Assembly: GCA_044892505.1 (NCBI GenBank)
Contig: CM097882.1
Location: 253,952,001 to 254,016,000 of the forward strand
DNA: 64,000 bases
Source of the DNA: Schmidtea nova
Lineage: Eukaryota
Direction of reading: 5' to 3'
Part shown: in pieces, positions 1 through 64,000 of the stretch
Layout of the letters: each line of letters opens with the position of its first letter
Position numbering within the stretch: position 1 is the first letter of the stretch
The notes under the pieces: generated by a model
Told to the model about the DNA's origin: nothing
The model's input: only the letters and a program-made list of their open reading frames with translations
Database searches by the model: none
Made by a program: the position numbers and the translations under genes

Positions 1-1046
1 TACAGAAATCGACACTTACGTAGCAGTCATACCAGCATTAAGCGCACCTTGCATTATTGGAACAGATCTGATGCCAGCCTTATTTAAAGAAATCGTAATC
101 GATCTTGGAACAATGAGATTAAAAGATCGCACCGGACAAATATGCGCAATAGAAGCAAAAGTAACCAGTTCAAAGAAAATAACAATACCTGCAAGAAAGG
201 AAAAAATATGTTACGTAAAAATAGATCCTACAATCCAAGGTGATATGATTTTCGAACCAAGTAAAAGATTCGAGAAAAGAAAAGCATTGCCAATGGCAAG
301 AGGACTCGTTAACATAAATGATAATGGAGAAATTCCTATAAACGTAGTAAACTTCGACGAAGAGGATAAAATAATCTACGAAAACGAAAGATTAGGTAAA
401 CTAACCCCAATGATAGATATCGAAACACCAATAGAAGGGGAAGACAAAGATAAAGAACCAACCTGGAATATCGATAGTGAATTATTGAATGAAGATCAAA
501 AGAAGCAGTTAGAAAAACTTCTGATAGAATACAAGGACATATTTGCAGCATCCGATTTAGATCTAGGAACATGTGATGTCACACTACATACAATACCATT
601 AACAGATGAAACACCAATTGAATTAAGGCCTTACAAATTAGCAGAAGCACAAAAAGCAGTAGCAGAAGCAGAAGTGAAGAAAATGTTGGATGCAGAAGTA
701 ATCGAACCAAGTTGTTCACCCTGGCAATTCCCAGTGGTAATGGTAAAGAAGAAAGATGGAACACAGAGATTTTGCATTGATTATCGAAGATTGAATACAG
801 TGACAAAACGAGATACTTACCCATTACCGGACATCAATTAAATACTATTAACATTACAAGGAGCAGCATATTTTACGTCGTTAGATCTAAAAAGTGGATA
901 TTGGCAAATAAAAATGAAGGAAGAAGATAAAGAGAAAACTGCCTTTACCATCGGTAGAGACTTATATCAATTCCGAAAGATGCCATTTGGGTTAACGAAC
1001 GCACCCGCATCATTCCAAAGATGCATGAATTTCGTCACCCATGGAA
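1..1046 (+). pseudogene. Truncated Ty3/Gypsy pol fragment (end of protease, spacer, N-terminal RT), a relative of the giant element at 4549-31394
   Basis: ORF 71..841 aligns nearly residue-for-residue with the giant polyprotein (e.g. [56 protein letters not shown]). An in-frame TAA at 839-841 replaces GAA(E). Homology continues (MPFGLTNAPASFQRCMNFVTHGIKQC) and stops near 1046, before the YIDD motif. Confidence 0.92.
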
Positions 1047-1147
1047 TAAAACAGTGTATTTTAAATAAACAACTAGAACGAGTTGTTTTTGAAATAAATA
1101 TTATTATTCTTGATGTCTGATATTAAGATAGTTACTTATATATATAT

Positions 1148-1553
1148 TAGCAGCTAAAATAAGATTAGATAAGAATATAAAATAGCTAAACATTTTATTT
1201 AAATTCCAATGTAATTGTTGATTGATTATTTCGCTTTTAAATTGTTGATTGATTATTTCGCTTTTGAAATTGTTGATCGATTATTTCGCTTTTGAAATTG
1301 TTGATTGATTATTTCGTTTTTGAAATTGTTGATTGATTAATTCGCTTTTTGAAATGGTTGATTGATTATTTCTTCTTGCTTGTATTTTTTTTGAATCCAG
1401 AGAAAAAGAATGTTTTTTGGTGATTTAAACAATTTTGTTTATTTTATAAATAAATTAATATTTGATTTTAATATATAAGTATAATGATATAATATTTAAT
1501 TAAATTTCTACATATAAATATTGTACTAATATATAAATAACGGAGGCACTACA
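1148..1553 (-). repeat. 3' LTR of small LTR element (406 bp; contains ~6 copies of a 28-bp unit AAATTGTTGATTGATTATTTCGCTTTTG)
   Basis: Matches 4120-4420 apart from tandem-unit copy number and a short indel; starts TGTAG on the minus strand. Confidence 0.85.
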
Positions 1554-2106
1554 ATAGCCCCGCCGAAGTACGCGGAGCGTATGGAAATGCAAAAACGGAT
1601 TCAAAGATCGGAGTAAAAAAACCTGGGAGGCGAAATTCGATTGTTTTTGCACCAGATAGCTTTATATGTGTACCATTCGCGGCTATATCAGAGAATGAGC
1701 AGGGTGTGTCTGCGGTTAAGGTGGTGGGTAGGATTGAATATGACGAGTCTGTTTCTACGAGAAACGTTATTGTGCGTTGTTTGGGTTGACTGTATTCTTC
1801 GAACAGTTGAGCGTTGATGGTGAAATTTCCAGGGATTCTGTTTAAAAGTGGTGTAGTTAGTGTTGCCTTATTTATGGTGGCGGTGGTAGTTGGTGACAAT
1901 GGAGACGGAGATGTGGTTTGTGACGGCTGTGCTAGAATGTGTGTGTAGTCTGAGCGGGTTTCGTCGTCGGAAAAGGTGAGCGGGGCTTCTGGTATTGTTA
2001 GTGGTGTATCTGATGGAACTGTGAATGTTGCTGCTGGTAGTGATGCGGGCGGTGCTCTGTGTGGTGTGTCGGGGATGTTGTTGGCGTTGTTGCTAGTGTT
2101 GTGCAA
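1549..2106 (-). pseudogene. Degenerate retropepsin (aspartic protease) frame
   Basis: TFLVETDSSYSILP corresponds to a mutated LVDTGSSxSxLP motif, followed by AANGTHIKLSGAKTIEF, typical of Gypsy PR. It is out of frame with gag and runs into the LTR. Confidence 0.65.
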
Positions 2107-2323
2107 GGTGTGCTGATTGGTTCTTGTTCTGGTGTTGGTGCTTGTATTGCTATTGGTGGTAGTGTCGTGTGAGGAAATAATACTGTGGAGAGATGAGCGG
2201 TTGTTTCTGAGATGGTGCTTGCTGGCGGATTTGATATTGTGTACGTTGGACGTGGTTTGCTGAGAGAAGAGGTGTTCACTGGCAGGAAGTCATCGGAGCG
2301 TCCAGGAATATCCGATGACTCAG

Positions 2324-4060
2324 TTAGTTTTTTGCATGATGGTGGCCGCTCGTGTGCCATGTACACCATTCGATGCACGATTTGGCTTCGTTCTTGAACA
2401 GGTGGTGGTGGATACAGATTGGAATGACTGGGTTATGAGGATTGTGGAATTCGGAAGCGCAACCAATGCAGCATTTTTGTGCATGTTTTTTGAATCGGCT
2501 GTGAAAATGGCAAATTGGTGGTGCGTTGCTACTTGGTTGCACGTTTTGTGTGCGTGTTACAGGTGGATGATTGGGACGTTGTGCTTTCTGTAATGGAGGT
2601 ATATAGTTGGAATATTTTGCGACGTTGCGGGCGTAGTGGTTTTCGGGTGAATGTTTTGCGTTGACAATGGGAGGTGACGGTGGTGGTGTGTAATTATCAG
2701 CGCGCGGTTTATGAGGTTGAAGTGCGTAAATGCGATCAGCTATTTTAGCAAGATAGTGCGGGTCTTCAGAGTCTACCAATGCGATGGAGGTTTGTAGATG
2801 ATATGGAAGTGCGGAGAAGAATTGGTGTTTTAAGAGTTGAGTGTTTTTGGACAGATCTGGAATGGCGGTGTCGTTGGAGCGGGCAATCTGTGCTAGGAAC
2901 AGGCTTGGTTGTTGTCCTGCGTAATTTTGTGGTGCCAAAAGCTTTGTGAGAGCTTGGGTTTGTGATGAGGTGTATTTTGACACTATCAGGGATTTGAGAT
3001 CATTGTACGGGTTGTCTGCGTAAAGCGCGTTGGCTATTTTCGGTGAAAGCTCGGCTATCAGCTCAGAAGGTAGGCTGTCGAGTAGGTAATCGGCCCGTGA
3101 TTTCGGAAAGAAAGACGTGCGCGATTCGAAAATGCGGAACCACGACGAGGGTGTGCCGTCGGGATCGAAAAATAACAAAATTGGGCGTGAAGTGGATGAA
3201 TAAGACGGTTCTGTAGTGGGCCGGATGCCTCCTAAAACGCGGCAATGAATTTCTATGATATCATTAGGTGGAATGTCGGTGAGTGATGAAACTGGGAAAC
3301 CATTGTACGTCATGTAAAAATCATTCCTATTAATCAGATGAGTGGTGGCGACATCAGTGCTCAAATCCGTGAAAATGGGGATTTGGTGTGTTTTGTGGTT
3401 GAAGCGCGTTAGGACATATGTTGGATAAGAGGCGAAAGAATCGTTGTTGTACATGGTGGATTGAGTGGTATTATTAATATAGACTTTAATGGGAGAGTAG
3501 AAAAATTGTACACCATAAAATTTTATAATTAAAATAGATATTATATTTAATATTATGCAATTTAAGAGGAATGCGTATAATAAATAATTAATTAATAGTA
3601 TAAATTTAAAATATGACTCGCCGTGTGGATGTTGAAGATTGATTACTGAAGATTGATCATTGAAATATTTGTTTCTTTTGTTCTTGCTATTAAATGGCCG
3701 ATTATTGTAGAAGTTATGCCGATTGTGCTCGTTCGGTTTATTGAATTCCAGGTAGAAAGAACGCCGGTTATTTGGATTCACCTTGTTGGGCATCAGATTC
3801 ATCATTGGCCACGATTTGTGACAACTTGGATCATTGAATTCATTCATTTGAGGTCTTTCTTGTCGGAAGTTCCCCTTTGGATTTGCAAATGGAATGTGAG
3901 AATTGGGAAAATTTTGGTAGCCACTTCTCGCAGGTGGCATTTGGCTTTGCATATTCAACTGAGCCTGCATGAATTGTAAAGAGCTATCTTCGACGGAATT
4001 TTCTCTAAACCGATTGTTTATTGGAATTATTTGATTCATTTGTTGTGGTAATTGGTTCAC
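2324..4060 (-). CDS. gag: Gag-like protein (578 aa) with low-complexity N-terminus, ubiquitin-like domain ending RVLGG, Gypsy Gag core and two Cys/His knuckles
   Basis: PDGTPSSWFRIFE...YLLDSLPSELIAEL...NPYNDLKSLIV resembles the Gypsy Gag N-terminal (DUF7041-like) region. Knuckles CHFHSRFKKHAQKC and CIHHHLFKNEAKSC. The start codon is uncertain. Confidence 0.75.
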   Translation of the reverse strand: MNQLPQQMNQIIPINNRFRENSVEDSSLQFMQAQLNMQSQMPPARSGYQNFPNSHIPFANPKGNFRQERPQMNEFNDPSCHKSWPMMNLMPNKVNPNNRRSFYLEFNKPNEHNRHNFYNNRPFNSKNKRNKYFNDQSSVINLQHPHGESYFKFILLINYLLYAFLLNCIILNIISILIIKFYGVQFFYSPIKVYINNTTQSTMYNNDSFASYPTYVLTRFNHKTHQIPIFTDLSTDVATTHLINRNDFYMTYNGFPVSSLTDIPPNDIIEIHCRVLGGIRPTTEPSYSSTSRPILLFFDPDGTPSSWFRIFESRTSFFPKSRADYLLDSLPSELIAELSPKIANALYADNPYNDLKSLIVSKYTSSQTQALTKLLAPQNYAGQQPSLFLAQIARSNDTAIPDLSKNTQLLKHQFFSALPYHLQTSIALVDSEDPHYLAKIADRIYALQPHKPRADNYTPPPSPPIVNAKHSPENHYARNVAKYSNYIPPLQKAQRPNHPPVTRTQNVQPSSNAPPICHFHSRFKKHAQKCCIGCASEFHNPHNPVIPICIHHHLFKNEAKSCIEWCTWHTSGHHHAKN

Positions 4061-4104
4061 TTGTTGCTTTGTAACCAGTCCTGTTTGACTGTCATCAGGA
4101 GGAT

Positions 4105-4115
4105 TTCTGACACCA
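4105..4115 (-). promoter_or_regulatory. Primer-binding site TGGTGTCAGAA (tRNA-Leu-type 3' end complement)
   Basis: Lies 4 nt inside the 5' LTR. TGG start and an 11-nt match to the known TGGTGTCAGAAGTGGGAT PBS class; tRNA identity is from memory. Confidence 0.7.
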
Positions 4116-4119
4116 TTTT

Positions 4120-4420
4120 TAGCAGCTAAAATAAGATAAGAAAAGAATATAAAATAGCCAATGTAATTGTTGATTGATTATTTCGCTTATAAATTGTTGA
4201 TTGAATATTTCGCTTTTGAAATTGTTGATTGATTATTTCTTCTTGCTTGTATTTTTTTTGAATCCAGAGAAAAAGAATGTTTTTTGGTGATTTAAACAAT
4301 TTTGTTTATTTTATAAATAAATTAATATTTGATTTTAATATATAAATATAATGATATAATATTTAATTAAATTTCTACATATAAATATTGTACTAATATA
4401 TAAATAACGGAGGCACTACA
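4120..4420 (-). repeat. 5' LTR of small LTR element (301 bp, ~3 tandem units)
   Basis: Direct repeat of 1148-1553, followed on the minus strand by a PBS. Confidence 0.85.
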
Positions 4421-4433
4421 TATATATATATAT

Positions 4434-4548
4434 CAGGGCCGTGCCTGGGTATATGGCCGCCTGCGTGCTAGTATGCATGGCCGCCCTTTGAGATAACATC
4501 AAAATCAAAGAAAAAAATGAAATTTTCATTCTTAATGTTTGTTATTAT
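4434..4548 (-). mobile_element. hAT DNA transposon terminus (CAGGGCCG...), separated from its transposase remnant by the giant LTR insertion
   Basis: CAGGGCCGTGCC follows a (TA)n run, with subterminal GGCCGCC motifs. It is contiguous with 31399 onward once the LTR element and TSD are removed. Confidence 0.55.
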
Positions 4549-4935
4549 TGCTGGTGTGTTGGTTGGATTGACAACTGAGATCCTTATGATTTTATACGTT
4601 AGGGTGATCTCGCCAACATAAAAACATTTCCCCCGCTGACACCCATGATGTATCCCTAACTACTCATCATGTTGGTGCTGTGTCAACGTTGTGAAATGAC
4701 AAGGCAGGTGAGCAACCTTTCGGCTACTATTCCCTTGTTTATTCACGGGTCCACCACTACCGATAGAAGGTGTCTGTGGCTTTCTTTCGGTCCCACTTAT
4801 GCTCTTTACTTTGCTCTAGGGTAATTTATATTTTTGATATCTGCAGCCAAAAAATGAATCCGGGTTTTTGTTACTTTTAATTCTCATACATGCGTCAAAC
4901 AAACAAAACAAATCAAATCATTCATTTATATACAT

Positions 4936-5535
4936 TTATTTGTAGTTCAACAATACAGAGGGTCGGATTACATTTAGTAGTTCTTGCTCGGATAGACCAC
5001 TGAGCAAGTCTACCTCGATTCCTACGCGATCTGCATATGCGCGTCTTTCCCTGCGCTTTTTCGCTCCTAAACGATTCCGTCTCTTTGTGCGTTGTGAGCC
5101 TGCGGGAATCGTATTTGTCACTGTAGTAGTCGTGGCTACGGTCGAGGCATTCTCTGTTTGGGTGCTCGTAGTCACCGCTATCGCGTCTATCCATCGATTA
5201 AAGGTGCTAGCTCTGATCACTGGGCGTAGTTGGTCGGTGATGAAGTCGCGAGTCGATACCTTCAAATAATTCGCCAACTCCAATTTCAGGGCTGCAATCT
5301 CTCTGGCATGGTCCTCAGCTACTCGTTCTGCCCTGTACCTAGCCTGCAGGATGGACTTAACCCGCTCTGGGTTAAACCAGGTAGTCTTAATCCGCTGATG
5401 CTCCTCATTCAGCTGCCTTAATCGATTTTCCAGGACTCGTGAGCGCGCCTTGTGTTCTCGCGCCTCTTGCTTGAAGTCTCTGCCCTCGGTTTCCGTCATG
5501 TCTGTAAATACATCATTAATGTTAGTATCTGTCAT
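4936..5535 (-). CDS. LTR-encoded 199-aa coiled-coil protein with Arg/Lys-rich motif (unknown function)
   Basis: Intact ATG ORF with CAG|ACACATG acceptor context, RTKRRNRLGAKKRRERR motif, and AATAAA overlapping the stop. Confidence 0.6.
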   Translation of the reverse strand: MTDTNINDVFTDMTETEGRDFKQEAREHKARSRVLENRLRQLNEEHQRIKTTWFNPERVKSILQARYRAERVAEDHAREIAALKLELANYLKVSTRDFITDQLRPVIRASTFNRWIDAIAVTTSTQTENASTVATTTTVTNTIPAGSQRTKRRNRLGAKKRRERRAYADRVGIEVDLLSGLSEQELLNVIRPSVLLNYK

Positions 5536-5681
5536 GTGTCTGATTTTTCGGTCATCCTATCGTCATTAAACAGCTCTACCTTATCCTTAGGTTGTTCTCA
5601 TGCACTCAAAACAAAACAAGACCGTTGCACACCGATACATATATTTCAATATCTAAGACAATCATTCTTTCTCGGTATCAA

Positions 5682-6317
5682 TCAATTGAATGTCCTCAAT
5701 TCCTGATCGGCAGGATGCTCGTCGCGGCGAATTCCATTCTCCCAATACATTTCTGGGGCTGGGGTCCAACTCAGCTTATCTTTGTAGATAAACACCTCCC
5801 AGAGGCGAAGCTCCTTGGGCTCGGGGTGTTGTTCCACGGAAACACTTCCTGGTGCATTGGAATAAGTGAAGACTTCCTCAGTGTAGCGACACCGAGGCCT
5901 GTCTAGCAGCAGGTATCCTAATTGGAAAAGAGCCCTTCCGGTCATCATTTCATTGCTCAATACCCAGCGGGGTCGTCTTTGCTCGTCGAGAAATTGGAAG
6001 AACCATCTATCGGTCCTTGGTTCGGCAGGATCCATGGTGGACATCCAATCGGGGTCTCCTTCCCATCGTAATTGTATCGTGAAGGCGCAAGCCGGAACAT
6101 CTGCGGCTGCACTCATATGGTGTCTTGTCCACCGCCGTAGATGTCGACGCGCAGTTTCGCTAATTCTGCGTGGGGCTTCCATTTCTCCCTCGATGGTAGG
6201 GATCCTCCTTGGCCGGACGACGGAACGGATGCGTCGTGGTTTCCGGACGACATAATCTTCCATTTTCATCTGTCGATAGGTGCTCGGACTTCTTTGATAT
6301 TCTTCGGTCTTTATCAT
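5682..6317 (-). CDS. LTR-encoded 211-aa protein with basic N-terminus (unknown function)
   Basis: Intact ATG ORF preceded by CTAAC branch, a pyrimidine tract and CAG|AAAAATG; RKPRRIRSVVRPRR motif. Confidence 0.6.
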   Translation of the reverse strand: MIKTEEYQRSPSTYRQMKMEDYVVRKPRRIRSVVRPRRIPTIEGEMEAPRRISETARRHLRRWTRHHMSAAADVPACAFTIQLRWEGDPDWMSTMDPAEPRTDRWFFQFLDEQRRPRWVLSNEMMTGRALFQLGYLLLDRPRCRYTEEVFTYSNAPGSVSVEQHPEPKELRLWEVFIYKDKLSWTPAPEMYWENGIRRDEHPADQELRTFN

Positions 6318-8035
6318 TTTTCTGAAGACAAGAAGATGTGATTGTGATGAATTTGTTAGGTGCGTGCAATTATTTATAATCGGCGACCTACTCGACTCAA
6401 GAGTAAAACTCTGTAGGTTGCCGTTGGTGTTTCAGTGTTAGATCGGTTCGATGTTCAAGATAGTAGGTAGGTTGTATGTTATCGTCATGTGGTTGAGTGT
6501 ATTCACTATGTCAAGTTGCTTAACTGATTTGGCCACGCAAAAATTCAGTGCAGTTTATGACAATCTGTATTCATTTATGATGATCACTTGATCATTTATT
6601 ATGTTAGAATATCATCATTTCATAGACCATTTTGGTTTATATCTACAGCAATCATACTCACTCGCATCTCAGGTGTTATCTCCATACCTCATTTTCAATT
6701 AACAATGGTCACATCATCCGGGGAACATGTTCGACCCCTTACTCAGGTTAATTGGGTACAGATTGTGCTTGTATTATATTTCGTGGGACTATCCTTTGTA
6801 CCCTTCGTGAGGCGTGTATATGTGTTGGGACATCCTGTGGATTCATGGTTTTACTCCGACGCTAGCACTGTCAGTCTCTGACTCACATGGCTCATGCGTT
6901 GTATATCTCTATCGTCGTCAGTGCTCAATTTATCATGATACTTACCCTCTGCACAAAGCTGTCGTTACTCTACTTGACTTCACGAACGCTGAACACTTCC
7001 TCGTCGATCAACCCGTCTTTTATGTAAACCCATGTACTCGATGTTGTCGTGACAGATGATACGCCCTTCAATTGCTTCTACCCATACTGAGGTTATGATG
7101 ACATGAGATATCCGATGTGCCCTTCCCCCTTCCGCTTGTTAAATATTTAGAACACTTATGGTCCCGCCGCATCAGCACCTCACAACCTAAAGATTGTGTT
7201 GCGCTGAGAGGCCCCAAGAATCCGTCAGGCTGTTAGGCCTCCGGAAAACCTTATGGATTTTAATATGGATAACAATTAAAATTATGAGGGTTTAAATCAA
7301 TAAGAATGCAACTCGAAATTACCTTTTATTCCAATTTACTGCTTCACAAGTTGTCTACAAGTTGCTACTGTTAATCACACTCAGTAAAAATGACACACTG
7401 TCAAACACTGATTTGACTTCAGTATTTATACTGAACCGGTGTTGTTGGTTAGCCAATCAGCATCGAGTATGTGTGTATGTTTGCTTCATTTTTTATGTTG
7501 TCGGCTTTTTGCTGCCTAACTTAACTCGCCGATTTGTTTGGTTAATCATGCGGTAAGTTTTTCTTAGTCATCAATTTATTTTATTTTATTTTTGTTTATA
7601 GGTCTTTGGTGACATCCGCCCACGCGCTGTCATATTCCAATTTTATCTGCTTCGCATGAGTGAGTTTTGACGATTTTTGTTGTTTGATTTATATTTTATT
7701 TCTTTTAGATGTTGCCGCCTATTTTGTTACGCTTTGGTGTTGGTAATTTATTTTGTTGTTATTCTGTATTTAATTTATTTTATTGATTGTATATTATTTT
7801 CAGATGCTGCTCGATTTGGCTAGCCCAACATCACTCGGGGTCCCCTAAAATTGCGTCCCGCAATTACATGCATATACCTACATCAACATACATAAAAAGT
7901 TCGTGACAGAACTTACATGCAAAACCACATAAGGTGGTAGCTTTCATACCCATTTATACAAAGTCACACATTGTCATTGTCATGTTTTTATTGTTTATAC
8001 ACAGTTCAATGTTTCTGGCTCATAGGGGTTGATTT

Positions 8036-8560
8036 TCAGGTCCTTTCACTGGTTGACTGCATTTCGTATCGGGCTTGGATTTGTCGTAGATGACTTCTCA
8101 TCCTTTGTTGGGTTTTTGCTTCTCTTTTAGCACGTCTACACATTATCGTTTGTTGTTGTTTGAGGCTTCTGATTCGATACAGGGTATACGTGATCACGAT
8201 GATCAAGATGATTGTTAATATCGTCATTGTGACTATTCCGACGATGATCCATCTGTTTCGGATTTCGGATTCGATTTGGGTTTGACCTTTGATTGGCTTT
8301 AGGTGATCTTGAAATGTTCTATGGATTTCTCGGATCTTCTCGATTTGATTGAATAGGGTTTGCAAGGGTTTGCGATGATCATGACTGATTCGCATTTTCC
8401 GGATTAATTGTTTCAAGTCTTCTCTGACTTCATTTAGTTGTTTTTCGATCTCTTGGGATATCTCGTTTGACAGGGTTCTTTGGATTTCGGTTGTCGAATA
8501 GTTCATGATTATTGCAGTTAACATAATCGTTAGGATTGATAGGATTTTGAGCCAGATCAT
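8036..8560 (-). CDS. Accessory 174-aa predicted membrane protein (signal/anchor, coiled-coil ectodomain, TM, basic tail)
   Basis: Hydrophobic N-terminus MIWLKILSILTIMLTAIIM, NYS sequon, heptad region, TM WIIVGIVTMTILTIILIIVITYTLY. Confidence 0.7.
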   Translation of the reverse strand: MIWLKILSILTIMLTAIIMNYSTTEIQRTLSNEISQEIEKQLNEVREDLKQLIRKMRISHDHRKPLQTLFNQIEKIREIHRTFQDHLKPIKGQTQIESEIRNRWIIVGIVTMTILTIILIIVITYTLYRIRSLKQQQTIMCRRAKREAKTQQRMRSHLRQIQARYEMQSTSERT

Positions 8561-8633
8561 TTCTGATTATTCTACTGATTAATACAGGTTACATTGATTT
8601 GTACATTTTTACACACGGATTTTTCGCCTCTTT

Positions 8634-9794
8634 TTACACATCCGTCTCCTCTGGTTCATGGAACCCTTCGTCTTGGAGTTCCATTGGTGATGGTGGTATA
8701 AACGGTAACCACACCACTCTACTTCTCCACATTGCAATTTCATCTTGATACGTTTGAGAGATTTGTATCTCTTCATCTAACAGATACTCCATGTAGTCTG
8801 ATTGTTCGCTCAGAGTTTCGATTTGTCTTTCCATTTCTTCCACTTTTCTCTTCAGGGCTTCTGTTTCTGTTGATTCGGTTTCTACTTCTATGGTTTCTTT
8901 CTCTGCTTTCAGGGTTATTATCTGCTGTTTCAGTTCTTCGTTTTCTTTCGTCAAATTCGTTATATTTTCCTCATACGCTCGGTTTGATTCCGCATGTCTT
9001 TCCTTCACAGCTTTCAGTTCCATTTTCTTTTGGGTCACCACCCCTTGGTAACCATTTACATCTCTTTCCAAGCTTTCTTTTTCCCTGTTCAACTTTTGTC
9101 TTTCCGCTTCCTCTTTTTGTCTAATGCCTCGCATTTCTCCATTTATCATCTGTATTTGCCATTGCGTTTTCTTTAGTTCCTTTGCTTGTTCTCGAATAAA
9201 TCGTTGCCGTTTTCGACTCCATTCTTTGTTTGTCTGTTCTTGTCGTTTTCTCTGTTCCAATTCCTCTTTCAATTCGTCTATCTCTTGATACAATTTCCAA
9301 TCTTCGCTGTATGCTGTCCTTCTGATTATCTCTTTGGCTTCTTTATACACCCGTTTCGACTCCATCTTCCAATGTCTCGCTTGAGCTTTGATAGCTAGTA
9401 GTTTTACCTCCATCTTTTCCTCTTGTTTCTCCCTTTCTTCTCTTCGCGTTTTCATCATATTTTTATAATGTTCTGCTTGTTTCCTCATCCACTGATAGAC
9501 CTCTTCTATCTTCTGTCGGCTTCGTGAATTCGTTCCTTTTAGCTTCTCTATTTGTGTTGTCAGTTGTACTATCTCTTTATTCACTTCCTCGAGTTCTAGT
9601 TGGTATAACTCCATTCGTCTCTCGCATTTTAGTTTCTCGTAGAAATTGTTTGTCATCACTTCGTGTAATTCCCTGGTTCTTTGTTCTACTTCCACTTTAC
9701 ATCTCCTTTCGATTTCTCTTTCTATTGCTTCTCGTTCGTTCGCCATCTCGTTTCTCGTTTCATCTTCGATTACATGTTCATTTGCGTTTTCCAT
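8634..9794 (-). CDS. Accessory 386-aa long coiled-coil protein ending EPEETDV
   Basis: E/K/R-rich heptads throughout, same purine-rich coding bias as the polyprotein, CAG|AATG start context. Confidence 0.75.
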   Translation of the reverse strand: MENANEHVIEDETRNEMANEREAIEREIERRCKVEVEQRTRELHEVMTNNFYEKLKCERRMELYQLELEEVNKEIVQLTTQIEKLKGTNSRSRQKIEEVYQWMRKQAEHYKNMMKTRREEREKQEEKMEVKLLAIKAQARHWKMESKRVYKEAKEIIRRTAYSEDWKLYQEIDELKEELEQRKRQEQTNKEWSRKRQRFIREQAKELKKTQWQIQMINGEMRGIRQKEEAERQKLNREKESLERDVNGYQGVVTQKKMELKAVKERHAESNRAYEENITNLTKENEELKQQIITLKAEKETIEVETESTETEALKRKVEEMERQIETLSEQSDYMEYLLDEEIQISQTYQDEIAMWRSRVVWLPFIPPSPMELQDEGFHEPEETDV

Positions 9795-9883
9795 TCTGTA
9801 ATTTACAAATTTACACTTGTTATATTATACGTTTATTGTTGCTGTCGATTTTTACACTTTATTTACAGGGTCGTTCATTCTGA

Positions 9884-11296
9884 CTACTCCAACCATCCTT
9901 TCGTTGACTTCGTGTTCATCACTGTTGTACTTGCTTTCTTTTCGATCTCCAACTCTACATATAAGTTGTCATCGTACAACATTTCCCACATTGTTTGGTG
10001 TGGTATGAATTTTGGTTCTCCAGTCGCTAATGAACATTCTGTGGTTGGTCTTTTGTAAGCTTCGTGCTTACCATCAATTTTGAATATTCTCACGATCGTT
10101 TCTTTCGAGTTTTTGACTCTCATTATAGCCTTTGTTTCTAGTGGCCATTCTAATATGTCGTCGTAACCACCTTTACACAACGCAAAGAATAATGACACAT
10201 GCGTTTCCTTTCCTGATCCATCTCCATTTGGATAAATTCTCATCCGGACTTTGTATCCATTTTTCCACAGATAGAATGGTGGACTTGTTACCGACACCTG
10301 ACTTCCTGCTTTTGCTGCTGCGAACTTTTCGTTGAAATTCTTAATTTTCCATACATATGGTGCGACCGGTAAACTCTCGATATCCTCCGCGTCTCGCACC
10401 CACATTTGGTGTCGTACATTTACTTCCTTTACTAATGTCTCTATGACTTTGATTTTCTCCATCATTTTCTCTCTGGTGAGCTCGAATTGTTCTCTCGTTT
10501 CCAGCAATAACTCCGTCATTATCCTCTGAGATTCGATTTCTTTTCCCAGCTTCTGTATGGTTTGCTCCATTTCTTTTAAATTTTCTGTTAGCATCTCTGC
10601 GTGTTGTACTGTCTCTGTTTCTAAATGCTCTTTCATTTCTTTGCTCGTTTTCTTTACTACACATCCTTGTTTGCTCCATACGCACTTTCTTGGTCTTGAT
10701 TCGCATTGTTCCCAATGTTCTTTCAACATCACCTCTTCTCTGGCTCCACAATTACTTGGACAAATTCCTCTGAATTTTCCGCACACTTTCTCTTCTGCTA
10801 CGTTGAGATGCTCTGTTTCGATTACTTCTCTCGTCTCTTTCTGGGCACAGTATTGACACTCTATTATCTCTGCTTTGCACTCATCCTTGTGATTTTTCGA
10901 CTGCTTGATGGTTATCGTCTGTTGACACTTTTCACATATCGCTTTCTTGTTTTCGCATTTTCCCAGATGTTGTCTTAACTCAATTATTGGTCCTTTCCAT
11001 TCACATGGTTGGTTTATACACTCGGTTTTTATCTTCCAGATCTCCTTTTGTATTGCTTTATCTGGTTTCGTCTCGTTGATTAGTAGTTTATCGCCACACT
11101 CTGGACACTTTCTTGTCTCACTTTCACTGATTATTTGCAATATACACTTGGTGCACATCCTGCATCCACATTCCGTTTGTCTCGGTTTTAACAGTAGATT
11201 TTTACACTTTACACACGTCACATTTACTCCCCATTGTCGATTCTCTCTTCTTAGAATCTCGATTGTTTGGTAGTCTGCTTCGTTTTCTGCTCTCAT
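9884..11296 (-). CDS. TRAF: TRAF-family protein (RING, TRAF zinc fingers, coiled coil, MATH), 470 aa, intronless
   Basis: RING CVKC...CGCRMCTKC...CPEC; zinc fingers such as CINQPCEWKG...HLGKC and CVWSKQGC...H; MATH YVWKIKNF...SPPFY...GYKVRMRIYPNGDGSGKETHVSLFF...DDILEWP. Confidence 0.93.
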   Translation of the reverse strand: MRAENEADYQTIEILRRENRQWGVNVTCVKCKNLLLKPRQTECGCRMCTKCILQIISESETRKCPECGDKLLINETKPDKAIQKEIWKIKTECINQPCEWKGPIIELRQHLGKCENKKAICEKCQQTITIKQSKNHKDECKAEIIECQYCAQKETREVIETEHLNVAEEKVCGKFRGICPSNCGAREEVMLKEHWEQCESRPRKCVWSKQGCVVKKTSKEMKEHLETETVQHAEMLTENLKEMEQTIQKLGKEIESQRIMTELLLETREQFELTREKMMEKIKVIETLVKEVNVRHQMWVRDAEDIESLPVAPYVWKIKNFNEKFAAAKAGSQVSVTSPPFYLWKNGYKVRMRIYPNGDGSGKETHVSLFFALCKGGYDDILEWPLETKAIMRVKNSKETIVRIFKIDGKHEAYKRPTTECSLATGEPKFIPHQTMWEMLYDDNLYVELEIEKKASTTVMNTKSTKGWLE

Positions 11297-11385
11297 TCTA
11301 CAACAATATTTACATCAATTTCCCCATATTTTTGATTTTTCTGGTTCTTTATTTACACGTATTTACACAATTTTCCGCTTATTCA

Positions 11386-11736
11386 CTATACATCCTCCGT
11401 TGAATCTGGCTCTGGATACGCGTCTATCTCATTTACAATCCAGCTCGTCCAACTATCCGGTATCTCCTCCTCTTCATGTCTCGTTAATCGATCAATTTCC
11501 TCTGCTTGCCAGTTGTTTACTTCATTTAATGTTCGGTTCTCGTTCTGTAATTCGTTTATCTGTAGTTGTTGAATCTCGATTTTGTTCATTGCTTCGAAAT
11601 TACAGTTATAACTCTCGGTTAATAATTGCGTTTTTGCCGTCAACTGGCTCTGTAATTCATTTACTGTTCTGGCTAGCAGGTCACATTGTACTTTCCATCT
11701 TGTCATCATCGACATCTCTGTGGTTCCTTGATTCAT
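11386..11736 (-). CDS. Accessory 116-aa coiled-coil protein ending EPDSTEDV
   Basis: ATG ORF between the polyprotein and TRAF, heptad pattern, TAG|AAAAACGATG context. Confidence 0.6.
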   Translation of the reverse strand: MNQGTTEMSMMTRWKVQCDLLARTVNELQSQLTAKTQLLTESYNCNFEAMNKIEIQQLQINELQNENRTLNEVNNWQAEEIDRLTRHEEEEIPDSWTSWIVNEIDAYPEPDSTEDV

Positions 11737-11858
11737 CGTTTTTCTAGATTATATACATCATTCTCTTTTTCTGTTTTTATGTTTTATAATATTTATACCC
11801 ATACGTATACGGTTATGCATTGGTTTTTACAATATTATTTACACTCATATTCCACCCT

Positions 11859-14800
11859 CTATACAACTATTACTGGTTTTCCTTCGTACAGTTCCTCGTC
11901 CTCGATCTGTACCCACATCTCCTCGTGTTTCGATCGTCTTTTCAGTTCCTCTCGTACTTCTTTTGGTAGTTTTATGTTGTAGTTCGTGACCTTTACGTCT
12001 GGCCATTTTACTGCTATGGTCTTATTTCTCATGCCATATCTCCAACATACTATCATGATCGTTATCAGTGGGATACACGCTATGAATACTCCCATGCTGA
12101 TTAAACCCATTATTGTTTTCCCAATGCTCCTTCTTGGAGTCTCACTTTGGTTTATCATCACGCCATATTGACCTTTCCATTCTGCTTCCCATTGTTCATA
12201 TTGTTGTTGTCTCTGTCTGACTTCTTCGATCACTTTCTCTGGTTCCCATCTTTCTTGTTGATTTTGTAGTATTTCCTCCGTCTCTGTTTGTTCTCTTTTC
12301 TGACTCAATTCTCGGAATTCTAACTTGCGGGTTCTCCCCTTTATCGTTATGTTCCTTGGCGTGTAATAGGTTTCGCACCTTTCTTGTGGATTTCCTTGTG
12401 CATCTACTTCTTCGATTGCACACACTTCGTATTCTGCGTTTGTTTTCAACCTCCTCATTTCTACCTCGATTGTTTCCCTTTTATCATTTGATGTCTTTTG
12501 ACAGTTTCGTGGAGACTTTCCCATACTGTTTGGCATTAATGTCCAACAGATTTCTAGGACCTTTTTATGGATCTTCCATATTATCAGAGTCGTTGATTCC
12601 GGTTCGTTTTTTGTTGACGTCCCTTCTGTTGTCTGTTGAGTTCCTTGACTGTTGGTTGTCGTGGTTCTTCTTGACTTTCTTTTCCTTTGTCGACTTCCTC
12701 CCATTTCGATCGTTCTTGTACCGTTAATTTGCTCTGGCGTCTTGTACAGTCTGCACTCCAGGCTTCTTTGTATTACTTCTCTTATTCTTCGGATTACGCA
12801 AATTTCATATGCTTGTCCGACTTCGAATCCATTTAGTTGAAACGGGATTCCTCGTTCTCTCGTCCTGCATTGCGGTAGTACGTGACTGGTCGATACTCCG
12901 ATGTATTTTCTCCAACACATCCCAATTGTTCTCCGACCAATGTTTTTTATCTCCACGGTTACTACTTCATTCGCAATCGTTTCTTGATCTTGTTTCTTTC
13001 TTTTTGGGAACTCAATTATCTCCTTTGCTTGGAACACTTTACACTCGCTTGTTCCTGGTCTGTTTCCGTTTGCTGCCTTTTCCATGAGACATAGTTCACA
13101 TTTTCTATCTGTATCTATTTCGGTTATTTCGATTTCTTCATTTGTCTCTGCTTCTCGACTTTCTCTTGTTTCGCTGATTCCAATTACCTCATTGTTTCGT
13201 CCCCAACATCTTCCGTTCGTTGTTCGTTGGTCTTGGATATTTACTAACGTCATTACGCTAATATCTATGTCCTCCATGATTCTCTTAATGAGGATTAATA
13301 TTAATGCTACACATATCAATTCCGGTTGGAATGTTAATTTTCCCGCTGAATTTTTGGTTATTCTTTCTTTCTCCGTTCGGTTTCCGATTCCTTCTTCTGC
13401 TTCAGATTGATTCTTCCCTTTCTCCGATTCCACTTCTGTTCTTCTCGTTGTCTCTTCGCTTCTTTTCCCAATCCATTTCTGTATCTTTAGCGCTTCTGTT
13501 GCTTTATATAATTGACATGCAGTTACTTGAGGTGCTTTTGGTTCTCCTCTCTGCTTTACTGCGCATATTATGTATGATTTTTCTTTCTCCAATCCTTTGA
13601 TTTGGATGACGTCTCGCTTCAAATCTGATAATATACACTTCAGCGTATCGTTTTTCTTCAGATTTTCTTTCCAGCATATTCTTTCGTATACTTCATTTCC
13701 TCTGATTATTTCCAGCGTGACGTATTGTTTCTTGGCTTCGCCCTGTCCGATGATTGTTATCAATATCGCAATACACAACATTTCTGGTCTCAAAAGTAGA
13801 CTTCCTGTTCGTTTTCCATAGTTCGCATGTTCGTCTTTTGTTCCACTGTTTTCTCGTTCCTCTGCTTCTCCTTTCTTGTCGTTTCTTGTTGGCTTTGGTT
13901 CTTCTTGTCTTTCTTTTTCATTATCCTCTGTTCTTTTGTTGTCATTGTCTTCGTTGTTCTTTTCGCTGTTACTTTTGTCGTCGTAATCTCCGTAACCACC
14001 CCCTGGTCCTTTCGAAATGTCGTCCTCGACATTAATTTCTTCAATCAATCTTTCATACGCTTGAACCGCGAGTGTGCTAGACTCGAATTCACGTATTTCC
14101 ATATCCTTGGATGGTTCTATGTTTTCTAGTCCACTTTGCTTGATCGTTTCTTTGGCATTTGCCCATTCATTCACATATTTTCTGAACAAATCTTTCCATC
14201 TTCCCGTTCGTTCCTGTTCTTTTGGGTTGTTCGTAAATTTCAAATCTCTTCTCTTCAAGAATTCTTCTACTATCTCTGGCTTTTTGTGTCTTAGTAACGC
14301 GCTTCTGATACACCAATTCTGATTCTGTTCCATATTGTCATTGATCTTGAATGCCGGTTCCTTGGTGATCGGATTCACCCATGTTAGTAATGCTCTTGTT
14401 TTCTCTATGTCGTGTATCATTACTGTCAGACTGAAATTCTTTACGTTATTCGCCAGGTATTCTATCTCCTCTTGTCTCTTGATGGACTTTATGAACTTGA
14501 TCATTTCAAAGTTGTTCCATTGTATTGCGATATCTATGATGGAATTATTCTTTCCATTTTTCCCTTCGATTTTTGCTCCTGCTTCGTATAATTCACTTAG
14601 CGCTTTAAAGTTCGTCTTCTTTCTTGCTGCGATTATCATGATTGTATCTCCGTTATCATCAACCGTATTCATGTCCGCTTCGCATTTGACCATTGCTTTC
14701 GTTATTTCTAGCACTTCGTTTTCTTTCTTTCGACGTAATGCCCAGTGTATCGGCAATCTCCCATCCTTTGATAATAGGAATGCCACTGGCATTTGATTCT

Positions 14801-17800
14801 TGATCGTTTCTATGTCACTCTCGTTATAATCTCCTTGTGCGTATCTGTGCACTTTCTCTGTAATTGCTCCTAGTATCTCCAACGAGTTTTTATTCTCCTT
14901 GAATTCTGATAGTCTTTCTTGCGTTTTTGCTACGATTGCGTCTAGTCTCTCTTGATTATCAGCTTTTGCATTGAACAACACTGCTTTGCTTCTTATTCGC
15001 GTTTGCATCTGTTTCATTCGTTGGTCTTGATACACTGCTTGTCTGAAGAATTGTGCATACTTCAATGCTTCCATCAGCTCTTTATATCGCTTGCTTATTT
15101 CTTTGTGCTGCTTTTGGATGTCATAGAAATGTTCAAAGCTCATATCCGGATTCCATTGCTTATCACACCATTTCCTGATTAATCCGAATAATTCTTTCTT
15201 TCTGTCTTCCAACTTGTATTCTCTTGGGTTCTCGCTGACCCGTAGCGTATCTCTCGCTATTAACACTGCAAGTGTTTTTGGATCGTATGTTACTTCTAAT
15301 AGATGTTTCAGTAACACATTTTCTCCCCTTATGAACACTTCATTACAATCTATGACCCACGAATCTCCTTCTGGTCGTTTCCACTTTAGCAATATTCTCC
15401 AGGTTTTACTGTTCTTTACCCCGATTGCTTGTTTCATGATTGATCCTCTGGTTAGTTCATCGATTTCCCACGTGGCATTTTCCGTAATATACTTCAGTAT
15501 TCGGTGATTCGCTCTGTCAATTGCATGATTCAAGAATGTTCGTCCTTCTTTATCTTTTGCCATCCAATTCGATCTGGTGTTTCCGAATAGCTTGATTATT
15601 TCATCGTTTCTTCCGTGAATCGTCATCATCATGAGTGGAGTGATTCCTTCCCAATTCACTTTGTCAATTTCTCCTCCACCTTCGAGTATCATTTCCACGA
15701 TCTCTTTCACTTTTTCGTTTCCACTGTGCTTGATTGCATTATGTAACGCGGTATTACCATCTTTGTCTTGTAGATTCAATGTTTGAGGGATTTCCTCTAG
15801 CAGCGTTCTTGTTATTGGATGCGCTGTTCTGTCTTTTGCATACTCCATTACATACTTTCGAACTTCTGACAGTATATTGAAATCGAGCCACCATTTCCAT
15901 TCTGGTATAATTTCTCTGGTCCTCTTTGCCAGTTCTTTGATGTCTATTGCTTCTCTTCGATTGTCTTCTAGACTTGTTTGCGGCTTTTGTTGTACTCGCA
16001 ACATACTGATTCTCGCCGTCTGTGATCTTGTCATTACCCGTTTCTCTGGTGATAGAGTTGCTGTCTTTGGTATTTTCCTGCATCGACATGCATTCACGTA
16101 TATTGGTCTTACCAATGGATTGTTCACCAATCGTACTCGCACATTATTTTCATTCACTGTCGTGATTTCGTATGGCCCTTTGCCTGGTCGTTGGAGTTTC
16201 TTGACCGTACCGGGTATTATCTCTGGTGTCTCAATTATCACCCAATCTCCAACTTTTAAATCATGTGCTTTCACATTCTTTTTCTGATCATGTAGATCTT
16301 TATAACTCTCTTGATAGAACTTGATGTTTAGTTCCGCCGTTTTCCAGATTTCTTGCATTCTTTCTTTGAACTTTGTAACGTAATCGTCAACCTCCATGTA
16401 CTGTGATAATGGTGGTTGGTATTCTAAATCGATCGGTAAGTTGCAATCTCTTCCGTACATCAGTTGGAATGGACTTAGCTTTGTTGCCGCATGTATTGAC
16501 ATTCTATATGCCATTAAACACAGGTTTATATATTCATCCCAGTCAGTCTGATGTTTACTGACGTAATTCGACAACATGCGTATTAATGTTCCATTGAATC
16601 TTTCTGTTTGACCGTTCGTTTGCGGATGGTATGGGGATGTTCGTAATTTCGCAATTCGGAAGTAATTCGTAACTTCGTCTAATATTTCACTCATGAAATT
16701 CGTTCCTTGATCCGTTAGGATTTTCTTTGGTGTTCCGTATCTGCAGCATATCTCTTCCACCAATATTCTTGCGACTGTTTTCGCCTTTTGATCCGGTATT
16801 GCGAACGCTTCTGGGAACTTTGTTAGATAGTCTGTGACTACTAATATGTATTGATTTCCCTTCAAACTTTCCGGCAATGGTCCAACTACATCCATTGCTA
16901 TCGTCGCCATAGGTTCTGCAGGTATTGGCATTGGTTTTAGCGGTGTTTTCCACTTCGTTCCGACGTTCTTTCTTGTCGCACAGGTTAAGCAGTTCTTTAT
17001 CCATTCTTTCACATCATCTTCCATGGTTGGCCAAAAATACTTTTGTCTCAATCTCCCGATTGTCTTTTTCGCTGACATATGTCCGCCTAATTTTCCGTCA
17101 TGATATTGAGTCATGATTTCCTTTCGTCTATTCGCAGGTAAGCACATTAATCTTCGTTCTCCATCTTGTATCAATAACCATCCTTTTTCCATCACGTATC
17201 TATGTTGGTATTTTTGCATATGTTCGCGCAACGTTTGGTTCTTGCCGAATATTTCCAGTTCCCTTTCTTTCAGATACTTGCTGATCAATCCCAACTCCTC
17301 GTCTTCGAGTTGATCTTTCCTTAATTCGCTGAAATCCAGATCCTCCGCTATTAATGCACATATTTTCAGGGCGTTTAGGTTCACCAATTCTGGAAATGTA
17401 AACCTTGACATGCAATCCGCGTTTGCATTTGCTTTTCCTGCTTTAAACTTTATGAATGGCGAGTATTCTTGCAACTGCATCGCCCAACGCATCAATCTAC
17501 TTGATGATTCTTTATGTTGACCTAACCATACTAGCGGTTGATGATCCGTCGTGATATATATTTCATGACCCCACAGTAGGTACTTGAAATGCTTGATTGC
17601 CAATATTATCGCATAGGCTTCTCTTTCCGTGACTGAGTAATTCTTTTCATGCTTTCTGAATGTTCGACTGTAATATCCGATTACTCTTTCCTTGCCTTCT
17701 TCGTCAAATTGGCCTAGTACTGCTCCTGCTGCGTATCCACTTGCATCTGTTGCCAACAAAAATGGCTTCTTAAAATCTGGATGGACTAATATTGGTGCTG

Positions 17801-20800
17801 TAATCAGCTTATCTCGTAATGTTTCAAATGCTGCTTGCTGCTCTTCTCCCCATACAAACGACACATCTTGTCTTACCAATTCTTGCATTGGCTTTGATAT
17901 TCCTGCATAGTCCTTGATAAACTTGCGATAATATCCACACAATCCCAAAAATTCTTGTATTTGAGTCACTGTCTTTGGTGGTGGACATTCTTTGACTTTT
18001 TCGATATTCCTTGGATCTGGTTCTTTTCCTTTTGCTGATACAATGTGACCTAAGAATGTCACTTTTTCTTTTGCCCAATCGCACTTTGACGGCTTCAATT
18101 TCAGCTTCCACTGCCTCAATTTCACGAACACATTTCTGATGTCTTGTAAGTGATCTTCAAATGTTGCGGAGTAGATCAATAGATCGTCGATATACACCAT
18201 GCATTGTTTTATGCCATGTGTTACGAAATTCATGCATCTCTGGAATGATGCTGGCGCGTTTGTTAACCCAAACGGCATTTTCTTGAATTGGTACAGATCT
18301 CGTCCGATTGTAAATGCTGTCTTTTCTTTATCCTCGTCTTTCATTTTGATCTGCCAATATCCGCTTTTTAAATCCAGTGACGTGAAATAAGCTGCTCCTT
18401 GTAACGTCAATAACATTTCATTTATGTCTGGCAGTGGGTACGTATCTCTTTTCGTAACTGCGTTCAATCGTCTGTAATCGATACAGAATCTCTGAGTTCC
18501 ATCCTTCTTTTTTACCATCACCACTGGGAATTGCCAGGGTGAGCAACTAGGTTCGATGACCTCTGCATCTAACATCTTTTGTACCTCTTCTTCTGCCACT
18601 GCTTTTTGAGCTTCTGCCAATTTGTATGGTCGTAATGCGATTGGCGTTTCGTCCGTCAACGGTATCGTGTGTAATGTTACGTCACATGTTCCTAAATCCA
18701 GATCTGATGCTGCGAATATATCTTTATATTCCATCAACAGTTTCTGTAACTGTTCTTTTTGTCGTTCGTCTAACAACACACTGTCGATTTTCCATGGTAA
18801 TTCGTCTTTGCTTTTCTCGTTCTTGTCTGGTATTTCGATTTCGGACATGGGTGTCAATTTACCCAATCTCTCATTCTCGTATATTATCTTGTCCTCTTCG
18901 TCGAAGTTTACCAGATTGATCGGTATTTCTCCTTCTTGGTTTATCGTGACCAATTCTCTTGCTATTGGTAATTCTTTCTTTGCTTCGAACTTCTTACTTG
19001 GTTCGAATATCATGTCTCCTTTGATTGTCGAATCGATCTTGACGTAACACATCATTTCATGTCTCGCTGGCACTACTATTTGTTCCGCACTTGCCACTTT
19101 AACTTTCATCCTGCAGATTTTCCCTGTCCTATCTTTTAACTTCATTGCTCCTAGATCGATTACGATTTCCTTAAACAGGTCTGGCATCAGGTCAGTTCCA
19201 ATAATACATGGTACACTCAGCGATGGTATTACAGCGATGTACGTGTTGATTTCTGCACCTCGATGCTTAATTTTTACAAACCATCTTCCGGCTACTTCTA
19301 CTGTCTCCTGACTGCACGCGATTACATGTACATTCGTCTTCTCAATTTCTCCTTGGTTCTTCTCTGGTATATAATTAATGTCGATCGCCGAAATATTCGC
19401 GCCTGTATCGATCATCGCTTCGATTTCTCTTCCATTTATTTCTACGGTTGTTGTTAAAATCGGTCCCATGTTTGTGGACATAACCGCTATCGTGTGCGTG
19501 TCTTCTAACGAATTTACACTTCCACCTCGTTTTACTTTGCATCCTTCTGGAATTATCGGGTATATACTTGTCATCGGCATCATCTGCATCATATTCGGTT
19601 TCGCTTTGTATATCGGTTCGTTATACATTGACTGGGGTGGAGCACTGTATCTCCAATTCTCAACTGCACTCTTTTCGTTATACTGTGGAATCTGGTTTAT
19701 ATTCGCTTGTCCTCCTTGATCGTCATCGTCATCATCATCATTGCTTGAATCATCTTGTGTTCGATATCCCCTTACTCTTTCCCATAGTCCTTTTCTTTCT
19801 TTCTTTAGTTGTCGCCTTGCTTGTTCATCTTGCATTATCTTTTTGAATTTCCTTCCGACATCTTCATTTGTTCCTCTCATTTTTGCAAGTATCTTTAACA
19901 ACCTCTTTATTCGATGTATGTCTTTTGAGTGTCCGTGTAACACCATCGTTTTCGCAAGGAATGGCAAAAATCCTACTACCATCTTCCAATTCACTTTCTT
20001 CTCTCTCTTGTAGATATCGAAACACGCTAACATTTGCGTTATTATCACCCTGACGATTTGTATTATCAATATAACACCCAGTATTCCAGCCATCATTTGT
20101 CCAAATATCAGGAATCTTCCCCACATTGCCTTCATCATATTTTCTGTGGCTTTCTTGAAATGTGCCGGTGACAACAACAGTTCGTAATTCGGTCCTTCTC
20201 GATAATTCGTTCCTCCCGTTATTGTTACGATATTTGACAGTAATGCTTCTCTTCTTGCCGGGAATAATATATTCTGCCTTGCCGCTTCTAAATCTTTTGG
20301 ACTATAGATTCCGTTGTTTGAGACATCTACGTCACTGAACTGTCTATCCTTTGACAACTGCATTAGCTCAAATTCTCTTGGTGCTAATACTTCAGTTCTT
20401 CCTGGGAACATGACCCATTTGCCATCTGGCTTCTGATAAAGCGGTCCGTACGCGTTACTACAGTTGAACGGATTTGGTTCAAAACTTGGTGGATTGATGA
20501 TTCTCGTCACCGGTTGAACGTATCGTACTTTTCCTTTATAATCGATTTCTAGTTCGTTTGTACATTGTCCAGGTTTCAACTGCGTTGTTGCTGCTAGCGA
20601 TGCGTGTGTCTTTTCGCAAATGTATACATACATTGCTTCTCCGACCACTCTTCCGAAATGTCCTTCTCTCAGTGGTAATAATGGCATCGCGCTATCTGGA
20701 TTCGTAATCGCTACGGCCAACTTTGTCTTTAATATTTCTCGATTCAATATACAATCGTTGTTTATCAGATCATAGTACACTTTTTGCAATGAGGCTTGTC

Positions 20801-23800
20801 CTCTATGGAATAAGAAATCCATTTTATTATTCACATACAAGTGTAGCTTGATATCCATTGTGTCGATCTTGGGTTTCGCATTCGGCACTTCTTGCTTTGA
20901 CACGTATATTCCTGGATAGTTTGTTTCGTATACTGTTGTACTGCACTTAAGGGTTGCTTTCCCTTTTATGAATCTCATGCCCACATCCTGATTTGTGGTT
21001 ATCAACACTGTTGGTGTGGTTCTCATCTCTATCCGTTTCTCTCTATGATCCGGTTTCAATTGTCTTTTATTCTCTAAAGCCTCTTTGAGATGTTTTGCTC
21101 TAGCTTTGTCATCATCATCTTCTTCTTGGAACGTTTTGCCTTGAATTTCGTCGAACTTTGCTCCTTGTAGCAGTTGTAATTGACATTCGTTCACCTTTGG
21201 TTTGTACACCAAAGTTGACATTCCCGTTTGACACATGCTTCTGTCAATTTTACACATGGATAACGTTTTCATTTCTCCTGTTGTTGGTTCGAAGAATGCT
21301 TCGTAGCTTTTCAGTTCGACTATATACGTATCCATTACCACTAAGTTGGTTGCGGGTACTCCGAATATTGGGTAGGTTTCTCCTTGACAATATCCTTCTC
21401 CTCCCGTAATCCGTCCTGCTACATAATATGTCTGCTGCAACATCATTCCTGGCTTTCCTTTTATCTTGATTTTATCTCTCGTTGTCACTTCTCCATGTTT
21501 AAACAATGCTTCGCAGTCTTCTCCTTGCAACACGATTGGTTCTCTTTCGGTTCCTGGCATGACAATTGCCGAATAATGTCCTCTCCCACAATAGAATGCG
21601 AATCTCGTCTTCTGTACCTTGCATTCATTCACCATTGTCTTTATTAGTTCTGCCTCTTGATACACGTGGTACCATTGTTCCTTTTTGATCTCTTTCAATT
21701 CTACTGGGGTTGCATCTTTGCATTGCTCCGTACCTCTCAATGAGTACTTTTCTCCTAACTTCATTTGATCACAATCAAATACTTCAAATGTTGTTGCACC
21801 CTCTGTGCTTAACAACCATACTAACATCATCATGATTATCGAGTTCAAATTCAACGTCGATCTTCCGTTTCCTTGCATTGTTTGTCTATTCTCCATTTCT
21901 CTCAATACTCCTTCGAGTTTCTTTCTCATCACGTTAGAACCTTCTTTTGTCTGATTCTCTTTTATGAACTTTTCCCATCCTCCTTTCCTGAGGATATATG
22001 GTTCAATTTCTTTCTCGATAATCATCGTCGTATTTTTAATATGTCTTCCCATCGGACTTGACTTCGGGCTTCCTCGGCTTAGCGTTAACAAATTGTATAT
22101 TGTATACGAGATTGCTACTAGATATTTACTGTCCGTCTCTGCTCCGTTAAGTAGCCTTTTTATTAACATAGTGGTTCCTTGCCAATCTAGATGATTCGAT
22201 TTTGTTTTTGCCTTTATCAATTCTGGCATAATCGGTGCTATCGCATTGTGTAGCATCCTTGCCTTTGTACTGGGTTCGTTTATCCGCCACAAATTCTTTA
22301 ATTCTGGATCAATTATCGCCAACACATCCATTATCGTTTTGGTGAGCCATTCTTCTCCTTGACAGACTTGATTCTCCTCTTTGCCTCTGATTTCTGCGAT
22401 TTTGTCTAATTTCTTTAAGCAAATCTCCCATTGCTCTTGTCTCCTTTCTTCCCTTGTTTTTGGGATTGCTGTTGTTGGATCTATCTTTGGTCTTCCTCTT
22501 GGTCGTTTTTCCATTCCAGTTCCGGTTTCTACAAATCTCGTTGCTCTTCCTGTTTCTTCCGTAACATCTCTTCCTTCGTTTGCTCGCTGTTCTAACCATC
22601 TTTCCATTTCTTGAGTAAACTGGGGTTGTTCTTGTTCGTCTTCCGAATCGTTCACCATTTCTATGACTACCTCTTGCTCCACTTCTTGATCGTCGATTTC
22701 TGCTGGTGACGTTATTGGCATCTCTATTATTCTGTCAAAAATATTCGCCGTTGGTTTTTGAGTCAACTTTGTTAGTTCTTCTATCGCCTCATCACTATCT
22801 GTTAGTATCTCATCGACGTCATACGCTTCTGGCGGTGTTCTCTCTCTCGTTTTGATTGGTGTTGTCCTTGCTTGTCCCGAACTTGTTCCTGGGGTCATTG
22901 TTGACTTCATCGGACTTGGTGTACTCATGCTTCCTTTCGCTTTCTTTTCCTCTTTGAACTTCAGTGGTTGACCCACTATTTGTGCCACTGTTAGCGTATT
23001 CATTAGATCCAATTGCACTGGTGTCAGCCAGATTTCCAAATTGTTATCCAACGATCGTCCTTGATGTTGCAGGTGGAATGGTAGTTCGTACATCAGTTTC
23101 TCTTTAACACTTTTCACTTTTTCCGTTAGCATCACCCAAAACTCTTCTTTTCTCTGATTCGGATACATTATCCTCAAATGTATTTTCTGTGGCGTTTCTT
23201 CCGCAAATTCTCGGTTTCTCCACTTTTTTATTACGTCGTCTAGTTGCTCTGGACACCACTTGTTAACTCTCTTGTATTCTGCTATCGCTTTAGCTACTTT
23301 TCTCAAGTTCGTTATGTCTTCTCCATTTGAGATTATGAAACCTGCTAAACCTTTTATTGTTTGTCTTTTTCCCCGAGTATTTCCTCTCAACAGCTCGATC
23401 AATTCACTCGTTTTCTGTTTCTCCAATTCTGCCCATATTACTGCAGTTTCTGGTCCGTCTAAGTCCGTTGGTAATAACCTCCTTGTTACCATACATATCC
23501 GTTTCGTATTCCGTTCATTTCCGTCTTCTCCTTCCGGATCTTCTTCATACACGCCTCTTTTCACTTTCCAACATTTCTCTTTGTTATCCCATTGCTTCTC
23601 TACTGGCGTCAATCGTCGTCTATTAAGATCCAATTCTCCCAATATTGTCTCCCATTCTGGCTTCATCTGCCAGTTCCGATAGATTTCTACTATCTGCCTC
23701 AGCTTACGCATAACGTCCTCTTGTCGTTTCTTTTTCCTTTCCTCATCCCTTGGTGTTGCTCTTTGCACATCATCCATTCTGATGACGTGTATTGTCTGAT

Positions 23801-26753
23801 AATTATCCCATATGCCGATTTTATACGCTCGTCTTCCATCACGTTCATTCAGTAGATGTTCTTTGTATTTTATAGCGATGTCATCCTCAAATTCGTCTTC
23901 CCGTTCTCGTTGTAATATCGTCTCATTGATGACATCTACTATTTCTCCCACTTTACTATCTGGTATTACCTCAATTTGTCTTGTCTCTTCATTCGGTAAT
24001 CTCACGGTAATCTTCAGATCTGATACCTCTCCTCTTTTAAACATTTCTTTTCCCATCTTTGCGATTAGCTTGTCCGTTTTGAAATTCGAATGTCTCGTTT
24101 GACTTGTATCTCGTATGTTCTCGATACATTGCTTCAAATTCTCATACTCGCTTTTCGTCAGTTCCTTTCGATGTTTCTTGATTTGTTGGATGATCTGTTC
24201 TATCATCGTATTCAAATTCTCTGCCAAGACTCTTTCTTTTGCCTCTACCAACTGAGGTTTTATTCTCATCTCGTAACACGTATTCGCTTCTTTGACGATT
24301 CCTTGTAAGTTCTCTTCCTTTTTGGTGTTGCATATAGATAGCGTTGTTATTTCTCCTGGCCAGATGCCTGTGTCTATCATATGCGTTCCTTTTCTCACCA
24401 ATCCGTTTTCCGAATATATGAATTTGTCTTTGTACGAGCTTCCCAATCTGTCCTCAACCCATCGGTAAATTCCGTCTGTCACTGGGTTCCTTATCCAGAT
24501 TCTCGGTGAACACTCGTTTATCCATATCTGTATTATGTATTCGTTCAGTGGTTCTTTCAATAGCCTCTCTATGAATTCTTGTATTACCCTCACTTCTCTT
24601 TCTTGTAACCACTCTTTATACTTCATCTGCCATACTGCTCGTATAAACTTTCTATATCGTTTCCCGTCGATAAACTCTTCGTTGTGGATTACTTCTAACG
24701 CGTTATCCATCAGCTTCTGAATTTCGTCTTCCCTTACTGACACTGTTTCTATTGTCTCGACTACTTCCATCTTTTTATCCTCGTTTTCCGGTTCCTTTAG
24801 CATGTCTCCTGCCAGACTGCTAACTTCGCTGTCGTCTTCTTCATCTGACAATTCTTGTCTTGGGTGTCTCAGCATCCCAATATGCGCGGTTGGTCTCGCT
24901 TCGTTTTTGCTAACTTCCTGTGTTAGTTCACTTTCGTTTCCCGTTACTTCAGCTTTTCCCATTCTTTTCTCTAACTCATCTATTTCTTCCAACCGTCTTC
25001 GTCTTATTTTTCCCTTGAATATTCGACTGATCCGAGTTTGGTGTTTCACTGGTGGTGGGATTTTCTCCGGTTCCACCTCTCTGATGATCATCACGTTTAT
25101 TTTCGTCTCCGTTACTCCCATATCTTCCCATATATCGGTCATCTTTAACTTCACTTCTGGCAAATCCTCTGTTTGTAGGAATGCTTCTCTGGGCAGTTTC
25201 GTTATTCCCGGAATCATCTCATTTACTTTATTGAACAGTCTTCCCACTTCTTCTTTTACATCGTATTTGAATCGCCATACGTGATCATTCGGCATGATCA
25301 CCAACATTCCTCTTTGTTTGATTCTCACTTCCTCTTCTTGATTCGTTTCTTTTTCTGTTTCTGTTTCTTTTTCCACTTCTTCATCCTTTTGATTCTGCTC
25401 TGCGACTTCTACTTCCTGATTCACTTCTTCTTGTTTCTGTTCTTCGTTTCTTTTCTCTTTAACTTCTAACTCGTCTGACTCATCCTGCTGCTTCTCTTCC
25501 ATCATTGCTCGCATCATGTTGATCCTTGGATTTCCTTTCTTTAACTGTTGTAACCGTTGTTGCCTGACTTGTTCTTCTTCTCGTCGTACTCTGGCCCATT
25601 CTTGATTATGTTTCTGTTGGCTTTCTCTATTTTCTCTTTCGGCCTCAGCTTCTATTAGCTGGATCATGTTTATCTTTGGTTGAGCAGCTTGTTGGCTTCC
25701 TTTTGCCATGCTTTCGATTATCTCGTGTAATCTGGATACCTCCTGTCTCAACTTGGCTTCTTTCATACTGGCTTCATTTGCACTGCTATTTGGGTTATTC
25801 CGTTGTTGACCCTGATTCCCATAGCTTGGTCGATTCTCGTAATTCGGTCTATTTCCACTGTTTGACCAACTTCTCTGTTGATTACAGTCTCTTGACATGT
25901 GTCCGGTTTTTCCACATGTGTAACACGTTTTCCCATAACATCGATTTTCTGAGTGACCCTTTTGTCCACACAGTTTACAGGCTACATTCTGAAAACACTC
26001 TTGTTGCCAATGTCCGTTTTTCCCACACGTCTGACATTGCCTATTCTGCCTGTCATTGTAACTATTTCCTCCATTCGTATTCACCGTAATATATCCGTTA
26101 TTCTTCCTCGCTGGCGGTTCTTTGAACAATCTCTGCGAATGGGGAATACTTTGATTCATGTTTCTTTTTCCTTGTTCTTCATCTTCTGTCGTTTTTCCCA
26201 TTACCGCCGTAATTCTCATGTCATTCATTGCCATATGCAATTCGAATAGGTTGGCTGCTTCCAACGCTTCATCTACTGTTTTACATCCCTTGCATCCCAC
26301 TTGTGCTCTGATGTCAGGTCTCCTGAGACCTCGTACGAATAACGCTGTCATCAATTCTTCGTCTACTGGGCTTCCTCTATTGAATGCCAGTTTCGCCAAC
26401 TTTCTTAATTCACTTGCGTACACTGCATTTGACTCGTTTCTCCTCTGTTTTCTTGCTGAGAACTCATCGAACGCTTCGTTCAACACTTTATTTATCCCAA
26501 ACGTCTGTTGGAAGAACTCCTTGATCGCTTCCCACGTTCTGGGTGGATTACTTCCCGATCTCTTCTCAATATACAGATCCAATGCGCTATCTTTTAAGTA
26601 TAGCGGGATTCGATTCGCTAACGTTTCTGCACTCCATCCGCATATATCCACGAATATGCCAAATTCCTTCAGGAACGTGTCCAATCTACTGGCGTCTCCA
26701 TTAAATGGTTCGCCCTTGAATTTTTCTCTTAGATCCTCTCTGTGATCACTCAT
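11859..26753 (-). CDS. gag-env-pol: Single 4,964-aa polyprotein: Gag, 3 CCHC knuckles, Ubl-like x3, AT-hook, Bcl-2-like, Env, PR, RT, RNase H, IN, ankyrin repeats, FN3-like repeats, TM
   Basis: Uninterrupted ORF with motifs CxxCx4Hx4C x3, IDTGA, YIDD, LATDASG, H-H-C-C zinc domain, MDVVGP/TDQG/TERFN, GPYE and GNTALHNA. Confidence 0.95.
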   Translation of the reverse strand: MSDHREDLREKFKGEPFNGDASRLDTFLKEFGIFVDICGWSAETLANRIPLYLKDSALDLYIEKRSGSNPPRTWEAIKEFFQQTFGINKVLNEAFDEFSARKQRRNESNAVYASELRKLAKLAFNRGSPVDEELMTALFVRGLRRPDIRAQVGCKGCKTVDEALEAANLFELHMAMNDMRITAVMGKTTEDEEQGKRNMNQSIPHSQRLFKEPPARKNNGYITVNTNGGNSYNDRQNRQCQTCGKNGHWQQECFQNVACKLCGQKGHSENRCYGKTCYTCGKTGHMSRDCNQQRSWSNSGNRPNYENRPSYGNQGQQRNNPNSSANEASMKEAKLRQEVSRLHEIIESMAKGSQQAAQPKINMIQLIEAEAERENRESQQKHNQEWARVRREEEQVRQQRLQQLKKGNPRINMMRAMMEEKQQDESDELEVKEKRNEEQKQEEVNQEVEVAEQNQKDEEVEKETETEKETNQEEEVRIKQRGMLVIMPNDHVWRFKYDVKEEVGRLFNKVNEMIPGITKLPREAFLQTEDLPEVKLKMTDIWEDMGVTETKINVMIIREVEPEKIPPPVKHQTRISRIFKGKIRRRRLEEIDELEKRMGKAEVTGNESELTQEVSKNEARPTAHIGMLRHPRQELSDEEDDSEVSSLAGDMLKEPENEDKKMEVVETIETVSVREDEIQKLMDNALEVIHNEEFIDGKRYRKFIRAVWQMKYKEWLQEREVRVIQEFIERLLKEPLNEYIIQIWINECSPRIWIRNPVTDGIYRWVEDRLGSSYKDKFIYSENGLVRKGTHMIDTGIWPGEITTLSICNTKKEENLQGIVKEANTCYEMRIKPQLVEAKERVLAENLNTMIEQIIQQIKKHRKELTKSEYENLKQCIENIRDTSQTRHSNFKTDKLIAKMGKEMFKRGEVSDLKITVRLPNEETRQIEVIPDSKVGEIVDVINETILQREREDEFEDDIAIKYKEHLLNERDGRRAYKIGIWDNYQTIHVIRMDDVQRATPRDEERKKKRQEDVMRKLRQIVEIYRNWQMKPEWETILGELDLNRRRLTPVEKQWDNKEKCWKVKRGVYEEDPEGEDGNERNTKRICMVTRRLLPTDLDGPETAVIWAELEKQKTSELIELLRGNTRGKRQTIKGLAGFIISNGEDITNLRKVAKAIAEYKRVNKWCPEQLDDVIKKWRNREFAEETPQKIHLRIMYPNQRKEEFWVMLTEKVKSVKEKLMYELPFHLQHQGRSLDNNLEIWLTPVQLDLMNTLTVAQIVGQPLKFKEEKKAKGSMSTPSPMKSTMTPGTSSGQARTTPIKTRERTPPEAYDVDEILTDSDEAIEELTKLTQKPTANIFDRIIEMPITSPAEIDDQEVEQEVVIEMVNDSEDEQEQPQFTQEMERWLEQRANEGRDVTEETGRATRFVETGTGMEKRPRGRPKIDPTTAIPKTREERRQEQWEICLKKLDKIAEIRGKEENQVCQGEEWLTKTIMDVLAIIDPELKNLWRINEPSTKARMLHNAIAPIMPELIKAKTKSNHLDWQGTTMLIKRLLNGAETDSKYLVAISYTIYNLLTLSRGSPKSSPMGRHIKNTTMIIEKEIEPYILRKGGWEKFIKENQTKEGSNVMRKKLEGVLREMENRQTMQGNGRSTLNLNSIIMMMLVWLLSTEGATTFEVFDCDQMKLGEKYSLRGTEQCKDATPVELKEIKKEQWYHVYQEAELIKTMVNECKVQKTRFAFYCGRGHYSAIVMPGTEREPIVLQGEDCEALFKHGEVTTRDKIKIKGKPGMMLQQTYYVAGRITGGEGYCQGETYPIFGVPATNLVVMDTYIVELKSYEAFFEPTTGEMKTLSMCKIDRSMCQTGMSTLVYKPKVNECQLQLLQGAKFDEIQGKTFQEEDDDDKARAKHLKEALENKRQLKPDHREKRIEMRTTPTVLITTNQDVGMRFIKGKATLKCSTTVYETNYPGIYVSKQEVPNAKPKIDTMDIKLHLYVNNKMDFLFHRGQASLQKVYYDLINNDCILNREILKTKLAVAITNPDSAMPLLPLREGHFGRVVGEAMYVYICEKTHASLAATTQLKPGQCTNELEIDYKGKVRYVQPVTRIINPPSFEPNPFNCSNAYGPLYQKPDGKWVMFPGRTEVLAPREFELMQLSKDRQFSDVDVSNNGIYSPKDLEAARQNILFPARREALLSNIVTITGGTNYREGPNYELLLSPAHFKKATENMMKAMWGRFLIFGQMMAGILGVILIIQIVRVIITQMLACFDIYKREKKVNWKMVVGFLPFLAKTMVLHGHSKDIHRIKRLLKILAKMRGTNEDVGRKFKKIMQDEQARRQLKKERKGLWERVRGYRTQDDSSNDDDDDDDQGGQANINQIPQYNEKSAVENWRYSAPPQSMYNEPIYKAKPNMMQMMPMTSIYPIIPEGCKVKRGGSVNSLEDTHTIAVMSTNMGPILTTTVEINGREIEAMIDTGANISAIDINYIPEKNQGEIEKTNVHVIACSQETVEVAGRWFVKIKHRGAEINTYIAVIPSLSVPCIIGTDLMPDLFKEIVIDLGAMKLKDRTGKICRMKVKVASAEQIVVPARHEMMCYVKIDSTIKGDMIFEPSKKFEAKKELPIARELVTINQEGEIPINLVNFDEEDKIIYENERLGKLTPMSEIEIPDKNEKSKDELPWKIDSVLLDERQKEQLQKLLMEYKDIFAASDLDLGTCDVTLHTIPLTDETPIALRPYKLAEAQKAVAEEEVQKMLDAEVIEPSCSPWQFPVVMVKKKDGTQRFCIDYRRLNAVTKRDTYPLPDINEMLLTLQGAAYFTSLDLKSGYWQIKMKDEDKEKTAFTIGRDLYQFKKMPFGLTNAPASFQRCMNFVTHGIKQCMVYIDDLLIYSATFEDHLQDIRNVFVKLRQWKLKLKPSKCDWAKEKVTFLGHIVSAKGKEPDPRNIEKVKECPPPKTVTQIQEFLGLCGYYRKFIKDYAGISKPMQELVRQDVSFVWGEEQQAAFETLRDKLITAPILVHPDFKKPFLLATDASGYAAGAVLGQFDEEGKERVIGYYSRTFRKHEKNYSVTEREAYAIILAIKHFKYLLWGHEIYITTDHQPLVWLGQHKESSSRLMRWAMQLQEYSPFIKFKAGKANANADCMSRFTFPELVNLNALKICALIAEDLDFSELRKDQLEDEELGLISKYLKERELEIFGKNQTLREHMQKYQHRYVMEKGWLLIQDGERRLMCLPANRRKEIMTQYHDGKLGGHMSAKKTIGRLRQKYFWPTMEDDVKEWIKNCLTCATRKNVGTKWKTPLKPMPIPAEPMATIAMDVVGPLPESLKGNQYILVVTDYLTKFPEAFAIPDQKAKTVARILVEEICCRYGTPKKILTDQGTNFMSEILDEVTNYFRIAKLRTSPYHPQTNGQTERFNGTLIRMLSNYVSKHQTDWDEYINLCLMAYRMSIHAATKLSPFQLMYGRDCNLPIDLEYQPPLSQYMEVDDYVTKFKERMQEIWKTAELNIKFYQESYKDLHDQKKNVKAHDLKVGDWVIIETPEIIPGTVKKLQRPGKGPYEITTVNENNVRVRLVNNPLVRPIYVNACRCRKIPKTATLSPEKRVMTRSQTARISMLRVQQKPQTSLEDNRREAIDIKELAKRTREIIPEWKWWLDFNILSEVRKYVMEYAKDRTAHPITRTLLEEIPQTLNLQDKDGNTALHNAIKHSGNEKVKEIVEMILEGGGEIDKVNWEGITPLMMMTIHGRNDEIIKLFGNTRSNWMAKDKEGRTFLNHAIDRANHRILKYITENATWEIDELTRGSIMKQAIGVKNSKTWRILLKWKRPEGDSWVIDCNEVFIRGENVLLKHLLEVTYDPKTLAVLIARDTLRVSENPREYKLEDRKKELFGLIRKWCDKQWNPDMSFEHFYDIQKQHKEISKRYKELMEALKYAQFFRQAVYQDQRMKQMQTRIRSKAVLFNAKADNQERLDAIVAKTQERLSEFKENKNSLEILGAITEKVHRYAQGDYNESDIETIKNQMPVAFLLSKDGRLPIHWALRRKKENEVLEITKAMVKCEADMNTVDDNGDTIMIIAARKKTNFKALSELYEAGAKIEGKNGKNNSIIDIAIQWNNFEMIKFIKSIKRQEEIEYLANNVKNFSLTVMIHDIEKTRALLTWVNPITKEPAFKINDNMEQNQNWCIRSALLRHKKPEIVEEFLKRRDLKFTNNPKEQERTGRWKDLFRKYVNEWANAKETIKQSGLENIEPSKDMEIREFESSTLAVQAYERLIEEINVEDDISKGPGGGYGDYDDKSNSEKNNEDNDNKRTEDNEKERQEEPKPTRNDKKGEAEERENSGTKDEHANYGKRTGSLLLRPEMLCIAILITIIGQGEAKKQYVTLEIIRGNEVYERICWKENLKKNDTLKCILSDLKRDVIQIKGLEKEKSYIICAVKQRGEPKAPQVTACQLYKATEALKIQKWIGKRSEETTRRTEVESEKGKNQSEAEEGIGNRTEKERITKNSAGKLTFQPELICVALILILIKRIMEDIDISVMTLVNIQDQRTTNGRCWGRNNEVIGISETRESREAETNEEIEITEIDTDRKCELCLMEKAANGNRPGTSECKVFQAKEIIEFPKRKKQDQETIANEVVTVEIKNIGRRTIGMCWRKYIGVSTSHVLPQCRTRERGIPFQLNGFEVGQAYEICVIRRIREVIQRSLECRLYKTPEQINGTRTIEMGGSRQRKRKSRRTTTTNSQGTQQTTEGTSTKNEPESTTLIIWKIHKKVLEICWTLMPNSMGKSPRNCQKTSNDKRETIEVEMRRLKTNAEYEVCAIEEVDAQGNPQERCETYYTPRNITIKGRTRKLEFRELSQKREQTETEEILQNQQERWEPEKVIEEVRQRQQQYEQWEAEWKGQYGVMINQSETPRRSIGKTIMGLISMGVFIACIPLITIMIVCWRYGMRNKTIAVKWPDVKVTNYNIKLPKEVREELKRRSKHEEMWVQIEDEELYEGKPVIVV
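12040..13790 (-). other. C-terminal membrane-associated region with 3-4 FN3-like Cys-Trp repeats and three hydrophobic segments
   Basis: Repeats containing ICW/MCW and IKGLEKEKSYIICAV, LNGFEVGQAYEICVI, MRRLKTNAEYEVCAI (FN3-type L...Y.I/V.V pattern); TM GLISMGVFIACIPLITIMIVCW. Confidence 0.5.
14400..15800 (-). other. Two clusters of ankyrin repeats C-terminal to integrase
   Basis: NLQDKDGNTALHNAIK, DKVNWEGITPLMM, DKEGRTFLNHAID; SKDGRLPIHWAL, NTVDDNGDTIMIIAA, GKNNSIIDIAI. Confidence 0.85.
16050..19470 (-). other. pol: Pol core: aspartic protease (~19140-19470), RT (~18000-18600), RNase H (~17400-17760), integrase (~16050-17110)
   Basis: IEAMIDTGANISAI; FQFKKMPFGL, YIDD; LATDASG, TEREAYAI, TDH; HDGKLGGH...CLTC, D-D-E triad, GPY. 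Confidence 0.95.
19950..21855 (-). other. env: Envelope glycoprotein of chuvirus/Monjiviricetes (class III, gB-like) type within polyprotein
   Basis: Signal peptide NSIIMMMLVWLLSTEGA|TTFEVFDC; Cys-rich ectodomain; furin-like REKR; YVNNKMDFLF...CILNREILKTKLAVAITNPD...GHFGRVVGEAMYVYIC, as I recall from chuvirus-type G; TM FLIFGQMMAGILGVILIIQIVRVII. Confidence 0.8.
21960..22352 (-). other. Candidate Bcl-2-like domain within polyprotein
   Basis: BH2-like YILRKGGWEKFI (cf. WIxxxGGWxxF) and weak BH1-like NHLDWQGTTMLI in a ~130-aa helical segment. Confidence 0.5.
25884..26753 (-). other. Gag capsid-like domain and three CCHC zinc knuckles (part of polyprotein)
   Basis: EPFNGDASRLDTFLKEF...LYLKDSALDLY (retrotransposon Gag); CQTCGKNGHWQQEC, CKLCGQKGHSENRC, CYTCGKTGHMSRDC. 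Confidence 0.9.
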
Positions 26754-28088
26754 CCCGATTCCACTATCTTGGAATACTGTACTAGTTTTCTTTACTTCTA
26801 GTTCACCACTTGTTTCTGAATTCGACTCTTCTTCTCCGCTACTCTCTGTTTCGTTATCTCTTGATTCGCTTCTTGTTCTGTTTTCCCTGACTAGTTCACT
26901 GTCTATCGTCTCTACTTCGTTTTGTACTTCTAGATCTTCTGGGGTTTCTTCTTGGTTCTCTTTATTACTCGAATTATCGCTGATCTCTACTTGTTTGTTC
27001 TTTTGCTGCTTAGGCTTGTTACCTGTTCTTGTCCTTTTTGCTGCTTTTCTTTCTGCTTCCGTTAAGATTGGTATTATACCTGATCTTGTTTCTCGTCCCT
27101 CAATTTTGTCTATTCCTCAACTTCTTATATTCTCAACTGATTTTCTACTCCGCTTTTGCTTTGCTTCTTCTTTGATTTGTTTCCTTTGATTGCTCTGACT
27201 GCTAGATTGCTTTGAATTGCTTGATTGATTTGTTTCCTTAAAACAAATAATCACTTACACGATACGTCCCCGTTATCGTGTTTCTCGTCCCTCTCACGGG
27301 TGTAGTCATAATTCATGAAGATCCCCATTTTTCCCATTCCCCTTGATTTTAAGTCTATTTAAATTATCTATGCAGTCGTATCAATTATCTATTCTTTATC
27401 AAATACACCAATTACTTTTCCCCAGTTTCCCAATTACTTTGTCGCTCAGCGCTCTTATTATCCCCTTTACTTTTTCTCAGGCTTCTCTGGCTCTGAGTTC
27501 AAATTTCCCCTTATCTGTCGACTAGTCTGTTTTTCGACTACTCACTTTATCTCCTATTCACACTACGTTTACTACTTCATTTCAATTCTCATCTCTACTC
27601 ACCTTTAATTCAACTGACATCTCTCGTTGGCCTGTTGGGCTTTCCAATCAGCGCCTTTCATCTCACCCTTTATCTCGACTTTATTACTCTCAACATCACT
27701 CATTATCTCATTAGCCTGCTGGGTTTTCCAGTCAGCGCTTTTATGATCCTCCATTTACCTCTTTGCTGTCGACTTCTAACTGCTCTTTACTTTTCATCAC
27801 TTTTCATACTGTTACTCCACATACTATTCATCATGCTTCATTCATCCCCATATTTTCACATTCATACTTTCATTCTCATGCATACTTTTATCATGCTCAT
27901 CAATCTCATTATTTTACACTCATATTTTTATTTATTATTTTTCAACCCGATTCATTCTTGCTTCAGGACCCTCAAACCCTCTATTATTTACTTTACTTTT
28001 CCTCGCTAAATTCAATTCCATCCCGGTTCATGCGCTCTAACACTGTCCGCAGATATCGAATTCACTTTTTCCCACAAAGATCGATTTA

Positions 28089-28106
28089 ATCCCGGCTGAG
28101 CCCCCA
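28089..28106 (-). promoter_or_regulatory. Primer-binding site TGGGGGCTCAGCCGGGAT (tRNA-Pro-like)
   Basis: Lies 6 nt inside the 5' LTR; 16/18 match to the MLV tRNA-Pro PBS TGGGGGCTCGTCCGGGAT. Confidence 0.85.
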
Positions 28107-28499
28107 AATTTATGCTGGTGTGTTGGTTGGATTGACAACTGAGATCCTTATGATTTTATACGTTAGGGTGATCTCGCCAACATAAAAACATTTCCCCCGC
28201 TGACACCCATGATGTATCCCTAACTACTCATCATGTTGGTGCTGTGTCAACGTTGTGAAATGACAAGGCAGGTGAGCAACCTTTCGGCTACTATTCCCTT
28301 GTTTATTCACGGGTCCACCACTACCGATAGAAGGTGTCTGTGGCTTTCTTTCGGTCCCACTTATGCTCTTTACTTTGCTCTAGGGTAATTTATATTTTTG
28401 ATATCTGCAGCCAAAAAATGAATCCGGGTTTTTGTTACTTTTAATTCTCATACATGCGTCAAACAAACAAAACAAATCAAATCATTCATTTATATACAT

Positions 28500-29099
28500 T
28501 TATTTGTAGTTCAACAATACAGAGGGTCGGATTACATTTAGTAGTTCTTGCTCGGATAGACCACTGAGCAAGTCTACCTCGATTCCTACGCGATCTGCAT
28601 ATGCGCGTCTTTCCCTGCGCTTTTTCGCTCCTAAACGATTCCGTCTCTTTGTGCGTTGTGAGCCTGCGGGAATCGTATTTGTCACTGTAGTAGTCGTGGC
28701 TACGGTCGAGGCATTCTCTGTTTGGGTGCTCGTAGTCACCGCTATCGCGTCTATCCATCGATTAAAGGTGCTAGCTCTGATCACTGGGCGTAGTTGGTCG
28801 GTGATGAAGTCGCGAGTCGATACCTTCAAATAATTCGCCAACTCCAATTTCAGGGCTGCAATCTCTCTGGCATGGTCCTCAGCTACTCGTTCTGCCCTGT
28901 ACCTAGCCTGCAGGATGGACTTAACCCGCTCTGGGTTAAACCAGGTAGTCTTAATCCGCTGATGCTCCTCATTCAGCTGCCTTAATCGATTTTCCAGGAC
29001 TCGTGAGCGCGCCTTGTGTTCTCGCGCCTCTTGCTTGAAGTCTCTGCCCTCGGTTTCCGTCATGTCTGTAAATACATCATTAATGTTAGTATCTGTCAT
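28500..29099 (-). CDS. Copy of the 199-aa LTR ORF in the 5' LTR
   Basis: Identical translation to 4936..5535. Confidence 0.55.
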   Translation of the reverse strand: MTDTNINDVFTDMTETEGRDFKQEAREHKARSRVLENRLRQLNEEHQRIKTTWFNPERVKSILQARYRAERVAEDHAREIAALKLELANYLKVSTRDFITDQLRPVIRASTFNRWIDAIAVTTSTQTENASTVATTTTVTNTIPAGSQRTKRRNRLGAKKRRERRAYADRVGIEVDLLSGLSEQELLNVIRPSVLLNYK

Positions 29100-29245
29100 G
29101 TGTCTGATTTTTCGGTCATCCTATCGTCATTAAACAGCTCTACCTTATCCTTAGGTTGTTCTCATGCACTCAAAACAAAACAAGACCGTTGCACACCGAT
29201 ACATATATTTCAATATCTAAGACAATCATTCTTTCTCGGTATCAA

Positions 29246-29881
29246 TCAATTGAATGTCCTCAATTCCTGATCGGCAGGATGCTCGTCGCGGCGAATTCCA
29301 TTCTCCCAATACATTTCTGGGGCTGGGGTCCAACTCAGCTTATCTTTGTAGATAAACACCTCCCAGAGGCGAAGCTCCTTGGGCTCGGGGTGTTGTTCCA
29401 CGGAAACACTTCCTGGTGCATTGGAATAAGTGAAGACTTCCTCAGTGTAGCGACACCGAGGCCTGTCTAGCAGCAGGTATCCTAATTGGAAAAGAGCCCT
29501 TCCGGTCATCATTTCATTGCTCAATACCCAGCGGGGTCGTCTTTGCTCGTCGAGAAATTGGAAGAACCATCTATCGGTCCTTGGTTCGGCAGGATCCATG
29601 GTGGACATCCAATCGGGGTCTCCTTCCCATCGTAATTGTATCGTGAAGGCGCAAGCCGGAACATCTGCGGCTGCACTCATATGGTGTCTTGTCCACCGCC
29701 GTAGATGTCGACGCGCAGTTTCGCTAATTCTGCGTGGGGCTTCCATTTCTCCCTCGATGGTAGGGATCCTCCTTGGCCGGACGACGGAACGGATGCGTCG
29801 TGGTTTCCGGACGACATAATCTTCCATTTTCATCTGTCGATAGGTGCTCGGACTTCTTTGATATTCTTCGGTCTTTATCAT
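29246..29881 (-). CDS. Copy of the 211-aa LTR ORF in the 5' LTR
   Basis: Identical translation to 5682..6317. Confidence 0.55.
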   Translation of the reverse strand: MIKTEEYQRSPSTYRQMKMEDYVVRKPRRIRSVVRPRRIPTIEGEMEAPRRISETARRHLRRWTRHHMSAAADVPACAFTIQLRWEGDPDWMSTMDPAEPRTDRWFFQFLDEQRRPRWVLSNEMMTGRALFQLGYLLLDRPRCRYTEEVFTYSNAPGSVSVEQHPEPKELRLWEVFIYKDKLSWTPAPEMYWENGIRRDEHPADQELRTFN

Positions 29882-31459
29882 TTTTCTGAAGACAAGAAGA
29901 TGTGATTGTGATGAATTTGTTAGGTGCGTGCAATTATTTATAATCGGCGACCTACTCGACTCAAGAGTAAAACTCTGTAGGTTGCCGTTGGTGTTTCAGT
30001 GTTAGATCGGTTCGATGTTCAAGATAGTAGGTAGGTTGTATGTTATCGTCATGTGGTTGAGTGTATTCACTATGTCAAGTTGCTTAACTGATTTGGCCAC
30101 GCAAAAATTCAGTGCAGTTTATGACAATCTGTATTCATTTATGATGATCACTTGATCATTTATTATGTTAGAATATCATCATTTCATAGACCATTTTGGT
30201 TTATATCTACAGCAATCATACTCACTCGCATCTCAGGTGTTATCTCCATACCTCATTTTCAATTAACAATGGTCACATCATCCGGGGAACATGTTCGACC
30301 CCTTACTCAGGTTAATTGGGTACAGATTGTGCTTGTATTATATTTCGTGGGACTATCCTTTGTACCCTTCGTGAGGCGTGTATATGTGTTGGGACATCCT
30401 GTGGATTCATGGTTTTACTCCGACGCTAGCACTGTCAGTCTCTGACTCACATGGCTCATGCGTTGTATATCTCTATCGTCGTCAGTGCTCAATTTATCAT
30501 GATACTTACCCTCTGCACAAAGCTGTCGTTACTCTACTTGACTTCACGAACGCTGAACACTTCCTCGTCGATCAACCCGTCTTTTATGTAAACCCATGTA
30601 CTCGATGTTGTCGTGACAGATGATACGCCCTTCAATTGCTTCTACCCATACTGAGGTTATGATGACATGAGATATCCGATGTGCCCTTCCCCCTTCCGCT
30701 TGTTAAATATTTAGAACACTTATGGTCCCGCCGCATCAGCACCTCACAACCTAAAGATTGTGTTGCGCTGAGAGGCCCCAAGAATCCGTCAGGCTGTTAG
30801 GCCTCCGGAAAACCTTATGGATTTTAATATGGATAACAATTAAAATTATGAGGGTTTAAATCAATAAGAATGCAACTCGAAATTACCTTTTATTCCAATT
30901 TACTGCTTCACAAGTTGTCTACAAGTTGCTACTGTTAATCACACTCAGTAAAAATGACACACTGTCAAACACTGATTTGACTTCAGTATTTATACTGAAC
31001 CGGTGTTGTTGGTTAGCCAATCAGCATCGAGTATGTGTGTATGTTTGCTTCATTTTTTATGTTGTCGGCTTTTTGCTGCCTAACTTAACTCGCCGATTTG
31101 TTTGGTTAATCATGCGGTAAGTTTTTCTTAGTCATCAATTTATTTTATTTTATTTTTGTTTATAGGTCTTTGGTGACATCCGCCCACGCGCTGTCATATT
31201 CCAATTTTATCTGCTTCGCATGAGTGAGTTTTGACGATTTTTGTTGTTTGATTTATATTTTATTTCTTTTAGATGTTGCCGCCTATTTTGTTACGCTTTG
31301 GTGTTGGTAATTTATTTTGTTGTTATTCTGTATTTAATTTATTTTATTGATTGTATATTATTTTCAGATGCTGCTCGATTTGGCTAGCCCAACATTATAC
31401 TTATATATCTAATGTACATGTACATATTACCATTGAATATAAAACATTAATATGTTTTG

Positions 31460-31980
31460 GCACATCTATGAATCTATGATATTACAATCAAAAATTTACT
31501 CTACGCGATTTTTTAGAGGCAAATTCTTCAATCGCCCCTTCAATATTTAAGGAATCAGCAATTTCACTTTCAATTGCAATAATTGATATAATTCTGAGAC
31601 GTTCTTGAGTCATTGAAGTTCTCAGGTGGTTTTTGATATTTTTTATTTTGAAAAACTTCGCTCTCCAGATGCAACAGATACTGGAACTGTCAGTAAAAGT
31701 TTTAAACTTGTGGCGACATTTGGAAAAGAAGTCTCCAAGTTATATTTGTATAAAAACTTTATGAGTTCTTCGGGCTGCTTTCTGTCTTTTATGATAATTT
31801 TTAGAGAAATTAACTCTTGATATAATTCTACGCCACTGATATCACAAGATTCACCATCTTTAAATTTATTATGGAGATCGAAACAACTTTTTTTTATTTC
31901 CTCATGTTCCATACCAATAAATTTGTATAGAAATACAAATCATTGTTCGAAATTTGACAAAGTTTCAAAACAGGTGGTAA
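31460..31980 (-). pseudogene. hAT transposase C-terminal dimerisation domain remnant
   Basis: FPNVATSLKLLLTVPVSVASGERSFSK, then frameshifted KNHLRTSMTQERL...IAIESEIA. Disrupted. Confidence 0.85.
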
Positions 31981-34207
31981 GAGATGAAATTGCTGTATCT
32001 AGTATTACATAGAAAAAATTAATTTGAAAATGTTCTTTTGGAGTAAATTGAATATCTATCAGCGAATTCTATTGTAGATCTTTAGTTCCCACATTCATTT
32101 CTAACTCCGATTCTCACCGCAAGTGATCCCTATATGACATCAATGTCACACACTATTGGAGGATCATCCTATTTAAACTAAAAAGTTTACCCAAAAAAAA
32201 ACAATGTGCTGGGATTTCTCCTTCATTTGGCCCCTGTGATTCATACAAAAGAAAATAGGAAAATATTTCCCGGCCGGCTTCAATTACATTTGTCTGAATG
32301 TCTGAATACATCCATGTTTCTCAGCATATAACAATCTCATTATGGTGGACTCTAATGACTTGACAATAGTCAATCGTCATTTTGCAGGGCTTTTTCATCG
32401 GATTGACTAATAACCGCTTATGTTGATTAATTTTACACTTTATGTGGACGGTTATGGTAAAAAATTGAAATTTTACTATAAAAATCATAAGATAATATTT
32501 CGTTCTGTTGTTGCTTTTCAATAGTATGCATGATTTATTTAATTTTTTTTTGGTTGGGTGATGTCACAATCTTATAACTATTGCAGGTCAGTAGATGTAT
32601 GGGGTTATGCTTGGATAGTGTTGCATAATATTTGGGCAAGACGTCCGGGTATAGAATGCGTGAGGGAAGGTGGGAATGAGTGCGAGGAAGAATATCGTGG
32701 GAATGTAGATTTCTGATTATAGTATTCAGGTGAGACTTGTGAATAAAAAGGGGTTGTGAATTTCAATGGGAATTTAGTATGGATGTGGGCGTGTTGTGGT
32801 TCGGTGAGGTAAATTGAAATAAGTTTAGAGGCGTGTGTATGTATATTCTATAGTAAGTTTGAAATGAATGGCCTATTGTTATGATTTTAGGTGATTGTAT
32901 GTGTTGGTATGATGGGAATGATGCTACCGCGATATGCGATAAACAATGGATGTGATTGTATGAATACTTAGGGGGGTTGTCTGGATGTATGATGCTAGGG
33001 GATACTGTGAGATGAAATCACGTTGTGTATGTTGGTGAGTGGATGTATTGTTTATTGTATTATTTAGCATAGAAAATCCTATTGATTGAAATGTGGTCGT
33101 ATGTGTGTGTGTTGCATTTAACTGATTATTGCATATGGTATTAGTTTGGATGGTGTTAATGAATGGTGTGGATGTATTGCTTTGCAAATATGGATGTATT
33201 ATATTTTTATAATATCGTGGGGGTTAATTTATTAACTAATAAATTACATAAATATATAATTAAAATTTTACAATAAAGCAATAATTTTATTATCTATAAA
33301 TCTTTTTAGTTAAATTTTTAAAATTTGAATTTTATGAAGTACAATAAAATTTTCGATTTACACTTTTTATATAAAATTTAAAAAAATTTAATTTAATTTT
33401 TCCAACTAATATGAGGACTCGATTTATAAATTTTTTAATATTTTTAAAAAGAATAAAAGTTTTGGTGCTTTAAATTTTTCCGTGATATAATTCTCAGAAG
33501 CAAATTTTGGTTTTATAATTATATTTTTCATTTTTACACAATAAATAAAATTTTAATTCATAAATTTTCCAAACTATTTTATAATAAAGAAATAACTTAA
33601 AATTTATACACCGTCATACAAATGCTTTTATAATAAAATTCTGGATCGGTAATTTTTCACAAGGATTCAAATCTGCTGATCTAAAGTAAGTTTCACACTA
33701 AATTTTTGATTTCAGCTTTTGTATCTTCATGCGGTTATCATTCAAAATCAACTCTATAATTTGTAATAGTTTTCGACATCAAGTAAGGTGAATTTCGTTT
33801 TCGTTTGAGCGTGAATTTCCCGATCAAAGTGCACGCGAATTTTTCGAGACACTTCACTTGAGAACTTCAGGCTCCCGAAACCAAGGTTCACTGGAGTAAA
33901 TTAGTTAGATAACTATACATTTAATGAAGTTTAGTTCGAATCAATCAATACTTGACTTCATATTTCGTTTCGTGGTGATTATTTTATCAGTTTTGAGCAT
34001 TATTTTGAACGATTCTCTTTTCAATATTGGCTTTTAATAATAATAATTATAATAATAATTATAATAATTATAATTATAATAATAATTATAATTTTTTATA
34101 AACAATTGTGTTATTGTGTTATTGGTTATAAAATAAATTTTGATCTATAGTCATCATAATGAGAATTATTGATAATAATAATAAAAAAAAATCAAAGGTG
34201 AAAAAAG

Positions 34208-34252
<45 letters not shown>

Positions 34253-34829
34253 GAGGAATATTTTGTTTTGCAAAAAATGCAACTTTTATTTCGTCGTTGC
34301 TGGAGGTTTTTTTATTGGAGGATTTTCTGCTGGTTCTGTGTGTATTGCTGGGTGAAATGCTCGTCTGTGTGCGAGTGGTTTTTTCGATGAAATTGATTTG
34401 AATTTTTTATTTTCTATTAGAACTATATTTTGATTTAATTTTTCGTGGTTTAATCGATTCATTTGAATTAATTGGAATTGATTTTGAAGGCCTTTTTTAT
34501 TATTATAACTATTTTGACTGAATTAATTCTTTTGTTTTGTCGGATCATTGGATTAATTTTAATTGGAGTGGATTTTGATTTGACTGCTTTTTTGGAATAA
34601 AAGGATTTGGACGATTTGATTTGCTTATCCAAATCAATTTGATTAATAAAATTTTGTAAACTTTTGGTGAATTTGAAAATTATAAAAGTGATTCTTAATT
34701 TGATTTTAAATTTGAAAAAAATGGAATTTGGTAATCCAAAAATCGATATCTGTCAGTAGGTAGATGTGTGGAGTCAAACACAAAGAAATGCGTGGGCGTA
34801 AAAATTCAAACAAAGACTTTTTAATTACC

Positions 34830-35156
34830 AATAATTATTGGAAATACGCGCGAATAAATAAATTAAAATAATATCAAACTGTACATCATAGTTTTAATTT
34901 CTTGTAAAAAACAATGCGGGTTATCAAAATTCATGTTCTAAATAAAATTTTACAATTTAAAATACCACAACGTAAAATATTTATAAAGTACCACAACGTA
35001 ATAAAAGTTGGTATATATCTATTACATTTACTAACAAACATATCCATCATAACATATATTCAAGCTTTTGAATATTTAATAATTTCATTGCAAAATATAA
35101 AAAATGGTCTGAAATTATATATAACTTAAATTACTTCATCTCTTCATCTTTTAAAA

Positions 35157-35203
<47 letters not shown>

Positions 35204-36031
35204 TCAATAGCTTTAATATATAATGTATCTATACATTCAAAAAGGTTATTTACTTTACATGTTAATTATTTAATATATAATAAAATTTTAACTAATAAAA
35301 TTTTAACTCTGATGATATGTATATAACAAAACTAAAAAGAAAAACTCAATATCTTTACTATACATTCAAAAAGATTATTTACTTAACATGTTTATTATTT
35401 AAAATAGCAACTATACTAATAAAATTTTAACTCAAATGTTATATAACAAAACTAAAAAACTATTAAAATATTTTTATTTCATGAAAAATCTTTCAATTCT
35501 CTGACTTGATTGAGCAATCTTTCATTTTCTATTTTCAATTTTATTATCTGAATGTTCTTTTTTCGAAGCTTGCTAATTAATCTTTCTTTCGAGTCCAAGT
35601 AAGAATTTATTATGTTCTGTAATTCTTCAATTGGACTGTTGATTTCTTTATATTTTTCTAATAAATATTATAATAATAATAACTTTATAAAAATAAATAT
35701 AAATTTACTTGTACGTTTACTTGAAAGTTTAGGACTTTCAGGCATCGAAACTCCATTTATTGAAATAGGTTCATTAACTTCATTATCATTATATTGTTCA
35801 GAATTCATGGTTTAAAATGAATTACTTATAAAATTGTAATAGATATATACCAACTTTTATTACGTTGTGGTACTTTATAAATATTTTACGTTGTAGTATT
35901 TTAAATTGTAAAATTTTATTTAGAACATGAATTTTGATAACCCGCATTGTTTTTTACAAGAAATTAAAACTATGATGTACAGTTTGATATTATTTTAATT
36001 TATTTATTCGCGCGTATTTCCAATAATTATT
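34830..36031. repeat. ~200-bp inverted repeat pair (34830-~35027 and ~35836-36031), foldback/MITE-like
   Basis: AATAATTATTGGAAATACGCGCG...GGTATATATCTATTACA is reverse-complemented at ~35836-36031. Confidence 0.75.
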
Positions 36032-36158
36032 TTGTCACAGACTATATATTTCCAATAATTATTTCACATTTTTGGTACAGACTATATATTTCCAATAACT
36101 ATTTCAACATTTTATTTTGTCACAGACTATCATTTTATTATTATATTAATTTCATGCT

Positions 36159-38029
36159 AGCAGAACATTTAGTATCAGAACCTATTCTGTGATGGTTTTT
36201 ATCTGCTAAAGCTTATTACTCGAACATTTATTGCAATTCATTCAGCATCATTTGTTCTAATATTTTCACCAATTAATATTTTCTCTATTGTTTTTCCTCA
36301 TTTTAATGTAGAATTTACTCTAACAATTTATTGTCACTCGTATAATTTTCATTAAATTTATCCACTAGCAGAACATTTCGAACAGAACCTTTAGTAACAG
36401 AACATCTTTTGTGATGGTTTTTATGTGCAAAAGCTTATTATTCACACATATACTAAAATAACAATCATTAGCATATGAGCTTCGATCAATGTAACAGACA
36501 AATTGTGAAAGCATATTACATTTACTGATACACTTTTAATGAGAATTATTATGTGAATATTTGTTGTTTGATGAATTGCTATGTATTTTTGATGAATTTT
36601 ATTGTATTTGTGATATTTTGTGGAGATTTTCTTGTAATTACGCTTTAGAATTATGATATTTCATATATTTAATGATACTTTGTGATGACATTTCATATAT
36701 ATTTGATATGTATTTCAATTGTATTTGTGATATTTTGTGATATTTTGTACATGAATATCTATGTATTTTGTGATGAAATTTCATATGATCTATTTTTAAT
36801 ATGTTATCAAACTATAGTAAGATAATATTTGATGTATCTAATATCATTTTGTGAATATTTTAATGTATTTCCACTATAGTATGACGATATTTCATGCATT
36901 TAACCTCATTTTAAAGTAGAATTTACTGTAATGTTTGAAAGATTTATTTCCATTCATATAACTTTCATTAATTTTATACTGTAGCAGAACATGACTAGCA
37001 GAACATTTAGTAGCAGAACCCTAGTATCAGAACATCTTTTGTGATGGTTTTTATGTGCAGCAGCTTATTACTTGAACAATTATTACTGTTACATTAAGGT
37101 ATGTTGATATATGATATTATATTTTGTATGTGTAATGAACTTTTGTATGTGATAATATTTCATATATGTGTTGATATTTGTGATGATATATCAGATATTT
37201 TCAGATATTTTTTATGTAATGACACTAGTATGTAGATATTTCTTTAATGATTATTGTTGTGAATTTGATGAATTTCTGTGTATTTTTATGATTTTCTATG
37301 TACTTTGTGATGATATTTAATATGATCTTTTTTTAATATTTTGTATAATTTTGATGATTTCTATATATATTTTTTCTATGTTATCAAACTATAGTAAGAT
37401 AATATTTGATGTATCTAATATCATTTTGTGAATATTTTAATGTATTTCCACTATAGTATGACGATATTTCATGCATTCAACCTCATTTTAAAGTAGAATT
37501 TACTGTAATGTTTGAAAGATTTATTTTCATTCATAATACATTGTTACATTTTCATCAAATTTATTCAGTAGCAGAACATTGCTAGCAGAACATTGCGAAC
37601 AGAACCCTAGTAGCAGAACCTATTCTGTGATGGTTTTTATCTGCCAAAGCTTATTACTCGAACATTTATTACTGTTTAATTATTGTGTGATGATATATGT
37701 AATTATATTTTGCATGTGTAATGGACTTTTGATATTTTGTATGTGATAATTTTCTAAGTATGTTATTATATACTTTGTGCATGTATGATAATATTTCATG
37801 TGTTGATATTTGTGATGATATTTCATATAATTTTGATATTTCTGTATATTCATTATGTAATTGCACAAGTATGTAGATATTTCTTTAATGAGTATTGTTG
37901 TGAATTTGATTTAATTTCTGTATATTTTTTGATGATTATCTATTTAATTGTACTATAGTGTGATGATATTTAATGTATGTAATGATACTTTGTAATGATA
38001 TCCTTTGTATGTATGACACATTTTATTTT

Positions 38030-38092
<63 letters not shown>

Positions 38093-39420
38093 ACACTAGT
38101 ATGATAATATTTCATGCATTTGACTGACTATAACATGACAAATTTTCATGTGAATGATATCCTTTGTGTATGTATGATATTTCTTTTAATTACTAAGTGT
38201 ATTTGGAATATATCATGATAATATTTTGTCTGTATTTACATTAAAGTATGATGATATTTCATGTATGTAAAGATATTTTGTGATGATATTTCATATATGT
38301 AATGATATCCTTTGTGTATAGGATTTATCTCTATGTACTTTTGATATTTTATATGTAGATATTTCATGTATGTTATAACATTTTGTGTAGTAAAATTTCA
38401 TGTATGTAATGATACTTGTATGTATTTTAATAATTTTCTATGTATTTCAATGTATTTCGATGTTATCAAACAATAATGTTATAATCTTTACTGTATTGTC
38501 TTTGTGAATCTTTGATATTTTATGAGCATATTTCATATATTTTGTGAGTATGTCTAATGTTGAGGCACTGTAATGTGATAATATTTTGTGTATATGTTTG
38601 TATATTTCTTTGTAGTTTACATAAAAGTAAAATAATATTTCATATATATATGATAAACTTTTGTGCAATGTGATAATTTGGCACTGGTGATAATATTCTT
38701 TTTATGATTATTATTGTATGTATTTCTAGTGTGTAAATATTTCCTATAATTTTGTGTGTATTTTGTGATGATATTTCATGTATCTTTGCTATTTTCTATG
38801 TAATTTGCACTATAATATTATTTCATGCATGTGATAATCTGTAATGATATTTCTTATATATGATATTTTGTATGTATGATGAATCTATATATCTGTGAAA
38901 GTTTCTGTATTTTGAGGATATTTCATGTATTTTTATGTTATCAAACTATAGTAAGATGAAATTTTATGTATGTTTGTATTTCAGATATTTTGTATGTATA
39001 TTTATTCACTATAGTATGGTGATATTTTGTACGTGTGTGATAAATTTCTATGTATTTTGAATGTATTTTTGATAATATTTCATAAATATGATGTTTTTGT
39101 ATGTGACGAATTTCTATATACTTTTCATATTTTGTGTGTAACTTTGATGATTTTCTATGTAATTGCGCAAGTATGTAGATATTTCATGTATGTAATAATA
39201 TTTTGTGATAATATTTCATGTAATGTATATTTCCTATATTTTTGATATATTTGTACTATAATTTAAGAATAATATGTGTGATTATCTCAATAGTATAATA
39301 ACTTTTCATGTATTTATCATAGTGACAGAACATTTAGTAGCAGAACATTGCGAGCAGAACCCTAGTAGCAGAACCTATTCTGTGATGGTTTTGATGTGCA
39401 AAAGGTCATTACTTGAACAT
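36159..39420. repeat. AT-rich degenerate satellite with ~5 copies of an ~85-bp module (TAGCAGAACATT...GTGATGGTTTT...AAAGCTTATTACT)
   Basis: Copies near 36160, 36366, 36985, 37570 and 39326; inverted copies near 41330-41420 and 41700-41745. Confidence 0.75.
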
Positions 39421-39592
39421 ATTTCTAATAATAAATATACTGTTACCTAATTTTCAATGTCACTTATCAACATTTCAATGTAACAGTTTAGCAAAACTTT
39501 CAATCATTGGTTGGTCAATAATATGGTTGGTTATTAAATTGGTTGATTTTTGCAATATAAATACAACTTGTAAATAGTATTGATTGACGAAA

Positions 39593-40201
39593 ATGAATAA
39601 AGAAACAAATAAAGAAACAATTAAAGTTAGTTTTAAAAATATATATATATATATATATATATTTAAATTAATTATTTTAAACTAGGTTACAGATAATTTC
39701 ATTACTTTGGACAATTGGATCCAATCCTTTTTAATACTTGATGACCTTTTAACTTCGATTGAGAAATGCGATATCGACATTCTTTCAAAATTATTTAAAT
39801 CCTTCAATAATAAATTAATTATCGGTTTAACAGAATCATTCGGATATGATAAATCCATGATGAAATTATCCAGTTTTATTATGATTCTTAATGATATTGA
39901 TTCTACTGAATTTAATTTGAATACCATTTTCTGGTCATGTATGGAATTTCGACTTGGAAAATATCGTACTATTATTCGAACTTTCATGCTGAATGTGGAT
40001 ATTTTAGAGGTAAATGTAACCAAGAAATTGGAAGAAATCAAACAAAGATTTCTCACATGTTCAATATGTAATATAAATAGAGTTGGCATTTTATATTTAC
40101 CTTGTGGACATGTCATTATTTGTTCAAAATGTTTAAAAAATATTGATAAGTGTGAGTCTTGTGGTATTAATATTGATGAATATCATGTGATATACATATA
40201 A
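39593..40201 (+). CDS. Two-exon IAP/MDM2-type RING finger protein (exon 1 39593-39625, intron 39626-39685, exon 2 39686-40201); no BIR domain seen
   Basis: C-terminal CSICNINRVGILYLPCGHVIICSKCLKNIDKCESC...VIYI*. The phase-0 GT-AG intron joins MNKETNKETIK|VTDNF in frame; TATAAATA at 39556. Confidence 0.75.
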
Positions 40202-40289
40202 TGTCATACAAAATATATGTATTTTCATTTAATTTATTTTTATCATTGGCTAAGAGAATGCACTTTGTGATTAATACTTAGTCTTTTTA

Positions 40290-42708
40290 GACATCTTGTC
40301 TTTGTTAACTAGGCTTGCAACTGCAATGTCTTTGTTAACTTGCATCTGTTTTGCAATATCTTTGTTAATATTGCACATGAATTGCAACGTCAAAATGGGT
40401 AGGAAAATAAATATATATATTACGTTGTGGTAGTTTAATTATTTTATTTTGACATCTTGAAGGTTTGAAAATATACACACACACATCTCAAATATCTTTC
40501 GCATGATATTTATATAGTTTTAAAATATTTTGAACCCTTGAATGTTTTGTATTAACTTGCGTGTATGTCTTTGTTAACTTGTATCCACATTGCAATGTCT
40601 TTGTTAACTTGCTTATGTATTGCAATGTCATTGTTAACTTGCATATGTATTGTTAAGGTGTTAAGGCATTACAATATCTTTGTTTAAAAAAAAGTTTTGA
40701 ATCCNNNNNNNNNNNNNNNNNNNNNNNNNNNNNNNNNNNNNNNNNNNNNNNNNNNNNNNNNNNNNNNNNNNNNNNNNNNNNNNNNNNNNNNNNNNNNNNN
40801 NNNNNNNNNNNNNNNNNNNNNNNNNNNNNNNNNNNNNNNNNNNNNNNNNNNNNNNNNNNNNNNNNNNNNNNNNNNNNNNNNNNNNNNNNNNNNNNNNNNN
40901 NNNNNNNNNNNNNNNNNNNNNNNNNNNNNNNNNNNNNNNNNNNNNNNNNNNNNNNNNNNNNNNNNNNNNNNNNNNNNNNNNNNNNNNNNNNNNNNNNNNN
41001 NNNNNNNNNNNNNNNNNNNNNNNNNNNNNNNNNNNNNNNNNNNNNNNNNNNNNNNNNNNNNNNNNNNNNNNNNNNNNNNNNNNNNNNNNNNNNNNNNNNN
41101 NNNNNNNNNNNNNNNNNNNNNNNNNNNNATGTCTTTGTTAACTAGTATCTGCATTACAATGTCTTTGTTAACTTGCATATGTATTGCAATGTCTTTGTTA
41201 ACTTGCATCTCTATTGCAATGTCTTTGTTAACATGTTGCTTACACTGCATGGGTACTGTAATGTCTTTGTTAAGGTTTTGGCAATGATATGTCTTTGTTT
41301 TATCAAATGATGCTGAATGAAGTTGACTTGTAATTAATGTTCGAGTAATAAGCTTTGGCAGATAAAAACCATCACAAAAGATGTTCTGCTACTAGGGTTC
41401 TGCTAGTAAATGTTCTGTTCGTGCCTGTGTTTAGTTATTTTAGGAATTTTGCATTGAGATGTCTTTGTTAAGGAATTTGGCAATGAAATGTCTTTGTTTA
41501 GTTTTTTTTTTTTTGGCAATGAATTTTGTCTTTGTTATGAAATTTGGCAATGAAATGTCTTTGTTTAGTTTTTTAGCATTGAAATGTCTTTGTTATGAAA
41601 TTTGGCAATGAAATGTCTTTGTTTAGTTTTTGGCATTGAAATCTCTTTGTTTAGTGTTTGGCATTGAAATGTCTTTGTTTAGTTTTTTGGCATTGAACAA
41701 AAGATGTTCTGCTACTAGGGTTCTGCTAGTAAATGTTCTGTTCGTGCCTGTGTTTAGTTATTTTAGGAATTTGGCATTGAAATGTCTTTTTTAAGGGTTT
41801 TGGCAAGGAAATGTCTTTGTTAAGGAATTTGGCAATGAAATGTCTTTGTTTAGTTTTTGGCATTGAAATGTCTTTGTTATGAAATTTGGCAATGAAATGT
41901 CTTTGTTTAGTTTTTGGCATTTAAATGTCTTTGTTATGAAATTTGGCAATGAAATATCTTTGTTTAGTTTTTGGCATTGAAATGTCTTTGTTTAGTTTTT
42001 GGCATTGAAATGTCTTTGTTATGAACTTTGGCAATAAAATGTCTTTGTTTACGTTGCATGTGGATTGCAATGTCTTTGTTAATGTTGCACATGGATTGCA
42101 ATGTCTTTGTTATGAGTTACCGATGACGTGACTTATTTATAAATTGAAATGAGTTATCGATGAGTCATAAGGATGAGTCATCGATGAGTCATAATGGTGA
42201 GTCATCGATAAGTCATCTATGAGTCATAAAAATAAAAAATAAAATTTGTGTTAAAAAAAATGTGTTAAAAAAAAATTTGAAAAAAAAAATTTGTGTTAAA
42301 AAAGTTTGTTTTAAAAAGAAAAATTTGAAAAAAAAAATTTGAAAAAAAAAATTTGTGTTAAAAAAATTTGTGTTAAAAAATTTGTGTTAAAAAAATTTGT
42401 GTTAAAATAATTTGTGTTAAAAAAAAAATTTTTGAAAAAATTTTGGCGCGAAAAAAAAATTTGAAAAAAAAATTTTGGCGCAAAAAAAAATTTTGAAAAA
42501 AATTTTGGCGCGAAAAAAAAAATATTTTAAAAAAATTTTTGGCGCTAAAAAAAATTTTGAAAAAAAAAATTTTGCCGCGAAAAAAAATTTTGAAAAAAAA
42601 AATTTTGGCGCGAAAAAAAATTTTGAAAAATTTTTGGTGCGAAAAAAAAATTTGAAAAAAAAAATTTTGGCGTGAAAAAAAAATTTGAAAAAAAAATTTT
42701 TGGCGCGA
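40290..42708. repeat. Successive minisatellites (GTCTTTGTTAACTTGCA-type; TTTGGCAATGAAATGTCTTTGTT-type; AAAAATTTGTGTT; AAAATTTTGGCGCGAAAA), with N gap 40705-41128
   Basis: Visible tandem arrays in the subterminal region of the non-autonomous Maverick. Confidence 0.8.
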
Positions 42709-44575
42709 ACCCCCCCCCCCCCCCCCCGGTAATTAAAAAGTCTTTGTTTGAATTTTTACGCCCACGCATTTCTTTGTGTTTGACTCCACACACCTACCTA
42801 CTTCTGTCAATTAAAATTGAACGATTATTTGTTTAATGAAAACTATATCAATGAATATTATCAATCTACTGCTGATGTTGAAGTGTTTCAAGCATGTTCG
42901 TCAATTAAATACTGCTATTTCCATGCTTTAAGATTGTTTAATCATATCAAACCGTTCTCCGAAGAAGAAAAAGAAATGTGGGTTGTAAAGTTGTGTATCA
43001 ATGCGCTGTTGAGAAGAAAGACCTACAATTTCGTTACTCGAGTGCCAATCGATCAGATCGAATTGATTATTATGAAAGCCATGCCGAAAGAGTTGATTAG
43101 AGGTGGAATTGATGAAGTCAATGAGAAATCGATGCAAAAATGGGTTCAACCGAGAGCTTTGAATATCAGTCAAATCCAAATCATGCAAAAGAATATCGAA
43201 AAGTGGACTATTAAATCCTTAGTTTATATGTATCATTTGACAAGCAACGATGACAGAATATCAATCTTTTCTCACTCAACATTCTGGAGGAGTGCACGGT
43301 TTATCAGTAGAGTAGGGGGAGCGCCCAAGAACAGGAACAGACCCCCCCTAAAAAATTTTTTTTTACCCCCCCCCCAAAAAAAATTTTTTTGTTTAAATAA
43401 AGTGAATTTTTTAAATTTTTTATTTTGTTTAAATTAAGTGAATTTTTAATTTTTAATTTTGTTTAAATGAAGTGAATTTTTTAATTTTAATTTTTTGTTT
43501 AAATGAAGTCGATTTAATTTATTATTTTGTTTAAATGAAGTCTTTATCTTATTTTTATTTATTTTTTAATTATTTTTATTTATTTTTATTTATTTTTATT
43601 TATTTTTATTTATTTTTAATTTTTTTTAATTTATATTTAATTTTTTANNNNNNNNNNNNNNNNNNNNNNNNNNNNNNNNNNNNNNNNNNNNNNNNNNNNN
43701 NNNNNNNNNNNNNNNNNNNNNNNNNNNNNNNNNNNNNNNNNNNNNNNNNNNNNNNNNNNNNNNNNNNNNNNNNNNNNNNNNNNNNNNNNNNNNNNNNNNN
43801 NNNNNNNNNNNNNNNNNNNNNNNNNNNNNNNNNNNNNNNNNNNNTAAATTTAAATTTATTTTTGGNNNNNNNNNNNNNNNNNNNNNNNNNNNNNNNNNNN
43901 NNNNNNNNNNNNNNNNNNNNNNNNNNNNNNNNNNNNNNNNNNNNNNNNNNNNNNNNNNNNNNNNNNNNNNNNNNNNNNNNNNNNNNNNNNNNNNNNNNNN
44001 NNNNNNNNNNNNNNNNNNNNNNNNNNNNNNNNNNNNNNNNNNNNNNNNNNNNNNNNNNNNNNNNNNNNNNNNNNNNNNNNNNNNNNNNNNNNNNNNNNNN
44101 NNNNNNNNNNNNNNNNNNNNNNNNNNNNNNNNNNNNNNNNNNNNNNNNNNNNNNNNNNNNNNNNNNNNNNNNNNNNNNNNNNNNNNNNNNNNNNNNNNNN
44201 NNNNNNNNNNNNNNNNNNNNNNNNNNNNNNNNNNNNNNNNNNNNNNNNNNNNNNNNNNNNNNNNNNNNNNNNNNNNNNNNNNNNNNNNNNNNNNNNNNNN
44301 NNNNNNNNNNNNNNNNNNNNNNNNNNNNNNNNNNNNNNNNNNNNNNNNNNNNNNNNNNNNNNNNNNNNNNNNNNNNNNNNNNNNNNNNNNNNNNNNNNNN
44401 NNNNNNNNNNNNNNNNNNNNNNNNNNNNNNNNNNNNNNNNNNNNNNNNNNNNNNNNNNNNNNNNNNNNNNNNNNNNNNNNNNNNNTTAAAATAATAATAC
44501 TAATATTTCATCACAGTCTAAATAATACAATAAGTAGAAAATAAATAAAAACAAAAAGAAATAAAATACAAATAT

Positions 44576-47500
44576 TTATTGAAATAAATCATCTTCATCT
44601 TCGTCATCTTCTTGAATATCTTCATCTTCGGTAATTGAATCCCCCATAACTGTAAAACTATCTCTACAATGTCCATAAGCAATACTTTTATTTTTCTCAA
44701 CCCAAAGTCTCTTATCATCGAGGTTAGTAAGTGCAATTTTTGAAAACTTATTAGTAAAAATTTGATGATTTTTACTCACAAATCGAGACTGCTCTACTGA
44801 AACTATAGTATTATTTCTATAACAATCAAGATAAGACCGATGCTTCAGTTTAGTATCTTTCAAACAGACGCCTTTAGCCTTTAAACATTCCTTATCACCT
44901 AAAAGACTATAACATTTAGGTCTAAGAAAAACCCATTCCTTATATTTATGACCCTTATTTTCGTCTTTAAACTTTCCTATAACAGAATCAAGTTTTTTCG
45001 AATATAAAGAATGACTAGGGTCGTAATTCGATGTATCCAAAAGACAATCTCTAACCATCGCAGGTAACAGAACATCTAACCTACAATTCTTAATCTCCAA
45101 GAAGAAAGAGTCAGTTTTGCCTGCAACTATATGAATCTCACAGTTGAATTCATTGCGATATTTTTGCAATTCTTCATACTGGAGTTGATACATTCTAAGT
45201 TTAGATAAATCCAGTACAGTTTGACCAATGTAGCTGGGTCTATCTAAACACACAGAGTCCTTATTAAGCAAGACAGAAATTAGGTCATCGTCAATCCTAT
45301 AAGTTTTTCTAAAGGTAGGTTTTGAAGTATATGTAATCAGTTTTGATGCTGAATTACAAAGTCGTAAATATAATCTTTTCTTAAGATTTTCCACAGTTTT
45401 TCCATAAAGACTGTTATTTAAAAGCTTATAAAAATCTTTATCTAAATTAAACGATGAAGCTGCCCTAAGTCGTGTATTCGTATCTATATACTCTTTAAAT
45501 ATAGATTTCTGTTTGTACTGAATAGCCCGATGAACTCGTGTTATTTTAACACCCAAAGAAAGAAATAATTTTAAAAGTCTCCAATGAACAACATAGTTGA
45601 ACTTTGGATAATGTGTCAACATTAACTTTTCAACTTTAGAATTGGGAGCACACATTCTTTCTGCCGCTACTGGAAAGTCATTTAATTTATCATGAATTTC
45701 AACTGGGATTACCAAGTCAACTTCAAATGTTACACCGATTGTTAAAAGTTCCAAGTCGGCATCCATCAAACTAATTAATTTATTTAATTTTTTCACATCA
45801 TTAATCCATTTAAATTTACCACAAGGTAATTTTTGGCTTAAGGCCCAACCGTACAAATTATTAATGTCGATGTAAAGTAGTTCAGTCGTTTCGGAGGATA
45901 CTACATGATGCTTGTTGACAAATGTCAAACCACCACGGATCCCCCCTTCGAAAAAATTATACATCTCCATATCCTGGAGCAACTCAATAGGTTCATCCAA
46001 GGTAAGAAGTGCAGAAGCCCACGACATACCTGGAATACCCAAGAAATTCAATGGTTCTAACCTATTATGAGAAATTGACTTGGCTCTAAACTGTTGGAAA
46101 AAGTCGGCAAGAAGAAAGACGTCAAGTTTAAGGTAGACCATCATGTAGTCACAAAGAGTTTGACAATTAGTTTCCCTCCAAATAACTAATGCCTTGTCGT
46201 ATTCAGCCTGCTTAACACCCTCCCAGATTGGTGGTAATTCATATGTTTCATTCAAGACTTCTAACGATGTTGCAAAATTATAAGGAAAAATACCCTTACA
46301 ATCAACAATAGTACCAGTGAATTCAGATCGCGTTAAAGGTAATGAAGTCAATGTTTTAACCGCATCATTTAAACTGGAGTTAATAAACTGACAAGAGTCA
46401 ATGAATTTAATTGTTAAATCACCGACTCTTGCAGATAAAGTAAGGAATTTTTCACTCGTAGTTGGAATACATGATATTTTCCAAGTTGAAAAGTTTGCCA
46501 ATCCATATTTAAGAATATGGTGCATGTCATACCCTTTTAAATTATGAAATACAACCGGTAGTTCCTTACGAATCTGTCTAGTAAGATTACATTTTAAGCA
46601 AGCAGCACCCAAATATTCACCAGTGTAGTGATCATGGTCTCTGACTGGTTGTACTAAAGTTTTCCTACAGAGATAACAATTTGTAGATGAGGCAAAAGAT
46701 ATTTTATTTTCAAATGTCATAATAAGTGGTTTTTTGAAATTGTTTTTATAAAAAGGAAAAACAATTTCTTCACCTATATTGTTAATTTCAGCAAGAAAAT
46801 TAGTAACGCAATCAAGACCTAAGAAACTCTTGTAAATCTTTTCTCCAGTGAAATTATTTACAAGTAAAAGACCGGCAGATATTGGGACATGTCTTTGAAA
46901 GTACTTATCATCAGCAGGTAAGATTGCCTCAAAATCGGCGTAAACTACAAAAGGTGGAGTAATTGTTTTGCCCCAATTACTAAATGTCAAATAAGGATTT
47001 TTAGGTAAAGTATATAGAGTTGTGCCTAATTGATTTTTAGAACACAACTCTTGATGACGAACAAAAGAATCTTGATATCTAAATCCATTCAAGCATCGAT
47101 GGCACCATAAACTTTGAATACGAGTACCAGATATCGATTTATTGTCAAGATTTAAAAGCCTATCAAGATTGGTTACTGCTATATAATGAAAAGAGTCACC
47201 ATTTTGTAAAAGAATCAAGTTAATAGGGATTCCGTCTACTACTTTCGACCTATAAATTATGTCAATACACGGATGTTTGAAAACTTCAGGCTTAGTGTCT
47301 AGAATTCCAGATTCATCATATGAAAGTACATTAATCGCATATCCCGGGTTTTTAGCTTCAAACTTTGGGATATTGCAAAGACGCATAGGCAAATCAGAAG
47401 GACTAAAGTTAACATCAGAAACATTGTAATTACTGATCCTATGTTTATTTTTACGACCAGATATCTCATCATATTTAATAATTACCAAAACAGAATAGAT

Positions 47501-48463
47501 AAAGCACAAATCATCAGAATTCTGAACATTTACAACACAATGTTTTGACTTTAAAGATTCAGGAGTGTCAATACCACCGTAACCTATCAACCTACTAATC
47601 TCAGAAAATTTGGTTAATATGAAATGAATTTCATTAATTTTATTAATTATCCAGTTACTACCTCTATTATTAATTAATGTAATTTTTTCATTAAGAATAT
47701 TAATGCCATCGTCTATAAAGGTATCTGTGACAGGTTTTGCAGAGTTAGAAATAACTATAGTTTGAAAAGCACCATCTTTTTCAAACTCAACTTCGATGCA
47801 AAATTGAATTTTAACCGTTCCCATCGTTTCAATTACATTATTTAATTTATTAATTAAATTATCAGGTACAAACATGCTTTTTAAATTCAAGTTAGTTACA
47901 ATCATTTTCACTATAGCATGTGATTTATTTAAATCAAATTTAACAACAGGTAAAATGGAACCACCAACCTGTACTTCAGGAACAAAAGAGTATTTATCGT
48001 CAGAAAATTTATCAAAAGAACCACCAATTTGAATATTATCGATAGGATCAAAAGAGTCTACAACCACAAAATCAGAAAGATTATTTAAATCAAGAATGTT
48101 ATCATCATCAGGAATGATATCATTACCAAGAATGTTATCATCATCATCAGAAATTACAACTATATCTGAAGGAACAATCGAATGAACAATTGAAGGATCA
48201 ACTGAAGGAACAACTGAAGAAATATCATCAGAAAGAACAACTGAAGAAATATCATCAGAAAGAACTGACTTGGTAATTTTGATTGGGATTGGACTATTTT
48301 CATTAAATTTTCTTTTAAGCGGTAATTTAAAAATTGATTTTTTAGATGTTTTAAATTGTTCTAAATGATCGCAATGAGTATTGTAAGTCAATATACGAAG
48401 AGGACGAAGTAGATTTGCAAAAAGGACAAATGTAGTAGGTTTTACAGTTATGAGGGTATGCAT
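44576..48463 (-). CDS. polB: Protein-primed family B DNA polymerase (pPolB), 1,295 aa
   Basis: EndoVII-like CYLC...RDHDHYTGEYLGAACLKCN; exonuclease FHNLKGYD, FIDS, KGIFPY, YLKLDV; polymerase YIDINNLYG, KLLNNSLYGK. Motif C reads GKTDS. Start uncertain. Confidence 0.93.
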   Translation of the reverse strand: MHTLITVKPTTFVLFANLLRPLRILTYNTHCDHLEQFKTSKKSIFKLPLKRKFNENSPIPIKITKSVLSDDISSVVLSDDISSVVPSVDPSIVHSIVPSDIVVISDDDDNILGNDIIPDDDNILDLNNLSDFVVVDSFDPIDNIQIGGSFDKFSDDKYSFVPEVQVGGSILPVVKFDLNKSHAIVKMIVTNLNLKSMFVPDNLINKLNNVIETMGTVKIQFCIEVEFEKDGAFQTIVISNSAKPVTDTFIDDGINILNEKITLINNRGSNWIINKINEIHFILTKFSEISRLIGYGGIDTPESLKSKHCVVNVQNSDDLCFIYSVLVIIKYDEISGRKNKHRISNYNVSDVNFSPSDLPMRLCNIPKFEAKNPGYAINVLSYDESGILDTKPEVFKHPCIDIIYRSKVVDGIPINLILLQNGDSFHYIAVTNLDRLLNLDNKSISGTRIQSLWCHRCLNGFRYQDSFVRHQELCSKNQLGTTLYTLPKNPYLTFSNWGKTITPPFVVYADFEAILPADDKYFQRHVPISAGLLLVNNFTGEKIYKSFLGLDCVTNFLAEINNIGEEIVFPFYKNNFKKPLIMTFENKISFASSTNCYLCRKTLVQPVRDHDHYTGEYLGAACLKCNLTRQIRKELPVVFHNLKGYDMHHILKYGLANFSTWKISCIPTTSEKFLTLSARVGDLTIKFIDSCQFINSSLNDAVKTLTSLPLTRSEFTGTIVDCKGIFPYNFATSLEVLNETYELPPIWEGVKQAEYDKALVIWRETNCQTLCDYMMVYLKLDVFLLADFFQQFRAKSISHNRLEPLNFLGIPGMSWASALLTLDEPIELLQDMEMYNFFEGGIRGGLTFVNKHHVVSSETTELLYIDINNLYGWALSQKLPCGKFKWINDVKKLNKLISLMDADLELLTIGVTFEVDLVIPVEIHDKLNDFPVAAERMCAPNSKVEKLMLTHYPKFNYVVHWRLLKLFLSLGVKITRVHRAIQYKQKSIFKEYIDTNTRLRAASSFNLDKDFYKLLNNSLYGKTVENLKKRLYLRLCNSASKLITYTSKPTFRKTYRIDDDLISVLLNKDSVCLDRPSYIGQTVLDLSKLRMYQLQYEELQKYRNEFNCEIHIVAGKTDSFFLEIKNCRLDVLLPAMVRDCLLDTSNYDPSHSLYSKKLDSVIGKFKDENKGHKYKEWVFLRPKCYSLLGDKECLKAKGVCLKDTKLKHRSYLDCYRNNTIVSVEQSRFVSKNHQIFTNKFSKIALTNLDDKRLWVEKNKSIAYGHCRDSFTVMGDSITEDEDIQEDDEDEDDLFQ

Positions 48464-48773
48464 AATATTTTTCCATTAATTCATGGCATTTTACATCATG
48501 AATTGTGGAGTTGCAATATTTTTGATATAAATTGCCTATAAATTTTAAAAATAATATAAAAATAATGATCAAAATAATGATAAAAATAATGATAAAAATT
48601 ATGATAAAAATATTATGATAAAAATTATGATAAAATATCAATGATGTATATCAAGTGTGTATACACACATTCAATTCAAAATATCGTAATGTATATTTAT
48701 TGATTATGATTGGTCAAAATAATTTAAAAATTACTATATAAACGACTTATAAAATTAAAATAATCATTAAAAA

Positions 48774-49302
48774 ATGTATCAACTGAAAAGTAAGATTAAT
48801 TAATTTTAAATGATTATTTTTAAATTTTCTTTTTCTAGAATCGAAAAGAATGTCAAAACAAGAAATAATGAAGATTATACTTGAGGAAAATCCTATTTCT
48901 TCATCTAATTTGGCATTGAATTCACCAGTTCAATTTCTACAATACTCGATGGAGTATTTGAAATATCCAATCAAATATTCATTTAAAGTAATTAATTAAA
49001 AATTATAAAAATCTAATTAATATTATTTACAGGAACCTGTTACATTGAAACAATGTCAATACAATATTCAGGTTGGAAAAATCGGGGAAATTGACAGAAA
49101 GAATCTATCAGAAATTTTAATGCTAATAAATAAAGATATTCAATTCAACGAGGAATTCACATATATGAACTGTAAAAAAGAAACAGATTTATGCAAATTA
49201 GATGAAAATTCAATGTATCAAATTCAAATTATCTTACAAGGATTTAAACAAACCGAAAACGTGATAAAACCTATTTGGAAAATTAATGATTTTCATGAAT
49301 AA
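48774..49302 (+). CDS. Three-exon hypothetical Maverick protein (introns 48790-48838 and 48988-49032)
   Basis: Both GT-AG introns restore one frame MYQLK|KSKRMSKQE...YSFK|EPVTLKQ...FHE*; TATATAAA at ~48735. Confidence 0.6.
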
Positions 49303-49937
49303 ACTCTTGTTTAATTTATTTGTTCTTTATTTGTTTTTAAAAATTGATTTTTACATTAAATATATTTTAAAATAATATATAAATATATCATTTATAAAAT
49401 ATATTTATTATAAAAATTAATTAAATCCATATAAAAATCTATCGATTATTAATTAAATTCATATTATATAAAAATATATCAATTATTAATTAAATCCATA
49501 TTATAATTATTAATTAAATTCATATTATATAAAAATCTATCAATTATAATTATTAATTAAAATCATATAAAAATCTATCAATTAAATTAATTAAATAAAT
49601 TCATATAAAAAATCTATCAATAATAAAAATAAACATTTAATTGATAATATATTTAATTTCGTCAATATATAAATACTTACATTTAAGTATCGATGGTATA
49701 ATTTTCTTTGAAAATTTCATTGGCATAACATTGTTTGGTATAATTTTCATTGGCATAATATTGCTTGGTTTAATTTTCTTTGACATAATATTGTTTGGTA
49801 AAATTTTCTTTGTTGTCATTATTTCAAAATCTGTAAAAAATAAATTAAAAAATATTCATAAAAAATTAAACTTACTTACTTAAGTTGGCTTGTTGTTAAA
49901 AATGTCGTTTATTTAAACGAAATTATTTTAAAATTAA

Positions 49938-50190
49938 TGTAATTTAAAATTAATTAAATATTTTACAATATGTAATTTAAAATTAATTAAATATTTTTAC
50001 AATATGTAATTTAAAATTAATTAAATATTTTTACAATATGTAATTTAAAATTAATTAAATATTTTTACAATATGTAATTTAAAATTAATTAAATATTTTT
50101 ACAATATGTAATTTAAAATTAATTAAATATTTTTACAATATGTAATTTAAAATTAATTAAATATTTTACAATATGCAATTTTAAATTAAT
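49938..50190. repeat. 33-34-bp AT-rich tandem repeat, ~7.5 copies
   Basis: TGTAATTTAAAATTAATTAAATATTTTTACAATA units at 34-bp spacing. Confidence 0.9.
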
Positions 50191-50265
50191 AAATTCAAAC
50201 ATAAAAATTCACTTTTGTATTAGTGAATACCATAAATAGAAAAAGTCGTTTTATAATAAAAAATT

Positions 50266-50644
50266 TTATTTCATATATTTTAGCCAAGCTAAACAATGTT
50301 GCCCACAGGTTTTTGTCATTGGATTTTGATATCGAATTCTGTTATATTCTATTGGTTTTAACATTGACGATAATTTTTTCAATAATATCGGTGGATAATA
50401 AAATCCCATTGGAACAAACACGTATATTTTATCGGGTTTATTATAAATTGCAAGCCAATGTTCGCCTTTGAGATTTGATGATTGAGTATTGACAATCAAT
50501 GCTTTATTCACATCTATATACGGTATTTTATCTAGAGGAAAAACTCCTAGAAATTCTGATCCAATCAATTTTCTAGCAATCTGATCTACCTGAATTGAAC
50601 TAAAATCAATAAAATTTAATTATTTAAAATAAATCTTACTTCAT
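50266..50644 (-). CDS. Adenain-like cysteine protease (PRO), two exons (intron 50600-50639)
   Basis: VNTQSSNLKGEHWLAIY...CGQHC catalytic motifs. The intron GTAAGA...TTTTAG gives the N-terminus MNSIQVDQIARKLIGSEFLGVFP in frame. Confidence 0.85.
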
Positions 50645-50721
50645 TTACTTTTTTAATTAATTAAAATTAGTTTATATTAAACCAATAATTTTCAATTAAA
50701 TCAACAATGTTTGAGCAGAGC

Positions 50722-51948
50722 TCAAACCAGTATTGTTCGATTAGCTGTAATTTGTAATTCCTTTGCAAAAACTCCATATACAATTACAGAAACTGATTCA
50801 GACAATGGTGTACCAAATTTAATATCAAGTCTTAAATTACCTTGTTGTGGTAATTGACTTTGATTTAGGTCAAAATCTGGAGCCAAAACGAAGGTGAAAA
50901 AAGGATATTTACTTTTCCAATCTGCTAAAGTAATACCGCAATTCATACTCTTATTCAGGTAACCAAGGTTACGGACAATAGATTGCATATAACTAGTACT
51001 ACAATTATCATTTTCAAAATCTTGAGAATATTTTTCACGATAATCACTTCCTTTTGATAAAGTTAATGATTTGACATTAAAATGATCGTAAATAGAATAA
51101 GTTTCAGTAAAAGAACCACTATGTCTTTTATTTCCTTGAAATGCTACAAGAATAAAGTTTGGTAATCGTCTATCGCCAAAGATTTGTTCCTTATAAAACG
51201 AAGAAGAACCCATTGGCAATGAAAATTCTACAACTTCCTTATTTCTTATTGGATAAATTGCATTTCTTGTACCAAGTCCAATTTGATGCCCAGCATAAAC
51301 TGATGGTTCTACTCGAACTCTTCTAACCATTAATTTTGCCTCTAATAATTCAATTATAGGTTCAATTTTTGTACATGTTAAACTATTGGATGGATTTGAT
51401 CTCGTCAATTTAATTTGAACACTAACACCTGGTAATAAATACTTGGGCTGTTCCATGAAATCGAAATGTAATGGAGAACAAATTGAAAATGGTTTTGATT
51501 TTGCAATCCATGCTTTTCTAGTAAGATCATGGTCATTGTATCCCATTGGAGTTAAAGATGTGTGTTTTGTATCACTATTGTAGTTGAGAATAGTTTCAAT
51601 CATGGCTTTGTGTGTAAATGTATCATTTCCCCCTTCAACTTTAGTAGAATTGAAAATTAATTCTGCTTCTTTAAAAAGAGTTTGGAAAAAGAAATTGTTG
51701 GGAGTAACATCAGCATCCAATCCTAAATTTTCACCCGATTTGTTTACAACTTTGACCTGAAGAGATAGTAAAGTATCGTTCAAATCTAAATATTCAGTTT
51801 GAGATCCATTGATGTAAAATTGAATAGATGATGTCCCAGCATCTGTAATTGAATTTGTTGGGTAAATATCTTCAAAGGCACCATGTTCAGTTACTGCTTG
51901 TGGAGATGGTCTATCAAAAAGACATAATTCAGATTTTGCACTAATCAT
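50722..51948 (-). CDS. Major capsid protein (double jelly-roll, Maverick MCP)
   Basis: KSELCLFDRPSPQ...IYPTNSI...IQFYING...YLDLNDT, LPNFILVAF, GNLRLDIKF, typical of Maverick MCP. Confidence 0.88.
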   Translation of the reverse strand: MISAKSELCLFDRPSPQAVTEHGAFEDIYPTNSITDAGTSSIQFYINGSQTEYLDLNDTLLSLQVKVVNKSGENLGLDADVTPNNFFFQTLFKEAELIFNSTKVEGGNDTFTHKAMIETILNYNSDTKHTSLTPMGYNDHDLTRKAWIAKSKPFSICSPLHFDFMEQPKYLLPGVSVQIKLTRSNPSNSLTCTKIEPIIELLEAKLMVRRVRVEPSVYAGHQIGLGTRNAIYPIRNKEVVEFSLPMGSSSFYKEQIFGDRRLPNFILVAFQGNKRHSGSFTETYSIYDHFNVKSLTLSKGSDYREKYSQDFENDNCSTSYMQSIVRNLGYLNKSMNCGITLADWKSKYPFFTFVLAPDFDLNQSQLPQQGNLRLDIKFGTPLSESVSVIVYGVFAKELQITANRTILV

Positions 51949-52352
51949 TTTTCAAATATTGTTCCATATCCTTTCATTCTTTTGTTTATATGTTTCTTCA
52001 TATTTCTTTTTCGTTTAAGAATTCCGCCATTTTGTTTATTTTCAGTTTTATTTTCGTTAAACACATCAGTCACTTTACTAATTACTTGTGGCAAATGATG
52101 AATCACATCGGGCAATGAGTCTTTAATTTCAGAAATGGCATTGGATTTTAGTGCAGGTAAAATCTTTGAATTATTATTTAACACATCATTGGCAGTTTTC
52201 ATACCAAAATTTCCAATACGTCTAAGAATTGGTAATGCAAATCTACCTATCGTTTTCAACCAACCAGTTCCATATTGCTTACCTACAAAATACGGTAATT
52301 CTCCACCTGATTGGCTGTTGCTATAGAAACTGATAATATCTGGATTATTCAT
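51945..52352 (-). CDS. Small Maverick virion/core-type protein (QxGG / QYGxG motifs; PW-like)
   Basis: SQSGGELPYFVGKQYGTGWLKTIGRFALPILRRIG and a basic C-terminus; adjacent to MCP as in Mavericks. The family name is tentative. Confidence 0.65.
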   Translation of the reverse strand: MNNPDIISFYSNSQSGGELPYFVGKQYGTGWLKTIGRFALPILRRIGNFGMKTANDVLNNNSKILPALKSNAISEIKDSLPDVIHHLPQVISKVTDVFNENKTENKQNGGILKRKRNMKKHINKRMKGYGTIFEK

Positions 52353-53367
52353 TTATTTTACGGAAATGTAATGTCAAGTAAGTTTTGTCTTCTTTTGCAA
52401 ATTTAACTATTTTTCCACTGTCATCACGAATATTGATTTCAATATTGTTTATATATGTGGAACTGACCGGTAAATACATTGGATTTTTCTCAACAATTTG
52501 AACCAAATCACCCTTTTTATGTTTTTCAACCCAAACACATTTCAATAGGGGAACTGACATGTCCCCAACAAGAATTGGTTGAATAATATTCGTATAGATG
52601 AACATTTGCTGATGAAGTTTTAAAACTTGTGGATAATATACGCCATCAATAATTTTGTCAAAGAATTCTTGTTCAACTAATCCTAACGAATTTGCTAAAT
52701 TCCTACTAAATTTTACACTAGTTATATCATCTTCAAGAATTAATTTAATTAATTTTCCTTCTTTAATATCAATCACTTTAAATGGATGTGGATAAAAAGT
52801 TTCAATTTGATCAGATAATTCAGCAAGATTATTTATTATTAAATCGTCTTTGAAATTATCTGTGTATTCAACAGGATAAGTATAAGTTATAGTAAATCGT
52901 ATAGTATCATCAAGTTTTTTATTTTCATTTGCTGGAATTTTAATTTTGTTTAATTCATCATTAAATGTCACAGATTTTTCTTGAAACCCTAATTTTGTAG
53001 CTTCATCAACACTATCAAATATTATTTGAAATGGAAAATATTTACAATTTACATTTAAAATATTGCCATCAATATACATTAAATAATAATTAGAATCGTG
53101 ACTTATATCATATTCTTTCTTTTGTTGGTTAAAATTGAAATATTCATAACTAGAATGTAATTCATTTCTAGTAAATTTTATACTTGAACTATTATAAAAT
53201 GGAAATTCATTGTACACAAAAGTAAAATCCATAAGAGCAACTTCCCAACTACCATCCAAATAAATAGGGTTTTGATATTCAACATTGAATTTTCCAGCTT
53301 TATTATTGGGATGTGTCAATGGACAAGAATTGCTTGGTAAATTTACATAAAAATCTTTTTTAATCAT
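52345..53367 (-). CDS. Minor capsid protein (penton) paralog 1
   Basis: FYVNLPSNS...WEVALMD at the N-terminus; MFIYTNII...VGDMSVPLL...NPMYLPV...IEINIRDDSG at the C-terminus. Confidence 0.88.
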   Translation of the reverse strand: MIKKDFYVNLPSNSCPLTHPNNKAGKFNVEYQNPIYLDGSWEVALMDFTFVYNEFPFYNSSSIKFTRNELHSSYEYFNFNQQKKEYDISHDSNYYLMYIDGNILNVNCKYFPFQIIFDSVDEATKLGFQEKSVTFNDELNKIKIPANENKKLDDTIRFTITYTYPVEYTDNFKDDLIINNLAELSDQIETFYPHPFKVIDIKEGKLIKLILEDDITSVKFSRNLANSLGLVEQEFFDKIIDGVYYPQVLKLHQQMFIYTNIIQPILVGDMSVPLLKCVWVEKHKKGDLVQIVEKNPMYLPVSSTYINNIEINIRDDSGKIVKFAKEDKTYLTLHFRKINE

Positions 53368-54397
53368 TTATTTTACGAAAATGTAGAGTCAAATGAGTCT
53401 TTGTATCTTTTGAAAATTTAATTAATTTTCCACTGTCATCACGAATATTGATTTCAGTGTTGTTTATAGTTGATGTTGAAATCGGTAAATACATTGGATT
53501 CTTTATTTCAATTTGTACAACTTCGCCTTGGTCATATTTCTTGATCCAAATTGATTTAAGGAGGGGAACTCGTACATCTCCAACAGTTACTGGTTCAATA
53601 ATGTTGCTGTAAATGAACATTTGCTGATGAAGTTGTAAAATTTTGGGGATTTTTACACCAATTATTTCTGTATCAGTATATGTTTGTTTCTGTAGACCCA
53701 GAGATTTGGTTAAATTTGAATCAAAAGTAATTTTTGAAATATTATCCTGAAGAATAATTTTAACCAATTCATTATTGACAAGTTTCAATTCTTTAGATGG
53801 AGATGGATTAATTTTCATTAAATATCCTTGTAATTCCGGTAATGACGTTATGAATAATTCATCTTGAAAATAATAATCATTAACAGTTTTAATGTCATAA
53901 TTTATTAAAATTCCAAATTGTTCAAGACTATTATCATTCGTGAATTTTGGTAATTTTAAACGACAATGGTCATTTTCATTTGTAATCGATATATTTTCCA
54001 ATCCAAAACTTTTTGCATGTTCAATATCTGGAAATGTAATTTTAAATGGAACATGTGGGCAAACAATCTCTAAATAATTATATTTTTCAATAAATACATC
54101 AGTGTCTGAACTAGGTCGAGAAACTATAACTTGAATTGTTTTATTTTGATTATTAATTCTCAAATAACTAATTTCTTGAATTTCTCTTTTAGTTTCAATT
54201 TGAATAAAAGAATTACTATAATACGGGAACAAATTATACACAAAAGTAAAAGCAATCAAAGCAACTTCCCAATCGTCATTACTATTTAAATAAATCGGAT
54301 TTTGAAATTCTACATTAAAATTACTAGCTTCATTATTAGGATAAATAAGAGGACATGCATTGCTAGGCAAAATCATATAAAACTGGTTTTCTTTCAT
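53360..54397 (-). CDS. Minor capsid protein (penton) paralog 2
   Basis: FYMILPSNA...WEVALIA; MFIYSNII...VGDVRVPLL...NPMYLPI...EINIRDDSG. Confidence 0.88.
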   Translation of the reverse strand: MKENQFYMILPSNACPLIYPNNEASNFNVEFQNPIYLNSNDDWEVALIAFTFVYNLFPYYSNSFIQIETKREIQEISYLRINNQNKTIQVIVSRPSSDTDVFIEKYNYLEIVCPHVPFKITFPDIEHAKSFGLENISITNENDHCRLKLPKFTNDNSLEQFGILINYDIKTVNDYYFQDELFITSLPELQGYLMKINPSPSKELKLVNNELVKIILQDNISKITFDSNLTKSLGLQKQTYTDTEIIGVKIPKILQLHQQMFIYSNIIEPVTVGDVRVPLLKSIWIKKYDQGEVVQIEIKNPMYLPISTSTINNTEINIRDDSGKLIKFSKDTKTHLTLHFRKIND

Positions 54398-54402
54398 AAT
54401 AT

Positions 54403-55488
54403 TTATTTAATCAATTGTTTTTCAGATATCCAACTTGGAGTTTCATAGCCATGCCATTTAACGTAATATTGTTTATATTTCCCATCAGTTTTGGTTTTTA
54501 AAATCTTTTGAATTCTAAAAACTGTGGGAGCTGGAATAACTTGAAGTTCTTGTTCGTAGAATTTACCCTCGATTACATTGTTTTCATGATCGGAAATAGT
54601 ATACATGACAGGATTTTGATTAGTATCAACATTTGAGATTTGATATACTTCATCACTCCAATTACTATCAAAATTTTTGATGAATGGAGAAGCACTGATT
54701 TTACTCATTCTCACATAATCGCTTACTTTATATTTCGGTTTTTTATTAATTGATTTTAATCTATCTTTTATCCATCCATCAAAATTATTATTTGAATATA
54801 CATCGATAGGTTTCATTCTATTTAATCCCGAATGCGGTGAACGATTGTAACTGGAAATAATTTTCGGTAAAACATTTATCCATGTTTTGTTACCTTGATA
54901 CACAAAAAACTTTTTCAAACGATCTCTTAAAGTTCGATTAAATCTTTCAACATGAGCAGCTTTGAATTGAGAAAATACAGAATAATGATTGATTCCTTTG
55001 ATCACTTCTTTTACTTTGCTGTTATAAAACTCTTTTCCTAAATTAAAATTAATTAATTTTTAAAAATTTAATTTCTTACCCAAATCAGTTTGTAAATTAC
55101 GTGGCTTCCCATCTTTAAATAAAGATTCAATAGCCTCAGCCATTTCATTAGCAGATTTAGTTTTTGTTGGAATAGCTCGTGCATAACGGCTAAAAACATC
55201 AATACAAGTCAAAATATATTTGTAACCCTTGTTAATTTTAGAATAAGGAATCATTTCCATCAAATCCATTTGCCATAAATCGTTACCCCCAAAAGTTTTA
55301 TATTTCCGTGTAGGAAATCTTTTCAACATTGGTTTATTTAAACTATATGCCAATTGATCAGATAGCCATTTCTGAGTTTCATTCTTTGAACTTTTTATTC
55401 TTTTTGCCAATTTTTTGACTGAACCAAAACCATCGGGATCTTTTGGGTTTGTCCATATCGTTTTTATATTCTTCATGATTTTCTTCAT
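54403..55488 (-). CDS. int: Retroviral-type (rve) integrase with C-terminal chromo-like domain, two exons (intron 55038-55079)
   Basis: WQMDL, CIDVFSR; the spliced junction gives LQTDLG|KEFYN; AAHVERFNRTL; YYVKWHGY. The 42-nt GTAAGA...TTTAG intron joins ORFs 55060..55488 and 54403..55005 in frame. Confidence 0.9.
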
Positions 55489-55550
55489 TAATACAACAAT
55501 TTGTTAAAATATTTAAATCTATATTATGTTTATTCGGTTCAGAAATTTTA

Positions 55551-55880
55551 TTACCCATTTCTTAAAGATGAGATTGCGCTTATTGCTGATAATACTATTG
55601 GAATTAATGTACCGAGAAACCCACCCTTTTGTTTATATATTATTTTTCGCATAAGATTTCTATTTTTGGTATTCACTAATGATAAAAGCGAATTTTTATG
55701 TTTTTGTAGTTCAATTTTCTTTGATCTACTAATATTTACATTACCATGAACAATATTAAAAACGATTTCAAGTAAATCATCAATAACAAAGGGTGGGAAA
55801 GCTTGTAAAATTATCATTCGCTTATTTGTTGGAGCTTTAACCAAAGCATTAAAATACGGTAAACTACGTTCAAATTTCAT
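55551..55880 (-). CDS. Conserved Maverick small protein with QKGG|FLGTLIPIVLSAI amphipathic tail
   Basis: LEIVFNIVHGNV...KQKGGFLG pattern, which I recall from Maverick core ORFs. Confidence 0.7.
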   Translation of the reverse strand: MKFERSLPYFNALVKAPTNKRMIILQAFPPFVIDDLLEIVFNIVHGNVNISRSKKIELQKHKNSLLSLVNTKNRNLMRKIIYKQKGGFLGTLIPIVLSAISAISSLRNG

Positions 55881-55910
55881 GATTAAAATTTTTGTTTATA
55901 TTTATTTCGT

Positions 55911-56072
55911 TTATAATTTTATCCACTTCTTTACTTGTTTCTTTCTTTTACCAATCTTTTTGACAACTTTTTTAACTAATTTAGATTTTTGATCAACTTT
56001 TTTAAGAAGTTTTTGATCAGCTTTTTGAACAGCTTCTTTATTTAACTTGACAATTACTTTTTTAAATGACAT
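55911..56072 (-). CDS. 53-aa Lys-rich protein (not in ORF track), candidate DNA-condensing protein
   Basis: Manual translation MSFKKVIVKLNKEAVQKADQKLLKKVDQKSKLVKKVVKKIGKRKKQVKKWIKL*; fills the gap between ATPase and the next gene. Confidence 0.55.
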   Translation of the reverse strand: MSFKKVIVKLNKEAVQKADQKLLKKVDQKSKLVKKVVKKIGKRKKQVKKWIKL

Positions 56073-56093
56073 TACTATTTCTTTTATTTATTT

Positions 56094-56717
56094 TCAATTT
56101 TGTTTATAAACCGTGACTCCATTTTCGTTAAATATATCCGTTCGGATGCGTAAATCATCAGGACATTGTTGAGTAAAATCAAAGAATAAATATCCATGAG
56201 GAACTTTAGTAGTATCTTGAAATGAATTAATTAAGAATTTCCTATCATTAGGGTAAGCTTGTCTTGCTAGAAAATCAATAATTGTAGCATCTCTTGGGTT
56301 TTTGAATATAACCAAGTATTGAACATTTAAATTACGAGTTCTGTGACTACCACCTTGATGAAATAAATTTTGAGTAATGAAAATTACAGTAACTCCTAAA
56401 TGTCTACTAATTTTTGTGAATAAATTATTAAAATCTTTTTCTTTATTTGCTTCTTGGTACAAATCATCGATAATTATAACATCGCCTTGACGTAATCTAG
56501 ATGACCAGTTTTTATCAAACCCTTTTATAATTGTCATTTTTAATTTACAGAATTGATCTTGAGTCAGTCCATGTTCTTCATCAGCTCCCCGATGCCAGTA
56601 AATTTTATTGAATTTAGATTTAAACATTTTTGATTGCAACAATTTACATACAAATAGTGTTTTTCCACTACCACTTGGGCCCACTATTTGATAAACTGCA
56701 TCATTTCTTAATTCCAT
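56094..56717 (-). CDS. A32/FtsK-like packaging ATPase
   Basis: Walker A GPSGSGKT, Walker B IIIDD, ISRHLGVTVIFITQNLF. Confidence 0.92.
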   Translation of the reverse strand: MELRNDAVYQIVGPSGSGKTLFVCKLLQSKMFKSKFNKIYWHRGADEEHGLTQDQFCKLKMTIIKGFDKNWSSRLRQGDVIIIDDLYQEANKEKDFNNLFTKISRHLGVTVIFITQNLFHQGGSHRTRNLNVQYLVIFKNPRDATIIDFLARQAYPNDRKFLINSFQDTTKVPHGYLFFDFTQQCPDDLRIRTDIFNENGVTVYKQN

Positions 56718-56776
56718 TTTTAATTAATTAATTATTAATTAATTTAATATTGTTTATATTTATTCGATTTATAAAA

Positions 56777-57259
56777 ATGATAAGTAATATTAATTATATG
56801 GGCAAGTGTTTAGTTCCAAACATGATATTTCCTGTTGGAAAACCCCAGCAAGTTATAGATAGGAGTGGAAAGTACCCTATTTTATTTTTCAGATCGGGAA
56901 AATGTCGTGTAATGGGTTGTAAGCAACCGTTAAAACCAGATGATTTGAAATATAAAATTTCCGATTTAAAAATTCAATCGATCACTATAACATTGGATAT
57001 GGGTAAATCCATAAATTTATACGAATTGCAAAATAAAACAGAGTGCTGGTACGAACCCGAAATATTTCCAGCTTTAAGATTAATAAATTATAACCCTATT
57101 TGTATTAATATTTTTTCAAGTGGAAAAGTTGTAATATTAGGAATTAAAACATTGGATTATTTTAATCAAGTAAATGAAATTAAAAATTATATTAATTCAT
57201 TAATCAATAATGAATTAATTGATGAAAAATATCTCGATTTATTATTTAATTTTGTTTAA
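56777..57259 (+). CDS. TBP-like: TATA-binding-protein-like protein (160 aa from ATG 56777)
   Basis: Repeat 2 YEPEIFPALRL...INIFSSGKVVILGIK matches TBP YEPELFPGLIY...LIFVSGKVVLTGAK; repeat 1 LFFRSGKCRVMGCK matches LIFSSGKMVCTGAK. Confidence 0.85.
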   Translation: MISNINYMGKCLVPNMIFPVGKPQQVIDRSGKYPILFFRSGKCRVMGCKQPLKPDDLKYKISDLKIQSITITLDMGKSINLYELQNKTECWYEPEIFPALRLINYNPICINIFSSGKVVILGIKTLDYFNQVNEIKNYINSLINNELIDEKYLDLLFNFV

Positions 57260-57294
57260 ATACATTGTTATTTTACAAATCCATATTTTTGAAA

Positions 57295-57680
57295 ATGTCT
57301 AAAAGTAAGTATTATTTTTAATTAACTATATTATTAATATTTTTTATTTAGCTTATTTATTTGAAGTGGTCCTGAAGAAAATTCAAGAATTATATCCAAA
57401 AATAAAAGATTCTTTGGATTATTGTGCGCCAGAGTTATTGGTTCATAAGATATACAAGCTTACTGGGATCAATATCGAACAATTGCTCGAGATTCACTAC
57501 GATATGGTTCTTGGAGCTGGAGTCAAGTGCATTGAAAATTGCATAGTTTGCAATGATTCACTAAGAGTATCCTGTGTAAACGGATGTGCATGCTGCCATG
57601 ATTTTAAAAGAGATCATTCGGTGCATATCTTAATGTCAGAAATGCGTAAAGCATATTATAACGACATTTATAATTTATAA
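57295..57680 (+). CDS. Two-exon Cys-rich hypothetical protein (intron 57305-57351)
   Basis: The GTAAGT...TTTAG intron gives MSK|TYLFEVVLKK in frame with ORF 57366; CIENCIVC, CVNGCACCHD. Confidence 0.6.
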
Positions 57681-58080
57681 TAAAGTTTTGTGATTTAGTT
57701 GTTCTTTATTTCATAATTTTTCAAAGTTTTGTGATTTAGTTGTTCTTTATTATTTTCAAAGTTTTTTCAAAGTTATTATTATTTTTCTAAGTTTTTTCAA
57801 AGTTTATTATAATTATNNNNNNNNNNNNNNNNNNNNNNNNNNNNNNNNNNNNNNNNNNNNNNNNNNNNNNNNNNNNNNNNNNNNNNNNNNNNNNNNNNNN
57901 NNNNNNNNNNNNNNNNNNNNNNNNNNNNNNNNNNNNNNNNNNNNNNNNNNNNNNNTATTATTATTTTAAAAATTTTTCTAAGTTTTTATTATTATTATTA
58001 TTATTTTAAAAATTTTTCTAAGTTTTTTCTAAGTTAATAATTATTATTATTATTATAATTATTATTATTATTATTATTAA

Positions 58081-58119
<39 letters not shown>

Positions 58120-58179
58120 CATAATTATCTTTTTTCACCTTTGATCTTTTTTTATTATTATTATCAATAATTCTCATAA

Positions 58180-58349
58180 TGACTATAGATCAAAATTTTT
58201 TTTTATAAACAATAACACAATATTTCGGCACAGCCTTTATCAAGTGTGTATTTCTTGTACACACTTGTGTATTTCTTGTACACACTTGATAAAGGCTGTG
58301 CCGAAATATTGTGTTATTGTTTATAAAAAAAAATTTTGATCTATAGTCA
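58180..58349. repeat. Perfect 71-bp inverted repeat with 28-bp spacer, ending at an N gap
   Basis: Arms 58180-58250 and 58279-58349. Confidence 0.8.
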
Positions 58350-59618
58350 NNNNNNNNNNNNNNNNNNNNNNNNNNNNNNNNNNNNNNNNNNNNNNNNNNN
58401 NNNNNNNNNNNNNNNNNNNNNNNNNNNNNNNNNNNNNNNNNNNNNNNNNNNNNNNNNNNNNNNNNNNNNNNNNNNNNNNNNNNNNNNNNNNNNNNNNNNN
58501 NNNNNNNNNNNNNNNNNNNNTATTATTATTCAAACTGAACCAAAAATATAAAAATTAATTTAAATTTAAAAAAATTAAAATAAATATAAATTATTAAAAA
58601 TAAATAAATTAAAAATAAATATTAATTAAAATAAATATAAATTAAAAATTAATTTAAATAAATAAATAAATATAAATTATTAAAAATAAATTAAAAATAA
58701 ATATTAATTAAAAATAAATTAATTAATAAAAATAAATTATTAAAAATAAATTAAAAATAAATATTAATTAAAAATAAATTAATTAATAAAAATAAATTAT
58801 TAAAAATAAATTATTAAAAATAAAAAATTAAATATAAATTAANNNNNNNNNNNNNNNNNNNNNNNNNNNNNNNNNNNNNNNNNNNNNNNNNNNNNNNNNN
58901 NNNNNNNNNNNNNNNNNNNNNNNNNNNNNNNNNNNNNNNNNNNNNNNNNNNNNNNNNNNNNNNNNNNNNNNNNNNNNNNNAAAATAATAAATTAAATTGA
59001 CTTCATTTAAACAAAAAATTAAAATTAAAAAATTCACTTCATTTAAACAAAATTAAAAATTAAAAATTCACTTAATTTAAACAAAATAAAAAAATTTTAA
59101 AAATTCACTTCATTTAAACAAATTTTTTTGGGGGGGGTAAAAAAAATTTTAGGGGGGAGGGGGGTCTGTTCCTGTTCTTGGGCGCTCCCCCTACTCTACT
59201 TTTATCTTAACGGCAACGCTTGCTACAAATTTTAAATTATCAGAAACATATGGTAGCAGAGTGTGGTTCCCTTGTGGGAGCCACGCTAGAATTCAGAAAA
59301 TGATGGCCCAGGTGAGGGGGCCTTTAAGAAATTTCGATCCTCACCAGGAAAAAGGTCTCTTTTATTTTATTATGAATAATATTAATGACAAGGACCGATG
59401 TCCTCAATGCAAAGAGATTCTTAAATGCCGGAGATAATGCCGAGTTACCGATATTGGCAAACCAGATATTAGCAGGTATGATTACAATTTGCCATGATGC
59501 GATTTTTGGAATTTATTTTAATAAAATATATTGTGATAGGGTATTATTTTTGCCATATAAAGGCAGCCCCCGTAATGGGCCCCGGAGGTTGTCATGTGAT
59601 ACCTTACACCCAAATTAT

Positions 59619-59846
59619 ATACAAATATTTGTAAAGACATTAAGTGGCAAAGTTGTTACAGTCCAAATAAAATTAAATTCCTCAATACACGACCTTAAAA
59701 GGATAATCTTTAGAAAAGAAGGGATTCCCATTAAAATTCAAAATTTAATTCATGGGAGGAAACATCTGTTAGGGGACACAAAATTGAAGGATCATGGAAT
59801 TAAACATGGTTCCACAGTCCAAGTGTTAATGGGTTTAAAGGGAGGA
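59619..59846 (+). other. 76-aa ubiquitin-like domain ending LKGG, in frame upstream of BEL Gag
   Basis: IQIFVKTLSGK...KEGIP...LKGG; about 31/76 identities to ubiquitin by hand count. Confidence 0.92.
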
Positions 59847-59924
59847 AGTAATGAAAATGAATTTTTCGGAGGATTACTGGAGGTATCAAAGAGAAAGAAT
59901 AGGTTGACAAGAAGTAGGAATTAG

Positions 59925-62573
59925 GTGAAGATGGCGTTAGGTAAGGATAATTGCAATGAAATATATTTACAATACTACGAGGAGTATGAAAAGGCATTAG
60001 AAGATTTTGCAAAGTTAAGAATATTAGGTGAAAGATTGGGAAAGGAAAGTGAGGTGAAAAAGCTTACCAAAGATATTTTGGAGTTGGAAAAGAAAGGTGA
60101 GGATTTAGATGAACGAATCGATCGTTTTACAGAAGTAAAAGTTGAACCACAGACCTCAGCTTATAAAACGGAGGAACATGGTCCAACTCTAAGTAAGATG
60201 AAAAAATTGTCGATACCAGTTTTTAATGGTAAGTTGAAAGAATATAGAACTTGGAGAGCTGCCTTTGAAGTAAGTATCAATAAAGCAATTGGATCCAAGG
60301 AAGAAAAGCTTCAACATCTACGTCAATATTTAGCAGGGGAAGCATTAAAACTAATTGAAAATTTAGATCACACAGCTAAAGCTTATGATTCAGCGCTTGA
60401 ACAACTGGAGATTAATTATGGAGGGGACGACCGTGCTTATAGGAGTCTTTTACAGGAATTAGAAAGATTTAGATTATTAAGAGAAGGTCAGGTAAAAAAC
60501 ATGGAATTGTTGATACAATTGACGGAAACACTGATTGTGAGTTTGGAAGATATGGGCAGACAAAGCGAACTTGGAAGGAGTTTCATATATGAGAAGTTAA
60601 TCCAGCAATTAACTGAAGCCATGTTGGATGAGTGGATGATTGTATCTTCGAACATAGAAGACCCAGAGAAAATAGGAGTGAAAGGCCTTCGGGAATGGTT
60701 GCAAAAGAAATTGCAAAGAACTAAACAGATCTTTGAGATAAAAAGAGGTAGTGAATCATTAAGGAAAACTTTTGAAGACCGAAGGAATTTTAACACTGGA
60801 TCTCAAACCCAAAAGCTCAGGTCTCACGTGCAGATTAGTGAAGACAATGAAGGGTCATTTAATAAAACTGGATGTTTCAATTGTGGAGGCAATCATTTTA
60901 AAAGTCAATGCCCAGCTTTTAAGAAATTGAAGAAAGATAAATTGGTTTGTTTGATACGTACAGAAGAGCATTACATTAATCAGTGCAAGAAGTTCAAAGA
61001 AATGACTCAGGAACAAAGATTGAACAAGGCCAAAGAATTAAAGTTATGTTTTAATTGTCTCAAGAACAACCATATTGTCAAGAATTGTAAAAAGGAAAAG
61101 ATGTGTAAAGTAGACGGATGCACAAAAAAGCATAATTATTGGTTACATAACTTTTCAACTCTAAAGGCTCCAGAAAAGCAAGTAACATTAATGGGAATCG
61201 GGAAGAAACAAGTCAAAAATTCAACAAAATGGTTCAGTTTGAGAACTGTTCCTATTATCTTAGAGAGTAATGGCAAACAATTATTTGTGAACGCACTGTT
61301 AGACGATGCTAGCACGGCAAGCTTTGTAAGCGAAAGAGTTGCATCAGAAGTGAACCTCGATGGAGGCGATATAAATACAACGATAAAGGTTATTGGTGGA
61401 AGAACTGAGGGAATACCAGCTCAAAGTGTTGAAATGATCCTGAAGGATACTGGAGGGAAAATAGTTAAAATATTTAAAGCATTGGCTCTTAGATCAATTA
61501 CAAGGAATATGAAAGTAATTGATTGGACAAAAGTAGCTCACTCGTGGCCTCATTTAAAGGGAATTCCGTTCCCGTCCTTATATGGAAAGCAGACAGTTGA
61601 CGTCTTGATTGGAGTAGATTATTTAGACCTCCATAGAACTATTGAAGAAATTACTGGAAATGAAAATGAACCTATTGCAAGACGCACGCCATTAAGGTGG
61701 ACTTGTATAGGTGGACCAGGAATTATGATGCCATTAAATCACCAGACAAATTTTGTGCGTGCTTACTTTATTAAGGAAGGAAATATAAATTATCAGATTC
61801 AGAAATTCTGGGAGCTTGAGGAAGTTCAAGAAACCCCAATCGCACTTTCAACAAAAGATAAATTAATTATGGATGAAACAAAAAATCAATTAAGTTATAA
61901 AGATAATAGATATGAAGTTAGTTTGCCTTGGAAAAAAGAAAGACCAGAATTGGTTGTAAATAGAAACATGGCAGAAAACAGATTGAAAAGTTTACAAGAA
62001 CGATTTAGTAAAGATGTAATATTAAAAAAGGAGTATTCAGAAGTAATAGCAGAACATGAAAGAAAAGATTATATAAGGGAAATTACTAAGGCAGAGGAAT
62101 CCGAAAATAAATGGTTGTTACCACACTTCCCAGTTATAAAAAGAGATAGAGAATCGACAAAAATAAGAATTGTGTTTGACGCAGCTGCCAAAAATTGGGG
62201 AACTTGTTTGAATGATATAATAGAAACAGGGCCAAAATTACAAAACGACTTGTTTGATGTTTTGCTACGGTTTAGGAAACATAGAATTGCAATCGTATGC
62301 GATATTGCCGAAATGTTTTTGCAAATAGCAGTGGCTAAGGAAGATAGGAAATATTTGAGATTTTTATGGCAAGATGAAGCCAAAATTAAAGTTTTTGGAT
62401 TTAATAGATTAGTGTTTGGAATAAATGCCTCTCCGTACTTAGCACAGTATGTGACTCAAGAGAATGCAGGAAATTTAGAGAATAAATTTCCAAGAGCTGT
62501 TGAGACAGTTATTAAATCCACTTACATGGACGATAGTTTAGATTCCGTGGAATCGGAGGTAGAGGCATTTTAG
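59925..62573 (+). pseudogene. BEL/Pao Gag-PR-RT segment
   Basis: IPVFNGKLKEYRTW, KLQHLRQYLAGEA, CFNCLKNNHIVKNC, LPHFPV, YMDD; bounded by in-frame TAGs. Confidence 0.88.
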
Positions 62574-63851
62574 TTGAAAAATGATTTAGAAATAATTTGG
62601 AAAACGGCCGGAATGAAAGCAAAAAAGTGGATAACTAATTCTGAAAAATTGTTGGAAAGCATTCCATTGGAAGATCGAGCTTCAAAATTGAGTATTGAAG
62701 AGGAAGGAAGCATGACAGTGAAAACGTTAAGATTAAAATGGTTATCAGGACCAGACTATTTTGAGTTTTCGGTAAAACCATTTCAATCAAATAAATTAAC
62801 AAAAAGAACTTTATTAAGTTGGATAGCCAGAATATTCGATCCGTTAGGGTTTTTGAGTGCCTTTGTAGTAAGAGGAAAGATGATAATGCAATCAACTTGG
62901 ATGTCCGGAATCGATTGGGATGATCCATTACCAATGGAAATAGAGATGAGTGCAAAATGTTGGTTTGAACAAGCAGTGAATTTAAATGAGTTTAAAATAC
63001 CTAGATGTTTAATTTGTTCTGTGAATAGCGTATGGAGTATTCATGTATTTACCGATGCCTCTGAAAAAGCTTACGGAACGGTAGCGTATTTAAAAGAGCA
63101 AACTAAAGAGAACATAGAAACTAGATTTATAGCGGCTAAGTCAAAAGTCGCTCCAGTTAAAATGGTTAGTATTCCGAGGATGAAATTGCTAGGAGCTTGT
63201 GTCGGATTAAAATTGGCAAAAAAGATATCGGGAGCGATAAATTACGATGTTAGGGAAGTTACATTCTGGACTGATAGCATGGATGTGCTATATTTGATAC
63301 GACAGCATGCGCGAACATTCAAACAATTTGTGAGTAATAGAGTTGGAAGCATACAGTGTGAAACATCAGCTAACCAGTGGAAGCATGTGCCTACGAAGGA
63401 AAATCCGGCAGATTTTATTTTACGAGGAATGTCTGCTAGGGATCTGCAAGATAGAATGGAATGGTTAAAAGGACCGGCATTTCTCCAATTAGAAAAAGAC
63501 GAATGGCCTAAGACCGAATTCATCGACATGCCGACAATGTGTAAAGAAATTAAGAAAGTAGTCATGTACACAAATAAAGCAAAATTAAAAAATCGGAACT
63601 TTAAATCGTGTGTTAACTGTTTCGAACCAGAATGTTATTCGGACTGGGTGAGGTTAAAGTGTGTATATGCATGGGTAGTCAGATATATTAACAATTGTAG
63701 GTGTCAAATTGAAGGTAGAAGAAAGGGTCAACTGAAATCCGAAGAAATCGAAGATATTGAAATTAGAATAATCAAGGCGGATCAAGAGAAGCATTTTGAA
63801 GAGGAAGTCAAAATGTTGAAAAAAAGGCAAATTCGTTCAAGGAAAAAGTAA
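62574..63851 (+). pseudogene. BEL/Pao RT C-terminus and RNase H segment
   Basis: ARIFDPLG, IDWDDPLP, FTDASEKAYG, KSKVAP, FWTDS, ENPADF. Confidence 0.88.
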
Positions 63852-64000
63852 GTTGACAAAACTGAATCCGATTTTAGATAAAGATGAAATTATCCGATTT
63901 AATAGCCGTCTGGTTAATGCGGAATTTTTAACAATTAAAGCAAGGTACCCAGTAATTCTGAGTGATAAAAGTTGGGTCACCAGACTAATCATTAAAGAGT

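Follow-up and report, generated by a model that had tools for sequence, protein, structure and literature searches.

Complex retroviruses (HIV, HTLV and the foamy viruses) and the adenovirus major late unit share a mode of expression in which one promoter gives RNAs with a short common leader, a major donor lies near the 5′ end, and many acceptors are each placed just before a start codon; in HTLV and the foamy viruses the donor is inside the LTR, and adenovirus has alternative 3′ ends. Several described elements and gene arrangements bear on a locus of this kind in a flatworm. The Burro/GYPSM1 elements, according to the available text of PMC6431247, encode a polyprotein of about 5000 aa (range 4900–5100 aa) whose gag and pol parts are separated by an in-frame env and which includes ankyrin repeats, and carry a MATH/TRAF module and accessory ORFs within a total of ~30 kb. 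The GAG-ENV-POL errantiviruses of Platyhelminthes have a class III (gB-type) env (PMC13524379, main text). Cer1 of C. elegans, a member of the Ty3/gypsy group, makes a cis-spliced subgenomic RNA, and splicing must be skipped to give genomic RNA (PMC3315495, available sections). Finally, the flatworm and nematode operons that are resolved by spliced-leader (SL) trans-splicing have short spacers and an acceptor just before each start (PMC12582326, section 11; PMC8629364, available sections). Neither spliced subgenomic RNAs nor an LTR intron is described for Burro elements in the available text of PMC6431247 and PMC13524379 or in wider literature searches, outside the original genome paper on Burro and that on planarian SL3; in the main text of PMC13524379 the strings 'splic' and 'accessory' have no occurrences.

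Structure and classification of the element

The window, by which we mean the whole 64,000-nucleotide stretch of Schmidtea nova DNA analysed here, contains a retroelement which is read on the minus strand and whose parts are as follows.

31394 to 4549, minus strand: LTR retroelement, 26.8 kb
28113..31394, minus strand: 5′ LTR, 3282 nt, TG...CA, 100% identical to the 3′ LTR
28089..28106, minus strand: primer-binding site, presumably tRNA-Pro-like
11859..26753, minus strand: Gag-Env-PR-RT-RH-IN-ankyrin polyprotein, 4964 aa (Pfam)
11386..11736, minus strand: ORF A, 116 aa; candidate acceptor AG 11745-11744
9884..11296, minus strand: ORF B, 470 aa, TRAF-like (RING, zinc fingers, MATH); candidate acceptor AG 11299-11298
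8634..9794, minus strand: ORF C, 386 aa, without a Pfam family; candidate acceptor AG 9797-9796
8036..8560, minus strand: ORF D, 174 aa, hydrophobic ends; candidate acceptor AG 8564-8563; AATAAA at 7992
7831..7850, minus strand: polypurine-tract region, upstream of the 3′ LTR
4549..7830, minus strand: 3′ LTR, containing the putative promoter, leader exon, intron, ORF E and ORF F
5682..6317 (copy 29246-29881), minus strand: ORF E, 211 aa; acceptor AG 6323-6322
4936..5499, minus strand: ORF F, likely 187 aa from ATG 5499; candidate acceptor AG 5503-5502; AATAAA at 4940

The order PR-RT-RH-IN, the TG...CA LTRs, a 4-nt target duplication at both flanks, the primer-binding site and the polypurine tract place the element among the Ty3/gypsy LTR retroelements. 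Pfam domains of the polyprotein run from zf-CCHC (residues 275-291) through a Monjiviricetes fusion domain (PF24664, 1908-2249), which thus lies between zf-CCHC and the protease, to RVP (2435-2525), RVT_1 (2747-2905), RNase H, rve (3280-3377) and Ank. Retroviridae have a class I env after pol, whereas here a class III fusion domain precedes pol. On architecture and domain content, matched to the description in the available text of PMC6431247, this is a Burro/GYPSM1-type gag-env-pol Ty3/gypsy element: there is one polyprotein of 4964 aa with an in-frame env between gag and pol and with ankyrin repeats, and ORF B supplies the MATH/TRAF module. It differs from Burro in that the TRAF is encoded apart, in an ORF of its own that follows the polyprotein. 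No BIR, BCL2-like or AAA/midasin match was found in the element with Pfam at E 0.01; in Burro elements some such motifs were detected by profile-profile search alone (PMC6431247, available text). Gene order and fusion class are the same as in the flatworm errantiviruses; the seven accessory ORFs, of which two are in the LTR, are additional here.

ORFs A-D are downstream of the polyprotein. The ORFs that begin at 6317 and 5535, which the initial annotation had grouped with them as accessory ORFs, are inside the LTR and not in this internal cassette. Neither ORF E nor ORF F has a Pfam family, and no homologue of ORF F was present among 276 candidates. Predicted structures are of low confidence (pTM 0.53 for ORF E and 0.30 for ORF F); the ORF E model has no viral fold match at E 0.001. 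ORF F is helical, with an Arg-rich stretch conserved in both element families described below, in which we presume a resemblance to a Rev/Rex-like exporter. A seventh accessory ORF, ORF G, is located upstream of gag-env-pol and has been deleted from the copy in the window; by eye it encodes an IAP-like RING.

The genome contains at least 90 near-intact TRAF copies of this family and 388 matches to the promoter motif of the TATA region. In 19 copies compared across A-D, third codon positions are the least conserved (0.90-0.92) and the spacers are 0.95-0.99 identical, a pattern which argues that both the ORFs and the spacers are under constraint. A second element family (family 2) with ~66% DNA identity to that of the window (family 1) provides a more distant comparison.

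Acceptor sites and the LTR donor

The initial annotation had noted an acceptor-like AG shortly before each of six ORFs, at gaps of 7, 1, 1, 2, 4 and 4 nt from ATGs 11736, 11296, 9794, 8560, 6317 and 5535. All six are indeed present, each as YAG. A YAG occurs 1-7 nt upstream of 121 of the 591 ATGs in the element (20%; a bare AG precedes 308 of 591), such that six of six would be expected by chance at ~7e-5 (the sixth power), although the 1-7 nt range was picked after the fact. The start of ORF F probably has to be moved: the combination of AG 5539 and ATG 5535 occurs in none of 18 other copies, and the acceptor rule itself is preserved by a CAG 2 nt before ATG 5499 in 17 of the 18. From this conservation, ORF F most likely uses AG 5502 and ATG 5499.

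Several patterns emerge from the comparison of copies. The YAG is retained before A-D in 19/19 copies, with a gap of 6 or 7 nt at ORF A, although these copies are 95% alike and their invariance is weak evidence on its own. The LTRs used for ORF E are more diverse (20 LTRs, 75-93% alike), and all 17 intron-bearing copies have a YAG 4-9 nt before the ATG (CAG in 6, TAG in 11) together with a pyrimidine-rich run. ORF G has a CAG 3 nt before its start and an AATAAA right after its stop in 17/17 copies carrying it, and may be regarded as an unseen case foretold by the acceptor rule. Among the family-2 loci listed, a YAG lies 0-3 nt before the ATG of A (8/8), B (7/7), C (5/5), E′ (13/13), F′ (12/12, some pairs being two LTRs of the same element) and G′ (7/8); ORF D has YAG in just 3/5 loci and RAG in the other two. 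The AG-to-ATG gap shifts frame between copies (6 or 7 nt at A; 2 or 3 nt at family-2 A and D), as would be expected with an AUG-free leader.

The promoter and splice features of the LTR, and an acceptor-like site before gag, are located as follows.

7423..7430 (copy 30994), minus strand: putative TATA box, 399-404 nt into 21/21 LTRs
7323..7400 (copy 30887-30964), minus strand: predicted leader exon, ~80 nt, with its start placed ~30 nt after the TATA box
7317..7322 (copy 30886), minus strand: conserved splice donor AAG/GTAATT, in 19/20 other LTRs
6940..6945 (copy at 30509), minus strand: donor of the initial annotation, GT-AAGT
6322..7322, minus strand: LTR intron, 1001 nt (856 nt in copy L063), precisely absent in L040/L057 and in L058+L059
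27236..27250, minus strand: candidate acceptor before gag, T-rich tract and AAG/G, followed by 483 nt without ATG

The GTAAGT at 6945, which had been proposed as the LTR donor, is present with its copy at 30509, but it is not conserved: GTAAGT is found in 0/20 and GT in 1/20 other LTRs, and its context has 12 exact matches in the genome against 388 LTR promoters, and it is thus confined to a small subgroup. In three copies the base after its exon is not G, and these are point variants and not products of splicing. The conserved AAG/GT is located 99-123 nt past the TATA box, and across 35 distinct exon sequences (related, not independent) the leader has an ATG solely at TATA+32/33, beside the predicted cap. 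Family 2 has a GTAA followed by a T-rich run at a similar distance, a GTAA-like donor by eye. A further GTAAGT at 27258, before gag, was considered as a donor and rejected; it is invariant in family 1 and absent in family 2, with one point variant alone. The pre-gag T-rich tract and AG are invariant in 18/18 copies, a canonical TTTTAG occupies the same place in seven family-2 loci, and in both families the site is downstream of the last upstream ATG. The A-D acceptors are without the T-rich tract found at E and before gag.

Intron-loss copies and splicing to ORF E

The one LTR of the 20 without the conserved donor, L040, is missing exactly the segment from the donor GT through the AG of ORF E. 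It is the 3′ LTR of a 5′-truncated copy (L040/L057), and an intact counterpart of the same type, L063, has an 856-nt intron at this place. A junction search, with 40 of 202 candidates scored, revealed a second event in L058 and L059, which are both LTRs of one insertion (2092/2093 nt identical) with its own 4-nt target duplication; their leader variant differs from that of L040, indicating two independent GT-AG losses. Two intron-loss events is a lower bound, since the probes covered all but two of the ORF E types in family 1. By way of control, five other internal deletions (four distinct) all have microhomology at their ends and none is GT-AG. These genomic copies show cis-splicing of the LTR donor at 7322/30886 to the ORF E acceptor. 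The initial suggestion that an LTR donor is spliced to the accessory acceptors therefore holds for ORF E, although from 7322/30886 and not from the donor that had been named.

It is understandable that the ORF E junction alone becomes fossilised in this way, because its intron is inside the LTR and a genome spliced there keeps the primer site and can still be copied; fossils of A-D should be rare, because A-D messages would be without the primer-binding site. Searches of the genome gave no spliced or leader-bearing fossils for A-D or F, and no spliced fossils for the family-2 E′ and F′. The ORF C and ORF D probes had no matches, the ORF A and ORF F probes had two and three unrelated matches respectively, and the ORF B probe had none and then one, a deletion from ORF A into B that is not a clean GT-AG loss. 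For family 2, the F2 probe gave two matches (one acceptor point change, one unrelated) and the E1, E2 and F1 probes gave none. A donor-side probe had 26 matches compared with 23 for its control, one of them real (L040 again). A 1295-nt tandem array was considered as a back-spliced circle and rejected, as it consists of flank and LTR start. Four sequencing runs of unrecorded kind, from one study, look DNA-like over 4450-12600 and carry no weight for or against splicing; none of the 15 listed joints (of 41) joins donor to acceptor; they also contain an adaptor-like loose end, which we take to be transposase adaptor.

Expression of the accessory genes

The arrangement suggests that one promoter probably gives rise to about eight single-gene mRNAs, through a shared LTR leader, alternative acceptors and alternative 3′ ends. 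Transcription would start in the LTR ~30 nt after the TATA box, and an AUG-free leader of ~80 nt would end at the donor 7322/30886; beyond the ORF E acceptor, to which the intron-loss copies connect it, the leader is likely spliced also to the acceptors of F, G, gag-env-pol, A, B, C and D. We infer this route for A-D and F from their acceptors and the shared donor. Since ORFs E, F and G precede gag-env-pol in the element, expression of gag-env-pol likely requires splicing too. Cleavage would follow each ORF at a poly(A) site close by, and genomic RNA that stays unspliced would retain the primer-binding site. Points against this scheme are the length of the introns from the leader to A-D, which would be 19-22 kb and skip several acceptors and the poly(A) signal of the 5′ LTR, and the lack of a T-rich tract at the A-D acceptors.

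Downstream of A, B, D, F and G there is an AATAAA, which the polyprotein, C and E do not have; its lack counts for little, because the canonical hexamer is present at about 41% of planarian sites and a variant at most of the remainder (PMC5068929, available text). The spacers among A-D are 73-122 nt long, with a 3′-end-like signal and then an acceptor. By plain tally, 11 of the 25 TGTAAA occurrences in the element fall in four spacers that make up 1.4% of its length. We rejected the TGTA repeats of the spacers as CFIm sites, as planarian poly(A) sites are without UGUA enrichment in the available text of PMC5068929; PUF sites are one lead (PMC5855632, available text).

SL trans-splicing by itself, or a combination of modes in which E and F are cis-spliced in the LTR and A-D (perhaps with G) form an operon cut wholly or partly by 3′-end formation and host SL trans-splicing, is the less likely reading, although it accounts for several features of A-D. 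Flatworm operons are defined by same-strand genes at ≤300 nt and are resolved mainly in trans (PMC12582326; PMC8629364, available sections), and the A-D spacers are well within this limit, each with an end-like signal and an acceptor; acceptors of downstream operon genes show the least cis-splicing (PMC12582326, section 11). Spliced Cer1 RNA occurs both with and without SL1 (PMC3315495, available sections), and the sister of Cer1 is an env-bearing element from a flatworm (PMC13524379, main text). Moreover, at A, B, E′ and G′ of family 2 most gaps measure 0 or 3, which would keep a leader-terminal AUG in frame. The gaps in the window, with the revised start of ORF F, are 7, 1, 1, 2, 4 and 2, none of which would put the terminal AUG of flatworm leaders (PMC12582326, available sections) in frame, and each ORF retains its own ATG. 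SL operon acceptors would also be without an upstream cis donor, whereas here the conserved donor at 30886 is upstream, with its use shown at ORF E. Cis donors that lie upstream tend to prevail (PMC4558846, section 25, citing Hastings 2005), and the same section describes, for cestodes, the capture of a trans-splice acceptor by an LTR donor acting in cis. No leader-bearing fossil was recovered with the A-D probes, which were able to accept one.

Two further explanations dispense with splicing to A-D. It is very improbable that the internal ORFs are driven by small individual promoters, in which the YAG would serve as an initiator-like start and a transcription factor would bind the repeated TGTAAATA motif; we take this motif to be Forkhead-like, there is a TATA-like hexamer ~60 nt before ORF A, and the clustering of TGTAAA in the four spacers could be read in the same way. 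The resulting 5′ UTRs would, however, span just 3-9 nt, inspection by eye gives no TATA-like site for B or D, and the same YAG-ATG layout is seen at E, where it is a proven acceptor. Equally hard to credit is that E (and F) alone are spliced, with the AGs of A-D reflecting Kozak context or chance and with A-D translated from one polycistronic RNA after reinitiation or through internal entry. A preference for A at −3 would yield AGA or AAA before an ATG, a YAG is near a fifth of ATGs in any case, and A-D have left no fossil; but the YAG is kept at A, B and C over two families at 66% identity with varying gaps, and also at G. We favour the shared LTR leader with alternative acceptors, a scheme that would resemble the complex-retrovirus pattern of one 5′ donor and several acceptors; one pair is demonstrated by the fossils and the other acceptors are conserved candidates.

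The likeness to complex retroviruses would extend to the LTR donor, the leader, the acceptors before start codons and, by our reading, the alternative 3′ ends as in adenovirus. The differences are that this is a Ty3/gypsy element and not a retrovirus, that the entire intron and two ORFs are in the LTR downstream of the promoter, and that gag-env-pol itself is likely spliced. Cer1 has one spliced product with SL1, whereas here there are about eight acceptors and no leader fossil. A broader synthesis is doubtful: Burro-type elements could be the complex viruses of the Ty3/gypsy lineage, placing one 80-nt LTR leader onto about eight ORFs including gag-env-pol (such that mRNA and genome would be different RNAs), with introns of more than 20 kb, a poly(A) site per gene, an A-D cassette that is also a host spliced-leader operon, and an LTR-encoded ORF F that acts like Rev to export the unspliced genome.

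The element family is a known one, and what appears to be new, and a real feature, is the conserved donor position with its intron-loss copies, a variant of the expression scheme with one junction established from the genome. The corrected donor and acceptor coordinates define exact junctions that are testable in planarian RNA, where cis- and trans-splicing both occur and could be weighed against each other on one transcript, and they supply exact candidate junctions for the way in which the largest LTR elements express TRAF, RING and other accessory genes. If the scheme is true, expression in the style of complex retroviruses would have had a separate origin in a Ty3/gypsy lineage whose envelope is of class III.

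The two ends of the polyprotein ORF

About 2.6 kb is missing, at window 27790–27760, from the Burro/GYPSM1-type Ty3/gypsy copy in the window; the gap falls after the primer-binding site and before gag. The deleted sequence includes ORF G, a 152-aa reading frame with a RING at its C-terminus that is present in 17 of the 18 other loci compared. The 556 nt immediately 5′ of gag (window 27309–26753) are without any ATG, and the gag frame is open for 121 codons upstream of the gag start, and for up to 198 in family 2, a second, related element family. Both families have an ATT with A at −3 (window 27104) downstream of an in-frame stop, and variable sites in the upstream extension of the frame are skewed to third positions (15, 20, 31). 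Judged from the sequence, a non-AUG-initiated N-terminal extension of Gag is possible.

At the other end, the final 680 aa of the polyprotein (window 13900–11859, minus strand) resemble a membrane protein, with three hydrophobic segments as well as Cys-bearing units that recur; a Pfam search with this part gave zero matches.

TGTAAA motifs ahead of accessory ORFs A–D

TGTAAA clusters in four spacers, one ahead of each of ORFs A–D:

Window 11858–11744, spacer ahead of ORF A
Window 11385–11298, spacer ahead of ORF B
Window 9883–9796, spacer ahead of ORF C
Window 8638–8563, spacer ahead of ORF D

Together they hold 11 of the 25 occurrences of TGTAAA in the element, and six of the spacer sites fit, as judged by eye, the PUF/Pumilio element UGUANAUA (the consensus, and DjPum of planarian stem cells, are described in PMC5855632). 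These PUF-like motifs may, from their sequence, be 3′ UTR control sites.

Neighbouring elements in the window

Window 3–1059, plus strand: family 2 pol fragment, 78% identity to the main element
Window 2324–4039, minus strand: ORF adjoining the main element's 3′ flank, weak DUF7041 match (Pfam)
Window 44576–56717, minus strand: Polinton/Maverick-like gene set, with Pfam matches to protein-primed DNA polymerase B, integrase and A32-type ATPase, and also adenovirus protein X-like and chromo matches
Window 59385–63851, plus strand: ubiquitin-like ORF immediately 5′ of a BEL/Pao element with DUF1759, RT and Peptidase_A17 (Pfam)

LTR mosaics and derivative copies

Across the LTR copies L036–L055 the LTRs are mosaic: their ends are 85–92% alike, the intron interior is unalignable from type to type, and ORF E, which lies inside the LTR, occurs in three types with 63–83% amino acid identity to the window version, with leader variants found recombined with these types. 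The LTRs of three loci (L048, L049 and L145) are without ORFs E and F.

Upstream of one copy (L143–L144) are thirteen units of 1295 nt, each comprising flank and LTR nucleotides 1–425; this array, which adjoins a run of N, is either a duplication or an assembly artefact. Two insertions on separate contigs (L151 and L152) have in common one microhomology deletion (window 18816–14172) that takes out RT through integrase, and represent a non-autonomous derivative that has spread.

Follow-up and report, generated by a model that had tools for sequence, protein, structure and literature searches.

The closest described relatives of the locus reported here are the Burro elements, which carry MATH, BIR, BCL2-like and ankyrin motifs (PMC6431247, section 7). 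The same section places a MATH_TRAF_C domain in the Burro1 polyprotein and in an accessory open reading frame (ORF) of a Dugesia tigrina element, the latter with a 5,140-aa ORF1 (PMC6431247), and TRAF cargo in Burro is already known at the level of a domain. According to the available part of PMC8532177, Burro1 is expressed and lies under PIWI control. The Burro1 IAP guards stem cells against caspase-mediated death, as reported by Lee et al. (2026, Dev Cell; cited in the accessible text of PMC13465017). In our literature search, with Jurka 2007, Grohme 2018 and Lee 2026 outside its scope, we found no RING-bearing full-length TRAF in Burro, no account of its selection and no TRAF-IAP pair.

The window analysed here, a stretch of 64,000 nucleotides, contains a 26,846-bp element that resembles Burro and GYPSM1 in its length of about 27 kb, multi-kilobase LTRs, single ORF of around 5,000 aa, pol, ankyrins and TRAF MATH cargo, as well as in its gag CCHC motifs, its mononegavirus-like env in frame between gag and protease, and its protease, RT, RNase H and integrase order. 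Judged by the published description rather than by consensus sequences, it classes as a Burro-type giant Ty3/Gypsy element. For the published elements, only the MATH_TRAF_C domain is named, in ORF1 or in an accessory ORF described as 'upstream' (PMC6431247), whereas here a whole TRAF, complete with RING and zinc fingers, lies downstream of ORF1.

The element and its TRAF gene

The features of the element, in window coordinates, are as follows.

4545..4548 (left) and 31395-31398 (right), no strand: TTAT, 4-bp target-site duplication
4549..7830, minus strand: 3' LTR, 3,282 bp, twin of the 5' LTR
5535-4936 and 6317-5682, minus strand: ORFs of 199 aa and 211 aa within the 3' LTR, also present in the 5' LTR copy
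8036..8560, minus strand: 174-aa accessory ORF with two hydrophobic stretches; weak Pfam matches only, under the cut-off
8634..9794, minus strand: 386-aa coiled-coil accessory ORF, no Pfam match
9884..11296, minus strand: TRAF ORF, 470 aa, a single open frame with its ATG at 11296 and its stop at 9884
11297..11318, minus strand: putative splice acceptor, 22 nt ending TAG/A before the TRAF ATG (AG at 11299-11298)
11386..11736, minus strand: 116-aa coiled-coil accessory ORF, directly upstream of the TRAF in all four subfamilies
11859..27116, minus strand: ORF1, 5,085 aa stop to stop
28088..28106, minus strand: primer-binding-site-like stretch just inside the 5' LTR, presumably resembling tRNA-Pro
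28113..31394, minus strand: 5' LTR with TG...CA ends, 100% identical to the 3' LTR over 3,282 bp

Identical LTRs, TG...CA ends and the TTAT duplication together indicate a recent insertion. ORF1 encodes, in order, gag with CCHC knuckles, an in-frame Monjiviricetes-type fusion glycoprotein (Pfam E 9e-72), protease, RT, RNase H, integrase and ankyrin repeats. Ahead of the fusion glycoprotein, where Burro elements have a BCL2-like motif, it possibly also contains a Bcl-2-like bundle (model pLDDT 57), for which Bcl-xL, A1 and BAX are the top Foldseek rows, yet at E 0.45 or worse; a sequence search with this stretch gave no match and an atlas search no usable match. Four accessory ORFs follow between ORF1 and the 3' LTR, in the order 116 aa, TRAF, 386 aa and 174 aa. 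At the C-terminal end of the 386-aa ORF is a DEGFHE motif (8634-8670, minus strand), kept in subfamilies A, B and C (described below), which we take to resemble an acidic beta-TrCP degron and which could possibly serve as a ligase decoy. The 199-aa LTR ORF has homologues in the LTRs of other subfamilies, and neither it nor the 211-aa ORF has a Pfam match. Other mobile elements share the window: a plus-strand fragment of another Burro-like pol (2-1059; 78% identical to 18199-19255), a Polinton/Maverick-like element (44576-56723) with a protein-primed DNA polymerase B, an integrase with a chromodomain and an A32-type ATPase, and BEL/Pao LTR retrotransposon ORFs (59925-63851; DUF1759, RT and Peptidase A17) that are split by a stop.

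The product of the TRAF ORF comprises a RING (aa 28-70), TRAF-type zinc fingers (aa 93-232), a coiled coil (aa 229-304) and a MATH domain (aa 314-451). The C-terminal MATH/TRAF-C domain that defines RING-type TRAFs is present, both by Pfam (MATH_2, E 9e-27, and TRAF-mep_MATH, E 2e-25, over the cut-off) and by fold. Among solved structures, the protein matches the MATH domains of TRAF5, TRAF1, TRAF2 and TRAF3 (E 1e-27 to 5e-25) and the RING-zinc-finger region of TRAF6 (E 3e-13). Its AlphaFold model (mean pLDDT 82) contains a continuous 76-residue helix (229-304), the predicted coiled coil (TRAF-N), followed by the MATH sandwich, and the best Foldseek matches of the model are TRAF1, TRAF3, TRAF2 and TRAF5 (E 3e-18). 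The N-terminal RING and TRAF-type zinc fingers can be recognised from sequence, though their Pfam matches fall under the cut-off (zf-TRAF, E 7e-5; TRAF3_RING, E 2e-4): all eight zinc ligands of the RING align, with Cys in place of His as in host paralogues, and the Cys/His spacing indicates five TRAF-type fingers.

The original prediction had described a full-length TRAF between pol and the 3' LTR of an LTR element, with element-like codon bias, and this description was borne out. The intact ORF falls in the interval from the end of ORF1 (11859) to the 3' LTR (7830-4549), and its third-position A/T frequencies (0.45/0.14) match those of ORF1 (0.45/0.15) rather than those of four host TRAFs (0.30-0.34/0.26-0.42). 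Its codon usage favours ORF1 over host TRAFs by 74 nats, whereas a host TRAF held out of the codon reference as a control goes the opposite way, by 51 nats.

The 22 nt ahead of the TRAF ATG are invariant in 33 of 33 copies, and a T-rich YAG stands right before each accessory ATG in subfamilies A, B, C and D. Because 44 of 167 internal ORF1 Met codons have a YAG within the 8 nt ahead of them, a single such site is weak evidence, and the weight comes from repetition and invariance. Both splicing in cis from an LTR leader and trans-splicing of a spliced leader, which occurs in flatworms, would fit these sites. No genomic copy of a spliced RNA was found among 20 TRAF copies that lack an RT 22-mer. 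A junction at the acceptor in one locus (L245) was rejected as a spliced copy, as it is not an exact GT-AG removal. Four sequencing runs, their type unrecorded, have coverage across the entire element and are uninformative on expression.

Copies, selection and origin

A protein search with the element TRAF gave 89 scored matches of 3,495 candidates, 95-100% identical and 86 of them stop-free. At all 30 TRAF loci fetched, the flanks of the element were present over 4.4 kb. For a sample free of bias towards the TRAF, we selected copies through RT instead: of 40 scored RT matches, 39 were copies other than that of the window, and each was read over 10 kb. The TRAF was whole in 33, partial in 3 and deleted in 1, and the remaining 2 copies were cut by other DNA within the 10 kb. 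The original prediction had named absence of the TRAF from other copies as an outcome that would count against it, together with neutral evolution, and neither was seen.

The TRAF is carried by several subfamilies. Exact 22-mers of subfamily A, the window's own, gave 119 TRAF and 101 RT matches, with 0 for reversed controls; relative to A, the TRAF of subfamily B is 52% identical (165 exact 22-mer matches), that of C 46% and that of D 36% (1,089 exact 22-mer matches). Summed over A, B and D, exact 22-mers indicate at least 1,373 element-borne TRAF loci. RING, zinc fingers, coiled coil and MATH keep their order across all four subfamilies (36-52% identical), and the subfamilies that keep the TRAF are only 64-73% alike in DNA. 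In a further type, E, MATH occurs alone inside a 4,706-aa ORF, and ORF1 is 53% identical to that of the window over 2,848 aa.

Subfamily D differs in its cargo. A gene with BIR and RING domains (IAP; BIR E 8e-16) directly follows the TRAF in 20 of 20 position-ordered copies, and no RT was found in the 10 kb read of these copies. TRAF without IAP is found in three subfamilies (A, B and C), and TRAF and IAP as neighbours in one (D). In the window's element, a Pfam search found BIR neither in ORF1 nor in the accessory ORFs, and it found no MATH in ORF1. One D-type element, with LTRs 99.98% identical, lacks the TRAF, the IAP and the 116-aa ORF, the last of which encodes a conserved EPDST at its end and was lost along with the TRAF. 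We also observed a D locus (L114-L115-L194; G000:C2:452995882-453023812) that has adjacent TRAF and IAP genes between 5.6-kb LTRs 99.9% alike and is without RT, integrase or env. Within subfamily A, many copies with large gag, env or pol deletions retain an intact TRAF (L239-L258; 12 of 20 full length and stop-free).

Selection was measured in 32 collinear RT-anchored copies plus that of the window (n = 33), 7 of the 39 having been excluded for deletions or insertions. The pairwise dN/dS of the TRAF is 0.103 (codon bootstrap 0.076-0.141), an interval that is too narrow because the copies are related; post-insertion decay raises the ratio and never lowers it. By part, the values are 0.047 for the RING, 0.129 for the fingers, 0.073 for the coil and 0.099 for MATH; for comparison, we obtained 0.025 for RT, 0.020 for integrase, 0.091 for the ankyrins, 0.070 for the 116-aa ORF and 0.128 for the 386-aa ORF. 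The TRAF is undisrupted in 29 of the 33 copies and the 116-aa ORF in 33 of 33. In subfamily D, dN/dS is 0.16 for the TRAF and 0.23 for the IAP, which are disrupted in 6 and 3 of 21 copies, respectively. An earlier TRAF value of 0.088 was discarded in favour of the RT-anchored sample, having been computed on the 30 best protein matches, a choice that biases it low. Purifying selection maintains the TRAF in the element copies and, as all of its domains are constrained, a folded TRAF is probably made.

In two trees, computed without four long-branch host rows and near-duplicates, the element TRAFs of subfamilies A to D group as a single clade (99/98; 100/98). This clade sits within a triclad group of host, Dugesia and Dendrocoelum TRAFs, apart from TRAF2, TRAF3 and TRAF4 (100/99, 100/100). 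No single host paralogue emerged as the donor; the sister group consists of three database proteins, P0004, P0005 and P0048 (92/97). In a tree of MATH alone, the polyprotein MATH of type E (Burro1-type) joins the element group (94/95) and the host two-exon genes form their own clade (99/98), and a clade of element TRAFs and polyprotein MATH to the exclusion of P0004, P0005 and P0048 is neither rejected nor demonstrated (AU p 0.26). The simplest reading of these trees, which is likely with moderate support, is one old capture, kept whole in some lineages and trimmed to MATH in another. The source was likely the planarian host's own TRAF family. The original prediction had proposed that a host TRAF was captured by an LTR element, and this is supported.

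Two further hints in that prediction fail. The RING does read CGCRMC, with Cys for His, in 30 of 30 copies. This change is not specific to the element: host TRAF RINGs in the same genome read CGCRYC or CGCKAC, and Cys replaces His in 19 of 99 classifiable database relatives, including Dendrocoelum and echinoderm TRAFs, which rules it out as a signature of a decoy. The absence of introns, likewise offered as a hint of capture, is no proof of retro-capture, as the host TRAFs L031, L066, L073, L088 and L199 are also single open frames. L031 was considered as element cargo and rejected, since it lies outside the LTR pair of the adjacent element.

The best matches of the genome's own host TRAFs are Dendrocoelum and Dugesia proteins (44-46% identity), which points to a triclad planarian as the host. 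By eye, we counted about 70 non-element TRAF/MATH loci among the best 150 of 2,419 candidates, a lower bound. About 63 of these lie in a tandem cluster (G000:C2:405-455 Mb) and form their own clade, many consisting of a RING-finger exon and a MATH exon. No element cassette gene was found within 1.5 kb of the top 30 host TRAF loci. The suggestion that elements inflate TRAF counts therefore holds for DNA, with at least 1,373 element loci against the roughly 70 (or more) others, but does not extend to the host expansion, which is a clade of its own and no artefact. The expansion reported from transcriptomes (available part of PMC6109357) has its own real basis, and elements dominate the DNA counts. 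Part of a host TRAF was also mobilised a second time, independently: the 5' half of L031 (RING and zinc fingers, aa 1-219) is dispersed in at least 11 decaying copies (L062-L072, for example, G000:C3:97177311-97177967), of which one, L062, adjoins a fragment that by eye resembles a proteasome alpha-subunit.

Candidate roles of the element TRAF

We favour a reading in which the element TRAF, captured once from the host and kept intact by selection, acts as a survival-signalling adaptor in cells with an active element, and assign it a probability of about 0.5. The ORF would be translated from its own spliced RNA, and the coiled coil and MATH domain would trimerise, as in all TRAFs. The trimer, its preference among host receptors or adaptors altered, would bind to these and recruit an IAP-type ligase, encoded by the element or by the host, and the output through TRAF-TAK1-JNK/p38 would shift towards survival and away from death. 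The benefit to the element would be that planarian stem cells surviving its activity transmit new insertions.

This is the best reading because an IAP gene adjoins the TRAF in D, the largest subfamily, and because of the literature on the Burro1 IAP and on RNAi of host TRAFs. In the available parts of these reports, RNAi of host TRAF-1/2 or -2A/B results in more cell death (PMC7586133), and host traf2-1 restrains infection-driven tissue degeneration, in work that includes a TAK1/MKK/p38 screen (PMC4993586). Several observations stand against it. The window's own subfamily A is without an IAP, and the Bcl-2-like bundle of ORF1 is unconfirmed. The TRAF is also dispensable for some copies, being deleted partly or wholly in 4 of 39 RT-anchored ones, and the young D-type copy noted above has neither TRAF nor IAP. 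Aside from these points, the NF-kB arm of TRAF signalling in the host is uncertain, and a Rel-homology search of the genome was blank, the search itself being flagged as uninformative. A more ambitious form of the survival-adaptor reading, which we advance only tentatively, is that of a transplanted TRAF-IAP survival module, in which a whole TRAF with a retuned groove, paired with an IAP and expressed from its own spliced message, was spread to more than 1,000 sites by an RT-less lineage; jumping genes would then be the main genomic source of TRAFs and a regulator of stem-cell death.

Selection demonstrates use and not the kind of use, and a decoy or an E3 ligase would yield the same dN/dS. 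As a dominant-negative decoy, the element TRAF would form mixed trimers with host TRAFs or occupy their docking sites, damping the sensing of element RNA or cDNA with no need of an IAP. Planarian TRAFs do respond to poly(I:C), in a RIG-I-like route (available text of PMC7958881). Two changes in the protein also fit a decoy. The loop-1 position of the RING is hydrophobic (I/L) in 6 of 8 host RINGs, but K in subfamily A and K/N in B; we take this position to have a role in E2 binding. In the MATH groove, the host's PDxRS...IASGSP has become IDGKHE...LATGEP in A, with R-x-Y-x-x-GDG unchanged, the residues presumably having the roles that they have in the TRAF groove. The RING, however, is one of the parts under tightest constraint, for which a pure decoy has no need, vertebrate TRAF2/3 likewise lack the hydrophobic loop-1 residue, and the Cys-for-His change is not peculiar to elements; we consider a decoy possible but doubtful.

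Viral accessory ligases act against host restriction factors, and the RING of the element TRAF might similarly ubiquitinate such a factor, for example a silencing protein, caught by a retargeted MATH. The retention of all eight zinc ligands, the constraint that is strongest on the RING, a groove unlike that of the host, and an accessory-gene layout with acceptor sites reminiscent of complex retroviruses all speak for an E3 ligase, which is nonetheless unlikely: the Burro1-type lineage, retaining MATH alone in its polyprotein, does without the RING, the ligase has no known substrate and the E2-contact position is non-hydrophobic in A and B. It is more improbable still that the TRAF is now kept mainly for aiding the animal, in stress survival or regeneration, as with the Burro1 IAP, a precedent cited in the available part of PMC13465017. 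The RT-less subfamily, with its constrained TRAF and IAP at about 1,000 copies, is in keeping with such cargo, but constraint spans whole element lineages and all accessory ORFs alike, and none of the loci examined was a domesticated member of the element clade, fixed and free of LTRs. A benefit to the host is not exclusive of the survival-adaptor reading. That the TRAF is a neutral passenger or a one-off insertion, as the copies without it might suggest, is almost certainly wrong, being refuted by a dN/dS of 0.10, with an interval well under 1, in copies that were sampled without regard to the TRAF; the gene is, moreover, kept across subfamilies that have diverged widely in DNA, and its codon usage is fully element-like.

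Relation to known systems

Host signalling genes are usually carried by large DNA viruses and, to our knowledge, are rarely found whole and under selection within LTR elements of animals. Should death-versus-survival signalling be set by the element TRAF, the Burro1-IAP story would gain a second arm, with a bearing on transposon success in immortal stem cells. With about 20 element TRAF copies for every host TRAF locus found, work on planarians has to keep the two sets apart, be it in counting the TRAF family, designing RNAi probes or analysing piRNAs. According to the available part of PMC6824462, mRNAs with TRAF zinc-finger and ankyrin domains are over-represented among the targets of SMEDWI-3 piRNAs; as Burro elements carry both domains, this suggests that element-derived piRNAs could target host TRAF messages.

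The triclad TRAF2A/B-like family (Dj-TRAF2A, Dendrocoelum TRAF-2, -4 and -5, and Smed-TRAF-2A/B in the available part of PMC7586133) has in common with the element TRAF its domain order, Cys-type RING, frequent lack of introns and clade. The element TRAF is, however, only 27-33% identical to this family and has element codon usage and an altered MATH groove; host triclad TRAFs lie in tandem clusters, whereas element TRAFs are dispersed in hundreds to a thousand copies. The vertebrate TRAF2-cIAP survival module pairs a TRAF trimer with an IAP ligase, which is paralleled by the TRAF/IAP pair of subfamily D (binding putative) and by the match of the MATH fold to TRAF1/2/3/5, although the element TRAF does not branch with TRAF2.

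The closest parallel lies within Burro itself. The published account lists BIR and does not give selection, copy number or origin (PMC6431247), whereas subfamily A has no BIR. IAP-bearing Burro1 combines BIR cargo with MATH inside ORF1; the window's element has neither, but its sisters D (BIR) and E (MATH) do. The Burro1 B-IAP, as presented in the available part of PMC13465017, is an anti-death cargo in the same element family, comparable to the BIR and RING gene of D; that study tested the IAP, whereas here TRAF and IAP are adjacent in D and the TRAF occurs alone in three subfamilies. The element TRAF is real, selected and abundant, and its full-length form extends the known cargo of Burro.

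What the first reader, a model, noticed from the sequence alone, without database searches (positions are those of the whole stretch)
19950..21855. Chuvirus-type envelope glycoprotein embedded between Gag and protease in the same reading frame
Seen: signal peptide, Cys-rich ectodomain, REKR furin-like site and TM lie upstream of PR with no stop or frameshift. Established: env normally lies 3' of pol as a separate spliced ORF, and chuvirus-like glycoproteins are known mainly from BEL/Pao elements. Inference: the polyprotein must cross the ER membrane, leaving PR-RT-IN on the Env cytoplasmic tail and needing signal peptidase, furin and PR processing, like a flavivirus/alphavirus polyprotein.
Basis: partly seen in the sequence, partly recalled or inferred. 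Interest (0 to 1): 0.85.

Follow-up and report, generated by a model that had tools for sequence, protein, structure and literature searches.

The report
Planarian retroelement envelope inside one polyprotein
A young, multi-copy retrovirus-like jumping gene, likely of a planarian flatworm, carries a virus-type fusion protein gene in one reading frame between its capsid and enzyme genes; this layout is real but already published, and the predicted furin cut is not conserved.

Summary
One 5,085-codon frame (11859-27116, minus strand) of a 26.8-kb LTR element reads Gag, glycoprotein, PR-RT-RH-IN, ankyrins without a stop. The glycoprotein matches Pfam Monjiviricetes_fusion (E 4.6e-73). Its model matches chuvirus glycoproteins and herpesvirus gB, so it is class III. 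The layout is published: in-frame env between gag and pol in planarian Burro elements (PMC6431247), and gB-type GAG-ENV-POL elements in flatworms, nematodes and bryozoans (PMC13524379). This scan also found it before on other DNA. Added here: a signal-peptidase site fits 19 of 20 sequences. Env is under purifying selection like RT and IN. None of 113 RT-selected copies joins gag to pol without env. REKR is not conserved: 0 of 19 relatives have the motif, and the sister subfamily reads QEKQ. A second signal, FN3-like repeats and a membrane helix follow integrase, so Pol is likely anchored at both ends. No RNA or protein data. New member of a known kind.

The parts
28113..31394 (-). 5' LTR (TG...CA), about 3.28 kb
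   Evidence: 99.97% identical to the other LTR over 3,287 nt; ends read
4549..7830 (-). 3' LTR; 4-bp target-site duplication TTAT at 4545-4548 and 31395-31398
28088..28106 (-). primer-binding site complementary to the 3' end of tRNA-Pro
   Evidence: 16 nt shared with genomic tRNA-Pro(TGG) genes, followed by CCA
11859..27116 (-). ORF1, 5,085 codons stop to stop; first Met at codon 122 (26753)
25884..26753 (-). Gag: capsid (aa 122-320) and three CCHC knuckles (aa 361-411)
   Evidence: Retrotrans_gag E 3.5e-06; zf-CCHC E 2.1e-09; motifs
21927..22259 (-). Bcl-2-like helical domain just before the signal (indirect)
   Evidence: no Pfam hit itself; 28% identical, E 2e-08, to the stretch of P0007 that hits Pfam Bcl-2 at E 0.0015, below cut-off; Atlas gave nothing
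21789..21854 (-). internal signal sequence, aa 1755-1776; predicted signal-peptidase cut between aa 1776 and 1777
   Evidence: small residue at -1 in 19 of 20 and at -3 in 18 of 20 sequences, background 0.23 and 0.32
20106..21788 (-). gB-like class III fusion ectodomain, aa 1777-2337, 14 cysteines
   Evidence: PF24664; model pLDDT 87.5; Foldseek gB E 8.3e-14, chu-like G E 3e-37; all 14 Cys kept in every aligned relative
21033..21044 (-). REKR furin-like motif in a variable, low-confidence charged loop (aa 1995-2035); not conserved
19941..20105 (-). Env transmembrane helix (aa 2338-2362) and a conserved short hydrophobic helix (aa 2375-2392), likely on the cytosolic face
   Evidence: pN/pS 0.00-0.01; 95% identical in the sister subfamily
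19467..19940 (-). Env cytoplasmic tail / linker to the protease
   Evidence: no stop, none of the 17 listed slippery heptamers between aa 1553 and 2915, no dip in synonymous variation
16137..19451 (-). Pol: protease, RT, RNase H, integrase (H2C2, rve, GPY motif) in Ty3/gypsy order
14337..15788 (-). ankyrin repeats
   Evidence: Ank_2 E 4.9e-20
11862..13811 (-). second predicted membrane protein: signal-like segments (aa 4436-4460, 4591-4612), four Cys/Trp FN3-like repeats, TM (aa 5001-5025), short tail
   Evidence: model pLDDT 80 whose listed PDB matches are almost all FN3 domains, E 0.03-0.18, none at 0.001; no Pfam fn3 hit
9884..11314 (-). accessory ORF2: TRAF-like protein (RING, zinc finger, MATH)
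   Evidence: MATH_2 E 9.1e-27
8634..9824 (-). accessory ORF3: coiled-coil-looking protein, no family

Best explanation
The stretch encodes a chuvirus-related glycoprotein with a predicted herpes-gB-like (class III) fusion fold, in frame between the Gag half and the protease of a young, multi-copy Burro-type Ty3/gypsy element, and it is likely made from one polyprotein that ER signal peptidase would cut at the start of Env, leaving PR-RT-IN on the Env tail until the element's own protease likely frees them. Steps: (1) Shown: one frame with Gag, signal, ectodomain, TM, PR-RT-RH-IN, ankyrins, a second signal, FN3-like repeats and a last TM. (2) Inferred: the first ~1,630 residues are made in the cytosol, and the internal signal starts translocation. 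(3) Inferred: the cut after aa 1776 leaves the Gag-side product held by the signal helix, directly behind the Bcl-2-like domain. (4) Inferred: the Env TM stops transfer, so Pol and the ankyrins form a cytosolic loop held at its start by Env and at its end by the second signal. (5) Inferred: Gag and Pol are thereby gathered on the same membrane face; Env oligomers bring protease copies together, and the protease matures Gag and Pol as particles bud. (6) Furin is likely dispensable. Env is needed for the family's spread, most likely for entry into new cells.
For: Unbroken frame in 23 of 77 scored copies and the same order in distant relatives at 33-39% identity. Signal and (-3,-1) site kept in 19/20 and 18/20 sequences. 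Fold: profile search ranks gB in its first 33 rows, best E 0.0019; Foldseek gB E 8.3e-14. Selection, shared variants, copies picked by the C-terminal region: ectodomain pN/pS 0.020, RT-RH 0.012, IN 0.026; RT-picked copies: Env 0.040, TM+helix 0.011, RT 0.007. 107 of 113 RT-picked copies carry env in place, 6 are cut or interrupted by unrelated DNA, none joins gag to pol. Synonymous variation is not suppressed at either Env border. More positive charge lies after the TM than before it. A second signal after integrase appears in 6 of the 8 relatives that run past the integrase GPY/F motif; the other two are P0008, which appears cut short, and P0020, which also has a signal but no clear final TM.
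Against: No transcript, protein or particle was seen. A single unregulated frame gives Gag, Env and Pol 1:1:1, unusual for retroelements (recalled), so splicing or early termination may exist. Topology rests on hydropathy and alignment, not on SignalP or DeepTMHMM. The two tandem signal-like segments after integrase do not give one clear topology. TM-scores to solved gB are only 0.26-0.44. Copies were the best-scoring ones of thousands of candidates (77 of 3,629; 68 of 2,838; 150 of 23,204), so env-less forms among older copies would be missed. pN/pS are counts against the window copy, not phylogenetic estimates.
Confidence: 0.68

Rival explanations
1. The genomic frame is continuous, but spliced or early-terminated RNAs make the working proteins (Gag alone, Gag-Pol without Env, or Env alone), so the full membrane-crossing polyprotein is minor.
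For: It would solve the 1:1:1 stoichiometry; copia-type single-ORF elements splice to make Gag (recalled). Synonymous variation is lower in the first 400 codons, which could mark RNA signals or only packaging signals.
Against: No env-skipped copy among 113 RT-picked copies, though such an RNA would keep both LTR ends and the primer site. The recurrent deletions found lack GT-AG ends and remove pol, not env alone. The signal has no separate start site requirement and is conserved as an internal element. A Gag-only spliced RNA is not excluded.
Confidence: 0.17
2. Env is kept as a membrane scaffold for assembly or a cell-to-cell contact protein and no longer fuses membranes; replication stays inside one cell.
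For: The TM and cytosolic helix are more conserved (95%) than the ectodomain (80%) between sister subfamilies. No particles or fusion were seen.
Against: The whole ectodomain is constrained like RT and IN, all 14 cysteines are kept at 27-40% identity, and the full gB-like fold is predicted.
Confidence: 0.1
3. One reading: furin cleavage at REKR is a required maturation step besides signal peptidase and protease.
For: REKR fits R-X-K/R-R and lies in an exposed low-confidence loop; 19 of 19 top-scoring copies keep it (biased set).
Against: 0 of 19 relatives have R-X-K/R-R in this loop. The first arginine is lysine in 4 of 20 and 3 of 20 copies (5 of the latter not covered). Residues 2021-2025 hold 5 of the 27 shared non-synonymous variants listed for aa 1777-2400. 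Both sister loci read QEKQ. PMC13524379 says the furin site is not always conserved in gB-type ENV.
Confidence: 0.05

Closest known systems
Burro / GYPSM1 giant gypsy-like LTR elements of dugesiid planarians (PMC6431247, section 7 read whole)
   Same: One ORF of about 4,900-5,100 aa; Gag with three CCHC knuckles; BCL2-like domain, then env, then PR, in frame; env hits mononegavirus fusion glycoproteins; ankyrin repeats; MATH/TRAF domain as an accessory ORF as in the D. tigrina element.
   Different: 26.8 kb rather than over 30 kb; the TRAF ORF lies downstream of ORF1, not upstream; no BIR hit in the ORFs scanned. The review links the env to gypsy F-type Env, while the fold here is gB-like. It does not mention topology, cleavage or a second membrane protein. 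Identity to Burro1-4 was not measured.
GAG-ENV-POL 'HSV/gB-type' errantiviruses, Smed_errantivirus_1-6 (PMC13524379)
   Same: Gene order, gB-type env, multi-copy young families, furin site not always conserved; by eye the supplement rows for Smed_errantivirus_5 and _6 share the motifs PGTERE (row 5) and GMRFIKG (rows 5 and 6) with this Env.
   Different: A distinct family. The paper speaks of ORFs; 'polyprotein', 'fused', 'splic' and 'fibronectin' have 0 occurrences in its main text, so processing and the second membrane protein are not treated there.
Chuvirus and related Monjiviricetes glycoproteins (PF24664); BEL/Pao elements with chuvirus glycoprotein (PMC7642597, search listing only)
   Same: Same Pfam family; best predicted-structure matches, TM-score up to 0.72 at 15-20% identity.
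   Different: Those are stand-alone genes of about 650 aa with an N-terminal signal, in RNA viruses or BEL/Pao elements; here the gene is internal to a Ty3/gypsy polyprotein.
Flavivirus, alphavirus and hepacivirus polyproteins; foamy virus Env leader (recalled, no call)
   Same: Internal signals and signal peptidase cut a chain that crosses the ER membrane; a capsid-side product stays anchored by the signal helix.
   Different: Unrelated proteins and class II or class I fusion folds; an analogy of working, not of family.

Membership tests
Ty3/gypsy LTR retrotransposons (Metaviridae) | PR-RT-RH-IN order with H2C2/rve integrase and GPY/F motif | tested here: met
Ty3/gypsy LTR retrotransposons (Metaviridae) | LTRs with TG...CA ends, short target duplication, tRNA primer site | tested here: met
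Ty3/gypsy LTR retrotransposons (Metaviridae) | RT groups with Ty3/gypsy in a tree with named references | not tested
Burro/GYPSM1-like elements | single ORF of about 5,000 aa with env in frame between a BCL2-like domain and PR | tested here: met
   the BCL2-like part only indirectly
Burro/GYPSM1-like elements | ankyrin repeats and a MATH/TRAF domain | tested here: met
Burro/GYPSM1-like elements | ubiquitin/SUMO-like, dUTPase-like and BIR domains | tested here: inconclusive
   no Pfam hit for the candidate stretches and no BIR hit; relative P0005 hits ubiquitin weakly, E 0.018; the review found some of these by HHpred, not available here
Burro sensu stricto (Burro1-4 of S. mediterranea) | total length over 30 kb | tested here: not met
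   4549-31394 is 26.8 kb; filed as Burro-like, not as Burro1-4
Burro sensu stricto (Burro1-4 of S. mediterranea) | sequence identity to a named Burro family | not testable with these tools
   no Burro sequence was available; the original paper was not held
Class III (HSV/gB-type) fusion proteins | gB-like fold with long central helix and conserved disulfides | tested here: met
Class III (HSV/gB-type) fusion proteins | trimer and hydrophobic fusion loops | not tested
   three ectodomains exceed the complex tool's 1,000-residue limit; loops were not mapped
Class III (HSV/gB-type) fusion proteins | membrane fusion activity | not testable with these tools
   needs an experiment
Chuvirus-type glycoprotein family PF24664 | score above the curated cut-off | tested here: met
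   246.7 bits against 27
BEL/Pao elements with chuvirus glycoprotein | BEL/Pao-type Gag and Pol | tested here: not met
   Pfam hits are the Retrotrans_gag, RT_RNaseH and Integrase_H2C2 set; that this set marks gypsy rather than BEL is recalled

The most novel reading that the evidence does not exclude
These elements package their enzymes through the envelope protein instead of a Gag-Pol fusion: signal peptidase severs Gag from Pol, Pol stays tethered between the Env tail and a second, FN3-like surface protein, and so every round of replication needs membrane assembly of an enveloped particle with two surface proteins. That would be an infectious retroelement with a flavivirus-like expression strategy spreading among planarian stem cells.
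Probability: 0.3. Interest if true: 0.75.

Novelty: new member of a known kind. Interest (0 to 1): 0.33.

Why it matters
The gene order is known, but I found no paper that tests how such a polyprotein is made or cut. If Pol rides into particles on the Env tail, it is a different solution to retroelement assembly than Gag-Pol fusion. It would also mean that very abundant planarian repeats behave as endogenous viruses moving between cells, which bears on somatic mosaicism and piRNA defence in regenerating animals. The evidence here narrows the tests: one predicted signal-peptidase site, a dispensable furin motif, a highly conserved TM and cytosolic helix, and a second membrane protein.

Tried and rejected
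RNA evidence: no RNA holder listed; the four runs laid are contigs of unknown kind and show no joint that skips env among those listed, which says nothing on splicing. Single-sequence search of the PDB found nothing; the profile search was needed. The FN3-like repeats have no Pfam fn3 hit and no PDB profile hit; the Atlas lead was 0.87, under its 0.9 line. The Atlas gave nothing for the Bcl-2-like stretch. The first pN/pS estimate used copies chosen by Env score and was replaced by sets chosen by other regions. I first thought the sister subfamily lacked the first post-integrase signal and repeat; a direct alignment shows it has both. Frameshift control: 17 slippery heptamers occur, none near the Env borders. 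A second TM after the Env TM (aa 2375-2392), which would make Pol luminal, was rejected: its uncharged core is about 13 residues with a proline, and the hydropathy scans did not call it. The wide structural search was busy and not run. Grohme 2018 and Sacco 2022 were not held, so what they say on processing is unseen. A sequence look-up of earlier findings was blank. No trimer job was run.
Full report
The observation. The coordinates fall in one frame of 5,085 codons on the minus strand, 11859-27116. The frame belongs to an LTR element: repeats of about 3.28 kb at 4549-7830 and 28113-31394 are 99.97% identical, end in TG...CA, and are flanked by a TTAT duplication. A primer site matches tRNA-Pro genes of the genome. 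Along the frame lie Gag with three CCHC knuckles, a signal-like segment at aa 1755-1776, a 561-residue ectodomain with 14 cysteines, a TM at about aa 2338-2362, then PR, RT, RNase H, integrase and ankyrins. Two accessory frames follow, one a TRAF-like protein. In the own genome 77 of 3,629 candidates were scored; all are 99-100% identical in the ectodomain and 23 have unbroken frames of 5,076-5,114 codons. The fusion is therefore real and young, not an assembly error.

What the protein is. The stretch scores 246.7 bits on Pfam Monjiviricetes_fusion. A single-sequence search of solved structures found nothing, but a profile of 133 sequences ranks herpesvirus gB in its first 33 rows, best E 0.0019. 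The model (mean pLDDT 87.5, pTM 0.72) matches gB over about 650 columns, best E 8.3e-14, with TM-scores of only 0.26-0.44. Among predicted viral structures the best matches are chu-like and related glycoproteins, E down to 3e-37, TM-score up to 0.72. Trimer, fusion loops and activity were not tested.

Processing signals. I aligned the Env region of the window with 19 relatives chosen because they extend beyond Env or cover its start. All 14 cysteines are kept in every sequence that covers them. A hydrophobic stretch precedes the first conserved cysteine in all 20; the predicted cut has a small residue at -1 in 19 of 20 and at -3 in 18 of 20, against backgrounds of 0.23 and 0.32 (one sequence was offset by two residues for an insertion). 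The TM and a short helix after it are kept in the 17 of 19 relatives that cover them in frame and are 95% identical in a sister subfamily whose ectodomain is 80% and protease 79% identical. REKR behaves differently. It sits in a variable loop of low model confidence; 0 of 19 relatives have R-X-K/R-R there; own copies read KEKR in 4 of 20 and 3 of 20 cases; both sister loci read QEKQ. Four strands separate the loop from the central helix, whereas the furin loop of herpesvirus gB directly precedes that helix (recalled). Furin is likely not required.

Is Env needed, and is it spliced out? Counting variants shared by two or more copies, in 20 copies picked by the C-terminal region (16 covered Env), pN/pS is 0.020 for the ectodomain, 0.012 for RT-RH and 0.026 for integrase. 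In 26 RT-picked loci it is 0.040 for Env, 0.011 for TM plus helix and 0.007 for RT. Env is thus constrained like the enzymes. An RNA that skipped env would still carry the primer site and both ends and should leave copies. Of the first 113 RT matches (those of this subfamily), 70 have a listed Env match at the expected distance. The other 43 were read: 37 carry the whole ectodomain, 6 are cut or interrupted by unrelated DNA, and none joins gag to pol. Synonymous variation shows no dip at either Env border. This argues against an env-skipping replicative RNA but does not exclude a spliced Gag message. No RNA run was available.

After integrase and the ankyrins come two further signal-like segments, four repeats with invariant Cys and Trp, and a last TM. 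The sister subfamily has all of these. A post-integrase signal-like segment is also present in P0004, P0005, P0006, P0009, P0010, P0013 and P0020, with a TM near the end in the first six; P0008 shows none and appears cut short. One repeat folds as a six-strand beta sandwich (pLDDT 80) whose listed matches are almost all FN3 domains, though none reaches E 0.001. I saw this module, which showed that earlier agents had noted it on other DNA.

How it likely works. Shown: the order of parts and their conservation. Inferred: the N-terminal 1,630 residues are cytosolic; the internal signal opens translocation; signal peptidase cuts after aa 1776; the Env TM stops transfer; Pol forms a cytosolic loop anchored by the Env tail and by the next signal; the element's protease releases the enzymes when Env clusters at a budding site. 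The Gag-side product would keep the signal helix right behind a Bcl-2-like domain, where Bcl-2 proteins carry their tail anchor (recalled; the domain call is indirect). The open problem is stoichiometry. I put this model at 0.68, regulated splicing at 0.17, a non-fusing scaffold at 0.10 and required furin cleavage at 0.05.

What is known. PMC6431247 (passages; section 7 whole) describes Burro elements with env between BCL2 and PR and calls it the first case of in-frame env between gag and pol. PMC13524379 (abstract; passages; section 5 part 1 of 2; section 6 part 1 of 2; section 14; supplement rows) reports GAG-ENV-POL elements with gB-type ENV in flatworms, nematodes and bryozoans, lists six from Schmidtea mediterranea, and notes that the furin site is not always conserved. 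PMC8532177 (passages) shows BURRO1 RNA rising on loss of SMEDWI-2. Grohme 2018 and Sacco 2022 were not held and are known to me only through these citations; Sacco 2022 may discuss polyprotein processing. Searches listed no paper whose title or abstract start deals with the topology, processing or second membrane protein of these elements; most listed papers were not opened. The host is inferred to be a planarian from this homology.

Verdict. Real, well supported as a gB-like chuvirus-type envelope inside a Ty3/gypsy polyprotein, and already described as a kind. The additions are the conserved signal-peptidase site, the dispensable furin motif, the strength of selection on Env, the lack of env-skipped copies and the double anchoring of Pol. 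Interest 0.33; the boldest reading, Env-mediated packaging of Pol, has probability 0.3 and would merit 0.75.

Noticed in passing
window 11862-13811 (-): A second predicted membrane protein ends the polyprotein: two signal-like segments, four FN3-like repeats, a TM and a tail. It is under weaker purifying selection (repeats pN/pS 0.05-0.32).
   Followed up: partly
L032, L036, L040 (window equivalent 18816 to 14172): An identical in-frame 4,650-nt deletion in 3 of 20 env-picked copies removes RT, RNase H, integrase and ankyrins but keeps Env, protease and the C-terminal module; ends are not GT-AG. Likely a non-autonomous subfamily that has itself been copied.
   Followed up: partly
L060 (window equivalent 23878 to 14040): A 9,861-nt in-frame deletion removes env and pol and joins the Gag half to the C-terminal membrane module.
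   Followed up: no
L090-L093: A sister subfamily (RT 95%, Env 80%, Gag 62% identical) with many 5,140-codon frames; the review gives 5,140 aa for a D. tigrina Burro-like ORF1, possibly a coincidence.
   Followed up: partly
window 26754-27116 (-): 121 open codons precede the first Met; they show pN/pS 0.32 among copies and an open counterpart in the sister subfamily, so the true start may lie upstream.
   Followed up: partly
P0004, P0006, P0012, P0013: Relatives carry two to four protease-like domains, some after integrase.
   Followed up: no
window 28500-29995 and 4930-6400 (-): The LTRs hold open frames of 206 and 249 codons.
   Followed up: no
window 1-1059 (+): Fragment of a related element, 78% identical to the PR-RT region, in opposite orientation.
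   Followed up: no
window 2324-4177 (-): 617-codon frame with a DUF7041 hit (E 3.6e-06), Gag-like by look, between ~265-nt direct repeats.
   Followed up: no
window 44576-54406: Frames that look like a Polinton (DNA polymerase B, capsid-like genes); named by look, not scanned.
   Followed up: no
window 59925-63851 (+): BEL/Pao-looking gag-pol with an in-frame stop; named by look.
   Followed up: no
G000:C1 near 459.61-459.66 Mb (L094): A long tandem array with a 308-nt period carrying tRNA-Pro(TGG) genes; the pattern has 899 matches in the genome.
   Followed up: no

What the first reader, a model, noticed from the sequence alone, without database searches (positions are those of the whole stretch)
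21960..22352. Candidate Bcl-2-like domain just before the Env signal peptide
Seen: YILRKGGWEKFI (BH2-like) and a weak BH1-like NHLDWQG, about 35 aa upstream of the hydrophobic Env signal sequence. Established: Bcl-2 proteins are C-tail-anchored and viral Bcl-2s are highly divergent. Inference: after signal peptidase cleavage the signal peptide could serve as the tail anchor, giving a membrane-bound anti-apoptotic protein from a retrotransposon polyprotein.
Basis: inference. Interest (0 to 1): 0.72.

Follow-up and report, generated by a model that had tools for sequence, protein, structure and literature searches.

The report
Bcl-2 domain in giant Burro-type retrotransposon
A giant virus-like jumping gene carries a much-changed copy of the cell-death regulator Bcl-2 just before its envelope protein, where the envelope's signal peptide would likely tether it to a membrane and it likely helps keep the host cell alive; the cargo itself is already in print for planarian Burro elements.

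Summary
The domain is real. Window 21948-22373 (minus strand) lies in a 5085-aa gag-env-pol polyprotein of a 26.8-kb Burro-type Gypsy element. It has no Pfam Bcl-2 hit itself, but it is homologous to sister-element domains (E 2e-13), two of which pass Pfam's Bcl-2 cut-off. A model folded from element rows only matches Bcl-2 structures (Z 13.4; top 36 rows all Bcl-2 fold, next Z 5.8). BH2 is correct. The hydrophobic stretch is an ordinary Env signal, alike in elements with and without Bcl-2. Tethering by it is plausible topology, at the ER rather than mitochondria, and untested; anti-apoptotic function is untested too. BCL2 directly before env is already described for Burro elements (PMC6431247), and this scan found the same thing in two other genomes.

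The parts
21948..22373 (-). Bcl-2-fold domain (polyprotein aa 1582-1723)
   Evidence: AF2 model on element-only alignment; VIA Z 13.4, rmsd 2.8, 136 aligned to 6wgz; homology chain
22101..22157 (-). BH1-equivalent and start of helix 5; NWGR positions read T-D-S-K
   Evidence: alignment and profile alignment to Bcl-xL
21966..22001 (-). BH2 motif PYILRKGGWEKF
21789..21854 (-). Internal Env signal sequence, the candidate membrane anchor; cleavage before FEVFDC is inferred from the -3/-1 rule, no signal predictor was run
   Evidence: same segment and [YF]DC motif start free-standing relatives that begin with Met
19857..21788 (-). Env, mononegavirus/chuvirus-type fusion glycoprotein with TM at 20096-20040; the low end is approximate
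   Evidence: Pfam PF24664 E 1.6e-73; hydropathy
22485..22508 (-). AT-hook-like motif KRPRGRPK, about 40 aa before the domain (motif name recalled)
   Evidence: also in elements that lack Bcl-2
11859..27116 (-). 5085-aa open frame: Gag (CCHC knuckles) - unknown region - Bcl-2 - Env - PR - RT - RNase H - IN - ankyrin repeats
9884..11314 (-). Accessory TRAF gene (RING, TRAF zinc finger, MATH) inside the element, 3' of the polyprotein
28113..31394 (-). 5' LTR (3282 nt), followed after 6 nt by a tRNA-Pro-like primer site (assignment recalled)
4549..7830 (-). 3' LTR, 99.97% identical to the 5' LTR; 4-nt target duplication TTAT

Best explanation
This is a divergent Bcl-2-fold domain in the polyprotein of a Burro-type giant Gypsy element, likely captured once from a host gene, likely left tethered to the cytosolic face of the ER by the Env signal sequence after signal peptidase cuts Env off, and likely acting there as a pro-survival factor through a non-standard surface. 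Shown: fold, homology, position, purifying selection, loss of NWGR, ordinary Env-type signal. Inferred: release from upstream domains by the element's protease (nearest site-like motif RICM-V at aa 1207-1210, which would give a product of about 560 aa that includes the AT-hook-like motif), ER tethering, and the anti-apoptotic role. My odds by step: Bcl-2 homolog 0.97; lasting tether by the signal about 0.6; pro-survival role about 0.55.
For: Fold. Homology chain window -> sister domains -> Bcl-xL. One capture: 16 element domains fall on one side of a branch against 11 host exons (89/86). Selection: dN/dS 0.07 in the first half of the domain, synonymous sites saturated with dN 0.20 in the second. 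Tether: domain, signal and Env share one frame; 9 of 25 element rows have no Met between BH2 and the hydrophobic core, so Env cannot start there on its own ATG; HCV core keeps the E1 signal at its C-terminus until signal peptide peptidase cuts it (PMC7601889, passage). Function: the best structural matches are cellular BH3-binding proteins (Z 11-13) ahead of poxvirus A52/B14/A46 (Z 8.3, 7.0, 6.6); the basic residue at the NWGR arginine position is kept as K in this lineage; a Burro1 BIR/RING cargo is reported to protect stem cells from apoptosis (as cited in PMC13465017, passage); the host has Bak-like genes with a canonical BH3.
Against: The NWGR glycine is absent in 25 of 25 rows with a letter there and the arginine position is hydrophobic in 13 of 25; loss of this Gly is taken to make a working BH3 groove unlikely or to alter its selectivity (PMC8998228, passage). 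Helix 2 carries no BH3 motif. The signal is no longer or more hydrophobic in Bcl-2-bearing elements (16 vs 12, p 0.40-1.0) and the window's is among the weakest (13-residue core). Linker plus signal is poorly conserved. 10 of 25 rows have a Met exactly 25 residues before the Env motif and the window has Met at -33, -39 and -50, which would allow Env to start separately. No Foldseek match reached E 0.001 and mean pLDDT is 73.
Confidence: 0.5

Rival explanations
1. The Bcl-2 fold has been repurposed as a non-apoptotic signalling antagonist or scaffold, like vaccinia A52, B14, A46 or K7, working with the element's own TRAF and ankyrin proteins on NF-kB-type signalling.
For: Degenerate BH1 across all element families; TRAF and ankyrin repeats in the same element; precedent for Bcl-2 folds that target NF-kB (PMC7022251, passage).
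Against: Structure scores closer to cellular BH3 binders than to A52/B14/A46; BH2 is strictly kept; some related elements carry Bcl-2 in a 3073-aa polyprotein with no ankyrin-like tail evident on reading (L066; not scanned).
Confidence: 0.2
2. The domain is a Bcl-2 homolog but not lastingly anchored: signal peptide peptidase or the element's protease frees it, or Env is made from its own RNA, and the AT-hook-like basic motif takes the released product to nucleic acid or the nucleus.
For: Short 13-residue hydrophobic core; HCV core is released this way; Met at -25 in 10 of 25 rows; basic motif upstream; Env was exchanged between subfamilies with a break at about the signal cleavage site.
Against: 9 of 25 rows lack such a Met; no protease-site-like motif of the kind seen elsewhere lies between aa 1210 and 2543 (loose motif scan).
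Confidence: 0.22
3. The hydrophobic segment is the captured Bcl-2 gene's own tail anchor, re-used as the Env signal.
For: It follows BH2 at 45-79 residues to the Env motif in 25 rows, roughly where a tail anchor would sit.
Against: The same segment precedes Env in 12 elements with no Bcl-2 domain and in 10 free-standing proteins that start with Met; in P0002, P0004 and P0005 the basic motif and the signal are present without the domain between them.
Confidence: 0.05
4. Chance resemblance of a helical region to Bcl-2.
For: No direct Pfam, PDB-sequence or ESM Atlas hit for the window sequence alone; the single-sequence model was poor.
Confidence: 0.02

Closest known systems
Burro-2/-3/-4 and the Dugesia tigrina Burro-like element (PMC6431247 section 7, read in full; Grohme 2018 and Jurka 2007 only as cited there)
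   Same: Giant Gypsy element; one frame of about 5000 aa with Gag, BCL2-like motif, env in frame between BCL2 and PR, then PR-RT-RH-IN and ankyrin repeats; mononegavirus-like fusion protein; TRAF/MATH in a separate ORF.
   Different: Here the TRAF ORF is 3' of the polyprotein (the review says upstream for D. tigrina); no BIR was found in the frames scanned. The review says nothing on BH1 loss or on the signal as anchor. No Burro sequence was available for a direct comparison.
Cellular pro-survival Bcl-2 proteins (Hydra Bcl-2-4 6wgz, Bfl-1 6rjp, Bcl-xL 3spf)
   Same: Helical bundle, Z 12.4-13.4, rmsd about 3 A; BH2 GGW; BH1-to-BH2 spacing.
   Different: 9-14% identity; NWGR reduced to TDSK; no BH3; part of a polyprotein; C-terminal hydrophobic stretch is a cleavable signal.
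Viral Bcl-2 proteins (gammaherpesvirus BALF1 and BHRF1, ASFV A179L, KSHV Bcl-2; poxvirus A52/B14)
   Same: Captured, divergent Bcl-2 folds in mobile genomes; best viral match BALF1, E 3.7e-3.
   Different: Those are stand-alone genes of DNA viruses; this one is a polyprotein domain of a retroelement.
HCV core / E1 junction
   Same: A cytosolic domain ends in the signal sequence of the following glycoprotein.
   Different: A topology analogy only; no homology.

Membership tests
Bcl-2 fold proteins | Helical bundle around a central hydrophobic helix | tested here: met
   Z 13.4, rmsd 2.8, 136 aligned; top 36 rows all Bcl-2 fold, row 37 Z 5.8
Bcl-2 fold proteins | Sequence homology to PF00452 | tested here: met
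   Indirect: none for the window alone; E 2e-13 to a sister profile; sisters L046 and L048 34.5 and 33.1 bits against a cut-off of 31.4; family profile to Bcl-xL E 1.4e-8
Canonical multi-BH pro-survival Bcl-2 | BH1 with NWGR | tested here: not met
   Window reads TDSK; Gly in 0 of 25 rows, K/R at the Arg position in 12 of 25
Canonical multi-BH pro-survival Bcl-2 | BH2 (WIxxxGGW) | tested here: met
   YILRKGGW; G and W invariant in 26 of 26 rows
Canonical multi-BH pro-survival Bcl-2 | BH3 motif on helix 2 | tested here: not met
   Model helix 60-69 (aa 1617-1626) has no conserved Asp; read
Canonical multi-BH pro-survival Bcl-2 | C-terminal tail anchor | tested here: inconclusive
   Hydrophobic stretch present but not distinguishable from Env signals of elements without Bcl-2
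Canonical multi-BH pro-survival Bcl-2 | Binds BH3 ligands and blocks apoptosis | not testable with these tools
   needs binding and cell assays
Burro-type giant Gypsy elements | One frame Gag-BCL2-Env-PR-RT-RH-IN-ankyrin of about 5000 aa | tested here: met
Burro-type giant Gypsy elements | Very large size with long LTRs, many copies | tested here: met
   26.8 kb, 3.28-kb LTRs; 150 scored of 1079 candidate places
Burro-type giant Gypsy elements | MATH/TRAF cargo | tested here: met
Burro-type giant Gypsy elements | BIR domain (Burro1) | tested here: not met
   No BIR family hit in the polyprotein pieces, 3 accessory ORFs or 2 LTR ORFs scanned; shorter ORFs not scanned
Burro-type giant Gypsy elements | Sequence identity to a named Burro family; planarian host | not testable with these tools
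   No Burro sequence held; the host is inferred from the element type only

The most novel reading that the evidence does not exclude
Burro-type elements have turned a captured Bcl-2 into a new kind of effector: a groove-degenerate Bcl-2 fold slotted between an AT-hook-like motif and the Env signal, made one-to-one with Gag and Env, and tethered to the ER by that signal like HCV core. It would tune ER death or NF-kB signalling with the element's own TRAF, or line the particle envelope as a matrix-like protein.
Probability: 0.2. Interest if true: 0.62.

Novelty: new member of a known kind. Interest (0 to 1): 0.25.

Why it matters
The cargo is known, so the discovery value is low. What this adds is a structural confirmation, the family-wide loss of the NWGR glycine, and the finding that the anchor candidate is the ordinary Env signal. 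Since another Burro cargo (a BIR/RING protein) is reported to protect planarian stem cells, a second apoptosis-type cargo in highly active relatives is a ready test of whether these elements manage host cell survival in more than one way.

Tried and rejected
Direct searches with the window domain alone found nothing: Pfam, PDB sequences (13), ESM Atlas (12), word-indexed search of longer proteins (15). The single-sequence model (pLDDT 51) gave no usable fold match (52). The alignment search returned only P0059. Complex prediction of the domain with the BH3 exon of a host Bak-like gene gave no answer (runs 0.00, 0.38, 0.01; mark 0.34; alignments not used) and is not evidence either way. No RNA holder listed; the contigs laid are of unknown kind and say nothing on expression or splicing. 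The donor host gene could not be placed: the tree is open among host rows (83), although exon L041 scored best on the element profile (71). The Env tree is mostly unresolved (62; 4 short rows dropped); holding the 11 Bcl-2-bearing rows together against 10 others is marginally rejected (p-AU 0.03, quick tree, 86), which fits losses or Env swaps. The 87 synonymous versus 5 non-synonymous variants among 29 copies (79) are biased, because copies were chosen by protein score, and are not relied on. NHLDWQG as BH1 and KKLDKIAEI as BH3 (too far from BH1, outside the matched fold) were rejected. The Dev Cell 2026 Burro1 paper and Grohme 2018 were not held; they or their supplements may already discuss the BCL2 domain or its anchor. 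Paper searches showed no paper on the anchor idea (listings only).

Full report
Context. The finding lies in a 5085-codon open frame on the minus strand (11859-27116). Pfam gives, in order, CCHC knuckles, a Monjiviricetes-type fusion glycoprotein (E 1.6e-73), aspartic protease, RT, RNase H, integrase and ankyrin repeats; a TRAF gene follows at 11314-9884. LTRs of 3282 nt, 99.97% identical, with a TTAT target duplication bound a 26.8-kb element, so the insertion is recent. In the own genome 150 of 1079 candidate places were scored: 139 at 76-100% identity and 11 of a sister subfamily at 65-67%. This is the layout described for planarian Burro elements, where a BCL2-like motif was noted in Burro-2, -3 and -4 and env lies in frame between BCL2 and the protease (PMC6431247, section 7 read in full). 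The host is probably a planarian; no call names it.

Is it Bcl-2? The window sequence alone hits nothing. Searching the genome with PF00452 (150 scored of 1679 candidates) gave, among the 30 best loci, 14 host-type exons and 16 element copies of two other families; where the frame is intact the match sits just before a hydrophobic stretch and an Env start. Those domains pass Pfam's cut-off (34.5 and 33.1 bits against 31.4). A search of 1.84 billion representatives with domain plus Env start gave 87 proteins; 7 carry the domain before the Env signal, and 4 of these 7 have weak Pfam Bcl-2 hits of their own. A profile of 9 such domains, without the window's lineage, scores the window domain at 47 bits (E 2e-13) among 1602 sequences; the best of 1000 shuffles reached 13.8 and the best unrelated frame 17.3. 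The family profile finds Bcl-xL in the PDB at E 1.4e-8 over BH1-helix 5-helix 6-BH2. AlphaFold on 26 element rows, with no host Bcl-2 included, gave pLDDT 73. VIA-align placed Hydra Bcl-2-4 first (Z 13.4, rmsd 2.8, 136 aligned); rows 1-36 are all Bcl-2 folds and row 37 drops to Z 5.8. Z near 13 can be chance for helical bundles; the uniform list is the argument. Foldseek's 47 listed PDB rows are all Bcl-2 family, but none reached E 0.001 (best 5.4e-3); the best viral row is a BALF1. The fold covers aa 1582-1723 (22373-21948).

Motifs. BH1 is not NHLDWQG, whose W occurs only in the 3 rows of this lineage; it is RLLNGAETDSKYLVAISY, aligned to ILFRTGINWDRVVTALAY of L046. At the NWGR glycine 0 of 25 rows have Gly (D 10, E 7, N 4, S 3, T 1); at the arginine 12 of 25 have K or R, including the window, and 13 have V, I or L. 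The rows are not independent: 13 belong to one clade. A review passage takes loss of this glycine as making a working groove unlikely or changing its selectivity (PMC8998228). Helix 2 has no BH3. The domain is nonetheless kept: against the sister subfamily dN/dS is 0.07 in its first half, and dN is 0.20 with saturated synonymous sites in its second half; upstream regions give 0.09-0.30 (L031). Sixteen element domains fall on one side of a branch against 11 host exons (89/86), which fits one old capture; the donor is unresolved.

The anchor. The stretch at 21854-21789 precedes a [YF]DC motif that also follows N-terminal signals in free-standing relatives. It is the same in 16 Bcl-2-bearing and 12 Bcl-2-less elements: median best 19-residue hydropathy 1.83 versus 1.91, core 13 versus 11.5 residues, p 0.40-1.0 (scales recalled; some of the 12 are short upstream). 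In P0002, P0004 and P0005 the basic GRP motif and the signal stand without the domain, in P0001 and the window with it between them. So the signal belongs to Env and was not brought in by Bcl-2. If Env is made from the polyprotein, whatever precedes the signal stays attached to it after cleavage, facing the cytosol at the ER; HCV core is the precedent, and it is later freed by signal peptide peptidase (PMC7601889, passage). For the polyprotein route: 9 of 25 rows have no Met between BH2 and the hydrophobic core. Against it: 10 of 25 have a Met exactly 25 residues before the Env motif, and the window has three Met in the linker. Linker plus signal is only 51% identical between subfamilies.

Function. 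I commit to a pro-survival role through an altered surface (about 0.55 for that step; 0.5 for the whole account). The fold scores nearer to cellular BH3 binders than to the poxvirus NF-kB antagonists A52, B14 and A46, another Burro cargo is reported to protect stem cells from apoptosis (cited in PMC13465017, passage), and the host has Bak-like genes with a canonical BH3. The main rivals are an NF-kB-type antagonist role beside TRAF and ankyrins (PMC7022251, passage) and a released, non-anchored product. None was tested.

Verdict. Real, a new member of a known kind, already found twice by this scan in other genomes. Interest 0.25.

Noticed in passing
window 19857-21788 versus L031/L032: Env is 97-98% identical between two subfamilies (dS 0.29-0.69) while the flanks are 51-78% identical (dS mostly above 1.2 or saturated): the env module was probably exchanged by recombination, with one break at about the signal cleavage site.
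   Followed up: partly
window 22485-22508: AT-hook-like KRPRGRPK before the domain; a related GRP motif stands before the Env signal in L031, L048, P0001, P0002, P0004 and P0005, with or without Bcl-2.
   Followed up: partly
window 9884-11314, 8634-9824, 8036-8566 (minus): Three accessory ORFs 3' of the polyprotein: a full TRAF, a coiled-coil-like 396-codon frame and a small membrane protein; only TRAF has a clear Pfam match.
   Followed up: no
window 28500-29120 and 29246-29995, repeated at 4936-5556 and 5682-6431: Two open frames of 206 and 249 codons inside the LTR, no Pfam match.
   Followed up: no
window ORF aa 482, 532, 673, 746, 1207, 2543, 3252, 3703: Recurring I-N/S/G/C-M/V/A-hydrophobic motifs at domain borders, probably protease sites (inference).
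   Followed up: partly
L066:635-9853, L069, L072, L101, L102, L103, L113, L120: At least eight further Burro-like lineages in this genome carry the domain before Env; those sized have frames of about 3070-3400 codons; one clade has lost the basic BH1 residue as well.
   Followed up: partly
P0002, P0009, P0013, P0021, P0044: Related elements with a long N-terminal region (Gag-like in most), Env and protease in one frame but no Bcl-2; hosts unknown. P0009 is filed by its source under a bacterial genome bin, probably contamination.
   Followed up: partly
G000:C1:503.55-503.72 Mb (L040, L042, L125, L134): Convergent pair of host Bak-like genes; one has the BH3 LASIADTL, the other a degenerate one.
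   Followed up: partly
L041, L043, L047, L055, L061, L064: An expanded group of small host Bcl-2-like genes with Ser at the NWGR glycine position; L043 looks intronless.
   Followed up: no
window 1-4548: The element sits inside another Gypsy-like element on the minus strand: RT/protease-region similarity at 3-1059 and a gag-like frame at 2324-4177.
   Followed up: no

Follow-up and report, generated by a model that had tools for sequence, protein, structure and literature searches.

Maverick/Polinton elements span 15-25 kb (PMC6431247) and are usually described as intronless. Barreat and Katzourakis 2021 (PMC8097293), with reference to Kapitonov and Jurka 2006, report intact vertebrate Mavericks to be devoid of introns and reserve the term 'intact' for elements whose ORFs are intronless. 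In nematode Mavericks the core genes are reported to be intronless and introns are limited to host-derived cargo genes (Widen et al., bioRxiv 10.1101/2022.07.12.499685). A sequence-only reading of the locus presented here had stated that Mavericks are usually described in this way, in agreement with these vertebrate and nematode accounts. Dinoflagellate Maverick-Polinton-like elements carry intron-like insertions within full-length elements; these are transposon-derived introner families, mostly post-integration, in protist hosts (PMC11957031). Gypsy-like integrase genes with 1-4 mostly GT-AG introns are found in the Ginger1 DNA transposons (Bao et al. 2010, PMC2836005), which differ in being cut-and-paste, single-gene elements with no polymerase or capsid. 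Adenoviruses have a protease and a protein-X-like gene related to those of the element described here. These DNA viruses of the nucleus rely on the host spliceosome, lack an integrase, and have long, alternatively spliced transcription units in place of minimal introns.

The window (the whole stretch of DNA that was analysed, 64,000 nucleotides of Schmidtea nova) contains an element that shares with vertebrate Mavericks/Polintons the terminal inverted repeats (TIRs), the 6-bp target-site duplication (TSD) and the pPolB, integrase, protease, ATPase and capsid genes, but in which the integrase, the protease and probably pPolB are split by introns. With the nematode elements it has in common the core gene set and the presence of introns inside the element, but only here do the introns lie in core genes. 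In contrast to the dinoflagellate introners, its introns are unrelated to one another, minimal, AT-rich and free of repeats, the host is an animal, and they appear to be fixed in the lineage. The element itself is thus of a known kind; the intron-split core genes set it apart from the vertebrate and nematode Mavericks as described in these two studies.

The element is a complete Maverick/Polinton at positions 43306-59200 (15.9 kb, within the size range of the group), flanked by exact copies of a hexameric TSD at 43300-43305 and 59201-59206. The left TIR (43306-43530, plus strand, starting AGTAG, its inner end hidden by N gaps) and the right TIR (58981-59200, minus strand, with an N gap at the inner end) are identical at 207 of 215 aligned bases and start with an AG-rich tandem motif, as is the case for Maverick/Polinton. 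The genes include a packaging ATPase (56094-56717, minus strand; Pfam Pox_A32, E 1e-6), a TATA-binding-protein-like gene (56777-57259, plus strand; Pfam TBP, E 6e-17) and an ORF with an adenovirus protein X (mu)-like motif (55551-55880, minus strand; Pfam Adeno_PX, E 1e-5). A syntenic Maverick, L005 (JANOGQ010000345.1, a stray contig in a bacterial MAG), also has a TATA-binding-protein-like gene, as well as a homologue (E 8e-16) of a conserved 135-aa ORF at 51945-52352 on the minus strand. The 408-aa product of 50722-51948 (minus strand) is a predicted double jelly-roll major capsid protein: its low-confidence model (pLDDT 54; 33 when folded from the single sequence) best matches the folds of viral major capsid proteins, and searching PDB sequences with an alignment of this protein produced no useful match. 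Tandem paralogues of 340 and 345 aa, 45% identical, lie at 52345-54397 on the minus strand; to judge from position and size they are probably minor capsid proteins, of which L005 has a single copy.

The sequence-only reading had claimed that Maverick genes are interrupted by short GT-AG introns, and all six were found at the exact coordinates given below, as segments of 40-49 nt with intron-like signals. The donor is GTAAG in five segments and GTAAT in one, all end in YAG, and the extended donor consensus together with a pyrimidine-rich 3' end, as in U2-type introns, is present in six of six. The segments follow a single consensus and all lie on the coding strand; their GC content is 7-12% against 26-33% in the exons, and every one holds stop codons in all three frames. 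A YTRAY branch-point-like motif occurs at -15 to -20 in four of the six, at inconsistent positions and of a kind easily given by AT-rich DNA. Exact restoration of the frame, also claimed, held when phase was tracked exon by exon: the four spliced coding genes have a consistent frame and no internal stop, with lengths including the stop of 348 (integrase, INT), 113 (protease, PRO), 145 (ORF-L) and 113 (ORF-R) codons. A strand-blind intron scan of 44486-57816 returned five loci (six donors) under strict rules and six loci (eight donors) under relaxed rules, compared with means of 0.03-0.06 and 0.6-1.0 in local shuffles; the observed count was reached in 0 of 300 shuffles in each of five settings, although the thresholds had been chosen after the introns were seen, so that the scan is a consistency check and yields no clean p-value. 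Outside the element the same scan gave no matches. In all three testable introns (integrase, protease N-terminus and ORF-L intron 2) the exon edges fit uninterrupted homologues, which fix the borders independently to within a slide of at most one base each way, and these borders fall on GTAA(G/T) and YAG. The first ORF-L intron and the ORF-R intron are called on signal and phase and the UTR intron on signal, homologue support being confined to the other three. Judged from these sequence features, the segments are very probably real introns. An introner origin was rejected, since only 2 of 15 intron pairs were nominally similar (13 were unremarkable against shuffles) and junction repeats did not exceed one base on each side. 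Group I or II self-splicing introns were likewise discarded, with no Rfam matches in 43300-59210 and segments of merely 40-49 nt.

The integrase, a retroviral-like DDE enzyme with a C-terminal chromodomain (Pfam rve, rve_3 and Chromo), is encoded on the minus strand by exons at 55080-55488 and 54403-55037. Its 42-nt phase-1 intron (55038-55079) comes immediately downstream of the second catalytic Asp motif, is the only one inside a catalytic core and, though in frame, contains a stop. Exactly one residue lies at the junction in all 78 scorable homologues among the 120 listed, of which 116 are contiguous across it by motif. The window integrase forms a 100/97 clade with P0009, P0040 and P0001, whose members are 73-78% identical, and the junction is missing in all three of these nearest integrases compared with 1 of the 117 others, which suggests from sequence comparison an old intron gain common to the lineage. 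The intron thus seems older than the split of the clade, in which case the lineage would have stayed active while carrying it. The truncation of these three proteins may also be the product of frameshifts, contig ends or mistakes of the gene caller, and P0001 is a chimeric gene model; P0066, a distant integrase, is likewise truncated.

The adenain-like cysteine protease (minus strand, exons 50640-50644 and 50266-50599; Pfam Peptidase_C5, E 4e-4) matches adenovirus protease in a profile search at E 6e-7. Its 40-nt intron (50600-50639) interrupts the second codon, as indicated by homologue N-termini and by exon 2, which has no Met ahead of the catalytic His (His 47, first Met 64). Exon 1 and the first residues of exon 2 match the beginning of three homologues, and the N-terminus encoded by exon 1 is reached by 8 of 10; P0121, the closest protease (81%), starts downstream of the intron site. 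The second closest class of proteases also contains a truncated, more distant match, P0125. On the plus strand, ORF-L (48774-49302; exons 48774-48789, 48839-48987 and 49033-49302) encodes a protein without assigned function and is split by introns of 49 nt (48790-48838) and 45 nt (48988-49032). The second of these leaves no extra residue at the junction in two of two spanning homologues. The closest ORF-L relative (P0251, 57%) starts downstream of the intron sites, the 1983-aa P0252 is also a match, and the ORF at the corresponding position of L005 gave none. ORF-R (57295-57680, plus strand; exons 57295-57304 and 57352-57680) encodes a Cys-rich protein with no match in Pfam or Atlas, and its 47-nt intron (57305-57351) lies in the fourth codon.

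The main ORF of the protein-primed DNA polymerase B (pPolB; 44576-48463, minus strand, 1295 aa; Pfam DNA_pol_B_2, PF03175, E 3e-31) is preceded in another frame by a zinc-finger-like segment (48351-48535, minus strand) recognized from homologue N-termini, which match both frames consecutively and place a frameshift at about 48386-48392. An intron behind this frame change was ruled out by the 7-nt gap without splice signals. Further upstream, a seventh intron, absent from the sequence-only reading, is probable at the pPolB 5' end: the candidate, 1145 nt long (48536-49680, minus strand), is phase-consistent, with a GTAAGT donor and an AT-rich acceptor. Its donor is the only consensus one among three phase-compatible donors, a weaker alternative lying at 48666, and ORF-L is nested inside it on the opposite strand. 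The candidate first coding exon (49681-49819, minus strand) comprises 46 repetitive and basic codons, or else belongs to a separate 60-aa ORF ending at 49637. The 49-nt 5'UTR intron (49831-49879, minus strand, with a tandem alternative donor at 49875) probably belongs to the pPolB transcript.

The expectation that the interrupted integrase and protease are probably functional stood for the integrase, in which none of 86 conserved columns deviates in the exons, but not for the protease, in which the acidic column of the catalytic triad holds a non-acidic residue. Nor could it be extended to the copy as a whole, since pPolB carries the frameshift and a substitution at one motif-C column common to 118 of 118 homologues. 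With these three lesions, all independent of the introns, the copy is probably partly decayed, as read from its sequence, and probably non-autonomous. The lesions also mean that introns in this copy alone are no proof of activity.

In L005 the integrase and protease are uninterrupted at the intron sites described here, and two apparent phase-consistent GTAAGT introns (67 and 157 nt, 20-28% GC) join a C2H2 finger exon (Pfam E 7e-7) to pPolB. A contig scan with the integrase alignment gave 28 pattern matches, none confirmed. With pPolB it gave 26 loci, all distant (best segments 27-57%) and none of this element's clade; the strict micro-intron scan of all 26 found no matches, its thresholds leaving out the longer L005 introns. 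Among 16 of the 26 loci checked, a spliced pPolB 5' end was convincing in L005 only, the other loci having been listed for donors only.

The reading we consider likely is that a Maverick lineage, probably of a dugesiid planarian, a host to which a neighbouring Burro-like retroelement points, gained minimal U2-type introns in its core genes and passed them on. As close relatives have no introns at the same sites, the introns are gains. The integrated element would be transcribed in the nucleus by host RNA polymerase II and the host spliceosome would then remove the introns. Mavericks replicate from DNA templates, and as no reverse-transcription step removes introns, one gained in a single copy would be inherited by its descendants. 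Four of the six introns sit within the first six codons or the 5'UTR, a position in which they may be tolerated or favoured, perhaps, speculatively, as expression or export aids. The copy may later have acquired, or been assembled with, its three lesions. It is also conceivable, though improbable, that the introns are spliceable but postdate the integration of this copy or of a dead subfamily, the active family being intronless. The three lesions and the 116 contiguous homologues among the 120 integrases listed would fit this, and most introners of dinoflagellate Maverick-like elements were inserted post-integration, as reported by Gozashti and Corbett-Detig (PMC11957031). However, the copy is young, given its nearly identical TIRs, exact TSD, long intact ORFs and undeviating integrase; six or seven gains so quickly are implausible without an introner, and these introns are not one family; moreover, the junction is missing in all three nearest integrases.

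Very improbable is that the segments are AT-rich insertion mutations, from repair filler or slippage, which inactivate the genes and merely look like introns. The element does hold much AT-rich low-complexity DNA, and the segments had been picked for their GT-AG ends and scanned with post hoc thresholds, but the three borders set by homology lie exactly on GTAA(G/T) and YAG, and the AT-rich intergenic stretches of the element, similar in composition, give no such scan matches. A further possibility, which would add to lineage gain and inheritance and which we regard as quite improbable, is that the integrase intron acts as a regulated switch, mobility being gated by host splicing control, for instance piRNA-linked. 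The Drosophila P element, whose mobility is gated by host splicing control, offers a parallel. Retention would give a 142-aa integrase without the catalytic Glu and the chromodomain. The intron's catalytic-core position, its in-frame stop and its apparent conservation across the clade favour such a switch, as does the report that Polintons are SMEDWI-2/piRNA targets in Schmidtea (PMC8532177), whereas any AT-rich intron is expected to hold in-frame stops.

The balance tips modestly towards a broader view, in which an animal Maverick lineage needing host splicing for integrase, protease and polymerase stayed active through more than 20% integrase divergence, with L005 as a second lineage showing pPolB introns of independent origin. 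Mavericks with introns would in that case form a recurring class that ORF-based surveys overlook and score as dead, and would be a living parallel to adenovirus splicing. Such elements can go unnoticed or be wrongly assessed in pipelines that depend on uninterrupted reading frames; one survey takes viral genes to be intron-free and leaves introns out of account (PMC9356565). Splitting of core genes by introns would distort the numbers of elements counted as active and leave shortened proteins in databases, as for the nearest relatives here. The introns would also place transcription in the nucleus, arguing against the need for a cytoplasmic helper virus, and would represent datable intron gains with known intronless sister sequences. 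The flanks of the element share one stop-free frame on both sides.

The element at 43306-59200 is a Maverick, whose TIR outer edges lie at these two positions with a 6-bp duplication on both sides and match over 207 of 215 aligned bases. Pfam matches within it comprise a protein-primed DNA polymerase B (pPolB), an adenain-like protease, an integrase with a chromodomain, an A32-like ATPase, a protein-X-like motif and a TBP-like gene; according to a fold search with a low-confidence model, a 408-aa ORF is the double jelly-roll capsid protein. Six short intron-like segments occur in its genes, at exactly the positions where the sequence-only reading had claimed introns. They lie in the integrase (55038-55079, minus strand, 42 nt), the protease (50600-50639, minus strand, 40 nt), ORF-R, an element protein without assigned function (57305-57351, plus strand, 47 nt), the likewise unassigned ORF-L (48790-48838, 49 nt, and 48988-49032, 45 nt, plus strand) and a 5'UTR (49831-49879, minus strand, 49 nt). 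The ORF-R, first ORF-L and 5'UTR segments were assigned by signal and phase alone. The donor is GTAAG in five segments and GTAAT in one, all six 3' ends are YAG, and segment GC is 7-12% versus 26-33% in exons. The claim that the coding segments restore the frame also held, with consistent phases and zero internal stops in each exon when the exons were kept apart. With strict rules, a strand-blind splice-signal scan of the element core gave 5 loci with 6 donors, against shuffle means of 0.03-0.06; with relaxed rules it gave 6 loci with 8 donors, against 0.6-1.0. The observed count was attained by 0/300 shuffles in each of five settings. Across the remaining window the scan found 0 matches. Since its thresholds were set post hoc, with the introns already known, and the remaining window may contain no host genes, the scan is taken as supporting evidence only.

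Homologues bear directly on three of the junctions. Among the best 120 of 438 integrase matches, exactly one residue, Gly, stands between the exon edges in all 78 homologues scorable at both edges, the other 42 being unscored because of a low exon-1 score or because the local alignment did not extend to one of the exon edges; a separate motif check found the motif contiguous across the junction in 116 of the 120. In the protease, exon 2 contains no Met ahead of the catalytic His, and 8/10 homologues extend to the N-terminus that the 5-nt first exon predicts, with a close resemblance to it in three. ORF-L had four matches, three of them retrieved, and both homologues that span the junction of its intron 2 have 0 extra residues there. 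Moreover, integrase and protease of L005, a syntenic Maverick on contig JANOGQ010000345.1, are uninterrupted at the DNA level. Therefore, the segments are gains relative to close kin.

Repbase presumably includes Schmidtea Polinton entries, possibly with exon annotation. In the available text of the published sources, dinoflagellate Maverick-like elements contain introners (PMC11957031), PLVs contain group I introns (PMC12220804) and Ginger1 integrase genes contain introns (PMC2836005). An introner family was rejected as the source of the six segments, with 2 of 15 intron pairs nominally similar and repeats at the junctions no longer than one base, and self-splicing introns were likewise rejected for all six. 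We consider it very probable that the six segments are real introns. Four of them are located in the 5'UTR or the first six codons, a placement that may benefit expression. As far as the accessible sections go, intact vertebrate Mavericks are reported without introns (PMC8097293), Widen et al. describe intronless core genes with introns in cargo, viral genes are assumed to lack introns in PMC9356565, and no further case appears in PMC10748475, PMC8502044, PMC11296320, PMC11244446, PMC10680173, the Halocafeteria preprint or PMC4040987. The passages covered of the papers cited here contain no report of a spliceosomal intron in an animal Maverick core gene.

The age of the gains was approached with an integrase tree of 52 rows, built from the window integrase and, out of the 120 listed, the 45 closest to it in sequence and the 6 furthest from it. 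The window integrase forms a clade with P0009, P0040 and P0001 (support 100/97, identity 73-78%), and the junction is missing in all three of these mates versus 1 of the other 117; P0001 is a chimeric gene model. The nearest relatives of the protease (P0121, 81%) and of ORF-L (P0251, 57%) start downstream of the respective intron sites, which is the output expected of an ORF caller where a stop-bearing intron lies upstream. Such truncation is an indirect sign of old gains, and the more distant integrase P0066 and protease P0125 are also truncated. On all the evidence, the introns are probably lineage-fixed in an active Maverick family.

The suggestion that integrase and protease are probably functional despite their broken look stood for the integrase, which deviates at 0/86 conserved columns, and not for the protease, in which a catalytic-triad column is altered. 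The latter deviates at 1/32 conserved columns (exon-2 residue 62); this column is common to 9/10 homologues pairwise and 10/10 in MAFFT, and aligns with an acidic residue of the adenovirus protease that we take to be a member of the catalytic triad. The pPolB deviates at 1/145 columns, at residue 1116 in motif C, a column common to 118/118 homologues. Five pPolB homologues under the same test deviate at 0-2 columns each, hence only the position of the window deviation deserves attention. The two substitutions and a pPolB frameshift (48386-48392, minus strand, in a zinc-finger-like segment) constitute three lesions unrelated to the introns. Such a copy is probably non-autonomous, or the lesions are errors in a gapped assembly; that it is fully functional seems unlikely.

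At the 5' end of pPolB, the N-terminal sequence of the homologues is spread over two frames in the window, one upstream of the ORF followed by another within it. In 9/10 scored homologues, 2-5 residues separate the two pieces; in the window, a 7-nt gap without splice signals does, so that an intron was rejected as the cause of the frame change in favour of a frameshift. The upstream piece lacks a start codon and is preceded by an AT-rich acceptor at 48536. Joined to donor 49680, the sole bearer of the element consensus among three phase-compatible donors, this acceptor would delimit a candidate intron of 1145 nt enclosing ORF-L (48774-49302, plus strand); an alternative weak donor is located at 48666. 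A Cys is found near the split codon in 7/7 hand-picked homologues of sufficient length, but exactly on it in only 2/5 by pairwise mapping. In L005, the stretch 7800-9000 (plus strand) contains only two GTAAG donors, and through both of them pPolB is connected in phase with an exon encoding a C2H2 finger (Pfam E 7e-7). The predicted introns of 67 and 157 nt with GTAAGT donors, in the region 8349-8830, make L005 a putative independent example of an intron-bearing Maverick core gene. In L015, another locus matched by the pPolB scan, C2H2 fingers are located within the pPolB ORF itself.

The mechanism proposed starts from what was observed: how the element is built, its splice signals, the fit of the junctions and the sisters without introns. 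Host polymerase II would transcribe the element in the nucleus and host splicing would remove the introns, which descendant copies would inherit because replication is DNA-to-DNA, as the available text of PMC6431247 gives as established for Polintons. The introns may have arisen as repair filler or by intronisation of AT-rich DNA. Retention of the integrase intron is predicted to yield a 142-aa truncated protein and could possibly act as a switch. In Schmidtea, piRNAs target Polintons, according to the accessible part of PMC8532177.

The Maverick is inserted in an ORF whose halves (42784-43305 and 59207-59437) share one stop-free frame; a ubiquitin-like ORF and a BEL/Pao polyprotein (59376-63851) lie downstream. 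Its TBP-like gene (56777-57259) has a 40% identical counterpart in L005, and the adintovirus paper (PMC8502044) labels genes as TBP-like in one of its figure legends. A probable minor capsid gene, single in L005, is tandemly duplicated at 52345-54397 with copies 45% identical. A perfect 71-nt inverted repeat (58180-58349) beside an N gap is perhaps an assembly artefact, and its core is similar to a palindrome near 48650-48670. Most of L001-L025, the GTDB MAG contigs matched by the pPolB scan, carry a Maverick-like pPolB and several also an integrase; the bacterial bins are probably contaminated with eukaryotic or viral DNA.

A giant Burro-like Gypsy LTR element (4545-31395) neighbours the Maverick. 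Its LTRs of 3287 nt are 99.97% identical and the insertion is very recent. A 5085-aa ORF contains zf-CCHC, a chuvirus-like fusion protein, protease, RT, RNase H, integrase and ankyrins, with a separate RING/TRAF/MATH ORF at 9884-11314. This architecture agrees with that of Burro in the accessible text of PMC6431247, whereas the MATH ORF is downstream of ORF1 in the window element and upstream in Burro. Judged by this element, a dugesiid planarian is the probable host. An inverted match of 75-80% between 3-1059 and 18199-19255, within the Burro-like ORF, reveals a second related retroelement.
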